From Haliotis rufescens (taxonomy: Eukaryota), in the NCBI RefSeq assembly GCF_023055435.1, contig NW_025964374.1:1116001-1180000 (forward strand): a DNA stretch of 64,000 nucleotides. The letters are read 5' to 3'. The first letter of the stretch is position 1. Each line of letters opens with the position of its first letter. Under the pieces are notes generated by a model that saw nothing but the letters and a program-made list of their open reading frames with translations, had not been told where the DNA came from and ran no database searches. A program made the translations under genes and the position numbers. This document shows, one piece after another, positions 1 to 64,000 of the stretch.

Positions 1-325
1 ATGAGATTACCGTATACGAGGACTGTCAACTTTTCCAGCTCAACATTTTATTCCTGATTATCTTAAAGATAGCATGTGATCAACTGCATTATTATGTTTA
101 GATATTGATTTTTATTAACTTGGAAAAATATTGAACTTATGGACCACCATGAAAGAATTTCCCACTGGCATACACATGTTTTGAAAATAATGCTGATTCA
201 GAGAGCAGATCCACAGACGTTTTCACAAAGTCGTCTCCCTTCATGGAAATATCTGACTTTGAAGTAACAAAAATAAGGTTTTGATTTGTATACACCTTTT
301 CCCTCACCTCTTATCATTAATGATG

Positions 326-553
326 TTTTGTTTGCTTGTTGTTTAATGCCACGCTCTGCAGTATTTCAGCTAAATGACGTCGGCTTGTAAAATAAACAAG
401 TCTGGACCAGACATGACCTTGTATCCCAATGGCGTGGATCGGTGCTCACAATATTGATCACTGGATTGTCTGGTTCAGGCAGGATTATTTGAAGACCGCC
501 ATTGTATAGTTTGAATATTGCTGACCGTGGCATTATCCAACAAACAAACCAAA
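326..553. mobile_element. Two head-to-head fragments of SINE family B
   Basis: A minus-strand 3' part (about 326-412) is joined to a plus-strand 3' half (about 413-553) ending in (AAAC)n. Confidence 0.7.
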
Positions 554-1714
554 ACTCAATTACCACCATCTCAACGACATCAGTGTAAGATTATAAAACG
601 GATGAATTTCCATTAGAAGAATCCCAGATCTTGACGCTTTCATAAAAAACATACCATGCTAACCGAACAGACATTTCATTCACAGAAGATCTTTACCCTA
701 AAAATAAATATCTAAAATCCCTTAGAAACATGTCAGCCACCTCAGAAAAGAAAGCCTTATCCACAAAATCAAAGATGGGAGTTAATACCTGAATATTTAT
801 TTCCCCTGCCCTCAATCTCAGATTAAGTTTCTACATGAAGAAAGACAGCAGCGTAAGGTTGTGTGTGGACTTGTGACTGATGAAAACAGCTGATCCTGGA
901 GGTCATCTGTGCTTGATTGTGTCATAAACCTGGCTTGTTTATGACAACCATCTTGACATGCACTCCTAACTCAGTGCCTATAAGCACCCACAGTGTTATA
1001 CACTTGTTTTATAGGAAGATATGGGTCTGAATTAAACTGGATCTGCGAATGCTAATACTGTCTGTCTCATATGCACAGCTGTATTCTATGAAGAATACTA
1101 TGTCTATGTCATTCAAAGAGGTTAACAGGTAAAATTGCCACTTAATTACGTCTCGTGAAGCCAATTCAATTAATTCTTATCTAATTAATAACAAAATTAT
1201 CAAAATGAAAATGTAATTATGTCAAATTATTGGAAGGCAAGGTCCTGAAATAGATTCTGGCTCTAATATAAGATAAAGTTGTAAGCGAATGGTTTATTTT
1301 GATGAAAACATCTGGTGTCATCGCTGATTTTCAGGGATTCATTCCTATAATTTTCACCACTATTTTGCCTTTGATGTCAATCGGAATCTGTTTCGGGAGA
1401 TAATAGAAACCAATGTTTTTCTGGCGTTTACGTTTTATATTTAAAACTTATTTGAAACTGTTCATGAGATATGGAATACAAATTTTATTTCTTGTTATTA
1501 TTGAAAACCTTCACCGATCATCACCAAAACTGTAGAGGTTGTGATGTAAATGGGTAGAAAACATTGCGTTGACTAACAAATATTACTTCAAAAATAACTT
1601 AATTAACAAATGACACAACCATGAAAAAAGACACGATCCAATCAAGATTTATCTATCTCAGGAATTGTTCAGAATCGTAACTCTACTCTTGAAACCTTGA
1701 CACCCCAATTACCA

Positions 1715-1841
1715 TAGGCAGGGGGGTCCGCATCCCCCTTTTGAAAACCAAATGTAGTATGTTGTAGGCAGTAAAATTGACTGAGAGAGGATTTTTGATA
1801 TTTTGGACCCCTCCCTTTTAAAAATACTGAATCCGCCCTTG
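1715..1841. mobile_element. Degenerate one-ended MITE fragment
   Basis: Ends in tgaatccgcccttg, resembling a CAGGGGCGGATYC-type TIR. No partner end or TSD found. Confidence 0.3.
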
Positions 1842-2712
1842 ATTACCATTCTGTATCTACATAACAAGGATCACAGATGAGGCCTATTAGATCTGACAGG
1901 CAACAAGGTATGTGCATGTCTTTCCCCAAATCCAGGCTGCTGCCATATTGTCTCCAGTCTTGTTCCATGAAAAGGTTTTCCTTGTGACTTATTAAATATA
2001 CCAACGGACACAATTTAAGCCTCTGCTGGCCTGTCCAGCGGGACCCAGGTGTTTGGTTACAAATTGTTAAGTTGTGGAGGTCAAGTCTAAGCATAGATTC
2101 AATCAATTTTTAGTTAAGTCAGAATATTCCTAAACTAACATGTGTATAGAATAAAGGATTTGCAGAGGATATGAAGCTTCAAAGGATATCAGCCTGTTTG
2201 ATGCCAACTTGACTGATTATTTTCTAAATGAATGGTGAAGTTTGAATTATCAAGCTTCCTCTCTACCTCCACTGCAGCATTTGTTGTCTGTGGTGGGAAC
2301 ACGCATGTTTACATTTAGACATCACAGAAATAGATGTCTGCATTAAAAATTGATTTATGTCTATTGCAAAACTTGACAGTTTCAAGAGAAATAGTAATAT
2401 TTATCCTGTGCATCGGGATAGTGTTTCTCCACAAGATGCAGGGGTGAATAAGTATGAGAATTCAAATGCTGATGGATTCCAAATGTGGCTGTTTTCCAAT
2501 GTATAGTAGTATTCTCAATGTATAGTACTATTCTAAGCATTTGGACATTGTGTTTTTAATAACCAGAAAGCATCATGCATGTTATATGAACAACATTTAT
2601 AAAATAAGCAATAAAATCAGAAGCATTTGTCATGTCTACATTTATGCATCTTGTTGTGTTAGGCAAATTCCTACTTGTGTTGTGTTTTTCAAAAATCTTG
2701 AGATTGACTAAA

Positions 2713-3092
2713 GACAGACAGACACAAACACATGCCTTTATTGACACACAGACACACACAGAGACAGAGACACATATACATAGACAGACAGACACAGACA
2801 CATGCCTTTATTGACACACAGACACACATACACACATACACATACACAGACACACACATGCCTTTATCGACACACACAGAGACAGGCACAGACACAGACA
2901 CACCCACACCCACCTTTATCGGCACACAGAGGTACACACACAGACACAAAGAAGCACACACACAGACACACACACACAGATAGATAGACAGATAGAGACA
3001 CATGCCTTTATTTTTATTGACACACAGACACACACACACACACGCACGCACGCACGCACGCACGCATGCACACACACACACACACACACACA
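2713..3092. repeat. Compound (CA)/(GACA)/(CACG) microsatellite with recurring CATGCCTTTATTGA units
   Basis: Seen directly. It generates several spurious ORFs in the track. Confidence 0.95.
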
Positions 3093-5619
3093 AAGCAGAG
3101 TCATTACAAAGAAACAACATTATTTCACCAAAAACATTATTTCTAATCCTTCCAATATTCATCATCTTTCAAATATGATCCACAAGTAAACTAATTTAAA
3201 TAAACTGCACTGAAAAGTATCATTTTGTCCATTTATCCAGACAGAGTATTCATAAAGCTTAATGGTTGATGTTAAATATTCCGACCATCCAGGAGCTGAG
3301 ACAGTTCAAGTGCTTGCAATAAGCGATGGTGTAGGCAGAATTACTGTGGAAATGAATACCATGTGAGACAGATTACACAAGAACTGGCTAGCCTTGAAAT
3401 GAACATCATTACTCAACAAGAGAGATGTATTCCAAATTATGTTCAAGAGCTGCTACTTTGAAACCCATTGCTATAGAGGACTGCCATGGAGACCAGAATG
3501 TATTAAAAGGTTTTTTGTCTTCCTTGGTAATGATATATGTCAGAACAAGATTTACTTGTCAAGATGAAATATCTATAACATTTTTATTGATAGATGGTGC
3601 ATTAACATAATTCAATTTTGTTCTATTTTCAGATAGATGGATTTATGATTTAAGTCTTTATTGTTATTAGGTAATAATCATTAAGGGAGTCATGTTAAAT
3701 TTGTTCAAAACAACATCCTGGCGTAAATAGGGAAACAGCTTTTTCGGAATTGGAAAGTATGTCCTTTCAGCCATAACATCCGATTTGTTGTCTGGAAAAT
3801 AGTTCCGATAAACAATCTGAAATAATCACATTCTCGATTAATATTTCAACTCTCAAGCAAACCAAATATAAATATTACTAAGATCTCAGTTTATTTCTTG
3901 AGCCTGATTGTTAGAAAAAGACCAACAGCACAAAAATCAAAGTTGGCACTTTCATCCGCAATTGGCGCCAAGACCCTGGCACGAACTACATGAGGCATAG
4001 TCCAAGAACAAAGCCCAATATTTCACCTCCAAGCGTTCTGAACATGACCTCATAATTAGAAAACATTAGCCCATCCGGTAACTAACGGCCGCCGATCATC
4101 TCTCAGAGTAGCCATTCCTGCACTATCAGCAGCTCAAGAAGAAGTAAATGCTATTAGCTTATTTAACACCCGAATAAATCCCTCAGTTAAGTTTAGCATG
4201 GGAAGATAGACTTCTTCTGACAAAACCTTTGTCTTGGTGAACTGTTTATTCATTGGGAAGATCTCATTGGAGCTGGGATAATTATCAAATTCCTTGTGTC
4301 CTAGAAGAATTTCAGAAACTCTTTTATTTTCCAAGGATAATTGCTTCCATTTATAAGACTTTCATGAAGAAACCAGACACAAAGCTGTTTGGGTTTTTTA
4401 ACCCTAATGAATGACGACAATTGCATTTTTTTTTTTTGTCTCAGACAAACAATCTATTCATGTATTACAGCAAGGAAGATACTGATTTCATTTTATTATG
4501 TAAGTGTAGGAGTATATGAATAAATAAAAATAATAACACTTTGATTTATATATGCATGTGACAATGGAGCCAAGGTGGGTGGATCAATACTTCCAATCAA
4601 ATTTAAACATCTTATTTCTGTATTGCATAATCTTCTGAAAAAGGTATTGAATAAATTTGAATATCATACATTTCATATTAAATATCATGGTATATTGTTA
4701 ATACCCAAACAAAGAAGATGATATAATGGGGTTGCAGGTGAACCAAATTCACTTAATCGACAATATGAATGATATTCATGGAAATAGTCAAGACTTTTCC
4801 ATAACTGATTGAACGAATCCGACTATATCATGAGAATGTGTTAACGAATCACCATCAAATAGTAATGATACCAGGTGTTTGGGAACATCCTTATGCATTT
4901 TGCCCTTGAACAAACCCTCTAAACATTAGATGTGTTCACAATAATGCTGACCATAAGTAAAGAATGAACTTTATATAAATGGATGTTACATAATTTTACT
5001 AAGAGAGTAAAAGACAATATTCGTGCAGCTTCGAAAGACAGTTTCCCATATTCTTTATGCTTGAGTCATAAAAACGCTTCAACCTCATTTCTGAAGGGCA
5101 TTCTGATATGTAAATGCAGGGATAAATATGACATTTAATGGAATTTTGTTTGATAAATCGGGGATAAAAACTAAACAAAACAGTGTTCAAGAATCCCCCT
5201 GAAATCCATCAACTTCAAAAGTGACTCTTTTGTTTTGGAGGAGGCGGATCAGAGACCTACGCAACCATCAAATGCACTAGTGTGCAATCTTCATATCCAT
5301 CTAATGCACAGGGGGACCCAGAAATCTGGATGTTCGTATCTGGAGTTCTTCAAAGTCCTGTCTTTCATCAGTGTAAAGAGGGGATCCCTAGGGAGCTGCA
5401 CCTCGGGAGACCCAGGCAAAGGATGGTATCCAAGGAAGTTATTAGAATTGCAGCCAGAAGCTTTATCGTTTAGCGGTGTACAACAGGCCTTGCTGAGAGC
5501 CAACTGGCCGCTGGTCGTCTGGAAGGCAGGTGGAGGCAGTATTGGCACATTCACAAGATGTTTGACATGTTTTGTGGGGTAAAGGATTGAGCTAGGTCTG
5601 AGGGCCAGATAGTGCCATG

Positions 5620-5839
5620 ATGTTTGTCTTTTTGTTGTTTAACCTTACAATATTCCGGCTATATGCCTGCAGTCTGTAAATGATTGAGTCTGGACCAGAC
5701 AACCCAGGGTTGACATGAAGAGCATGGATCTACACAACTGGAATCCGATAACATGCATCAACCAAGTCAGTGAGCCTGACCACCCTATCTGGCTTCTAAC
5801 AACAAGTATGGGTTGTTGAAGACAGTGCCAGAAGACAAT
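5620..5839 (-). mobile_element. SINE family B, decayed copy
   Basis: Family B body with CpG decay, flanked by ATAGTGCCAT direct repeats (5609-5618, 5840-5849). Confidence 0.8.
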
Positions 5840-6263
5840 ATAGTGCCATAAGACACTCAAATATGTTATCACAATATGTTCTGTGGTGAGGCGAGTACAT
5901 AATTTGCAGAATGCATGATTGGCAGTGGGTCTATCTTCAGGAATATTTCACAAACACTTTGAGTCAACTCGCTCCTGTAATAGTTTTCTGTCTGACAGTG
6001 CTTTCAAAAAGTATTAAAAAGCTGTCAACACATTGACATCTAAATCACCCAATATTGAAGTCTCTGATTTGTATTTAGTTATACAGGTAAAAACAACATT
6101 GGGAGATACAATAAGAGCAATATAAGAAGTTGTCATCCATCTCTTGAGAGAAAATCTATCAATTGAAAAAAAATCAAACTATCCTCCATACAACACATCA
6201 CAGAGTCCGTACACTGGATAGCATTTTGGTAATATGAGTAAAGTGTTACTTCTTTTTAAAATA

Positions 6264-6427
6264 CAATAAACTACGGTCATAACAAACTCAAAGGGACAAC
6301 TGATTTTAGTTCGTAATAACCCTAGCGTAAATACAACATATATACAGGGAATGACAGGGACCAAAAAGCCTTTTTGTTATATCCGTCAGTTGGTTATAAG
6401 CATGTTCGTTATAGACATAGTTTACTG
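6264..6427. mobile_element. Tc1/mariner-type MITE
   Basis: Imperfect TIRs of about 24 bp (CAATAAACTACGGTCATAACAAAC / GTTCGTTATAGACATAGTTTACTG) with TA on both sides. Confidence 0.7.
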
Positions 6428-6456
6428 TATTCAATTTTTAGGACAAAGATGATCCA

Positions 6457-6508
6457 GTGAGTGAGTGAGTGAGTGAGTGAGTGAGTGAGTGAGTGAGTGA
6501 GTGAGTGA
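6457..6508. repeat. (GAGT)n microsatellite
   Basis: About 13 perfect units followed by gttttacg, a SINE-tail remnant. Confidence 0.95.
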
Positions 6509-8467
6509 GGTTTTACGTATATAAACATTTCAGGCTTGTTAGCATAAACCACAAAATTTATCTTTCAATTCTGTTCTTTTTCCACCAAAATAATATTCTA
6601 ATAAGAGCCCCCTATATCTAATTTTGAGAGCGCCCTGGGCGCTTATTACGTCGAATACGTTAATAGCCAACTAGATCAAGGCCAGGGGTCCTCAATACAT
6701 GCAGATTGCCTCCCAAATCTGTGAAGCAAATTTCTGGCTTATTCTTGACTGTGTACGTCTGGTGTTGATACCAAACTTGATATATAAGTAGTCTAGTAGC
6801 ATGATTGTACTGTGTGGTGGCTCAGACGCTTATATCTAATATACCTATAAAATATGCACATACCAATCTGTGCTTCATTGAAACATATTCCCTGCCAATG
6901 AGATAGTCAGGTTCATGTTATTATCAACCTCAACAAAGAGGCAAAGGCTAATGTCAGTCATGAATTAAATATTTCTGTGATAATTTTATTTGATTAAATT
7001 TCTATTAATGGAGACTTGACTTCAAAGGTTAATTGTACTACGGTATCTATCTTCTAATAATTTGACAAAATTAATTCAATCTTCAGTTATTCTGCCAACC
7101 TGATGTTTCTGAATTAATGTTGTACCTAGGACCTATTACAAAGTAAATAAACTGCAAGTGATTTCTTGACATTTGATTGGCTAACCAAACAATTTTTTGT
7201 GTTAATAATTCCAAAAACCAAAAATAGGACAGTCCAACAATGGACTACTGTGTTCCTGATTGGCTGATAATAGAATGGGCAGGCATTGTGTTGGATTACT
7301 GCACAGAAAGATGTCACTGATTACATATTGTTGTGTTATTGATTGGTCTATGAAGTTATTATTGTTTATAATAAAAACTTTTACGGAGGTATAAACGTAA
7401 AAATCAGTCTGCACACTGTGTAAACTCATGTATGATGCTTTGTCATTTATAATATCAACAGGACTGTAAGTTTTATTTCCAGCTGAAAGCATGGAAAAGG
7501 GCATGAAAAATAATAGTGTTGTATTCTTGTTTCATGTAAAGAAAAAAATCACCAAATAAATGGTGATGTTCACGGTTGCTCTCGTGTCTCCAGTAACAAG
7601 CGGAATTCCAATGTCACACACAACAGACATGTACACATTTCCAGCCAAATCGCATTTGTAGGGCAATTACAGCTGAAATGTTTCAAAACAATTCTAAACT
7701 GAATCAAAATGAGGACCTGATTACCACTTCTACCACCTGAAAGCTGGGTATATATACAATGCCAGGGTAGGTGAGAGGGTTTAAGGTTCAAGTCCAACAT
7801 TGCAAGATGTGAGGAAGATTGTGGATGCTAGACATACTCGTGCAGGGGGTCCTGCAATCTCACGTCTGCTTCCTCACAACTACAGCCGTCTGCTCCTTGC
7901 CGTCTGCTCTACAGTTTCAGCACTTCGATAGCATCAGCTCATAGCTCTTACGACAAAAATGTGGCGACATCTTGGGTTGTAGATTGAATGTCATAACGAT
8001 ACATTGCTTTTTACAGAGCTTAATTACTTGTGTTGCTTCTGGGAACCTTGTTACCACACATATTGTGACATTTTCTACAAAAACACATCAACACAAGAAA
8101 AATGTTCGGAAGTAAAGAAAAAGTAATAAAATTTGCTAAGAAAATTTTGCTATTTACAATCATAAGTACAGAAAATACAAAATTTTGAAACCTTAGAGCA
8201 TACCAAGCGAAATTGAGCTCAGCATAAAACTCCTAATGATTGGTTATATATGGGTACCTGGTAGTATTGAAATTGTTGTAACAACACAAGTGCAAAATAA
8301 TAAAATATTAAAGGTTAGGCTTTAGAAGAGAATAATTTTCCTGTCACAGGATATACACTGTCATGAATTCCCCATCATAAAGTACTTACAAACCTGATTA
8401 TTTAATCTTAATTAGTGGCAGACTATGCATGACAAACAAAGTTCATAACTGTGTATTCATGTATTAA

Positions 8468-8632
8468 GGGGCGGTCGGGTAGCCTAGTGGTTAAAGCGTT
8501 CGCTCGTCACGCCGAAGACCCGGGTTCGATTCCCGACATGGGTACAATGTGTGAAGCCCATTTCTGGTGTCCCCCGCTGTGATATAGCTGGAATATTGCT
8601 AAAAGCGGTGTAAAACCAAACTCACTCACTCA
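8468..8632 (+). mobile_element. SINE family A (tRNA-Asp-derived head), full length
   Basis: A box TAGCCTAGTGG, GTC anticodon-like loop, B box GGTTCGATTCC, and tail GCTGGAATATTGCTAAAAGCGG..AAAC(ACTC)n. Confidence 0.92.
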
Positions 8633-8730
8633 TGTACCTATCTTAATGACCTTTTAAGACAGATCATAACGAGCCATAGACTGGTAACCCTGAGCAGGTC
8701 TTCCACCTGATTGATATGAAACACTGGGAT

Positions 8731-8923
8731 TAGTCTGTCTTACAGACCCTGATACAAATACAGCCCATGCAAGTCTAAAATGTTTGGCAAGTCTAGATTA
8801 CTGCAGTATCAGAAATGAAAATGAAGAGAGTCTCTGGGCTCCTTTTTATTATATTTTTATTAAGATAATTGAACTGTTTTTTTCTGTACGTTATGTTCAT
8901 TTCAGAGACTAGATGTTAGTCAA
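8731..8923 (+). mobile_element. AcademH-type MITE, subfamily F
   Basis: Termini TAGTCT...TAGTCAA with 9-bp TSD CACTGGGAT/CACTGAGAT. Confidence 0.8.
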
Positions 8924-9704
8924 CACTGAGATGTTAGTTATGGATTCTCCATTACACATTCTCAATCATACTATCATTTGTCACCTTCTGAATGTCAATA
9001 ACATCATATACAAACACCAGTAACTATTTTGGATCACCAATCTCATCACACAAGCATTGAATCAATTAAATGTAGATGAAAAATGGTACCAAACATTGTC
9101 CTCTAACCTTGGCGTGAAATTGCTCAATCTTGACGCCGATTATTGATAAATAATCACCTCTTCTGAATTAATGGAAATATTTTGGATGACTTGAAATGAC
9201 AGGTGAGATTAAATATGTATGGGGAATGTGATTCACCGAGTTCCAAATCTGTTCTAGGAAAGATTAATTGATAAATGATTTAGATTCAATTGCTTTATAT
9301 ATTTCTTCAAATAGAATTGACATAGTAATACATAACATATCATAGTCAGACAGTCCGTGTGACCCCCATTCCTACCTCAATCAATAAACAGAAAAGTGTC
9401 TTTGCAGATAGGTTTCTACTAGTCCTACGCCATGACTGTGATGTCACTGGGATGTCTCTCATGGAGTAAAAGGCTAAACTCAGTGAGTGAACAAATTTAA
9501 TCAACACAGGAAATTGTGACGAGAAAGAATGTCAAGTCTGTAAATGGCAATTAGAAGTGATACACATAAGGAAGAGTTCCACATATAAATAAGTTGACAT
9601 TCATTAATTCTCTTCCTTAGAAAGAATGTGTTAATCTTTAAAACAGGTTATCTTGAATTATTAAAAAAACTATAAAAGCTTTTGCAAGTATTTGTAAAAA
9701 CAGA

Positions 9705-9898
9705 TGCAGACCCTTCACCAGCCTTTCTTCGAGACCCCAGAGAATAAAGTAAAAAATGAAAGTATATAATGTTTTTGCAAGTCTAGATTGCCTCTGCTCA
9801 GAAATTAAGCATTGTTCTGAGCTCCATTTTATTTTCTATTTTGTAGATATATATTTTTAAATAAGATAACTATATTTCTAAGACTAAATGTTAGTCTA
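9705..9898 (+). mobile_element. AcademH-type MITE, partial subfamily F
   Basis: Internal GCAAGTCTAGA and right end AGACTAAATGTTAGTCTA. Left end not resolved. Confidence 0.6.
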
Positions 9899-10237
9899 CC
9901 TCATCACCAAATTGTCCATGAAGCCCCAGAAATCATAACATACTCAAGGTTTTACAGGACACACAAGTGTGGCCAATATGAAGAAATGCATGGTTTGCAT
10001 GAGGAAAATAAATAAATATTGTCATGGAGGATGCACCCAAATTAAACAATGTCATATCGTACAACTTAGAAACGTCATTGTGCAGTGTGCCTTGACCCTC
10101 GCTGAGTTCATCAGGACCCAAACTGGAACAACAATTAACAAGCCCTGGTGTGTGATCATTCACTGGACTAACGCTATAGTCCCTTATATCATTTTGATAG
10201 AAACAACTCCACTTAAAGTGAAAAGGAGCTCCATTGA

Positions 10238-10358
10238 GATGGGAGATTCAGAGCTTGTGGAACATCTAGACTTGCTTCATTTAGGGCTATAGCCTTTCAC
10301 TAAGGCCTGGACAGAAGGAAATATACATTGTATTAAGGTTTGGGGACTATGACAGACC
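10238..10358 (-). mobile_element. AcademH-type MITE fragment (subfamily of 49400-49849)
   Basis: TCTAGACTTGCTTCATTTAGGGC is shared with 49732-49849. Confidence 0.55.
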
Positions 10359-10556
10359 TGCCATTCACCTATCCACTTGCCACGAAAGGTTGACAGATCA
10401 GCCCTCATCTCATGCCAATATCTTGAAATCAAAGTGTACAAAGTCATAAATCTGTATGACGACACAAGTGGGGTGTCCTCGCTACAGCAGACACAATTCA
10501 GACTTCAGTGACTCAATTCAGTATAGGGGTCAGACACCCCTGGGGAGGGGCAGTTA

Positions 10557-10744
10557 TAGTCTTACATGGAGACACTGATACTAATATATCCAATAGAGCC
10601 CATGCAAGTCTATAATGTTTGGCATGTCTAGATTACTGTGGTATTAAGAAGAGAGTCTCTAGGCTGCTTTTTATTTTATTTTTATCAAGATGATTTATCC
10701 GGTTTTTTTTGTAATGTTCATTTCAGAAACTAGATGTCAGGCTA
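10557..10744 (+). mobile_element. AcademH-type MITE, subfamily F
   Basis: TAG...CTA termini with perfect 9-bp TSD GGGCAGTTA (10548-10556, 10745-10753). Confidence 0.87.
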
Positions 10745-10852
10745 GGGCAGTTAGTCAGACACCCAGGAGTGTGTTGGGGTGTGGGGCGGGTGTTGCAGAC
10801 ATACCACTGAAGCATGACAACTGACATGACCATGACCAGTGTCACACAATTG

Positions 10853-11132
10853 GAGTGAGTGAGTGAGTTGCATTTAACACCGCTTTAACAGTATTCCAGT
10901 TATATCGCGGCGTGTCCGCTTAATGTGGGAGGAAAGCCCGAAGTGATGCAGGTCTCAGACGTTTACCACTTCGGTGAAACCCACGAGCACGGGTATGGTG
11001 CTGACAAACCTAGAAACATAATCGGGGCGAAGCAGGATTCGAACCCACAATCTTAGGTTTCTGGCGTGCCGAAGGGACGCAACTCTGCACAGCGAATCAC
11101 AGCGCCTTAGACGACTGGACCACCTGTGCCCC
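10853..11132 (-). mobile_element. SINE family C (tRNA-Leu-like head, V-domain-like core), full length
   Basis: 13-bp TSD CACACAATTGGAG (10843-10855, 11133-11145). A and B boxes present. Core CCCGTGCTCGTGGGTTTC...GGCTTTCCTCCCACA. (ACTC)n tail. Confidence 0.92.
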
Positions 11133-11999
11133 CACACAATTGGAGACCATGTCATGTCATTGAGTGTACTTTTTGAACAGTCTAACATACAAATTTCAAA
11201 ACTGAAAGCTTCAAATTTCCTAAATGTTACACTATTTTCCTTTTTCAGCATCATGGATATATATCAGAAATGACAGTCTTATTTGCAGCATCAATTTTAG
11301 TTGAAATTTTAAAAAACCCATAAGGTTTTGTAATCTCAGTAGGTGCATGTATCTTCATAAAACATAAAATGACTTCCTATTCCTGATTGGTTATCATTAA
11401 ATCACTACACACGCTATCTCCTTGGCAGAATCCAATACATCAGCTGCCAAACCTCAGCTTCGTAAACTACATGCAAAATGGCTGAAGGTCACTCTCATAC
11501 ATCTGTCATCCAAGATAGAATTAACATTCAATTACCATATAACGACACATAAAGTATTCCGCACTTTTCAACAAGTCTATCAATGTATGCGATAACATGG
11601 CCATTTAATGACACAATGAAATGCATTTATGTGCATGGAGGCAAGCGATATTTACAATCTGCTGCTGTCGTAAAAATACTTCACTTCCAATATTATCAGA
11701 GAAACACGAGTCAGTGTAAACAGGGTGGAGGATAGTGAGAAGGTTAAAACGTGTCAATGGAATGTAATGCATGTGATAAAGACATTCTTCATAACACAGG
11801 ATCCATGTGATATTACATATATACACCAGGAGTAGGGGAGAAATAGACAATACAAGAACGCCAATAGCAGGAATAACTGGAAATTGACAATGATGTGAAA
11901 GACAAGCTCAAGTTCGTCAGAAGTATTGCATTGCTTATTGATTTCAAAATAATTATTCATATTTATCTTATATTTCCACATGTTTGAGAAACATAAGAT

Positions 12000-12235
12000 T
12001 GAGTGAGTGAGTTGGGTTTATTCAAGTATAATAACAGTATTCCAGTTATATCATGGCGTGTCAGCTTAATGTAGGAGGAAAGCCTGAAGTGATGCAGGTC
12101 TCAGACGTTTACCACTTCGGTGTAACCCACGAATACGGGTATGGTGCTGACAAACCTAGGAAAGTAATCATGGCAAACCAGGATTTGAACCCATGATCAT
12201 AGGTTTCCCAAGGGAAGCAACTCTGCACAGTGAAT
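12000..12235 (-). mobile_element. SINE family C, CpG-decayed copy
   Basis: Aligns to 10853-11132 with many CG>TG/CA changes. Confidence 0.88.
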
Positions 12236-13472
12236 TGTATCACGTTTCAGCTTCTTATTAATATTGGGGTGAAAAAAATGTTGCCACCTTGGTGAAGATC
12301 ATTAGAACAGGTAAGGTGCTGTCAAACCCCCAAATCAAGATTAGAGCAATTCAAATTGACCCTATGACCGGCAGATCTTGGCTCAGCTAAGGGAGGCAAT
12401 GTTGCATGATGAATTATTGTACCTTAAACCACTGCACCATCTACATCCCAAATAAATATGTGCAAGACAGATTGTATTACAGCTGGCATACATCTTTAAT
12501 TCAGATCCCCAAATCTCTTTACCTGCGTAGAAAAATATTCTTTGTCTGACCTTAAAAAAGTCACCTTGTATCAGAAAAAACATAATTACTTACCTCTATA
12601 TAGACATTTGCAGGAACCCTATCGGGGACATGTAAATATTTGATGCAATTATCAACATGACCTTTCACGTCAGGCATGTTCTGTGATAAGGTGCTCAATT
12701 ATTTATATTAATATGAAATGAAGACGAACCAGACTTTGTGGAAGAATAACCAATGCTTCATCAACAGCAGCAGAAATGGTTATTAGAAAAAAACATTTAG
12801 GTGTATCACCTCTAAAAGATCATTGTGAAATTTTGACTTGCATTAAATGAATAACATTGATAATAAGAATTATTAACATTTGAAGTATAAAAATATCATA
12901 TGTTTGAGGAGATGAATATAAAACTTCTTTCATCTTTAATATTGTCTGAACAAACAAACAGTGGCCGATGCAATACACGCAAAAATAAACATGAGGGTGA
13001 GAACAACCCATCTCTGAAAACACCTGTAGAGAAATATACATCTTCCTTACAACTAATAACATATACCGGAGGGCTATTCTACATCTCTTACTACTGCGAT
13101 ACATGAAAGTGATATTTCCCTAACACTAACCTTTAGATGTTTTGTACGATCTTTGTTAATGAAATCCATGGTTAATATACAGCTGATATACTTTCAAGGA
13201 CATATCTTAATTAACAGTTGTCAGGATGGAAAAAGCATAAATCAAGTAACATTTTCTTGGGCGGAGTGCAGGCTATTTTCTCCAAAACATACAGCTGTAT
13301 AGAGAGGAGTGCTCATGATACATGCATACAGTGAGTTTTTTTTTCCCCATTGCAAAGACATTACCATGAGCATGTTATATCGGTAATACTGAAGAATGCA
13401 ACTAATCAATGTTTTGAAGTCACATAGACACTACTCATTTCTATGATGTAAAAAAAAAAGATCATCAGTCCT

Positions 13473-13536
13473 GTGAGTGAGTGAGTGAGTGAGTGAGTGA
13501 GTGAGTGAGTGAGTGAGTGAGTGAGTGAGTGAGTGA
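13473..13536. repeat. (GAGT)n microsatellite
   Basis: About 15 units seen directly. Confidence 0.95.
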
Positions 13537-15972
13537 GAGTCAGGAGTACACAAGATTGTCCAACACTGGTGCTGACGTTCACTATTTCCTATCACCCTAC
13601 CTGTAAAGTGCACCTGTGTTCATACACTACTTAAGGACACCACTTTGCTCGCCCCTCACATGTAATAAATTCTGCTTCATGTCATTCACATGTGTCTTAT
13701 TCCAAGGACTGCATTTAGCTTCAAGCTTCACACTCTGGAGACAAATTGAACTTATTCAAAACAGTATCAGAGCTGCATACAGATTTATAAGAACATTCAC
13801 ATAATTCCTCCCAAAATATGACTGTCCGTCAACCACTCATTCACAAAGTAGCTGCGATTATCATCCTCATTGAACCGATCCCGGTATTTATCATGGCTAT
13901 TCAACACCTCAGGGACACCTATTGAACCGTATTCACACCGGACTGGAATGACACAAGTGCCTATTCTCACACCATCAATATAATATCATAACCATAATAC
14001 ATGTCTATCTCGCCTGGGCCGGTCTTGTGACACACACTGGAGTGTGTATGTAAGAAATTTGTGACCTGCTCACAAATCAAGAAAATGTATTCAGCAACAT
14101 TGGCAGTTCTCTGTTATAAAACTGAATAGAACTGGCAATGATACACAGTAGGATTGTCCACTACAGTGAAGAAGAAATCTACTGACACTAACCCTATAAG
14201 AGGGAGTAAGTATATGGGTTTAATGCCAGTTAGTTATATTACACTTATATCCCAGTGGGCTGTGATTGGGCCTGGAGCACACAAACCAATGGGTGATAGT
14301 GTGAGCATTGTGTTACAGTCTATCCCAAAACCTATAAGTTTACTTGACTGAACATGCTGAACTCACACCTTAGCATTATTTTAAGTAGACTCTACTCTAA
14401 CATATGGGCTAGCATCAGCTTGTCTTAATTACTTAACTGAAATTCATTTTGCAAGACTTTGCTTCGGTCTTGTGGCTAAAGTCGCAGCACCCACTTACAC
14501 ACTAATTCTCAGACACACAAAGCTATGCTACTCTGACCGAACATTATACAACCCTGGAACAGTGCTAACGGGCTGCTTATAGTTCTAATTCCCTCAAGAT
14601 GTTAAGACCCCTCAACAATAACACTGATGTTAGTTGTACTTCCACCTGTTGGTACTAAGACCAGTATAGTGTAACGGCAAACCGAACCCTGGAGTATGTT
14701 TGGCTTATAGCAGTTACCCTCAAGGGTTTTCGTCCAATTACAGAACCAACCTACTTGAGTTAAACACTAACAACACCCTCATCGTGAAAGGGCGGCAATA
14801 ATCACATCCCAAGTTATTCCTGGCTTCTGCTATTGACCATTTAGTATCTGGCTCCAACCAATGTTGGCATCAATGGTAAAAATCCCATAGACTTGGAGGG
14901 TATCAGTGACAATGATTGTCATACCATGGTAATTCTTTAAACACTGTTTAATCTATCTATCTTCAAAGAACAAACCTGTCCAATAAAACAAGTCCATTAT
15001 TATTTCATGATTAAGATAATACCGTATGACTCCTTTGCCTTTTTACATTATTCTTGCATTGCTTATCTTGACTATAGGGATTATGCTTCAGCACCAAGCT
15101 GCACATAACACCTTCACATTCTTAACAAATCCTACACTGTTGAAACAAAAGGACAAAACCTGCCAAGTAACTGTCACATCTCTCCAAAAATCTCCTTTCG
15201 AAATCAATGAACCCTCATCTCTCACCTCTGAGACTGCAGACATAAAAACACACGACAGGATGGCAGAGAAACAAGATGGCCGCCCAGCATCTTCTCCAGC
15301 CCAAATGGCAGCACTTCAAAGGTGGTGTGAAGTATAATATCCTTATTTACGATGTTGACATCTGTAGGTGTCAGTAATAAAGTCACCAGTTGTCAGCTCT
15401 GTCAGTGTTTGATATGCACAACCAGTAAATAATAAAACCCTAGTATGTGTCAGCTAAAGACATCATAAACAAAATGGCGGACATCTTGATCCCACATAGC
15501 CAGACACTGATGAGGACATTTAAGCCTAATGAATTATTGTCTCCACTAAGTATTTCTTCTCTCTTAAAATCTATCCTAAATACACAGTGTAAGCAGTCAG
15601 TTGGATTATTATTTATCCTATTCCTTGTGTTCCTTAGCGTATGATTTGCAAAATCTAATTCTCACAAATATTATGGGAGTACAACATTTTATTATGATTA
15701 ATATTTGTTTGTTTCCGCCACTGTTTGGTCACCGTGACAACATATTAATGAAAATTAATTCATGCTACAGACAATCCTCTTTACAAGGCTTATCAGCAAA
15801 CAGATCATGGGCAAGTTTGTCAACCTCATCAATCATCCTGTTTTCCTCATAATTTCTACAAAGGAAAATGAATGAATGAATGAATCATGTTTAAACACAA
15901 GCCTGACAGTGGTTGACTCTCATGCACAGAAACAAGATGGAGTAACAGGTTCTTTAAAACATGTACATTTCA

Positions 15973-16212
15973 ACCCCTGTGAAAATCCGGGTTAGAATTG
16001 TTCTTCAACAACCCATGCTTGGCACAAGAGGTGACTAACATGCTCGGTGGTCAGCCTCGCTGACTTGGTTGATTCTTGTCATCATATCCCAGTTACATGG
16101 ATTGATGGTCATGATGTCAATCACTGGATTGTCTGGTCCAGACTTGATTATTTAGAGACGTCATATAGCTTGAATATTGCTGAGTGCAGCAGTAAACAAC
16201 AAACAAACAAAA
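15973..16212 (+). mobile_element. SINE family B, near full length, decayed
   Basis: Head CCCTGTGAAAATCCGGGTTAGAAT..., family B body, and (AAAC)n tail. Confidence 0.85.
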
Positions 16213-16528
16213 TTAAATGGCATTTTGTGCCCCAACAATAGAAAGTTGATATCTAAACTACATAAAGTTAGATGTAAAAATGTTTGGTTAACTTGTGATA
16301 GGTCCATGTAGCCAAACAATGAAAAAATACAATTTGGCAAAAAGTGAAAAACACCTTCTTAGGTGAAATTGATGTTAGGGCTAAACAACATAATAAATTC
16401 CTGTTAAACTCAAATCACTGATTTTTTTTCAAATTGGTTATGAACAGTACTGTTTTAGTCAGTGACAATCTCTTGTTTCCAGCTTTGAGACCAAGCAATT
16501 CCTATGATTCACTCTATGCCTAGGGGTG

Positions 16529-16696
16529 GAGTGAGTGAGTGAGTATGGTTCTACGCCGCTTTTAGCAATATTCCAGCAATATCACGGCGGGGGACACCAG
16601 AAATGGGCTTGACACATTGTACCCATGTCGGGAATCGAACCCGGGTCTTCGGCGTGACGAGCGAACGCTTTAACCAGTAGGCTACCCGACCGCCCC
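16529..16696 (-). mobile_element. SINE family A, full length, young
   Basis: TSD CCTAGGGGTGGAG (16519-16531, 16696-16708). Near-consensus body. Confidence 0.95.
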
Positions 16697-17193
16697 CTAG
16701 GGGTGGAGACTGATGGTATTGTTATTGGTACAACTTATACCGTACATGATGTATAGTGACACGGACATTAGTAGATACCATCTCTTGTCTGGAGCCCACC
16801 GTCATGTATTCGTAAACACACAATATATTTCATATTTCGCCCATTGGCGCTAGGGTATACCATGATTGTATCTGATGTTTATTGCAGAAATAGTGGCCCA
16901 TCTGACACTGCGTCTACAGGTACAGACACATGTGTTTGTAGAAGTGGTAAAGTTGGTATGTTTCCGAAGCGGTATGCTCCATAGTAAACGTATACATGGC
17001 TGTTGGGGCTGATATCTAAGGCATCGGTGCCTGGAATGGTTTCGGTAAATGTATCACAGCAGAAGTTGAGATAATGGGTTCCATTTGGGGAAATGGAATG
17101 AAATTTAACAGGCCTTAGGGTCATGTTGTCTAGTGTGCAATAAGAAAGTACAGGTATGTATCCTGCAGTAGAGATAACAACCTCACAATTCTA

Positions 17194-17219
17194 TCATCAT
17201 CATCATCATCATCATCATC
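17194..17219. repeat. (CAT)n microsatellite
   Basis: About 8 units. Confidence 0.9.
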
Positions 17220-18680
17220 TAAAGAAGGACTTTATTGTTAAAATAGTGCAAACCAGTTTCACATCAAGACAAGACCAATTTGCTTCACATGTTTTACAAA
17301 GGAAACTTTCTTCCCAAACTTTGAAAAGTAAATAGTTTGATAAAATGCTTAAATTGCTTAAAGAAATACATTTGTGAAAATATATATTTGTTTTATATTT
17401 AAAGAAATTGGGTTTTTTGAAACCCCAAAAAATTGCTTAAAGAAAAACCTTTTTCTTCTGGCCTAAAACTCAATCAGCAGTTCAAGAGAATTTCTTTCAT
17501 CTTAATTTCCAGGAATACAGGAAATAAATCGAGCACACAAAGCACATTTGATGTATTATTTCAAGTTCTTGATACACGCTCATCTCCTCTGAAACTGAAG
17601 CTGTCTCCCTCATCCAGTTGAGCACATAGAAAATGACAGTGTTAAAAGCAAGCATGCAAATAATATCAAATATCCACATGCAAACTTCGTCTGTTTAATG
17701 TAAAGCCAGAACGAGACACTGTGGCTGTTGGCCATCTTTGATGTATACGGCCAATATTACCTAAACAGGTAATTGCGGATTAACATTTAAACAGCATTAC
17801 GATAATAATTGAACACACAATGCAGAACCTGCAAGACTATACGACTTGCACATTTCATGAACTGTGAATGGTTCGGAAAGCTACCGTTGTTTATTTAAGC
17901 TCCATAAAAGATTAATGGGGATCGGACATATTTGGATATCACTTACGAAACCCGATACCATGAACACACCAATTTTCCCATATTTACATTTACTCAACAA
18001 ATATGACCTAAGACCATATTTGATAATGGCTTAAAAGACATATGACAAGAAAAAAATCAATCTTGGGTAATTGGATGCTTGGGACATTCCAAGCCATGTC
18101 AAAGATGAATTCTGTGCAAATAATACTGGATTTAAGTTGGGTAAGATACTCGCTCAATTTCAACAAAAATATTGTTTTTCTTTCTTTTCAACAACAGTAG
18201 GTCATCGTGGCTTGTTTGGTCAGGTAGGGCATATCTAAGATAACATTTACTTTCACAACAAAATTGCATTATTCCTGTGTGTTTTAACTTATTTTCCCAT
18301 TACGACCAGTTTCATCTACAGCCGATAGGTTTTGTTGACATATTTTCATGGCAATTATTGGATTTAAGGTGTTGAATTTCTTCCTAGCAAGGAGTGCTGA
18401 ATGAAATTCCTATCTGCATGTATCAATGTTGCAGTTTACAGGTTTCAAATTAAATTTCTGAGGAAAGTATTTCTTAGGAGTAGTGCTCACAAACGCTGAC
18501 AACTTTTCTCCAGGTTTAATGACTATAATGAGGAATATATGAAGAAATGAATTGGTGTTGTATGTGTGTTTGTTATTGAACACTGTATTCAGAAAATATC
18601 CAGCTTTATCAAATCCGCTGTTAAATTGGCTCGACCAGACAATCAAGTGATTGATGTTACGAGCAATGTCCCATGGTTGC

Positions 18681-19398
18681 CCACATAAGAGGGTTACAGT
18701 GTATCATTTTTCTTCGGGATGTATAGTGTTTCTCACAGATTCCACATTAAGAGGGTTATCAACTTGCTTTGGGTGCACAGTCTTTCTCACAAGATCCACA
18801 TAAAGAAGGTAACAGTGTATCAACTTGTTTTGGGCAGGGTTTTACCTTGACAAAAGAGGGGGTCCAGGGGACCCCCAATGATTAATTTGAAGGGTCCTTG
18901 CAGTCAATATGAGGGTCCTGCAAAGTACTGTAATATGTATTGTACTGTACGTTTAGATAATTTGTAATGAATGAATGATCATGTGGACAGTGGTCATGAT
19001 TGATGGATGAATTGATAGACACCCATAAATGCTCTTGATACGCTGTAGGTACAATGAATACTGTAGGTCACTCGGGATGCAGTATATATTTTTCTGCATC
19101 CATTCTCTACATTGTGCGTACTGGATGCACATTTGTGCCTCACGTAAAAACCTGTTTGGGGTGCACAGTCTTTCTCACAGGGGTCCACATTAAGTGGGTT
19201 TAAGTGTATCAACTTTGTTTTGGGTTGCAGTCTTTCTTAAAGGGCTCCATATTAAGACGGTTAAAGTGTATCAACTTGGTTTTGGGGTGCAGTCTTTCTT
19301 ACATGGGTCCACATTAAGAAGGTTACAGTATATCAACTTGGTTTTGGGGTGGTCTTTCTTACAGGGATCCACATTAAGAAGGTTACAGTATATCAACT
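18681..19398. repeat. Minisatellite of about 58-60 bp, interrupted by a MITE
   Basis: Unit CCACATTAAGAAGGTTACAGTRTATCAACTTGGTTTTGGGGTGCAGTCTTTCTTACAGGGT, present at 18681-18834 and 19155-19398. Confidence 0.85.
18835..19154. mobile_element. CAGG-ended MITE (hAT/P-like)
   Basis: TIR CAGGGTTTTAC / GTAAAAACCTG (10 of 11 match). TTTGGG duplicated on both sides. Confidence 0.65.
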
Positions 19399-21658
19399 GA
19401 CTTCACAGTGTACACCAGCGAACCCCCCACCTATTTTCCCAAACCCTTCACTCAGACTTTGCTGTTAACTTTAACAACAAAATAATTACATTTTATACAG
19501 TTGCAGCAAGTAGCTGCTAGTATAATCCTACCGAAACCTCAGGTGTTGCTTGGAAATCCCAAATCCCTTGAAGCAGCCAGCGGCTTTAAAACACATTATG
19601 CATTGTGTTTGCAAATACCTGGAGTTTGTAGAACTGAGAGTCTATCAGTTACCTTGCCGGGGCCTGCTGATAGCAGTCATAGGCTTGACACCTTCACTGT
19701 CAGCTCTCTGACAAAGGGACTCGAAATTGGTGAAATCCTGCTTAGAATATGTCTCCAGTAACAAAGTTGTTGTAATAGCTCCTTGGAAGACTCTCAAGTC
19801 ATATGTGTCATTTTTTTAATTTTAGAATACAATTTCATACATCTGTATGGCAGTCAAATAAAAAAAATTGAAATTTTTCACATTCAGCCTTTTATTTTTT
19901 ATTTATTGGGTTACACTTTTCAGGGCCTAAAATTCACTGTAGGGGGGTGAAATATATTTTATTAATTTTTTTCAACTTCCACATTGGTACTGCTACTAAT
20001 AAACGAAAACAAAACATGTTGTAACATGCAAGATACCGAACGATAATTAATTTCTTTCTGTTAGAATAAAGATTTTTGTATGCATTATTCACCATTTTTT
20101 ATGAACAGTGGTGATAAAATCTTGTGTTTTATTCATGTGTCACCTAACTTTAAAACAGAGCTGGCCAAAAGTGTTTTTGTGAGCGATGAATTTCACATCT
20201 GAAATCTTTGTATATTCTACAAGGTAGACAAGGCCCTAGGCAACAAAAGGGAAAAAAAATCAGCAGACGACAATGTAACTTCTAAACAAGAACACCTTTC
20301 CTTGCAATTATACAGAGATGTCCCTGGCTGAACGTTGAGCAAAACTCGCCAGCAGACAAACACAGTCGGATATAGAGAAGACAAGACAAGATAGCAGTGA
20401 CCTGTGGATTGACCTGAATACAAATTTCTACCTGATCCTGCTTCTGTGTCACCCGACGAGATACAAACATACAATTGCAAGCGTTATATACAGTCACATT
20501 TGGCAGGCTTGATACTGCTCAAATTGTCCCTTCTACCACACAAGAAAATATGCCTTACCCCTAAGTATTGTCTATTACAATGAGGAGGTGTGGGTGAACG
20601 TTCTGTTGCAACAGAATAGCATTACATGGCTGAATTTTTGTTCCCCATGCCGTGAATATCTTGAAATCAATGACCATCAGATATGGACCATTTGAAGGCT
20701 TTAAACCTGGCTCAAGTTGAGTACTCGTGCGTTAAAAGATTTGTAAATGATTAAGATATCAGAATATTCCATCGTGTAGATAGGATTGAGGGAAAGATAG
20801 GACAAGAACTGGAGAAGCTCGGTCATAGGGTTACATATTTCTTGACACAGTTTCAATGAAGTCCATTGACAATTATGTTTTTGTCCACAAATCGTATCTC
20901 TAACAACTCGAATTTGGGTCTATTCATAACCGGCTCCTTCTAGTCATGAATGACCTTGAGATAAACATGATATATTGACTCAATGAATTCATTCAACTAA
21001 ACATATCACAACGGAGTGAGTACATTTTTCCGCAGTACACCTGGCCCATTGATAGTACATCATACAATTAACACTCTGTTCAAGCTGTTTGTAACACCTC
21101 ATTCATTTAATATACGGTTAAGCCACTCTTATTCACCTAAAAGCCAGCCTATCTGGAAAATATTTACCTTTTTGTTACAGTCTAACTGATATAATCACAT
21201 TATTAAAGTTGCTACTTATAGGAATGCCTGAGGGAAATCTAAACACCAGAAATGTCTAATTGGCTAATTGAAGCCTGACAGCCAAATGTTTAGAAGATTA
21301 CACTGAGAGGCCTAAGGGTTTGTATAAAGTCAACTGTGACAGAAATTCTCAAATAAGTTAGACATACATAAGACTTTCAACAATCAATGATAATTCACAT
21401 CTGCGCTTGTAAATATTGAAAAATCCAAAAGTAGAAATAGGTTGGTTTCAGGAAAGTAATCTCTTTAGGCAACCGACACAGTTTGCTCTCACTGCCCATT
21501 GTCCAGTGTATTGACCCATTTGGTTAACAGTATCAAGCTTTACAATTCTCACAACCTCTCAACCACAAAAACTAATCGGCCTCTACAGTAAGACATGGCT
21601 TTGTGAGGAGGCTTCGAGTTTGACACTCGGAAGAGGGTATGCCAGCTGAATACTAAAC

Positions 21659-21674
21659 CAGCGCCACCTGGTGG
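21659..21674 (-). promoter_or_regulatory. CTCF-like core motif
   Basis: Minus strand CCACCAGGTGGCGCTG closely matches the bilaterian CTCF consensus. Motif match only. Confidence 0.4.
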
Positions 21675-22548
21675 AGGTAAAGGGCCAACGAAGGTGTGAG
21701 AAACGGTGGTCGCGTTGAAAGGATTTGAAAGACTGTGGAAGGCTCGGAAGGCTTACAAGTGGTCAATATTCAAACTGTAAGCTAGAACTGTTCCTCCCAG
21801 AGGATACTATGACCTACTCAGTTGACGGTTTGAGTGGTTACATATCAAAGGAGGTAATTATAGGCGGGGAAAACGATCTTGTTCAACACAAGTACAAAAT
21901 TCATTCTTACTGGACACAATGTAGTACTGTAACCATATGGGAATAAGTATTCAGCCGATTGATGAAAATTGTGAAGACTTTTCACATATTTACGAAATGT
22001 GATAAAAATATTATCATTCACCCGAATCGGGTATAAAAATAAACAAAATCCCATTAAGATGTATATACGTGGAAGATATACATATATACATAAGTATATG
22101 AGTGTGCGCTAAGGATTTCACTGAATGATAGTCAGTTGGTGGGAGGGTAAGAGACTGTTCTTTACAATACTCGGTTTGTTCATAAATATTTTGTGTTTGA
22201 GTAGAACATATTTGTGAAGCATTTTTCAATATGGTCTGGTGGCTTGAAGCCATATCCAAATAATGACTGGCTTTCTTTACAAGGCACTGCTGTACCAGTA
22301 GAACAAGGCTATATTTGTCATGTGTGCCCAAATAATCCCACAATACAATAATCTGGAAAAAAGTATGTCATATTAATGATCTGACATAATGCTCAATATT
22401 GTTGTGTGTATTCAATATTTACCAACACAATTACAGAATGTCTTTAAATATTTAAACAACCATCAAAATTATTAATTAAAGACAAAAAAGTGTTCCAGTG
22501 GAGAAGACTGTGCTATTACATTATATTTTTCCTCAGTTTTCTGGGTAA

Positions 22549-22830
22549 TGAGTGAGTGAGTGAGTTGGGTTTAACGCCGCTTTTAACAGTATTCCAGTTA
22601 TATCGCGGCGTGTCAGCTTAATGTGGGAGGAAAGCGCCAAGTGATGCAGATCTCAGACGTTTACCACTTCGGTGAAACCCACGAGAATGGGTATGGTGCT
22701 GACAAACCTAGAAACATAATCGGGGCGAAGCAGGATTCGAACCCACAATCATAGGTTTCTGGCGTGCCAAAGGGACGCAACTCTGCACAGCGAATCACAG
22801 CACCTTAGACGACTGGGCAAACCGTGCCCG
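22549..22830 (-). mobile_element. SINE family C, full length
   Basis: 13-bp TSD TTCTGGGTAATGA (22539-22551, 22832-22844). Confidence 0.93.
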
Positions 22831-22853
22831 CTTCTGGGTAATGAACATAAGAA

Positions 22854-22954
22854 ACCAGAAATGGGCTTCACACATTGTACCCATGTCGGGATTCGAACCC
22901 GGGTCTTCGGCGTGACGAGCGAACGCTTTAACCACTAGGCTACCTGACCGCCCC
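22854..22954 (-). mobile_element. SINE family A, 5' half only
   Basis: tRNA head through CCCATTTCTGG. Tail missing. Confidence 0.9.
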
Positions 22955-23261
22955 TCCACTTAGTCTAGTCAATGAGGAGTACCATCATTGTGACCTCAGC
23001 ACAATTTAGTTGTCTCTGGCTAGCGGGCTAGCAGGCATTTCAAAGGTTAGTTGTTTGACACTTGGATATACTGATGGACTTCACGTTAATTGCATGAACA
23101 TTGGACTTCTAGTGTTGGAAGATGCTTGCAACCTCCAAATTCGCTGAAGCTGCAACATTGGTTTTTGAATTTTTCTACGGATTAGACTTGATGTGATCTG
23201 GATAATGTATTGAAACGACACACACAATGTTGAGCTCTATGGTAGAAGTGTCTGTACTCAC

Positions 23262-23333
23262 AGCCTCAGGAGGTTGGGCATGTTTGCAAACAGGTTATCC
23301 GGGGTAGACACAAGCAGGTTCCGGTCCAGGCGC
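23262..23333 (-). CDS. slit: Slit coding exon (likely exon 4), RLDRNLLVSTPDNLFANMPNLLR(L)
   Basis: 72-nt exon with acceptor tctgtgtttcAG and donor GTgagt, in frame (CT+G=Leu). Matches recalled Slit LRR3 ([24 protein letters not shown]). The preceding intron is 26,872 bp. Confidence 0.9.
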
Positions 23334-23574
23334 CTGAAACACAGAATCACAGATAGAATATAGAGACGTGTCACAAAATCACAGATACATGATACAGAGA
23401 CATCAAACACAAATTAGAAGTTGAACATTGGTGTAACCATAGCAATACTTTCAAACTCAGGCGACAGTAACAATGTCATAGTGAAACCATATAAGTCTGG
23501 AAACCCGGCAGAGTCTCCGTGGAGACACTGCCGTCTGGAAGATATGGTTGGAGCATATATTATATGCTTGTGTG

Positions 23575-24029
23575 TATTTTTGTTTAACGCTGCACTCAGC
23601 AATATTCTAGCTACATGACGGCGGCCAATAAATAAACGAGTTTGGACAATCCAGTGATTGGCATCGTGAGCAACGACCCACGCCATTGGGGTGCAATGAC
23701 ATACAATCAACCAAGTCACCTTGTAGACCACCTGATCATCACCTCTTACAACCAGCATAGGGTGATGGGGACCAATTCTAACATCCTCACAAGGATATAT
23801 ATATATAATATGTAAAAAAAGAGTATTATTACTCTTTGACAACGATTTGTTAATACAGACATCACAGGCTCGCTGACTTAGTTGATGCATGTCATCGTAT
23901 CCCAATTGCATGGATCGATGCTCATGATATCAATCACTGGATTGTCTTGTCCAGGCTCGATTATTTACAGACTGCCGTCATATAGCTGGAATATTGCTGA
24001 GTGCGGCGTTTAACAACAAACAAACAAAC
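23575..24029. mobile_element. Head-to-head pair of SINE family B copies
   Basis: Decayed minus copy at about 23575-23795 and plus copy at about 23865-24029 with (AAAC)n tail. Confidence 0.82.
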
Positions 24030-24043
24030 ATCAGTGGGAACAG

Positions 24044-24205
24044 TGGGCGGTTGGGTAGCCTAGTGGTTAAAGCGTTTGCTCGTCACGCCGAAGACCCGGG
24101 TTCGATTCCCGACATGGGTACAATGTCTGAAGCCCATTTCTGGTGTCCCCCGCCGTGATATTGCTGGAATATTGCTAAAAGCGGTGTAAAACCATACTCA
24201 CTCAC
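24044..24205 (+). mobile_element. SINE family A, full length
   Basis: 13-bp TSD TCAGTGGGAACAG (24031-24043, 24206-24218). Confidence 0.95.
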
Positions 24206-24430
24206 TCAGTGGGAACAGCATAGTCTGGATAAACAGGGTGTCACTGTACCATATTTTCTTGTGTATAATGTGCAACCTCCAAAATTTGGAATATGTTTCA
24301 TTGGTGAAATCTTTTGGAGGAAGCAAAGAGAATTTGGTCACTCTGAGGCACAAATAATTAATTTGTTGCACTAACTGTTTTCAATGTAAAACTTGTGGGT
24401 TAATACATCAGAGACAAGGAACATGTTTTA

Positions 24431-24580
24431 CTGGTAGAGCAGGCAGGCTTACCCTTGCCTGCATTTCAGTGATCCATTCATATAATTTTCATCATTTAGC
24501 ATCTTTTACGCCCAATGGAATATATTTTCGGCAGATAATCAGGACTGATTACTCCCTGGCAGTGATGTTTTATATTTACT
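24431..24580 (+). repeat. Dispersed repeat family D
   Basis: GGTAGAGCAGG..CTTACCC..TTCAGTGATCCAT..GGCAGATAATC, shared with the copies at 30265-30630, 34168-34350, 55605-55708 and 61290-61730. Confidence 0.75.
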
Positions 24581-25244
24581 GAGACAAGCCTGCATGTACA
24601 AGGAATGCATGTACAAGGAACGTAGGTACGAGGAACGTAAGTACAAGGAACGCATGTCTGAGGAACCCACGTGAAGCTCTGTATATTGTTGTAGCATTCG
24701 GGAATCAAAGCTTCATAAATATTGTGGAACATCCATCTTCTACACAGGACATTTAGTTCTGTAATGCTGAACTTTTGGCCAGCTTTGAAGTTGTCTTACA
24801 CAAGGAAATCAGAGTGGGGGGTAATAATGTTGTTTAGGGATGGAACCGTGATAACAACACTCTGTTGTCAAGTTCATAGTTTCTGGGACGAAAAGAACAT
24901 TGACGATGCAAGAAAAGCCACAAAAGAGTTCTTTCCGTACATGTCATTAGGAGACTGGGAAAACTGAATATAAACTATACGATGCATGTTTAGTCTGTTG
25001 GAGATTTCTATTGTTAGAATCAGAACATGCCTCATGATTTCTACACTAGCTGATAAAGGGCACATGTTTCTTTGAATAACATTTGTTTTCTGTGCAGTTC
25101 GTAAGTTGTTGTAAGGCTAAATGTGTTGTGAAAAAAATATGATATCTGTTAAAAGTGGTGGTCGTAACACATACAAAGAAATGTCTTGTATGATAAACCT
25201 TATTTCATTATCTGTAGATGAAAGCGACAACACCTATTCCATAA

Positions 25245-25470
25245 TCATAAAAAAGGTTTGCTAAAAGCAGAACCCACTGTATGGCTCTGACTTTAAATGT
25301 AACAAAATGTCAAAGCAAATGTCGAAAAAAACTTAGGTTGTATACTCCCCAGGGAGCTGAGAATGATTCTTGAGTGCACACTGATCCAGTGAACGGAGTA
25401 AAAATAGCGCTTTGAGCATGCCCCTGAGTGGTGTCGAAAAAGCGCAGTATAAATGGCATATCATAAAAAG
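25245..25470 (+). mobile_element. L2/CR1-type 3' end (LINE or L2-tailed SINE fragment)
   Basis: TGTATACTCCCCAGGGAGCTGAG ... AGCGCTTTGAGCA ... AAAAGCGCAGTATAAATG resembles the conserved L2 3' stem-loop. Confidence 0.45.
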
Positions 25471-26077
25471 AAGTACAGAAGTTAAAATTCTTTTGCAAAA
25501 ATTAATTTTTTTATCGCTTAAATGTCTGAACGTGAATATAATATAGTTGAAGCAATACAAAATTAATATCAATAATAAGAATTTGGTAAGAAAACCAAAC
25601 GACAGGAACTGGGTACATAAAACTCGGATGGATATAAAATTCATCATCGCAGCAATAAAACCAAAAGCATGTAACCTGATTAAAATCTGTTTATGACCAA
25701 AGTGATATTACCATGTCTTTCATCTTGTTAATTCAAGCAACTACATTTAACACAGAGGTAATTACTTGTCTCATGTTTTCATAATCTCAAATCAGAAAAA
25801 AAGCCAGATTTATTTCTTTGTGGCCAAGAAGGTCAGCAGCAGTGTAATCAAGACATTCTTATAGCACAATAAATTACAAAAACTCTTAAGGACATGTGCA
25901 ATATGCTGGAAAACAACACTGGGAAGTTAATGCTATACACCATGTGCACTGTTTATCTCACAATCTAATTGTATTTATGACACTGACAATGAACAAGTTG
26001 CTATCTAAAGTAATGTTGATGTCTTTTTGTTTAACAACCAGCACCAGATGCAACTTGCAGACCTTGCAGCAATCACT

Positions 26078-26980
26078 TTTTTGTTTGTTTGTTGATTAGC
26101 ACTGCACTAAGCAATATTCCAGCTATCTGACCACCATCTCTAAAAAGTCGAGTCTGGGCCTGACAATCCAGTGATTGACATAATGAGCATCCTTCTACGC
26201 AGTTGGGATAAGATGACATGCAATGAACCAAGCCACCATCCCGACCACCACATCCTTGTTTGTTTGTTGTTTAAATCCACACTCAGCAATATTTCAGCTA
26301 TATGATGGCGGTCTGTAAACAATCGAGTTTGGACCAGACAATCCAGTGATTTACATCATGAGCATCGATCTATCCAATTGGGATACGATGACATGCATCA
26401 ACCAAATCAGCAAGCCTGACCACCCGATCACGTTAGTTGCCTCTTACGACAAGCATAGTCATGTTTTATGGCAAGCATGGGTTGCTTAAGACCTATTCTA
26501 CCCCGGATCATCACGGTTAAGTTTGGATAAGATGACATGCAATCACCCAAGCCTAAATCCTGACCGCCGGATCCACTTAGTTGGATCCTCTTTTACAATC
26601 AGGTTGCTGGGGACGCATATTCCTACCCGGATCCCTGGGGTTTAGTGGTGAAAGTATTATTGTGTCAAATTAAAAATCAAAGATGATTGCACCTTACAAA
26701 TAAACTAATCATCTTGACTAGGTTGTTTGAGATTAACAACTTGATTGTTTGTTTGCCGGTTGTTTAACATCATTCTCAGCAATATATCCAGCTATATGAC
26801 AATGGTCAGTAAAAAATTGACTCTGGACCAGATAATCCAGTTATTAACATCATAAGCATGGATATACACATTTGGAATCGGATGACATGCATCAACCTAT
26901 TTAGTGAGCCTGACCACCCAATTCCAGTCCTTCCAACAAGCATGGATTGTTGAAGACCAATTCTAAGCTGGATCTTGACT
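26078..26980 (-). mobile_element. Cluster of nested or tandem SINE family B copies
   Basis: Minus-strand copies at about 26078-26255, 26257-26517 (full length), 26520-26640 and 26745-26980. Confidence 0.85.
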
Positions 26981-27735
26981 GAGACTTGATTGAAGTCATG
27001 ATGCTCATGGCCTAAGTATACAGGTAAATTATTGAACACAAAAACATTACAAGTAGTCATTTGATTTGACTTTTCTCAGGGTCAATACCTTCAACATGTT
27101 CAACAGCCCTGGTAGAAACTTGTTGGTGTTTACAGGTTCAGTACTCTTGACAAAATTCATTATCAAAAGATATATTTGGTGTACTTGAAGGTAAATGGTT
27201 TGGACACAAAGGGTTACAGAAACGCTCACAATATTCTTTACATTCAGGCAGACCTTGTGACGGTCGTTACAATATCAGCACCAGATTCAATATGGACTAT
27301 TGGGAGGAATCATATCTTTGTATTAGCAGTGGGACTTACATAGACTCCATGATGCGTTTCGGTAAGACTTGTAATATCTGGCCATACAGGTCAGAAAATT
27401 CATTGACAACGACAAGAATGTTTCAGAAACACATTGTCCAAAATAATTAATTCTGACGATCTCGTCAACGTGCATGATGACGTGGAACGAGATTGAATCC
27501 ATAAAATGGACAGTGCTCCCTGAACTGTAAAGGAATGCAGGGAAACACAGAGAAATGAAACCAACTGATGTTTGACTGAGCGACATTCTGACACAAGCGT
27601 GATCCATTCAGCAGTTTGTTCCCTCGCCGCTTCATTGACAGCAAAGAACAGCCCATCGATCTAGTTAATCTGAAATCTATCAACACTAAGAGACGGCTGA
27701 AGTGACTCGCATATCGACAACAAATACTGTGATTT

Positions 27736-27880
27736 CATTACCTCGGCGAAACACCATCACAATCCTTCGCATCTATGCAAGCTCTGACAAAGAGCATAAT
27801 ATCGCTGAGCGAGAAGTTGGCTTTTCAGCAGTCATACCTCGCCAAAATGGCGGCTTCTGGTTAATGACTTGAACCGAAAT
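27736..27880 (-). promoter_or_regulatory. Putative internal promoter or short non-coding first exon inside slit intron 3
   Basis: The minus strand reads GCCGCCATTTTG (YY1 consensus, 27854-27843) followed closely by GAG|GTATGA (GT at 27837-27836). A second donor CGAG|GTAATG has GT at 27741-27740. The site sits at the edge of the CpG-depleted domain. Confidence 0.5.
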
Positions 27881-28807
27881 TATTTATCACATGATAATTA
27901 CAAAAGCAGTTGTCAAAGAGTTCAGTTATTGAACATAACTATGGAAATAATGGATTAATGGTCTGAATTATCAGGCAGTCTGATTGTGTGGAATAATATC
28001 ATTTATTTAACGCCGAGGATTATATCTGTCATGGGGTTCGTTGATGACATCAACTAAAAATATAATTGCGATGTGCGCCGTACCTTTATAACAAACTACA
28101 AGAGTCGACGAAGAATCGAAAAGTCCACTTCCAATATATTTCAGGGCATTAGCCTAGTTTACAATGAACTTGGTCTGTAATGACCCACCCGGGTTAGGAT
28201 CTGTCTGCTCGTGATGTCATTCACTGGATTGAGTGGTCGAGATTATTTAAAGACCGCCGTCATGCGGCTTGAATATTACTGAGGGCGGCGTTGAACAAAA
28301 AAACAAATCAAAGTAACGACCGGTACGTGCCATACACTCTAACCGTAGCCTCGCATTATAACACATAATATAATTAATATCACATTAATTACACTGCCGT
28401 GACAAAGCGGGCTCTACGAGACAATTACTTGTGTAAACCCACCACGGGTCTGCATTTCTATTTCAAGGTTCACTGGCCTTACGCGATTTTTCTGAAGCAA
28501 ATTAAGCTACAATTGTCGTCTGCTTCACCTTTGCGTTTTGGGACACTTAAACTCCGAGGTTTTACAGATTCTGTTTGGCTTATGTCCACATCCTGATGAT
28601 GTCTGCTGGACCTTACTGGACAACATGGAAAACGCCCCACAATTACAACGTGGTTGTTTTGCTTCAAGGAATCAACACTCGTTCGGTGGTTCAAAAGCGT
28701 TCGTCAACAGATGCGCAACGACGTATCTGAGCCAGTTATGAAGCTGGTGCTTCATCTTCGAAACGAAACTGTCAAGAACCTGCGCAATCGCAGATTTGTA
28801 CTGGGCC

Positions 28808-28999
28808 TAATCTTTGATACAGACCCTGAAACAAATATATCTAATACATCCCATGCAAGTCTATAATTGTGGGCAAGTCTAGATTACTGTTTCAGGGAAG
28901 CGAGTCTCTGGGCTCCTTTTTATTACATTTTGTTAAGATAATTTAACAACTGTTTTTTACTGTAAAATATGTTCATTTCAGAGACTAGATGCTAGTCTA
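28808..28999 (+). mobile_element. AcademH-type MITE, subfamily F
   Basis: Ends AGACTAGATGCTAGTCTA. 9-bp TSD TACTGGGCC/TAGTGGGCC. Confidence 0.83.
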
Positions 29000-29003
29000 T
29001 AGT

Positions 29004-29108
29004 GGGCCTCTTTTACAATTCTATAAGTGCTGCAACAGTCATAAGTTTATGTTAAAGCATAGAAGTTACGATCGTTTTAGGCTGAGGTCGCTTTGTGGAA
29101 CGGGGCCC
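29004..29108. mobile_element. PIF/Harbinger-like MITE (about 105 bp)
   Basis: Termini GGGCC...GCTTTGTGGAACGGGGCCC. Homologous to 33123-33231 and 53815-53922. Confidence 0.6.
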
Positions 29109-30025
29109 ATCCGATTTTACTATCGGACAACTACTCTCACTAATACAAGTTTTAGTTAACAAAATGCCAATATCAATGTACATTTCTAGAGAAGTAATGA
29201 CGCGTCCTATATCAGCCCGTCACGCCTCCCCCTCTGACAGCCCCAACGTTAACAGTTTCACCAGACGGGGAAATCCCAAAGTACCCAAGCCTTCCTCGTT
29301 GTTTAAATAAGCTTGCAAATACTGCAAGTCAGGTTCCATTGAACAGGTGAACAAATACGCAGGCTACTTATCCACGTTCCCGGCAAAAGTACGTCATGTT
29401 GACGCCCTGAACTGGCACATCATAACATGGGCTGTCATTAATAAGGAGTTTATGTCTGTTCCGATTCCCTTCTCCATTCAAACTTAGGCAACCTTAAGAA
29501 CTGATTGCGTCCACAAGCCATAGATCGCAAGTTTAAAAGGGTAATTTCGACACGGATGAACGAGTAGATATAAAATTCATGGCCTCTCCGTTACCGCATG
29601 TGTCAAAATCAGTTTGTGGATATCTCGCGATAGTTTGGGAGAACTAGTTGTCTACATTGTGTTGAAGTGCTGGGTTGATCATAGCGTCATACATTCACGT
29701 TGTTGACAAGTGAACTCTGAGACATGCGGAGGTATAGCGGTTTACAGTTCTTGTGGGGAAATACTTGAAATGCCATGGATTAGAGTCCTGGCGAGACAAC
29801 TATGAAATGTAAAGAGATAGCACATCTCAGACCTTTGATTAATTTCCTTTGAATCGAGACGACTACAAGGAGAAATTGAAATATAAGCGTGAAGTCTAAT
29901 TTTCGGACTTAGTTACAAGTCAAAGCTCATTAAGGATTATATGCAGGCCGACACCATGTGGAGATAATACAAGAGTATATATGTGGTGGCACGTGGTCAC
30001 AAATCAGGCGAAGTTAAGCAGCGTT

Positions 30026-30187
30026 GGGGGCGGTCGGGTAGCCTAGTGGTTAAAGCGTTCGCTCGTCACGCCGAAGACCCGTGTTCGATTCCCGACATGG
30101 GTACAATGTGTGAAACCCATTTCTGGTGTCCCCCGCCGTGATCTTGCTGGAATATTGCTATAGCGGCGTAGAACAATACCCACTCAC
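30026..30187 (+). mobile_element. SINE family A, full length
   Basis: TSD TAAGCAGCGTTGG (30015-30027, 30188-30200). Confidence 0.95.
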
Positions 30188-30264
30188 TAAGCAGCGTTGG
30201 TCGTGAAGAGTTGTCATGGAGTTGAACTAGCGTTCTTTACAAACATTTACTTTTTCATGCAAAT

Positions 30265-30630
30265 CGTGTGAGTGGCAGGTTCTTCCGGTAGAGCAGGACT
30301 TTCTTACCCTTTTCAGGAACAGTTGATGTCGTCACTGTGAGTGTGTTTTACGCCGCTTTTAGCAATATTCCAGCAATATCATAGCGGGAGACACCAGAAA
30401 TGGGTTTCACACATTGAAACCATCTGGGGAATCGAACCCGGGCTTCGGCGTGACGAGCGAACGCTTTCCCATTAGGCTACCACACCGTCCCGGTGTCGTC
30501 ACTGATATTCAGTGATCCATCCATATACTTTTCACTGCTGTTTTGCCTTTTGCGTACAATGGAATCTGTTTCGGCAGATAATCGAGACTGATTGTTCTCT
30601 GTCGCTGAGGATTTATATTTTGTACAGCTG
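30265..30630 (+). repeat. Family D copy interrupted by a minus-strand family A SINE (30338-30493)
   Basis: SINE TSD TGTCGTCACTG (30327-30337, 30494-30504). Removing the SINE restores the D consensus. Confidence 0.85.
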
Positions 30631-31159
30631 CAGATTGATGTACGAAACAGTTGTTGAATCGAAGGCCATACATATGTTAGTTATTTTACAAAATAGTATA
30701 ACCCAAACTGAATCAGGTCAGATTATGACCCACGTACCCATACACCATGCAAACATCAATTTCAATGAACATCGGGTGGTTCCGTTTTGATGACGAATCA
30801 ACTCTTCAGTAAAAATAAGTGACAAACCCTTTCCATTTTCAATAAATAACTCTCTGCCAAAATCAGAGTCGATTGTACGATAGCATGTGGCTATGACTCA
30901 CGATCAATGGTGATGATACCAGCCGTTCGCGAAAAGGAGAGCGTATCCTTCCCCATCGGTGGCACCCACCACAAACACAAGCAAAGGCAAGTAAATTGTT
31001 CACCAACTGTTCACGAGTAAGTGAGTGAGTTGGTTTAAGAAGGAACCCAAAGTGATGCAGTCATTTTGTCGAAGTTGGTAAGTTGTATTGTAGTTTTCCC
31101 GAGTTCATGTTACACCCCTGTTATTATCACTACTCTGTATTCGACACACACGTGTAAAT

Positions 31160-31317
31160 GGGGCGGTGGCGTAGCCTAGTAGGTTAAGCGTTCGCTCGTC
31201 ACACCGAAGACCGGGGTTCGATTCCACACATAGTGCAATGCGTGAAGCCCATTTCTGGTATCCCCTGCCGTGATATTGCTGGAATATTGCTAAAAGCGGC
31301 GTAAAACTATACTCACA
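31160..31317 (+). mobile_element. SINE family A
   Basis: Diverged full-length copy. Confidence 0.88.
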
Positions 31318-31956
31318 GATGTATAACATTTCTATTTCCCTTTCCTATGTGCAACATACTTCGGCCATTTTCGTATGCACACATGGGGTTGGAATTCTAA
31401 TCCAGAAGCTGCCACTATTGTTATGCATCATACTAAATAGGCTAATCATAACTGACAATAACCATTGCGATAGGCCCGGATGTGGATTGTTATGGTCGCA
31501 CTTTGAAGAGGGCATCGCATGGCGTCAAAGTTGAACTATTTGATGTCTAATGGCGTTAATGACAGACCCTGGGCGAGAATAATCGCCATCAGCAGGCGGC
31601 AGGTTCACAGACACATCATATTACATAAATGTATAAATGACCCTTGATGTACAGTTGAATATGTAGATGGTGCAAACTAGATCCAAGGTTCACAGAGGTT
31701 GTGTTCTGTTCGAGTAAATTACAATAACGATGCTCCGACTACTCAAACCGCCACGACATACACCGGCCATGAGATAATTTCGTAATAATGTCATATAATC
31801 CAGAATAATCGCTGGTCATTACATTACAAGGGGTAGGAATTAACCTGGCAAGTATACCAGCCTAAATAGCGATACCATGTAAGAACCGCCACCAAGGATA
31901 TACCATTATACCATTGGATAAGGATACAAGGATATAACTTTGATTCGCATCCCTTT

Positions 31957-32110
31957 CATCATTCGTCACAACTCGTCCCTTTTCGTAACCTGCAAGAAGT
32001 CAATACGTCACCACTCGCTCCTTTCCTTAACCTGCAAGAAGACTCGTCCCCATATCGTGAATGTTATCATTCGTCACCACTCGCCCCTTTCCGTAACCTG
32101 CAAGAAGATT
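31957..32110. repeat. Three degenerate units of about 43 bp
   Basis: TCATTCGTCACCACTCG..TTTCCGTAACCTGCAAGAAG occurs three times. Confidence 0.8.
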
Positions 32111-33122
32111 CGCTATTCGGCTTGTCCCGGAATAAAACGAGATGTCACGAATGTTCTTTCATATCAACGTATTATCCAATTTGGCTTAGTGACGCAGAAA
32201 TTTTTATTTGTATTCACACAAAGGCTGCATTTATTGCTACTGTCAGACAGACCCCACCAATACATTCCGTGCATATACTCATAGGTAGAGGTGAACGCAT
32301 GTAGGTTAGTGCCGCAGTCAGCATTCTTGCTCAATCATGGCCTTCATAGGTAATAACAGAAAATAGCATACATTCCTCAACAGCGATTTCATCTAATATA
32401 TATCATCAGATTCAGTCTGTTCACACGACAACATTCAGGCGAGTTATCATTCAACAGTTTCAGCCGAATCGAGTCAAAAAGTCTACCCTTAAGAAGTTCG
32501 ATACTTATCGTTGGTAAAGATGGAAATAAGATATTTCCACATCTCGCAATAAATGTCAAGGAATTCAAGCAAATGTCACCGTACGGGTATCAAACAGACA
32601 AATTCAGTCCAGATATAATCTCGATACACTGCTCTGTCATCTCGTTCGAATATCCTCGCAACTACATGATGAATGAGGACTGTTATTGAAGACGCTTGCA
32701 GAGTGTCGCCAACACGCGTAGTAATACATCTAAATAGCGGAGGGATATCGCGGTTACGCCACCTGGTGATTGATGATCGAGTTAGGCAGTGACTGTCTAC
32801 TAGGAAAACAGACGGCGTAACCATCCAGTCCATCAAGAACTGGGCGCAGTCTATAGAGAAATCACACACCCTTTGTCCCTCGGCCTGTCAACATTGTTAC
32901 TTACCCTATTAAACTGGTGATTTATGTTACAGTGTATTGGGTAGGAAGCCCTGGCAAGAAATCTAGCAGTCATCCGAATTTCCTTCGGTTTGCTTAACTC
33001 TGGCATCTGAGAGTAGCTGGTTTAGAATTTCCGTTGTTTTATTGGTTACTCGTTGACTTAAGGAAGGCTGTTTCCGGTACTTATACACCATTGTCGCCAT
33101 CAGATGCGCATCATTATGTCCT

Positions 33123-33231
33123 GGGCCCTGTTCGACATAGCCACCTTAGCGTTAAGGTGATCGTAACTCCCATACTTTAACACTGGCTTACGATAGTCGT
33201 AGCGCTAAGATTGTTTTGTGGAACGGTGCCC
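33123..33231. mobile_element. PIF/Harbinger-like MITE
   Basis: TIR-like ends GGGCCCTGTTC / GAACGGTGCCC and a partly palindromic interior. Confidence 0.6.
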
Positions 33232-34167
33232 TTGACGATTTGAGTTGAGTGATGAGAACACGTCCGACGCACTATAGAACTATCTCAGTTATGTTTCGTA
33301 ATTAAATATTTAAGTGTCATGGAAGATCGGGACCGATTCTCAAAATGCGTAAAACGAAATGAATTCACTTGTAAACTTGCATATGTCATAGATACAGGTC
33401 TTTGATGCTGGTTCGAAGTAAATACTAATATTTTACGCAGTCTGCAGCCGTTCCTCAACAATGAACGTGAATGTTCATTGGACCTCTTACCACAATCTGT
33501 TCTTGCAACGGAATCGTCGGGTTATGGTGTCTCTGTTGAATTCACAGAAGCACACACTGTCAGCGTACCCCGATGACGTGGATCGCTGCTCATGCTATCA
33601 ACCACTAGTAGGCCCTACCCGAATACTTACAGGCACGGCAGCCGGAATATTGTGTTTTCTGGCATTAAATTGTTCTCACCACCTTTAATACAATTCAACA
33701 TCAGTAAAACCTTTTCTAAATCATTCAGTTGGCAAATCTTGCCTTTCAACCCAGCGAAGACCAGTCGACAGAAACGATATTGGCTGTCACTCCCCGCGCC
33801 AACAGACCAATAACAGACACCTGCTCTTAACTCCCGGGGGAAGTCTGTGCAACTTCAAACTCTTGACCGGTCACCGATAAGATATAATACTAACGAGATA
33901 CACCGCCTTACCATCGCTCTAAAGATATGCCAGCATTGCAAACACCGTCGGTAGATTCTCCAACATACACAGTTTCAGCGAGTAACGAAGTGGTCACCCA
34001 TTTTCACCGCGTGGTCAGACAACGGCTATGCACAACACGCATACTTACGATGCCATAACGGTTGCCCATCACTGAGCGTCTGGTCAAGACTCGATTGCTT
34101 ACGTAGGCCGCCGTCTAATGGCCGAGTACTGTTGTCAGGCGACAATGCTTACTTTTTTATGTACATG

Positions 34168-34350
34168 GTGTGAGTGGCGGGTGCTACTGGTAGGGCGGGA
34201 CAGGGCATGCTTACCCTTTTCGCAAACACCTGGTGTCACCACTGATTTTCAGTGATCCATTGATACTTTTCACCGCTATTTTGACGCTATTTTACGTTCT
34301 GTTCTGTAGATAATCGAGACTGATTATTCTTTGGCGTTTTATATTGTAGT
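34168..34350 (+). repeat. Dispersed repeat family D
   Basis: GCATGCTTACCCTTTTCGCAAACACCTGGTGTCACCACTGATTTTCAGTGATCC core. Confidence 0.8.
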
Positions 34351-35315
34351 AACTCCGACGTAGGCCTGGATTTTCGTTTACTTGGCACACACCCAGAAGG
34401 AGTATGTACACACATGCAACACTACCAACAAAAATGTGTTAACGAAGATATTCATTCTGACACAGACTGCCAAGCGAAGACACAGACAGCCTAAATTTCT
34501 GATTCGTGGCTAAAAAAATGTATTTCTATTCCGCCCCATTACTGGCCTAGTTTCGTAATGGCGACCTCGATAGCTGACGCCGTACTCATAAAAGCCCTTT
34601 TTAATCCGTTAAAATGGGCACAGACTGTGAAACAAAAGCTGGGGGATGGAAGGCAATCCCCCTATGTTGCAAGTGACGCGTTACAAGCACCTAATAGCTG
34701 TTCCAGTGGAAGATCTTTATCGAGTAACTCGTTAAGATGGCTAATCAGAAGGCTGACAGCACGTGCAGCGCGTGCAACCATGGCTCGTCTACAAGGATGT
34801 ATGAGAACTGTTCTTTGATTGCTATCTGCATGTCCATCTAATAAAGCCATCTCTGCAATGCCTGGGTCGACTTGTGATCCAGTATCTGTAACGCCGTTGT
34901 AAACAACACCTTCGCCATCGTCGACAAGGAACGCTACATTTTCAGTACAGAACAACGACGGTCAACCGGAACACGATGTATACAACTTTTACACTCGTAG
35001 ACACAATGCCAAGCCTTAGCGCCCGATAACGGTGAACAGATGAAATGATAACTTAAAGATTCAATCTTAATAAAAGAGTATCTCGTAAAGCAATAGTCTC
35101 GTCGGTTTGCGACAGGTTTTAGTACACTAATTTTCTGGCCTCTGGCTTCTGGTTGAACGCTGGTGCGGACTACTTGCGTAGAGGGCCAAGTTCATCACCG
35201 AAATAGCAACCGAATCTCGCAGTCACACGTCGGTATGCAATGGGTTAAGTACCATGGCATCTCATCCCTGCCAGACACAGTCCCGAGGGGGGGGGGGGGG
35301 GGAGACCGGGTGCGA

Positions 35316-35487
35316 TAGACTTGCACAAATCTCTAAGGTAGGCAATAATTATTACTTCAAATCATAATTTCTAGTTATGATAAGAACAAGTTGTCCCAAA
35401 ATGAGACTGGAATCCTTACTGTCCACACATCTAGACTTACTACACATCCATGGACGTATCTTTTAGTACAGCCTAGGCGCAAGGCTA
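35316..35487 (+). mobile_element. AcademH-type MITE, subfamily G
   Basis: TAGACTTGCAC...CAAGGCTA with degenerate 9-bp TSD CGGGTGCGA/GGGGTACGA. Confidence 0.75.
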
Positions 35488-35684
35488 GGGGTACGATTAC
35501 ATCGGATCCATGGATTGGTTCAACTTTCAAAATCACATATTGATCCCTATGATATATACAATAAGTTATACGCTAGTGTTATTGAAATGAACGTGTAAAT
35601 TAAATAAAAAGCAAGAAAGTCAAGCAATCCGTATCGCCTTCCATCAAGCCCTTGTGGCTGAGAATTCAATATTTGACACACACC

Positions 35685-35908
35685 TAGTCCTGCGCCATGA
35701 CTGTGGAATATATGTATTTTAAACAAGTACATGCATTTCTTAACAAACCAATCTATTAGCAGATCCTTATTTAAGCAAGTCTAGCCAGTTTCGGACAACT
35801 CTTTTCCACAATAAAATGAAATCAGAATAAGAAAAAATCATTGTTTCTTCTTTAGAGGAGAGAAATGTATTGTGTAATAAAATATTTCATAGCCAATATG
35901 TTAAACTA
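35685..35908 (+). mobile_element. AcademH-type MITE (subfamily shared with 38976-39173)
   Basis: TAGTCCTGC...CTA with perfect 9-bp TSD ACACACACC. Confidence 0.82.
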
Positions 35909-36261
35909 ACACACACCCTCCTCAAAACATCCTGTTTCCACCTCTGGTAACAAGGGGGTTTGGGCTACCACTGATAGGTTGTCCTCGCCTGTTTATTCCG
36001 AATGAGCGTGTTTAGTAACAGGGATACACTGGTATTTAAACACATGCGTGTACATGTCTGGCGGAAGGGAAGTGTTTCTCTTCTACAGTACAAGATGAGT
36101 AGTGTGGCCGCTATGTTGTCATTTCGACGGCGTGGATCATTACTGGACCGAACTGGACCGAACTGGACCATATTCCATAACTTACGGTTGCCGCGATATA
36201 ACTGTGGTATTGCTGCCTGTGTCATCGAACAAACATTCACCGAAGTCTTTCTCTGCATTGG

Positions 36262-36515
36262 TGAGTGAGTGACTTTGGTTTAATGCTGATTAAAACAATA
36301 TTTCCGTTCTATCACGCGTGTCGTCTTAATGTAGGAGGAAAACCCGAAGTGATGCAGGTCTCAGACGATTACCACCTTGGTGAAACCCATGAGCACGGGT
36401 ATGGTGCTGACAAACCTAGAAACATAATCGGGGCGAACCGGGATTCAAACCCACAATCATAGGTATCTGACACGTCTATGGGACGCAATTTGAGCCTTAG
36501 ACGACTTGGCCGTTC
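36262..36515 (-). mobile_element. SINE family C, diverged
   Basis: Aligns to 10853-11132. CpGs largely retained. Confidence 0.88.
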
Positions 36516-38975
36516 CCTTAGCATGAAGTAACGTAGGTTGTACAGAAGTCACCATCTTTAGCAATATCAGTAATCGGTCGAATCACCGATTACCCCTTCA
36601 TCGAAAGAAAAGAAAAGAACGGTGTCTGTACCATATTTTCCTATTTATCGCATCTACCAGCCCATTATTACAACATAATATGACACAATATCCCTCATGT
36701 TATCTTCACATGAATAAGAAAAATGTTAAAAATCTTGAACATTTGCGTGACACACAAGGAATTTGCCCGTGGAACTTCTTCACGCGTGGTGTCATCGCGC
36801 TTCTAAACAGCCTCCCTAACAAAGGCAATTATAAACGTTTCCATGAATCAAGGGCGAATCCCAAGACTCAAATCTCACTCGACAATGTTTCATGTCCCCT
36901 TGTAAACTTCAAGTATTCCCTCAAGAAAAAAATATCGACCATCTTGCAAATAAGGCATAGCCTTTCTTGATCCATAAGTCAAAATTAACGTTTTTTCTTT
37001 GAAAGTAAACACATGAGGTCTACACGCACGCCATAGAGACGACAAAGAGGCTACACTGCATTAGCAAGCAGCCAACTGTCAACCTGTCTATTGTGGAGTC
37101 TCACACAGCTCAAACTCCGTTATCCAAAGCCCCAGAGGGTTCTAAAGCGATATCTGACGAACAAAAAATTAGAAATTCTCTCATCAAATCTGACGTTGCT
37201 AACTAGGAAAAACTATATTTTAAAAAGTTGAAATCTGGCCTCTCGGTTGAAACTAGCGTGAGTATGTACATTGCAGAATGTCTACATTAAATATGTAAAT
37301 AAATCGTCAGCGAAATTATATGAATATTGCATGTATTTTGAAAGTGAAAAGAAATTCTACAGCTTCACAATTTTTTTGTTTTGTTAAAGTAAACATCCTT
37401 CAGTTATATTTAGTTCATTATCAATGATCTTCTTCAGTCAAAACATTTTTAGAAATGATCCACGCATAATTATTATTATCATCATCATTGTAAACAGCCT
37501 CCATATCGCTATCTACTAGTATTAATGAAATCTTGAGGGTTTATATGCTCAGCAAACATGAACACCATAAAATTAAATATTACACAATATCCACACGAAG
37601 TCATGCTGCAAAAAGTGCAGCAGTGGCGCCTTTGAGCAAATTCGTAACATCTAACAATATACAGGAGCACTTGCCGGGTCGCTGGACCACTTAAAGGCGG
37701 GTTCAGCGCCTTGCACGTATTGTCAGCTTGTCAGATCCTTCTGCCTTCAGACGGAGTCTAACAACGCCGGCTACCATATGCCTAAAATTACCAGCATACA
37801 TATTTTATGAGGTTTGAAATTTTATTGACATCTTTTTTTATCAAGAACAAAGCTTACAGATAGTGGAAAGGACGATTTGATAACGACCAACTGTCGCCAT
37901 TTTTATTATCCGATTGTCGTTCCGACATGCATGTCTTTCAAAGAAATCTACTCATGCAGTAAGATTCAATTTAATTTTCAAAAGTCATCTGTTTTATTTA
38001 ATACAATAATTCACAACGAAATACAATTCAGAGTACGTATTGAAAATGTAAAAGTTGGGAGTTCACCAAATAAAAGCTGAAATCAACTATGACCAAAGGA
38101 ATTCAATTACAAGTTGACAGTGATTATACTGAAACTTATATTTCCCCAGGCAGTGTGTTGCTTGTAATAGCAAGAAACCTAAGATGCCTTTAAAAGGCAG
38201 TTAAATAAATCCGCTAATCCCCCTTAATGTCATCTCACCGTCTTTATTATATCTTTAATAACACTGGATCAAGATATGGATTATGATAACGCTGTAGCCA
38301 CAGTTTAAAAACAGCCTCTGTCATCCACATAAAAGGTCAGCGATATTGGACTCCATGAGGAGTATACATCGTCCTCCAAGTCAAAACAAATGACGGACGG
38401 CAGGCCCTCTCGAGAAGTGACAGGGGCACCATAAGTGATAAGAGAAGGGCAGGAGTATATCGATTAGAGGTCATTAAAGCTAATATGAAAAGCGAGGGTC
38501 AGAGGGCATATCCTTGACTTAACACTCCATGGTGCGTGCTCTCTGCTGCTTCTCGCCTATTGAACGTTTTGATGAGGATTACTGAGCGCCGAGCTTAGAT
38601 ACTGATGATTGTATTGTGACCATTATGACTAGTGTCTAGGACGTCAGTGACACCGTGGGGAAACGATAGGGGGATTCCAATCCAACGTTAATCGCAACGA
38701 GAGACGGACATCCAGCCTTCTTATTATGGTGAATAGCATGTTGGGGCGATACTCATCACTTGTAGAGAGATGGGTTTATAGCTTGTTCAATGACCCTGTA
38801 GTTATCTCTCCGAAGGCCGACTGACAACATGAAAAGACTAATTTAAAGTTTTCAATGACTTCTAGGTAGACTGGCCACTTCATGGAGGAGACCTGTTATA
38901 GAGGTCGGGGTAGTCTTCTCCTTCAGATGCAGGCCGGGATGCTGCAGCTGTGGGAGAGACTGGCCGGTCACTTTG

Positions 38976-39173
38976 TAGACTAACATTTAGTCTCTGAAAT
39001 CTTATATTACACAATATCCTTCTTGACTCTAAAAATAAATTTTTTTCCCTATGCTGATTTCTGATTCTGTGGAATAGAGCTAGCTTGAGCTGGCTAGACT
39101 TGCTTTTGTATGCATTTCTAGATTATTATTTTTTCATAAAATAAATATATTCCACGGTCATGGTGCAGGACTA
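38976..39173 (-). mobile_element. AcademH-type MITE
   Basis: TAGACTAACATTTAGTCT...GCAGGACTA with perfect 9-bp TSD GTCACTTTG (38967-38975, 39174-39182). Confidence 0.87.
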
Positions 39174-39417
39174 GTCACTTTGGTGTCAGCGGAGTGGTGA
39201 TGGATGGAGCACTCTATGCTGTTTGTAAAGGGTGGGGCTACTTGCATAGTAGGCATGGGTGGGTGATTTTCGAAAGTTGTGGACGCATTCTCTATAACAG
39301 TCTTTCTGCAATAACCAACCTTCTCTTATAAACGTTTTGTCCAGGAAGATTTATAATGTAATCCTTCAGTGTAATATGGGTTCCACGCGGTAGGCATTTC
39401 TCATAGTGAGTGCAGTA

Positions 39418-39675
39418 TTTCCGTGGTTTAGTGGACAGAGCTTCCCGAAGAGCAGAAGGTGGGTGATTCGATCCCCGGCCGCGTCACACAAAAAGACATT
39501 AAAATGGTCCTTGTTACCCTGCCTGGCGTCGGCATTATGAACATAAAACAAGGACTGGTCGGCTGGGAGTATACTGTGTCTCAGTGAGGTATCCATGTTT
39601 CACTAAGGCATGATATTTTAGCTAGCTAGCACTACAAAACCGGCATCAGTCCGGATTAGTACAAGCAGTCACACT
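39418..39675 (+). mobile_element. SINE family E (tRNA head plus Meta/MESC-like core), diverged
   Basis: CAAAAAGACATTAAAATGGT...CCCTGCCTGGCGTCGGCATTA core shared with 52102-52455. Confidence 0.8.
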
Positions 39676-40954
39676 TCAAACCCCTTATCCCCACACCGTC
39701 CACAGTTCCTAGTGTGACGTCATTCCGACCTTACGTCACATTTCGGATGACTGAAACAATACCCTAGTGCGAGAGAAGTGATATTTGCACTAGCGCACAT
39801 ATTTTCTTTTTTTATGGACTAGGTTATTTCTTAACCCAGGGGTAATAATAGGTTTTATGCATTGTACCATGTGCGGTATCGAACCCGGGTCCTAGGCGCG
39901 ACGGACCAGTGCTTTAACCACTCGTCTACCAACACCCACGTTTCACAAAAGAGCCTAGTCTTATAATACGACCAGACAAGGATCAGACTGGACATGTTGT
40001 GGAGAATACACATTACTGTTCAATACATCCCACTGTGATAACAAAACGCCATTGAGAAATACCTTTCATCGTGATGGTCACCAGACATACCCCCTGATGG
40101 TGTTAACGAAGTGCAAACGTTATCAGTAAAAGTCCCATTCAACACTCACCACGTTTATAATACCTCCATCTACCATCCTCCCACCATCTCAACCACCCTT
40201 GCCACCTCACACCACGTAGCCAACCCTTGTTCTCATCAAGTTCTATCTCCAACACCTAGGAGCAGCCTCTGACTAGGGAGTTATCAACCACCACCCGCTT
40301 ATTACTCCCAGAGACCATCCCAGCTTGATATCGTCTGCTACTGTCCCAACCCTTCCCGACACCGTGAACGGTTCAAAGACGACAGCAACGGCGTTAAACG
40401 CCATCAACTGAACCGTCCCCACACCGTCGGTACACTGAGGTTGTCCGCGCCATTAAAACCTACAGTGTAATTGGCCACATCGGAGACCCTTAGCTTGAGT
40501 AACGAAGCATGCTGCATATCACTGTTGTAGGTTTATCGCGGTTGTTTGTGACAAGACCAGCAGCTCTCCAGCGACGAGGGTGGCCGCTGAAGCAGACGGC
40601 AAGCAAATACTCTCGTATCCATGTTGATACCTGGAGGTAGACAGCGCCTTCACCAAGAATATAAAAGATCTGATTAACAGAATTAGCTGTGGAGAGTCTG
40701 GTCCTTCAACGTTACGATTCACTATTGGACGTATACTGGACGCTTCTCGGGTCATACGAAACGTCAATGTGTTAGGGCTATTCACATCGATTCTCTGTTA
40801 GCTGAGGGGACAAAGTTGAAAATATGGAACACAAATTCAAGAATACAGATACTCGACTAACTGTTAAGTTGCTGTGGTGACACCAGGTGTTCGCGAAACA
40901 GTAGTGTAGCACTGGTCGTAAGTGAAAGTCAAGGTCAAAATACGCGTCTGTACG

Positions 40955-41121
40955 GTAGCGGTGGGGTAGCTCGCCAAGTGGTTAAAGCGTTCGCTCGTCA
41001 CACTGAAGACCCGGGGTCGATTTCCCACATGGGTACATTGTGTGAAGCTCATTTCTGGTGTCCCCCGCCGGATACTGCTGGAATATTGCTAAAAGCGGCG
41101 TAAAACATTACTCACTCACTC
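40955..41121 (+). mobile_element. SINE family A, diverged
   Basis: Head, body and (ACTC)n tail present. Confidence 0.88.
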
Positions 41122-41477
41122 GGATATTTTTATTTCAGCGACTGCATGAGCAGCTGATGTTGATGCTACGCTATCAAATATCACGTGCTGACTACTGGAC
41201 ATTATACACACTCAATCGTCATATGAATCCAACAGGCAACATAAATTATGAATAATATAGCCAGCCCGCCCCCTTAACCTACCTTACATTCATTCATTGG
41301 TGATTTCAGAAAGAAATGTGTCAAAAGGTCCCAAATTTAATGCGTAAATACCTCCCTGCTTACTTTTCATGTAGAACCAAACAAGGGGGCATTAAACATG
41401 GTATATATGCTGCCTTGTATGACAAGAAGGATGTGTAGTGGATCAGGGCATAGCTAGGAAACCTTCTTGACAATCTA

Positions 41478-41736
41478 CGCCGCGATTCGCTGTGCAGAGT
41501 TGCGTCCCTTGGGCACGCCAGAAATCTATGATTGTGGGTTCGAATCCCGGTTCACCCCGATTATGTTTCTAGGTTTGTCAGCACCATACCCGTGCTCGTG
41601 GGTTTCACCGAAGTGGTAAACGTCTGAGACCTGCATCACTTCGGGCTTTCCTCTCACATTAAGCTGACACGCCGTGATATAACTGGAATACTGTTAAAAG
41701 CGGCGTAAAACCCAACTCACTCACTCACTCACTCAC
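41478..41736 (+). mobile_element. SINE family C, 5'-truncated
   Basis: 13-bp TSD TCTTGACAATCTA (41465-41477, 41737-41749). Confidence 0.93.
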
Positions 41737-42557
41737 TCTTGACAATCTATGTAAGAAACCCGTTGGTAACCAGGCAAAGCCACGCCTAACTACACAGAAT
41801 CTTAGTTTAATGTGTTATGACAAGATTCACATGACAGTGAGGGTTGTATTGACGCCCTTACCAACGATCGATAATAACATTCACATATATTCATCAAAGC
41901 TGTTTTATCAGGACTTTCGACAGCGGTCCATTTTGAAGGTAAATTACCCAGACACCTTTCTTTCCACGTGAGGACCCTTGAAGGATATCTTTTGGGTGTA
42001 TACAAAATACGTGCACTCTCTTATCTCGAAACGGACGTTTAGCTGTAGACATGATACTGCCATGACGTTTTTGACTGGACTCGATACTCAGACGGAGGTT
42101 CCACCCTTGTCTAGTTCCACCCTTGATAGCAGCGAACAGCCTGCATCAGCCAGCGAGGAAAGATGGTCTCCAGCCTTCAATACCCTGACCAGCCTTCTGA
42201 CACTAACGCCAATAAAACACGTCTTCTCCAAACACAGGTGGTCATCCACTTTCCGACCAGCTGCCCAGAACATGAGATGAGCCATTGTGTGCATTTAGCT
42301 CTGAATGTCAGACCTCGAGTGTCTGTTGTAACCCTGAAAGGCCCTCGGACACCTCTGGGCTCGCCATTGTAACTCGGAGCTTTGGCACGAGCAGATGATA
42401 AAGACTGTATCAACTTTCTGATGGAGGAGGATCAACGTCCCACTACATACTGCACTCAGGGAAGGTGGGTCGGGAACACTAGGAGCGGTGTGATGTATGG
42501 CTAAAGATGTGAACCGCTTTAGTCCGAACCCAATAAATCCATACACCTGTTGTTCCG

Positions 42558-43200
42558 GACAATTGCATTAGACACGGGCGCACGACCGTAGGACTGGGAA
42601 TGATATTTACTTGTTCAAAGTGATAGTAGAGCGGTTACCATCTGGACTCTTAACTGCATCATACATTTACGAGGGTCGTAATGCCAAGAACGCTCTTTGT
42701 ACGTGGACCTAGCTCTTCAAGGGACAGTAGGTTTGTTTGTTTGTTGTTTAACGCCGCAATCAGCAATATTCCAGCTATATGACGGCCGTCTGTGAAAAAA
42801 AGAGTCAATCCAGTGATTGATATCATGAGCATCGATCTACGCATCAAGAGGCAGTAGGGGAGCCCAGTGGTTGGAGTGACAATTGCATTAGACACGGGCG
42901 CATGCCCGTAGCAGGACTGGGAATGATATTTCCTTGTTCAAAGTGATAGTAGAGCGGTTACCATCTGGACTCTTACTGCAACATACATTTACGAGGGTCG
43001 TAATGCTAAGATCGCTCTTTGTACGTGGACCAAGAACTCCAAGGGACAGTAGGTTTGTTTGCTTGTTGTTTAACGCCGCACTCAGCTATATTCCAGCTAT
43101 ATGACGGCCGTCTGTGAAAAAAAGAGTCAATCCAGTGATTGATATCATGAGCATCGATCTACGCATCAAGAGGCAGTAGGGAAGCCCAGGGGTTGGAGTG
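42558..43200. repeat. Tandem duplication of about 320 bp, each unit holding a family B fragment
   Basis: Units start at 42558 and 42878 (GACAATTGCATTAGACACGGGCG) and are highly similar. Confidence 0.93.
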
Positions 43201-43609
43201 ATGTCCCTTGGTTTTATTCTTCATATAGGTGGCGTTTTAACCAAGTCACTAACACAATCTTCAGTTATACACTGAATCCCACCAATCCTGACTTGGGTTA
43301 GAATAGGCCCCCGGCACGCTGCTGTCTGTCGTAAGAGGCGACTAATTTGACTGGGTGATCCGGCCTGGTGACTTGATTGCGTGCCATCGTTCCTGAAGAC
43401 GAGGGGCGTTGCGCGTATAAACGAAATTAACCATCTGGCCCACACTCGATTATACACTGAATGTCGTAATGTAGCCGAATCATTGCCGACTGCCGCGTAA
43501 AACAACAATAAGACATGACAAACCTACTATTAGATACTAACAAAAAGAAAAGATAAACCTACTATTCCATATATAAATCATCTTTAAAGAAGGGTGGTCA
43601 ACTTTGTCG

Positions 43610-43930
43610 GTCTCGATGAATTGGCTGATTCGTATTTCAGTTGTGTGGATCGATGCTCATGATGTCAATCACTGCATGTTTGGTCCGGACTCGATTACTT
43701 ACAAGCCGCCGTCATATAGATGGGTTAGGGCGGTCGGGTGGCCTAGTGGATAAAGCGTTCGCTCGTCACGCCGAAGACCAGGGTTCGATTCCCGACATGG
43801 GTACAATGTGCGAAGCCCATTTCTGGTTTCCCCCGCCGTGCTATTGCTGGAATACTGCTAAAAGCGGAGTAAAACCATACTCGCTAACTCACTATAGCTG
43901 GGATATTGTACGGCATTACAAAAATACAAC
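43610..43930 (+). mobile_element. Family A SINE (43728-43892) nested in a family B fragment
   Basis: The B sequence resumes after A. Imperfect TSD TATAGATGGGTTA/TATAGCTGGGATA. Confidence 0.82.
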
Positions 43931-44007
43931 ATAGATACAAATATGATTTCAAATATACCCGAGTACCTTACATTAAACGTTACACAAGGGATGAACCATC
44001 ATCTTTT

Positions 44008-44260
44008 ACAAAGATCCGCGGTAGAATAGGTCTTCAGCAACTCATGCTTGCCTAAAAGGCGACTATGCTTGTCGTAAGAGGCAACTAACGGGATCGAGTG
44101 GTCAGGCTCGCTGACTTGGTTGATGCATGTCATCGTATCGTCATCAAGTGTGTGGATCGATGCTCATGATGTCAATCACTGGAAGTCTGGTTCGGACTCG
44201 GTTATTTACAGACCGATGTCATATAGCTGGCGTTAAACATCAAACAAACAGACCAAACAA
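44008..44260 (+). mobile_element. SINE family B (duplicated-motif subfamily)
   Basis: AAGATCCGCGGTAGAATAGGTCTTC head with two ATGCTTG..AGGC(G/A)ACT units. Confidence 0.87.
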
Positions 44261-44899
44261 AGGGTTTGGGTTAGTAGAAGTTGCAGTCTAGGGTTGCACA
44301 TTGAGTACCGACGCTGCGAACACCATCTTATTAAAGAACATATTTGTACATACCTCATCTCATGTTAATCTCATTTATCTCAATTAAATGTCAGAATAGA
44401 AACATATTAACTGAAGCCACGTCCAGGAGATCGCCTATACTTCATACATGAAGGCCACAGTCGCCCATGTAAACGACATCCACGTTCGTAACTCTTTCAA
44501 ATTATGGCTGTTGCCAATGGTCAGTAAGGTCATGCGGGTATTGAGAGGACAAGGGAAGTTCAGGGGGGTCAGAGATGGATGGCGTAACTGTAATTGGCGA
44601 TGCTCCACCCCCTCCCTGTTGTAACATCCTGGCCGGGAATATAACCAGACAGGCCTCACTCAGGCCGTGTACAGTTAATCACGGCGTGAAATAGACGGCA
44701 GTGACATTTGGAGAATACAGTTTAGGAGTTGCTGACCAATAAATTTTACTGGCCTGGGCTACAATTAGTTTAATTATTATTTAATTGGCGACAAGGTCAT
44801 TTATCTATTTAACAAAGTTATAAATTTTACTTTCCCGAGATTTATTTTAATATAGTGAACTATAACCTTGTTGTATATGTCGTGTGGTGCCTTAGAGGA

Positions 44900-45098
44900 T
44901 AGCCTTGCTCCATGGCTGTACTGAAAGATAAGTCCATGGATGTGTCGTAACTCTTTCCTCCTAATAGGCAAGTCTAGATATGTGGACAGTACAGGGACTC
45001 CAGTCTCTTGTGGGGACAACTTGTTCTTATTATTTACATAACCTAGAACTTATGATTTTAAACTTATGATTATTGCTTTAGAAGCTTGTGCGAGTCTG
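44900..45098 (-). mobile_element. AcademH-type MITE, subfamily G
   Basis: Reverse complement of 49169-49362. Flanks CTTAGAGGA / ACTTGAGGA. Confidence 0.78.
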
Positions 45099-45109
45099 AC
45101 TTGAGGATA

Positions 45110-45530
45110 CCGTAGAGTGTTCTAGTGATAATACTTGATGACACCGTAGTGTCCTAGTGATAATACTTGATGACACCGTAGAGTGTTCTAGTGATAATAC
45201 TTGATGACACCGTAGAGTGTTCTAGTGATAATACTTGATGACACCGTAGAGTGTTCTAGTGATAATACTTGATGACACCGTAGAGTGTTCTAGTGATAAT
45301 ACTTGATGACACCGTAGAGTATTATAGTGATAATACTTGACGACACCGTAGAGTGTTCTAGTGATAATACTTGATGACACCGTAGAGTGTTCTAGTGATA
45401 ATACTTGATGACACCGTAGAATGTTCTAGTGATAATACTTGATGACACCGTAGAGTGTTCTAGTGACAATACTTGATGACACTGTAGAAGGTTCTACTGA
45501 TAATACCTGATGACATCGTTAGGTGTTCTA
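45110..45530. repeat. 34-bp minisatellite, about 12 copies
   Basis: Unit CGTAGAGTGTTCTAGTGATAATACTTGATGACAC, head-to-tail with no spacers. Confidence 0.97.
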
Positions 45531-48130
45531 ATGGTATCCTAGCATGTGAACAGAGAGTGTCTTCTAGTGTTGTTATTCGATGGTACGTAAATGTCTGCTA
45601 GTGCAGGAAGGCACACGCTGTCAACGTCACCCTAACTGTAACCCTGTAAAAGACCTACAGTGTTATTTCTTTGAGAACACAGCACATCGCGGCCTTTGGG
45701 AGGAAGAATTAGGGCGCTTCGTGTTTCAGGACGAGTCGGGTTCCTCCGATACAGCTGATTGTAAACTTCAGTCTCCGATGACAAAGCCTAGTTGATGTAA
45801 GGGCATAATTTTAAAATGATCCTTTTGTCGGAAGCAATATTTATTTCAAGATTCCCTTCTAATGCGTGTGTTATCGATTGTTGCGGGACGAAGAAGCGGA
45901 GGCTCAGCCACTGCAACATATAAACTTTCAGCCATTTAGGATCAGGTTCGTACCTTTGTTTGTGTTGGCGCGTTGGCTAGAATAAAGAATTCCATCATTT
46001 AAAGAAACGCCTTTAGTTTCGACTTGTAGAAGACGGGGGGTCATTTAGGTGTAGACTCGTCGTGTAGATATCATCACATCTTGTGTTAGCTTAGAACCGC
46101 AGACTCAGAACCTTGCTGGGAGCTCACGGTCGTCATAAACATCCTAGTTCCTGCTGAATTGGCGGCGTCAAACGCGCATTGGCGGCTAGTGTTTGATAGG
46201 GTATTTTCCGATTTTCCAAAGCTTTACATAAACATTTCGATAGATACTATCACTCAGATGTGCGTGTAGTGATCGTTAGGGTAGAACGTGACTCTCTGTG
46301 TGTTCGTGGCAGGTTTGCAGAGCTGCTGTGATAACGTCAACGTTACCATCGTCGACGTGAACATCGCCATCTTGATTAGCTATATAATGTCCGTCATAAA
46401 CTAGTGCATTATCACTTCAAACGTCAGTAACACCAGTGCCCCCATGAAGACAAAAAACACAAAAAGCGAAAGCCGAAAAGCACTTCAGGCCTGACCATCC
46501 TCAATGACCTCATTCAAGACAACTGCTGGTAAAGGAAGGCATCGACCGATACCAAAAGGCTGGAGGACCAAAAGTAACATGTGATCTAAATACGTCACAG
46601 TGGATTTCGCCATGTCGATGTGAATACAACTGAATATTACTCCGTACTAATGATTCCTTAATCTAGTGTTAATTCGCAAGAAATATTGCCCCCATATTAA
46701 AAGGGCTTCGATGTATATATCGGAGGTTATAAACCTGTGAACCGAAACACAGCACGTTATAAACGTGACTGCAAGTGGCCCTTGTCGACTACATTTCCTT
46801 AATGGCTCTATATAAAGTAATGGACCAACTAAAACAGCCTTGTGAAAATGTGCTTACTGTTTATAATATACGAGTGTTCTCAATAACAATAAACCCGTAT
46901 CACGTGTCTCCAATAATAAACCCCATTCATCAAACCCTCCCCGACTAACGTGTTATAACCGTCCACAAACATCTTCAGTAAGCAACAGTACAATCGCCTG
47001 TTTATTTTGCTAAGAAGGAACCTGGTCAGATGTTGACGCTTCTGACTGGAGGTCCTACGGTACACGACCTACAGACAGATACGTATGATCAAATTCATAT
47101 TCTGTGTACACGGGACTCGGTGTGTCGGGCTTGGCAAGCGCCCGTCGCCGATACTTCGCATAACGGATGAGTTGGGTGGCGATGGGCACTGATAATGCTG
47201 GAGCAATGAATAGAGGGGGTCTCAGCAATGTTTATCGTCTCCTTGTCTGACCGCCGTGTTGTGGTCATTGCTAAGCTGATTATGGATAGTTTGACTTGGC
47301 GAAAGTGTGCGTCTCAGAATAGGATAGGCTCACATTTCGTCTTGCATTGCGAACTCTGGTCAACATTGCATGTTCTCTATCCCAGATAAACATTCTTTTA
47401 TTCGCGAACTGCTTGTAAACTGAAGCCATTTCCGGCAGTCGGCTATTAGAAAACAAAGCCTGGAGATTTCACATAGATAACATCATTCACAGTTTGCCAT
47501 GACATTCAAGCAACTGTTCGCTCACTACAGCTGAGAGAATGGTTCAAATGAATCGCTTCTTCATAACCCAAGGCTCCTAATGTGTTTTAAAACGCGTTCT
47601 TCCTGTGCGCAACAGAATGATGAATTATGTTATGGTAAGCATTGCTCTTTCAAAGAAAAACCTGAAAACGTATTGGCTTTGATAAATATTATCGAACTTT
47701 GTTAAAGTAAATATTGACCTGATAAGATTTGATTTTTTTTTAACCTTACTGGGAAATTGTTACCTGTGCTTTCACTACACACCAACACTTCAAGATCATG
47801 CTATATCAATGACACAACAAATCATGCTTGTCTAATCGGCTAAACATGACCTATTCATTATCTAGGCATTGGTCCGTGGCAATGGACACTGGGTTCCTCT
47901 CTGGAATGCGCAAACGGTAGAGGCGAACAGAAGCTGTCAAATGATGTTTTAACCTGAGGCAGACCTACCGACCCAGTGACAGGTAACCAAACGCCCTCTG
48001 GGGGAGACGTTTCACGGGCCACGTCCCCCCGGGGTGTTGACTGATAGACTTTCTACCCGATAACCCGACCCCCCGGGCTAATAGGTACTAGGTTACCAAT
48101 GATAACCGCCAAGTGTTGTGACCACTGATT

Positions 48131-48140
48131 TGATTGACAG
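48131..48140 (+). promoter_or_regulatory. PBX-MEIS/PREP decamer
   Basis: Exact TGATTGACAG, preceded by a second TGATT. Motif match only. Confidence 0.3.
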
Positions 48141-49168
48141 GTATATAAAAATTGTATACACATGTTATTGGCAGCTAAGGTTGGCCTTGACCGTGTAATA
48201 ATATTTTCTCTGAATTTATATCATCATGTGAATAAGAGGAGTGTTTGGTTCAACGTGCTCCGGCAATTGTTAAGCATGCGGTTGCAAAAAATATATGGAC
48301 TAACTTGGCAGTAGAAAGTGGAGAATAGACACAATTGTGGTGACAATCATATGAATGTATCACTGAAAATCAGTGATAACACCTGGCGTTAATCAATGGT
48401 TTATCAGTAGTTTCACACAGACTGAAAATTCCCTCCATCGGCTGCAGGTACAGGGCACTACAGTTTCAGGAGACCAGCCTTCGAAATTCACGCTTGTCCA
48501 CTAGCCCGAGACAACCAAATTGTGCTGAGGGCAAGTCAAAACCCAATGATGGTCCTTATTGACTTGTAATACATGAGGGTTATAATTTGCCCAAAATTTG
48601 AACTGAATAAAACAGAGAGAAAATCAAGCAGCACTAGCTACAAACTCTGACGACGAGTGAAATAACGTGTACACTAGTCCTTAGGACTAGTCTTCTCGAA
48701 AACGAGTTTCTAAAGCTGTTCACGCGGTCCGCCTCGTGTACTCCAGCTATGATACTTCGTCTTCAGGATAAATATCAATTTTCAGGTAGAACTGTGAGTC
48801 ATGATTTACTTAGGGATTTACTGCATTGACCTGATCGAGGAGCCTGAGTCATATCCGCTAATAATGTCAACAAGCAACTCGGAGACAGATCTCGGTAACT
48901 CTCACACAGTCTCTTAAACTACATTACATCATGGGGGTTCTAATATTCTTAGGAAGACATGTGAGATTTATGACTGTAATGTCGTTGTCGGATACTCTAC
49001 TCGTGTTGTTATGCAAGTTGAAAAGTATGTGTCTGTGTGCGTATGCTGTATTTATTTCGAGGTGGACAGATGCGGATGGGGGATGTTGTTGGTCTTACTG
49101 GAGGTGTTTCGGGCGATTGGTGTAGCCTAGTGTTCGGGCCACCCCAAAGACGGCAATGGATGAAATCC

Positions 49169-49362
49169 TAGACTTGCACAAGTCTCTAAGGCATAATTTA
49201 TCATTGCAAATCATTATTTCTAGATAATGTAAATAATAAGAACAGGTTGTATAAGAGACTGGGGTTCTTGTACTGTCCACATATCTAGACTTGCCCTGTA
49301 GGAGGATAGAATTACTACACAGCCATAGGCTTTTCTTTCAGTACAGCCTTGGAACAAGGCTA
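49169..49362 (+). mobile_element. AcademH-type MITE, subfamily G
   Basis: TAGACTTGCACAAGTCT...AGCCTTGGAACAAGGCTA with 9-bp TSD ATGAAATCC/ATGGAATCC. Confidence 0.85.
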
Positions 49363-49398
49363 ATGGAATCCCAGCAATGCACAATGCATAGATGTTTA

Positions 49399-49601
49399 AA
49401 GTCTGTCTCACAGTCCCGAAACCATATTATTTTCCCTTCCACCTAGCCCTTAATGATATGCTATTGCTCCATACGAAGCAAGTCTAGATTTTCCACAGGT
49501 TCAGGTTCTGAATCTCCCATCTCACTGGGATCCTTTTCAATTTATATGGAGTTGTTTGTTTCTATTAAATTAATTATTTTCAGAGACTAAGTGTTAGTCT
49601 G
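49399..49601 (+). mobile_element. AcademH-type MITE, diverged
   Basis: Internal GCAAGTCTAGA and right end AGAGACTAAGTGTTAGTCTG. TSD poor. Confidence 0.65.
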
Positions 49602-49731
49602 ATATGCCAACATTGATGTTCCTATGTTTTGTTGAAATATTGCTCAAAGCGCCGTAAAACCTCAATCACTACAAGTGTTTAAGTGTGGGTGATTTTGCGC
49701 GAGTTCCTTTGGTGGAGAGGATGGGGTGTTC

Positions 49732-49849
49732 CAGACTAACGCTTAGTCTCTGAACCTAAGGAAAATCTAGACTTGCTTCATTTAGGGCATTCCAGAAAGG
49801 ACTGAGCAGAAGGGAAAATAATATGGTTCAGAGACTGTGAGAAAGACAA
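49732..49849 (-). mobile_element. AcademH-type MITE, internally deleted
   Basis: Perfect 9-bp TSD GGGGTGTTC (49723-49731, 49850-49858). Confidence 0.82.
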
Positions 49850-50205
49850 GGGGTGTTCTTCCAAGCCGTGGTTTCAGAGTGTGTATATTTGTTGGTGTTC
49901 TTAGTTTAAAGGTGTTGTAGAACAGGAGGAGGGCGCGATTCTAACCGGTAAGCTGTCTGTCATGCCTACTTCAGGATGGTCTGGAAAATAGCTATTTGAG
50001 ATGCTTGAGTTTTTAGCTTGACTGAACATTCGATAGTAGAATCCAACACCGAGAACTATGTATGGCTAATACTGTCACCCCACCCGTTACCCAGGGGGGT
50101 AGGGGTGACGCTGGCGACCTCGGGTCGTCATCTGATAGCGGACTGGCTCCGTCTGAAGTAGATATGAATATACACAGGAGTATAATGTGAAGAGCAACTA
50201 CTCAC

Positions 50206-50277
50206 AGGCGCTCCATGCTGACCAGATTCACAAACGCTCCCTTCTCGATTGTACGTATCTTGTTGTCCAATAGTTGG
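50206..50277 (-). CDS. slit: Slit coding exon (likely exon 3), QLLDNKIRTIEKGAFVNLVSMERL
   Basis: 72-nt exon with acceptor (t)n-cttcacAG and donor GTgagt, in frame with the previous exon (CT+C=Leu). Matches recalled Slit LRR2 ([24 protein letters not shown] / [24 protein letters not shown]). Confidence 0.94.
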
Positions 50278-50396
50278 CTGTGAAGAAAAAAAAAAATTTT
50301 AGACGCATTCAACTACATTTGGATGCTATGAGGCGGTTTACATATGGTAGGCTGTATATCATCGGAGATATATGTCAATGACATTATATTCCGAGG

Positions 50397-50470
50397 CATC
50401 TTCCCGAGGGAAGGGAGCTAACTGATTATAAAAGTCCAGTTTCAGTTAACTCCCTTGCCTCGGGAAGATG
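50397..50470. mobile_element. 74-bp hairpin MITE
   Basis: 29-bp TIRs CATCTTCCCGAGG.AAGGGAG.TAACTGA with 2 mismatches. Perfect 9-bp TSD ATTCCGAGG (50388-50396, 50471-50479). Confidence 0.88.
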
Positions 50471-50505
50471 ATTCCGAGGTTGATATGACGGAGCATTATT
50501 GTCAA

Positions 50506-50669
50506 GAGAGAGAGAGTATGGTTTTACGCCGCTTTTAGCAATATTCCAGCAATATCATGGCGAGGGACACGGGAAAATGGGCTTCACACTTTGTACCCAT
50601 GTGGGGAATCGAACCCGGGTCTTCGGCGTGACGAGCCAACGCTTTAAGCACTAGGCTACCCCACGCCCC
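50506..50669 (-). mobile_element. SINE family A
   Basis: TSD core TTGTCAAGA. The tail reads (GA)n instead of (GAGT)n. Confidence 0.9.
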
Positions 50670-50887
50670 TTTTGTCAAGAAACAAATAAACCACTGAGGA
50701 TGAAAAGTTGTCCTGCGAGAAATATCATACTCATTATCTCACATAAATACGTCTCCAATAACATATAAGTTTTCGAAAGCGTATCGTAATGATCCAGTGT
50801 ATTACAATTTCCTCAAACAACTGTGCCCTTATCTAGGATAATCTTAAAGAAATCCTTCTTCACAAAACATTCCTGTTTAACACAGTA

Positions 50888-51012
50888 ATGTGTAGATCGA
50901 TGCTCATGATCTTAGTCACTGGATTGTCTGGTCCAGGTTCGATTATCGACAGACCGCGGTCACAAAGCTGGAATATTGCTGAGTGCGGCGTTAAACAACA
51001 AACAAAACTAAA
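50888..51012 (+). mobile_element. SINE family B, 3' half
   Basis: GATCGATGCTCATGA...GAGTGCGGCGTTAAACAACAAAC. Confidence 0.85.
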
Positions 51013-51120
51013 CACAATAACGACTTTCAGAAATATTTCTCGGATTGAAAAGTTGTTATACCAACGTACAGTCCTGTTTTACAAGTTAGGGATTGATAAT
51101 CGTTTTGTCAGTATATTCAG

Positions 51121-51283
51121 GGGGCCTAGTGGTTAAAGCGTTCGCACGTCACGCCGAAGACATGGGTTCGAATCCCGACATTGGTACAATGTGTGAAGCC
51201 CATTTCTGGTGTCCCCCGCCTTGATATTGCTGGAATATTGCTAAAAGCGGCGTAACACCAAACTCACTCACTCACCCACTCAC
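51121..51283 (+). mobile_element. SINE family A
   Basis: 13-bp TSD TCAGTATATTCAG (51108-51120, 51284-51296). Confidence 0.93.
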
Positions 51284-51694
51284 TCAGTATATTCAGCTTT
51301 AATAACTATAATGCATTCACTGTCCCAGACAAGCGACAGGTCGTTTACATCTCTGCAATAAACAACGTTCCTAGTTAGCGACGGATTCACGCGAAGCACG
51401 TGAAGCCCGTGTCGTATCTGGAGGCTATTGACATACTTCTACCCTAATCAATATCCGAGTGCTGAAAACATAACATTAACTCACATCTATCGGAGTGTTA
51501 TCGCCTCATAAGTGGCTCCTTATTGTCGCGTATACTACAGTTGATAGAAGACAATAGAACAATGCGACTGGCTTTGAAGACAATTCCTGACTACGGGGCA
51601 TATCGTGACATCACCATGTCTAGGACGTCGAGTAAGTGACCACGTCATTTTACACAATAACATCTTGATTCTAACGGTTTCTTTTAAAAATATG

Positions 51695-52067
51695 TCTCTT
51701 TTTACATAATGTTTGGATAATATCAGCATTGCAAAATCATTACATGTATTGTTAGGAAACAAAACATTTGTACGCCACTAATGTGTGAACGACAACGGTG
51801 GAGTTATTTACGTAAAATGAAATGTATATTAATAAACTCTGGTTTAACGTAAATTTCCCATGCTAACGTTGCAAAGAGTCACTTTTTAAATTGTGTTTTG
51901 ATAATATCCGCATTGCAAAAAATATTTTAAGTCTTGTTAAGAAGGAAAACTTTTATACACAACTAATGTGTGAAGAATAACGGGGAAGTTCCATACGTAA
52001 AATGAAATTTATTTCAATAAACTCAGATTTAACCTTAATTTCCCATGCTAACGTTGCAAAGAGTGAC
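51695..52067. repeat. Old tandem duplication of about 184 bp
   Basis: GATAATATC at 51716 and 51900. Both units end AATTTCCCATGCTAACGTTGCAAAGAGT. Confidence 0.85.
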
Positions 52068-52101
52068 TGTTTGGGGGGAGATTTGCCTTAAGGGTGATGC
52101 A

Positions 52102-52455
52102 GGTGAGGTGAGGTGAAATTGGGTTTAACGTTGCGTCCAAGATTATTGCACTTATCTAGCGACGTGCATGCACGTGTGTGTGTGTGTGGCTGCTTGTACT
52201 AGTCCGGACTGATGCCGATTTATAGTGCTAGCCCACTGAGATACCATGCTGCAGTTTAACATGAATACCCCACACAGACACAGTAAACTGACTCCGAGCC
52301 GACCAGTTCTTGTTTTAGCCCCTGATTGCCGAGCGCCAGACAGGGTAACAACAAGTACCATCTTTTAACGTCTTTTGATATGACGCGGCCGGGGATCAAA
52401 CCCCGGACCTTCTGCTCTCCGGGCGGACGCTCTACCACTAGACCACGGAGGCGGT
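52102..52455 (-). mobile_element. SINE family E (Meta/MESC-like), full length
   Basis: 15-bp TSD CTTAAGGGTGATGCA (52087-52101, 52456-52470). tRNA-like A/B boxes, CAAAAGACGTTAAAAGATGGTAC core and (TCACC)n tail. Confidence 0.92.
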
Positions 52456-52835
52456 CTTAAGGGTGATGCAACCACAGTGTATGAACAGTGGCAATTACTG
52501 AAAAGTTTGAAAGAGAAATTATTTGATATACCATCTCACTCAGATATTCACTTTTGAACAATGACAACCTTTTTCACGGTCAAAATAAGAACAGTGTTAT
52601 GAGTGACACTGTAACGACCTGCATCCTATCATATCCAGCACGTGGTACAGCAGAGGCGTGTGACCTTTGTACTGTCATAGTCGTCACATCCAGTACGAAA
52701 CGCATGGACCACGGAAATATATTATTTTCAACATGTACATGCAGTGCAGGCGGCAGGAATGACCTAGATTTGCGTTTCCTAAACCGTTTAATCTGCACTG
52801 GAAGCACCGGTTGTGCATGGTGTAGCAAGACTTAC

Positions 52836-52907
52836 AGTATCCTGAGTTTCTTCATCCCTTCAAAGTCAGATCTTCGTATAACCGTCAGGTTGTTTCCTTG
52901 TAAATCC
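52836..52907 (-). CDS. slit: Slit coding exon (likely exon 2; first LRR of domain D1), [24 protein letters not shown]
   Basis: 72-nt exon between the acceptor gttttcttcttcacAG and the donor GTaagt, phase 2/2. The peptide matches recalled Slit sequences (fly [24 protein letters not shown]; human SLIT2 [24 protein letters not shown]). Confidence 0.93.
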
Positions 52908-52948
52908 CTGTGAAGAAGAAAACAGAACAATTATACAACCACACTGAT

Positions 52949-53636
52949 TTCCACACTCGCCCATTACTGTATTCCACACTCGCCCATTACTGTATTCCAA
53001 ACTCGCCCATTACTGTTCTCCACACTCGCCAATTACTGCATTCCAAACTCGCCCATTACTGTATTCCACACTCGCCCATTACTGCATTCCACACTCGCCC
53101 ATTACTGTATTCCACACTCGCCCATTACTGCATTCCACACTCGCCCATTACTGTACTCCACACTCGCCCATTACTGTACTCCACACTCGCCCATTACTGC
53201 ATTCCACACTCGCCCATTACTGTATTCCACACTCGCCCATTACTGTTCTCCACACTCGCCAATTACTGTATTCCACACTCGCCCATAACTGCATTCCACA
53301 CTCGCCAATTACTGTACTCCACACTCGCCCATTACTGTACTCCACACTCGCCCATTCCTGTACTACACACTCGCCCATTACTGAACTACACACTCGCCCA
53401 TTACTGTATTCCACACTCGCCCATTACGGCATTCCACACTCGCCCATTACTGTACTCCACACTCGCCCATTACTGTACTCCACACTCGCCCATTACTGTA
53501 CTCCACACTCGCCCATTACTGTATTCCACACTCGCCCATTACTGTATTCCACACTCGCCCATTGCTGTACTCCACACTCGCCCATTGCTGTACTCCACAC
53601 TCGCCCATTACTGTATTCCACACTCGCCCATTACTG
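52949..53636. repeat. 23-bp minisatellite, about 30 copies
   Basis: Unit CCACACTCGCCCATTACTGTATT. It explains the 315-aa repetitive ORF. Confidence 0.97.
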
Positions 53637-53814
53637 ATCCATCAACCATCAGTTACATCATTCAATACTCGCCCACTACTGCATTCAACACCACCGATTC
53701 AACATCTACGTGTTACTGTGTTTTAACAATTACCCATGACTGCATTAAGAAAAATACTAAAAAGCAGCATTTAACACCTGCCCACCAATGCCTAGGATTT
53801 TTAAAATCATTTTT

Positions 53815-53922
53815 GGGGAGCATGCACTTTTTGTGTATAGCTCTAAAACAGTCGTAATTCTATGTTAAAGTATGGAAGTTACGATCACTTTAGCGCTACG
53901 GCCGCTTTGTGAAACCGACCCC
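53815..53922. mobile_element. Harbinger-like MITE, decayed
   Basis: GTTAAAGTATGGAAGTTACGATC..GCTTTGTGAAAC is homologous to 29004-29108. Confidence 0.55.
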
Positions 53923-54107
53923 TGAGACGCAAGCCAGTGTGTCAGTGGAGGTGTTACGAGGAATGTGCGCTGAGGGACCACAGAGTAATCATACAATCTT
54001 TACCACGTCAGGGCAACTGTCTTAGACAAGGGCAACCCTTTTTTATCAGCGCAACTGCAACTGACCCATCAAAACATTTATTGGAATCGAAATTCAACGA
54101 AATCAGT

Positions 54108-54600
54108 ATTTGATCGGGATAACCGTTACTGGCTCAATGGATCCTTTATTGGATCAGTGTTACCGTTATTTGCTCAATGGATCCTTTATTTGATCAGTGT
54201 TACCGTTATTTGCTCAATGGATCCTTTATTTGATCAGTGTTACCGTTATTGGATCAATGGATCCTTTATTGGATCAGTGTTACCGTTATTTGCTCAATGG
54301 ATCCTTTATTTGATCAGTGTTACCGTTATTGGCTCAATGGATCCTTTATTTGATCGGTGTTACCGTTATTGACTCAATGGATCCTTTATTGGATCAGTGT
54401 TACCGTTATTTGCTCAATGGATCCTTTATTTGATCAGTGTAACCGTTATTGGCTCAATGGATCCTTTACTGGATCAGTGTTACCGTTATTGGCTCACTCG
54501 AATTCTTTTTGTATCGGGGCAAGCGTTGTTGGCTCAACTGAACGTCTATTTGACAAGGACAAACCGTTACGAAATCCTTTATTGGATCAGGTAACCGTTA
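54108..54600. repeat. 40-bp minisatellite, about 10 copies plus a degenerate one
   Basis: Unit KGATCAGTGTTACCGTTATTKGCTCAATGGATCCTTTATT. Confidence 0.96.
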
Positions 54601-55396
54601 CTGTAGCCTTGGGGTAATTTATGTTTTTCATAAAGCACTTGACGCTACTACGTGGTATTATATAATTATAATTTAACTAATAAGTATTGTCTTAGAGACT
54701 TGTTAAAGTCTACTGCTATGGGACAGAATCACCAGCGAACCAGAATCGTTTCTATCTCTTCATTTCCCGACGTATTTCCCCGGGGGGACAATTACCATTA
54801 CAATTCTTATTCCCCATGACCGAAACGAACTTCACAAGAACGAGAGCCATAGCCTCTAATGTATTACGCATTTTCTTTCTTCTGCTTACAAATCACACTT
54901 AAGAGTTTCTCTGTTTTAAAATTTTCCAGATTCCTGCACTTTCAAACCGAGACTTCAATAACCTTCTTCAATAACTGCAGTCGTGTGAACTTAAAATGTA
55001 TTTCGTGGCGTATAATCGGTTCTATCTATGCGTTTGAAAATGAATATCTTAATCGCTTAGTACTTAAACGTCATCATTGTAATTTTGCCCAATGGAGAAC
55101 GCAATCACATTAACAGTATCCGATGTTGCAGTGCTAAGTGGAGTGGCGGTAGAGATGTGTGTCAACGTTGACATTTCCACTGAACAAATGTACGCGAAAC
55201 TTTAACATTGTGATCTGTTTCCTATAACATGCTCCAAACATGTTGCCAAGAACGATCTTTCCACACAGCATCCGTATCTACCGTGGGGTTTCTGAGACAG
55301 AGAAGGGCCCAAGTACCCAATATATAATACTGCTCTTAGGAAGAAGTCCCGAATGTCTTTCGTAAATAAAAAACCTCATCATTAAACCTCACCACA

Positions 55397-55575
55397 AGAT
55401 GGTACTTGTTCTTACCCTGTCTGGCGCTCGGCATTAAGGGGCTAAACAAGGACTGGTCGGTTCGGAGACAGTATACTGTGTCTGAGTGGTGTGTCCATGT
55501 TAAACTGTGGCATTGTATCTCAGTGGGCTAGCACTATAAAACCAGCATTAGTCCGGACTAGAACAAGCATACACA
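55397..55575 (+). mobile_element. SINE family E, internal fragment
   Basis: AAGATGGTACTTGTT...CCGGACTAG homology. Confidence 0.82.
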
Positions 55576-55917
55576 CGCGCGGGAACAACCTGTCTCGATT
55601 TTCCAGCGAAACAGATTCCACTTGGCGGAAAATGTAACGTAGCGGTGAAATTAGTATAAATGGATCACTGGAAATGTAATAACACCAGGTGTTCGCGAAA
55701 AGGTTAAATTGAGGATCGGATGGTTACACCGAGTGGCCAGGCTGGTTGTGGGCATCGCAAACCGATGGCATGGCTGTTGTTCATGCTATCGATCACTGGT
55801 TTGTATGATCCAGGCTTGATTTAGGTGTATTAGTTCTATTAAAATCCCATATATGGTCACGTGTTGTTTCGAGCTGCTCTAGGATCCACAGATGTCGACA
55901 GACGCCCTGACACACTA

Positions 55918-56191
55918 GACCCGTGAAGATCCGGGGTATAGAATAGGTCTTCAGCAACCCATGCTTGCCGTAAAAGGCGACTCTGCTTATCGTAAAAGGC
56001 GACTCACGGGATCGGGTGGTCAGGCTCGCTGACTTGGTTGATGCATGTCATTGATTCCGATTGCGTGGATAGATGCTCATGATGTTAATCACTGGATTAT
56101 CTGGTCCAGACTCGATTATTTACAGACTGCCGTCATATAGCTGGAATATTGCTGAGTGCGGCGTAAAACAACCAACCAACCAACCAACCAA
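55918..56191 (+). mobile_element. SINE family B, full length
   Basis: Starts GACCCGTGAAGATCC. TSD CCTGACACACTA/CCTAACACACTA. (AACC)n tail. Confidence 0.92.
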
Positions 56192-58378
56192 CCTAACACA
56201 CTATAGGGAAAAACTGATGGCTTGACCTAGAATTCCTAGCTCGTCTTTCAAGAAAACCGTGCAAATGCCTCCAGCGAAAAAAACACTTTCACAGCCAGGT
56301 CATCTGCGCAATTCAAAATGTCAGTTAATAAATAATGGTACAGGGAGGGTTTATGTTTTCATCATAAATCGGTGGCGGTATGTAGTCTAGTGGTTAAAGC
56401 GTTGGCTCGTCAAGCCGAAAGGCCGGGTTCGATTCCCACATATGTGGCCTCTCTTTGTATGACATGCCCTGCTGAGGTAGGAAGTTGCTGAGCAGTGCAA
56501 AACCATACTCATTCATCACCCCAAGTCGGGTTGGTCGGATTTAAATTGTGGGAATAATGTTCTTAAAATACATCGTTGGTCTGGGTGATTCATACGATCG
56601 GACGATTTGGGCGATGTGTGCGGGGTTTAAAAAACTCCCAATACAACAACTGTCTGTTTATCCCTGTATATCCCCTGCACGGTCCTCTGACCTTTCGGAA
56701 AAAAATTACAGTTTTGTCCTCGAACCGTGTAGAAGACACCGCGGTTAATAGGGAGCTATTGTACAACGCGGTTAATAGGGGGCTATTGTACAACGCGGCT
56801 TATAAATCAGCTTCACACTTTCTCATCGATACCTGTTGTCCTTGTCAAATGGTAAATTATTACAAGTGATCAGTTCATAAATCACATCTGTAGTGTGTGT
56901 TTACGCCAAAGGTCATTGCGTGGTTAGGCTTTTACATTCATGTTAGTTTCAGTTACAAACATCGACTCGGGAGCATGTCTACTGTGATATAGACACGATG
57001 CAGCTAGAACATATTTCATAGCTTCTGATTCTGTCTGTTAGATGGTGTTTTTGTACTTCATAACCTTTCCTCAAAGTTACTGTCACGTGCATCCTTTTCT
57101 TTACTGTTATACAAACAATTAAAGGTAGTCATCAATCGTTTCTACCAGGCTCTGCTTTATCGAAAAACGAGGCTTACATTACAGTGCTATTTTAGGCAAA
57201 TGGTGGTTTTTTACACAATCCCAATGGGGGTTATAACACTGATATTCTGTGCTCAAAGGAGCTTCATTGTTACGTATTTCGGTCACGTGATACTTTAGGT
57301 CTTACTTCATTTGGACATCGCTCGACGACTTCCTTTAAGTTGAGCTATAACTCGTTCGGGGGAACCTTGAAATGAATTCGCTAAGATCGCAATTCGTTAC
57401 ACGTCGTTGATTAGAAGGTGAAAATCGTTGCTACATGGCTGAAATAATGTCGATGAGAAGTTAAATTATAACTCCCTCCGTCGCCAAAGAGATATTATCA
57501 TCACTTGGTATAGCCAAAAATAAGAGTTTTAGAGAGCTTGTGTAAAGCTGTATATTTCCTTTGACGCTACTGTATAGTTTTTGTACATATATTATAATAT
57601 TTGATTTCCCAGTTATGCTAATAGGTTTCGGCGCCCGATTTCTTCGGCTTAGATTTGGGAGGCTTGGCGTCCATCAAACTTCATTTCTGGTGTGAAATTG
57701 GCAATTTTCACAGAGGTTCGTCTTTCAGTCTCTGGCCATCTGACCATAAAAATCTGACTTGGTCTGCAATTTACGATTTAGGATGTTGGAGCCAACTTAA
57801 ATCAAAGCCAATTGATATGGAGTGCCATATTCCCTGGGACATTTTAGATTCTAATCATAGCAGACTGGACTAAAGGTCCCTGGGAAGCTTAAAAGGTCAG
57901 TCTGATTGACCATAACTTTTCATAGGGGCTGGACACGGAAATAAAAACATACACAAAAGTCCAGATCTGATGTCCGGCAATTGGGGACACGTGTGATGCG
58001 GTCAAAGGTCACCGAAATGTACACCCGTGCAAACGTGAACGCGGGGAAGTGTGCGTCATAGCAGTCACCCAAATGAAACTCAATCAAAACCAAATAATTT
58101 AAATGAAATTTCAATTTCATGACATTGTATATGTTTCACCTCGGGACATATGTTCGTATAATAAATATTGTTAATACAATTTGGGAGGTTATTGTATCCT
58201 TGTCAGTTACTTTCACAAACACGTTGATATGACAATATCTAAAACTTAACAAAGTCAGGACAGGTGTTCATATCAGTCAGGTAACGCGGAAAGCGGTGTA
58301 AATGATACGCTGCAAAGTTAACATTCATTAGTGTTACATTAATGACGATCGACTGAAATACCACAACCTTAAATAATT

Positions 58379-58627
58379 CGGTTTTTTTTAGTTTGCAGTT
58401 TAACGCCACACTCAGCAATACTCTAGCTATATAACGGCGGTCTGTAAATAATCGAGTTCGATCCAGACAATCCAGTGATTGAAATCATGAGCATCGATCT
58501 ACGCAATTGGGATACGATCACATGCATCAACCAAGTCAGCGAGCCTGACCACCGGATCCCGTTAGTCGCCTCTTACGACAAGCATGGGTTGCTGAAGACC
58601 TATTCTCTACCCGGATCTTCACGGGTC
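58379..58627 (-). mobile_element. SINE family B, full length (single-motif subfamily)
   Basis: Same 5' start GACCCGTGAAG. TSD TAAATAATT. Confidence 0.9.
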
Positions 58628-59607
58628 TAAATAATTATTAATTAGTTTTACATTATCGACGATCGATTGGAAGTCCACAACTTTAGATAAGTCGTAGTAT
58701 ACGAGTATAACGTACAACACTCCTCACAGATAGTAAAGGTCACTTGGGAAAGGCGAGTACACGAGTGATATTCATAATGCTATAGGAGCATCGCAAATCT
58801 GCACACCTTTCGTTTTCTTAATTCAGAAATCACTTTAAAATAACCATTTTTGTTATCACAAGAAACGTAATATACTGTACTGCGGACTGGTTTTGTCTGA
58901 AGATAAGCGCTTGTTTTAATGACACCGCCCTGCAATATGACTATTGTAGACAGTTAGAAAATGCCAGCTTGAGTTATGTGCAACTGGGCAATGTCAGCCA
59001 TTTTGGACCAACCTAAAAGTACGCATTTCATTGTGTCACTGTGATATGGAAAAGCCACATGTGTGCTTAATGTACCCGATACAGACAGCTAACACATTAC
59101 ATGGTGTATTCAAATGGAGTTCACTGCGATAACGTTCGCACCTAAAGGGTTAAGTCTGTAATGAGGGGCGAAAGTAATTGTTGGCCGAGATAAGGGGAGA
59201 TAACTTTCAAGGAAACATGTCCCGGTGGAGATTACACAAGTCCTGATCATGTAGACGCGAGTTCTAATCTTAGCATGACAAGGTTTGGCGCACTTATCTT
59301 CAGCGTCTGTTAGAGACGCTATGTAACGGACATTTCGAGATTGCATCTTGACGTGCAAGGGTCATGTATGCAGGTCAGTGATTTTTCAAGAAGTTGAGAT
59401 TTAGCGTTGTGGACGTTGGTGAGCGTCATCGCCCAGCTCCATCAGACACGGGGCTCTTTCGACAACATGGTCCGGTGACGTAAGATGTGAACGTAATGCA
59501 GTGTCTTATTCCGCAACTCCATATGGGCGTCTTGTTGATTCTTTTATGAGGTTTACATTTAAGGAGAAAACAAACTACGTGAGACTCTTTCTTTCCAACA
59601 CGTCTCT

Positions 59608-60226
59608 GAGTTGGGGAGTTGAGTTGTTGAGTAGTTTGGTAGTTGGGTTGGTGAGTTCAGGGGTTGGGGTGTTGATTTGTTGAGTGGAGTTTGGGAGTTC
59701 AGCAGATGAGGGGTTGGGGAGTTGAGCAGTTTAGGGGTTAAGATGTTGAGAGGAGTTGGGTAGTTGAGTTGCTGAGTTTGGGAATTGAGGGGTTGAGGTG
59801 TTGAGCAGCTTGGGTGCAGAGGGGTTGAGGGGAGTTGGGGAGTTGAGGGGTTGGGGTGTTGAGCAGTTTAGGAGTTGAGGGGTTGGGGAGTTGAAGGGTT
59901 GGGTGCTGAGGGGTTGAGGGGTTGAGCAGCTTGGGTGCTGAGGGGTTGAGGGGAGTTGGGAAGATGAGGGGTTGGGGTGTTGAGCAGTTTAGGAGTTGAG
60001 GGGTTGGGGAGTTGAAGGGTTGGGTGCTGAGGGGTTGAGGGGAGTTGAGGTGTTGAGCAGCTTGGGTGCTGAGGGGAGTTGGGGAGTTGAGGGGTTGGGG
60101 TGTTGAGCAGTTTAGGAGTTGAGGGGTTGGGGAGTTGAAGGGTTGGGGAGTTGAGTTGGGGAATTGAGGGGTTTGGGTATTGAGCAGTTTAGGAGTTAAG
60201 TTGTTGAGAAGAGTTGGGTAGTTGAG
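59608..60226. repeat. G-rich complex tandem repeat
   Basis: Mixed GGGGAGTTGA / GGGGTTG / GAGCAGTTTA units. Confidence 0.93.
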
Positions 60227-60261
60227 ATATTCTCAGTTATTGTCATTTTCGTTCATAGTGA

Positions 60262-60520
60262 GCGCCTCCGTGGTCTTGTGGCTGGGCGTCTGCTCGGGGT
60301 TCGATCCCCGGTCGCGTCACACCAAAAGACGTTAAAAGATGGTACTTGTTGTTACCCTGTCTAGCGCTCGGCAAAAGGGGCTAAGACAAGGACTGTCGGC
60401 GCCGAGTCAGTATACTGTGTCTGAGTGGGGTCTTCATGATAAACTGCGATATTGTATCTCAGTGAGCTAGCACTATAAATCGGCATTATTCCAGACTAGT
60501 ACACGCAGCCACAAACACAA
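60262..60520 (+). mobile_element. SINE family E, diverged
   Basis: Head and core present, tail incomplete. A further head fragment lies at about 60570-60670. Confidence 0.82.
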
Positions 60521-60757
60521 GCCCAAGCAACAATTTTGAAAGCGTCGTTAAGATACATTTCACCACATCTCACCGTGGTCTAGTTTATGGAGCGTCGGCC
60601 CAGAGAGCCTAATGTCAGTGGCTCGATCACCGACCTTGTCATACCAAAAGACTTCAAAAGATACTTGCTGTTATATGGTCGTTGCTATATATATGCTATA
60701 ATCCTGGACGCAACTATAACCCCACTTTACCTTCCCCCGCCACCTTGATGTGTAAGA

Positions 60758-61109
60758 GGTGGGGTGAAATTGGGTTTAACGTCGCGTCCAAGATTACTGC
60801 ACTTATATAGCGACGTGCATGCACGTGTGTGTGTGTTTGTGTGGCTGCTGGTACTACTCCGGACTGATGCCGATTTATAGTGCTAGCTCACTGAGATACC
60901 ATGCCGAAGTTTAACATGAATACCCCACTCAGACACAGTATACTGACTCCGAGTCCACCAGTTCTTGTTTTAGCCCCTTAATGTCGAGCGCCAGACAGGG
61001 TAACAACAAGTACCATCTTTTAACGTCTTTTGGTATGACGCGGCCGGGGATCAAACCCCGGACCTTCCGCTCTCCGGGCGGACGCTCTACCACAAGACCA
61101 CGGAGGCGG
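60758..61109 (-). mobile_element. SINE family E, full length
   Basis: 14-bp TSD CTTGATGTG(T/G)AAGA (60744-60757, 61110-61123). Confidence 0.92.
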
Positions 61110-61447
61110 CTTGATGTGGAAGAACATGCTTACCCTATTCTCGAACACCTGGTGCCATCACTCATTTGGTGAGACGGGAAAACCATATTACCAACAGACA
61201 CTTGAACCACTTACCGAAACACATATTTCGTAACCAATCCACTATTTTGAAAAATAATTCGAAAACACAACAACACATATGTTCTGTGAAATTAAATATA
61301 AAACTTCAACGCCAGAGAATAACCATTATCTGACCAAACAGATTCCATTGGGCGAAAATAGTAAAACAGGATGAAAATTATATGAATGGATCACTGGTAA
61401 TCAGTGATGACACCAGGTGTTCGCGAAAAGGGTAAGGATGTCCTGCC

Positions 61448-61711
61448 TACGGAAGCCTTTTAGGGCCATTTGGTTTTTAAATAAAATTCGATACCATCTT
61501 GAAATTTCAAGATACTAAGTTGAAATTTCAAGAAACTATGTTAAAATTTCAAGATACTATCTTGAAATTTCAACTTAGTATCTTGAAATTTCAAGATGGT
61601 ATCGAATTTTTTTTAAAAACCAAATGGCCCTAAAAGGCTTCCGTAGGCAGGACATCCTTACCCTTTTCGCGAAAAAAACAAAAAAACAAATGGCCCTAAA
61701 AGGCTTCCGTA
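61448..61711. mobile_element. IS3EU-like palindromic MITE inserted in a family D copy
   Basis: Termini TACGG...CCGTA with 6-bp TSD CCTGCC (61442-61447, 61712-61717). Interior of 20-bp repeats containing TCTTGAAATTTCAAGA. Confidence 0.85.
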
Positions 61712-62539
61712 CCTGCCCTACCGGAGGCATACGTTATTTCATTCATACAAAATTCCCCGATGCTATCTAATACAACATCACTGTTCGTGATCTACGTCTG
61801 CCATGCTTGAGACAAGAGCCACTCAAGGATACAAGGACGGCGGAATGGAGTCCTACAGAACAGGAATTCAATATTAAGTATCAATATCCTTGTCCTCACA
61901 TCGTGTAAAAAACGAAAGTAAAGATTTATGACGTCACGTGACATAGATATGTTTTCTCTTGTTCGTCTGTTTTAATAACATCCAAAATAGGCTTGATTCA
62001 TTGAGCTGTTTAATGAACGAGCTAAGTTTAATTTTGTAGCGTGCCACGCTGTCTGTCGGAACGTCATTTGGAGTATCGATTGAGCGCCATAAACAAGATG
62101 TTGACTATAGGCGGCTCTATGATGTACAGTAAGATTCTCTGTATAATGCTGATACAACGATTTCAGAGTTGCGTCGACAACGCTCAGGCCTGCGTGAAAA
62201 CTATAGATTTTTTGTAAAATATTTCAACCAGTCGCTCAGTTGAAAAAGTCAGCTGCTTAATCTCGTATTATTTTTGGATTCATTAAAATTGATTTGTTAA
62301 ATGGTATTTGAAAGATAAAAAAAACACTTTTCAGTGGCATGTCTAAAGGGGATTTCATTACATTCTGGTTCGATCTACACTTAGTGACTGTATTTAGTCG
62401 TGGCGCGTTGAGAACGCGCTGTATCGGATCGTAGTGTGGGATGACCACGAAGCGCATATTATTATATTCAACCTTGTTTTTTGTTCTTTCTTTAAAAATC
62501 AAGTTTCAACAAAGGACATTCTGAAACACGACACTCTTT

Positions 62540-62945
62540 GAGGTGAGGTGAATTGGGGTTTAACTTCGCGTTCAAGATTATTGCGCTTACATGCGACGTG
62601 TAACCTGCGTGTGTTTGAGTGAGTGTGTGAGCGTGAGTGCTACTAGTCCTTGTTTGTGGGTTCGATCTCGGTTCGCCCCGATTATGTTTCTAGGTTTGTC
62701 AGCACCATACCCGTGCTCGTGGGTTAAACCGAAGTGGTAAACGTCTGAGACCTGCATCACTTCGGGCTTTCCTCCCACATTAAGCTGACACGCCGTGATA
62801 TAACTGGAATAATGTTAAAAGCGGCGTTAAACCTAACTCACTCACTCACTCACTACTAGTCCTTGTGTTTTCCCATTACTGCAGAGCGCCAGGCAGGGTA
62901 ACAACAATTACATCTTTTAACGTCTTTTGGTATGACGCGGCCGAG
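62540..62945. mobile_element. 5'-truncated family C SINE (+, 62654-62852) nested in a decayed family E copy (-)
   Basis: 14-bp TSD CTACTAGTCCTTGT (62640-62653, 62853-62866). Confidence 0.88.
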
Positions 62946-64000
62946 CTCGAACCACCACCAACCCCATAAGTTTACATAAGTTTGCAAACAGATTTATCTA
63001 CTGAGACACCTCAAATTGTCAAACACACCCATGAAACTAAATTCCAATCCAATATACACCCTCCCCTCAAACCAATTCGTCTCGGATCACAAAAATTTAT
63101 TCGAAACGATAAAATAATATGGATGCGATAAATCATATGGACATTATAATACAATCTAATAGAAGAGTCTGCGACAGCCAATAAAATCCTGAATTACGAC
63201 AACAAAATTTTGGTTAATACTCCGGTGAAGTCAATGATAAGGGTTAGTAAACTCTGAGAATAAACTCCGTAACCATAACACTTTGATTTCCGATGTTGTG
63301 AGGGTAGACAAGTGCAGACCCCTACATCGGCAGCAACTTCGCGTAACACGTGCGACGTAAGCCCAGCCTGCTGGTATAAGGTATTCGAAATAGCGCGATT
63401 GAACTCGCGTTAATCTGGGCGTGTAATTAGTGTATGTAACATAAGGTTAATTCACCTTAACCCATTAAGCGTCGTATAGGGTAACACTGGTTACTCGAGT
63501 GTACGAGGGAAGATGAAACTCTGATATAAGGATGCTCCGCGTTAAGCCCCTACGTGTGATGGGTTCAAATTGTGTATGGTTTTAGTGCGTGCCGAGTATG
63601 AAGTAATTAAATTAACTTGATTAGCTACAGAGGTCTTTAATTATTTATAGTTTTGACGTCGCTTCAAGCTGAGAGTGCTCCGTTTCAGCTGAGTGTAGGT
63701 TTTCATTAAAAAGGCGACGTTTAAATGTTTAATTTGTAGAGTTAATGTCAGTTGACAATCACGTGATCAGTGTTGCCATAAGCTGAACTGAGAAATTGTC
63801 ATATGTTTTGAGAGTCGTGAATGATTTGTCTCTAAAAGAAAGAAAATCTATAAAACACGCAGTATATGCCAATACCTATATTGTTAACGGAATATATAAT
63901 ATTTTTCTGTGATATTTTGTTTGTTTTTGCAAATAATAGTTACATGGAATAAGCTTGTAAAAGTCGTGTAACCATTCCTGGTGATAACCTAGTGGCGATC

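Follow-up and report, generated by a model that had tools for sequence, protein, structure and literature searches.

Within intron 3 of the abalone slit gene, CpG content changes abruptly at a single edge, and this step is real. We tentatively favour the view that the edge is the 5′ border of a domain methylated in the germline, set by a weak or germline-restricted promoter firing on the minus strand at ~27.87–27.95 kb, though our confidence in this falls somewhat short of even. A chromatin boundary at the same site is a close rival that explains the edge almost as well. The likelihoods expressed throughout are our own judgement, and the promoter and the boundary can both hold.

We analysed a window of 64,000 nucleotides – the whole stretch of Haliotis rufescens DNA considered here. 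Haliotis slit lies on the minus strand, and its exons 2, 3 and 4, each a leucine-rich-repeat (LRR) exon of 72 nt, fall inside the window; we looked there for exons 1 and 5 as well and did not find them.

52836..52907, minus strand: slit exon 2, residues 68–91
50206..50277, minus strand: slit exon 3, residues 92–115
23262..23333, minus strand: slit exon 4, 72 nt, LRR, Slit residues 116–139, with an in-frame ATG at 23,281 (Met133)

The translation of these exons equals residues 68–139 of the H. cracherodii and H. rufescens Slit proteins without a difference, and H. asinina Slit differs at two residues, both in exon 3. Because the exons run 52,907–52,836, 50,277–50,206 and 23,333–23,262, the CpG edge and the YY1 site described below lie within slit intron 3, which spans 27 kb, with exon 4 starting 4.5 kb further downstream; a preliminary description made from the sequence had placed them in this intron. 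We also observed four minisatellite arrays in slit introns 1 and 3, at 52,949–53,636, 54,107–54,496, 45,099–45,530 and 59,608–60,226, with periods of 23, 40, 34 and 8, respectively; the 23-mer array starts ~40 bp upstream of exon 2.

The preliminary description had put a sharp CpG boundary at ~27.3 kb, citing 0 CpG in 14101–14400 and 18 in 33901–34140. Both counts are exact, and the boundary was recovered as a single sharp change-point.

27089..27625, no strand: CpG change-point (3-log-likelihood interval), best estimate 27,355; the edge of the inferred germline-methylated domain on its left
1..27354, no strand: CpG-depleted domain covering the 3′ end of intron 3, exon 4 and the start of intron 4; CpG observed/expected (o/e) in unique DNA 0.38; continues to the window edge
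27355..64000, no strand: CpG-intact domain covering slit introns 1–3 and exons 2–3; CpG o/e in unique DNA 0.90

The maximum-likelihood position, 27,355 (3-log-likelihood interval 27,089–27,625), was unchanged when we used a C-to-G measure or a CpG versus GpC measure. CpG o/e was 0.45 to the left of the edge and 0.89 to the right in all DNA, and 0.385 versus 0.90 in unique DNA lying outside self-BLAST repeats. TpG and CpA were o/e 1.33 and 1.36 on the left versus 1.18 and 1.16 on the right. The step has a log-likelihood of 150, compared with 34 for the best of the permuted sets, and none of 2000 permutations of 500-bp blocks matched it. No second significant step was found within either side (107 of 1000 and 287 of 1000 permutations). 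The two domains also differ in self-BLAST repeat share (17% of the left versus 31% of the right) and in the GC content of unique DNA (0.36 versus 0.42).

Repeats shared by the two sides provide a control in place. An older SINE family has lost CpG to TpG or CpA at 29 of 54 left-side sites, compared with 7 of 53 right-side ones (Fisher p 1e-5, with sites that are not independent of one another). A per-copy comparison of seven left with seven right copies gave the same direction (Mann–Whitney p 6e-4); it was drawn from 17 copies, with two left copies that had fewer than four scored sites dropped and a right tandem duplicate counted once. Divergence outside CpG modestly exceeded that of the right-side copies in those on the left (0.12 versus 0.08), a gap too small to account for a fourfold difference in decay. 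Two copies flanking the edge illustrate the pattern:

26764..26979, no strand: copy of the older SINE immediately left of the edge; all 9 scored CpG sites decayed, non-CpG divergence 0.14
28206..28292, no strand: copy of the same family immediately right of the edge; all 4 CpG kept, non-CpG divergence 0.15

Since CpG decay in the older copies depends on the side on which they lie, the left side has probably long been methylated in the germline, with methylation acting in place. With CpG used as a proxy, the SINE decay thus supports the earlier attribution of the step to methylation. It also means that the CpG decay of SINE copies, read from the DNA sequence alone, can place the edge of germline methylation to ~1 kb. 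Copies of a young tRNA-derived SINE, decayed at 4 of 44 sites on the left versus 6 of 75 on the right, are too recent to show decay. Four left copies of this tRNA-derived family (8,465–8,632, 16,526–16,699, 22,851–22,954 and 24,042–24,208) are 94–97% alike, versus 86–90% for seven right copies; the youngest insertions thus sit on the side that is presumably methylated. In a comparison of sequencing run X3 with the window, 6 of 18 transitions picked by hand among those listed, all on the left side, involve CpG.

On the intact side of the edge, we confirmed the position of the YY1 motif that the preliminary description had reported. The minus strand reads GCCGCCATTTTGGCGAG/GTATGA, in which the YY1 motif occupies 27,854–27,843 and the slash marks a candidate exon end at 27,838.

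27843..27854, minus strand: extended YY1-type motif GCCGCCATTTTG, the sole exact GCCGCCATNTT in the window
27860..28005, minus strand: AT-rich stretch just upstream of the YY1 motif, GC 0.29, 1 CpG
27832..27838, minus strand: candidate donor 1, exon end 27,838; score at chance level; unspliced in contig 24 of run X2
27736..27742, minus strand: candidate donor 2, CGAG/GTAATG, exon end 27,742, 96 nt past donor 1

The motif lies ~500 bp (230–770 bp) onto the CpG-intact side. Its 10–11-mer forms are expected 0.001–0.004 times per kb of one strand, for a motif chosen after it had been seen. The short YY1 core GCCATBTTB, a consensus taken from a supplementary table row, showed no enrichment in the window, with 9 occurrences observed versus 5.9 expected and 14 of 100 shuffles reaching 9. 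Near the abalone site, NRF1 and ETS motifs were found as weak hexamer matches only. The AT-rich stretch is a candidate nucleosome-depleted region and start site, judging from its composition. At 27,860 there is a step in GC content larger than at 98% of 1,521 unique right-side positions.

We also observed a second YY1-type cluster, at 15,260–15,481 on the minus strand within the CpG-poor domain. It holds two copies of the 12-mer with one mismatch each (15.27–15.48 kb) and two further, weaker GCCAT sites read by eye, and may be an enhancer, a loop anchor or a Polycomb-type element. Because these two near-matches lie within the depleted domain, YY1-type sites need not be promoters.

The splice donors proposed earlier lie where described (27,838 and 27,742), but their scores do not rise above chance. 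Scored with a generic matrix, minus-strand GT sites as good as the two donors occur once per ~1,200 and ~900 bp, that is, about once per kb. The proposal that MPNLLRL would be the first in-frame start holds for one donor and fails for the other. Joined to exon 4, donor 27,838 gives the ATG at 23,281 (Met133), as proposed; donor 27,742 has an ATG at 27,797 in frame with exon 4, which adds 19 codons without a hydrophobic stretch. An in-frame start downstream of a putative new first exon is therefore present for both donors (23,281 and 27,797).

The arrangement of these elements matches the internal minus-strand promoter that had been proposed. The motif lies 230–770 bp onto the intact side, the AT-rich stretch lies upstream of it on the minus strand, and the GC step is in the top 2%. 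Under the general invertebrate model, H3K36me3 laid down during elongation recruits DNMT3 from ~0.5 kb downstream of a start site. PWWP targeting is named in the part of a Nematostella study that we draw on (PMC13345969). Applied to this locus, YY1, which is predicted to bind, and the AT-rich stretch would hold the start site open and unmethylated; Pol II would travel leftwards from ~27.87–27.95 kb; and elongation-coupled H3K36me3 would bring DNMT3 to the DNA from ~0.5 kb downstream, while the developmental 5′ half of slit would remain unmethylated. The most natural RNA product would be one spliced from 27,838 into exon 4, evidently too rare or too restricted to be represented among annotated Haliotis proteins. 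In favour of such a promoter we further count the exon-4 starts of Pomacea Slit models (below), the single sharp step, the rarity of the YY1 motif and the minus-strand skew. Against it we count donors at chance level, the unspliced contig 24, a left–right skew difference that includes zero, a motif selected post hoc, the absence of exon-4 starts from 13 Haliotis isoforms, the near-matches at 15.27–15.48 kb and the weakness of the NRF1 and ETS matches.

Evidence on transcription came from contigs of four of 22 runs, aligned over 13,600–30,000: X1, X2 and X12, whose status as RNA is a guess, and X3, which is probably DNA judging by its size. The alignment is swamped by SINE contigs, and contigs cannot reveal transcription starts. 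Eight of the listed run rows match part of 27,000–28,200; none is recorded as RNA, which is evidence neither way. All 15 of the joints listed, out of 5,449, fall within or between SINE copies, and none of these 15 supports a spliced first exon. Contig 24 of run X2, whose RNA status is a guess, aligns without a gap over 27,765–27,965, unspliced across donor 1 and reaching ~110 nt upstream of the YY1 motif; pre-mRNA or DNA would account for it no less well than any other source. A ubiquitous and well-expressed transcript, as suggested earlier, thus gains no support, the sole listed RNA-like contig at the site being unspliced across donor 1. A contig-depth bound of ~6 for a short first exon in X2 was set aside because depth cannot rank gene parts.

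Elsewhere in the alignment, the RNA-like runs X1, X2 and X12 have zero cover in the bins 13,600–14,146 and 29,463–30,000. Across the start of intron 4 (20,600–23,300), the RNA-like runs have a tiling of unspliced contigs at low depth, a pattern to be expected of nascent slit RNA or of DNA; comparable contigs occur at several points in this intron. At 18,077–18,369, contigs of X1 and X2 match with 0 differences over 222 and 293 nt, whereas the X3 contig there shows 23 over 1,405 nt; this is possibly a conserved intronic element. Metagenome scans returned 0 matches to a 30-mer from the site, and none of 587 candidates was confirmed for exon 4.

Strand asymmetry gave a complementary view. The T>A skew of the minus strand is 0.046 (95% interval 0.028–0.063) on the left versus 0.023 (0.002–0.043) on the right, and the interval for the difference, −0.003 to 0.050, includes zero. 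Skew reaches 0.076 in 23.3–27.35 kb and favours the minus strand throughout the left side.

We searched against Pfam for the nested coding gene that had been offered as an alternative, using 188 frames of at least 45 aa in 1–28,400, drawn from 250 non-repeat stop-free frames of at least 40 aa. No frame reached the cut-off, and no coding exon was recognised to the left of the edge; the search likewise failed to pick up the genuine slit exon 4 frame, so the test is weak for short exons. The most promising plus-strand frame, at 15,020–15,334, was considered as coding and rejected, as it matched only three repeat proteins at 24–38% identity, which are artefacts of summed repeats. Rfam returned only tRNA-like SINE heads (one of eight matches with E <0.01) and two weak matches far below the family cut-off, and so gave no evidence at cut-off for a miRNA or snoRNA host.

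Splicing from the site into exon 4 would have a consequence for the Slit protein. A gastropod-conserved germline YY1 promoter of this kind would yield a Slit of ~1,340 aa without a signal peptide, a combination that we consider unlikely. The product, itself a doubtful one, would lack the start of LRR domain 1 and keep domain D2, the domain by which Slit binds Robo. For a secreted guidance cue such a form would be unexpected, if it is made at all; an intracellular Slit, if true, would account for the Pomacea models as well as for methylation across the 3′ half of slit.

The annotated proteins lend no support to the isoform without a signal peptide that the preliminary description had envisaged. 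None of 13 Haliotis RefSeq Slit isoforms from three species starts at exon 4, and all 13 have the full signal peptide; a 14th member of the cluster is an internal fragment of 180 aa. These isoforms (XP_071091195.1 and relatives) vary only internally or near the C-terminus, and none is without the signal peptide. Among eight other gastropods, 14 of 16 RefSeq-type models are full length and two start inside exon 4; the two are both of the Pomacea canaliculata RefSeq isoforms (XP_025093491.1 and XP_025093492.1), each beginning at a Met inside exon 4. Slit models from a bivalve, nemerteans and a brachiopod are full length in all eight cases. The Pomacea author model also lacks exons 1–3, and two of nine author models (Lottia and Nucella) begin only at exon 5. 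Annotation thus appears commonly to cut the gene short where its 5′ introns are long, and the Pomacea exon-4 starts are possibly an instance of this artefact. A weak search for short N-terminal Slit pieces gave two among 141 candidates, none named Pomacea or Haliotis, and the open-access literature held nothing relevant on a mollusc slit isoform without a signal peptide or on nested genes there. Separately, the annotation of each of the three Haliotis species includes a 1,397-aa isoform from which 79 residues of the EGF region are missing, and isoforms shortened by 75–80 aa are listed in several other molluscs.

The strongest competitor to an internal promoter is an insulator or loop anchor at the YY1 site, which we regard as a substantial possibility. 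It would bound an unmethylated, probably Polycomb-type domain over at least 37 kb of the slit 5′ half, and the 3′ half would be methylated through elongation of full-length slit. A new transcript would then be unnecessary. In annelids, enrichment of YY1-like motifs is seen at TAD boundaries and loop anchors, and these lie mainly in introns according to the parts of that study used here (10.64898/2026.05.18.725834). The 0 of 13 truncated Haliotis isoforms, the unspliced contig and the further YY1-type sites at 15.27–15.48 kb all fit a boundary. It does, however, require that full-length slit be transcribed in the germline and that a domain of at least 37 kb be protected, both of which are presumed, and the AT-rich stretch, the GC step and the adjacent donor look like parts of a promoter. 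Were the motif near the edge by chance, some other cause, such as clustered enhancers or the fading out of a Polycomb domain, would have set the edge; with 10–20 candidate promoter motifs to choose from, we estimate a ~1–5% rate of a match within 1 kb, and the short core is not enriched. We nonetheless think this improbable, the motif being the sole exact 11-mer in the window and coinciding with a top-2% GC step.

The depleted domain might instead be the body of a plus-strand housekeeping gene antisense to slit and ending at ~26–27.3 kb, with YY1 incidental. Antisense overlap would easily span slit exon 4, plus-strand AATAAA signals occur at 25,654, 25,868 and 26,699, and repeat contigs hid that stretch in the alignment. 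This alternative, which the preliminary description had also raised, is argued against by the strand skew, which shows no reversal and keeps its minus-strand sign all along the left side (0.076 in 23.3–27.35 kb); in addition, none of 86 plus-strand frames reached the Pfam cut-off, and the frame at 15,020–15,334 matched repeat proteins only. We judge such a gene to have little likelihood. An assembly join, raised earlier as well, or a large recent one-sided insertion is very unlikely. Although none of the X3 contigs in the 32 alignment rows listed bridges 27,355, the window contains no N, exons 2, 3 and 4 keep their order across the step, the two sides share a SINE family of similar age, 27,000–28,200 is unique in the window, and X3 covers the bin 27,275–27,821.

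Invertebrates may draw the edges of methylated domains by transcription from promoters or by boundary elements, and this locus is a clean test case for the two. It has one sharp edge and a single YY1 site, and a promoter and an insulator there predict different CAGE and Micro-C results.

The closest known system is the mosaic gene-body methylation of Ciona intestinalis. In the parts of that work on which we draw, methylated domains have sharp edges, whether a repeat is methylated depends on where it lies, the 5′ edge is likely shaped by promoters, and a transgene was unmethylated to ~1 kb past its transcription start site (PMC3827831). The abalone locus shares the sharp edge, the position-dependent repeats and the use of CpG depletion as a proxy. 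Unlike the Ciona domains, its edge lies deep in a developmental gene, more than 37 kb from the annotated first exon, and has no annotated gene start. In a mussel, CpG o/e tracks gene-body methylation (rho −0.62; 10.1101/2025.08.27.672726), and another abalone, Haliotis discus hannai, is reported to methylate its gene bodies (PMC8277243).

For the YY1 element there are two sets of precedents, each drawn from portions of the studies concerned. YY1 motifs are enriched in the unmethylated regions (UMRs) of annelid promoters (PMC11292947), are plotted at ubiquitous promoters in amphioxus (PMC6292497) and, in Nematostella, mark together with NFY motifs those latent intragenic starts that become open once methylation has been taken away (PMC13345969). 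Like the amphioxus and annelid promoters, the abalone site has an extended YY1 motif in CpG-intact DNA, and its upstream AT-rich stretch and the donor just downstream are also promoter-like; unlike them, it has no strong NRF1 or ETS companion and is known from sequence alone. In annelids, a YY1-like motif is also found at TAD boundaries and loop anchors, including 46.5% of Owenia boundaries; these boundaries are mainly intronic (47–59%), and in Capitella those with YY1 are enriched for developmental genes. The parts covered of that study (10.64898/2026.05.18.725834) make no link to methylation edges. The abalone site resembles these boundaries in that its YY1 motif lies in an intron of a developmental gene, where chromatin state changes; the annelid boundaries are defined by contact maps, whereas the abalone site is read from the DNA of a mollusc. 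The abalone edge is thus a further example of mosaic-methylation edges that carry a YY1 element, and is unusual in lying so far within a developmental gene.
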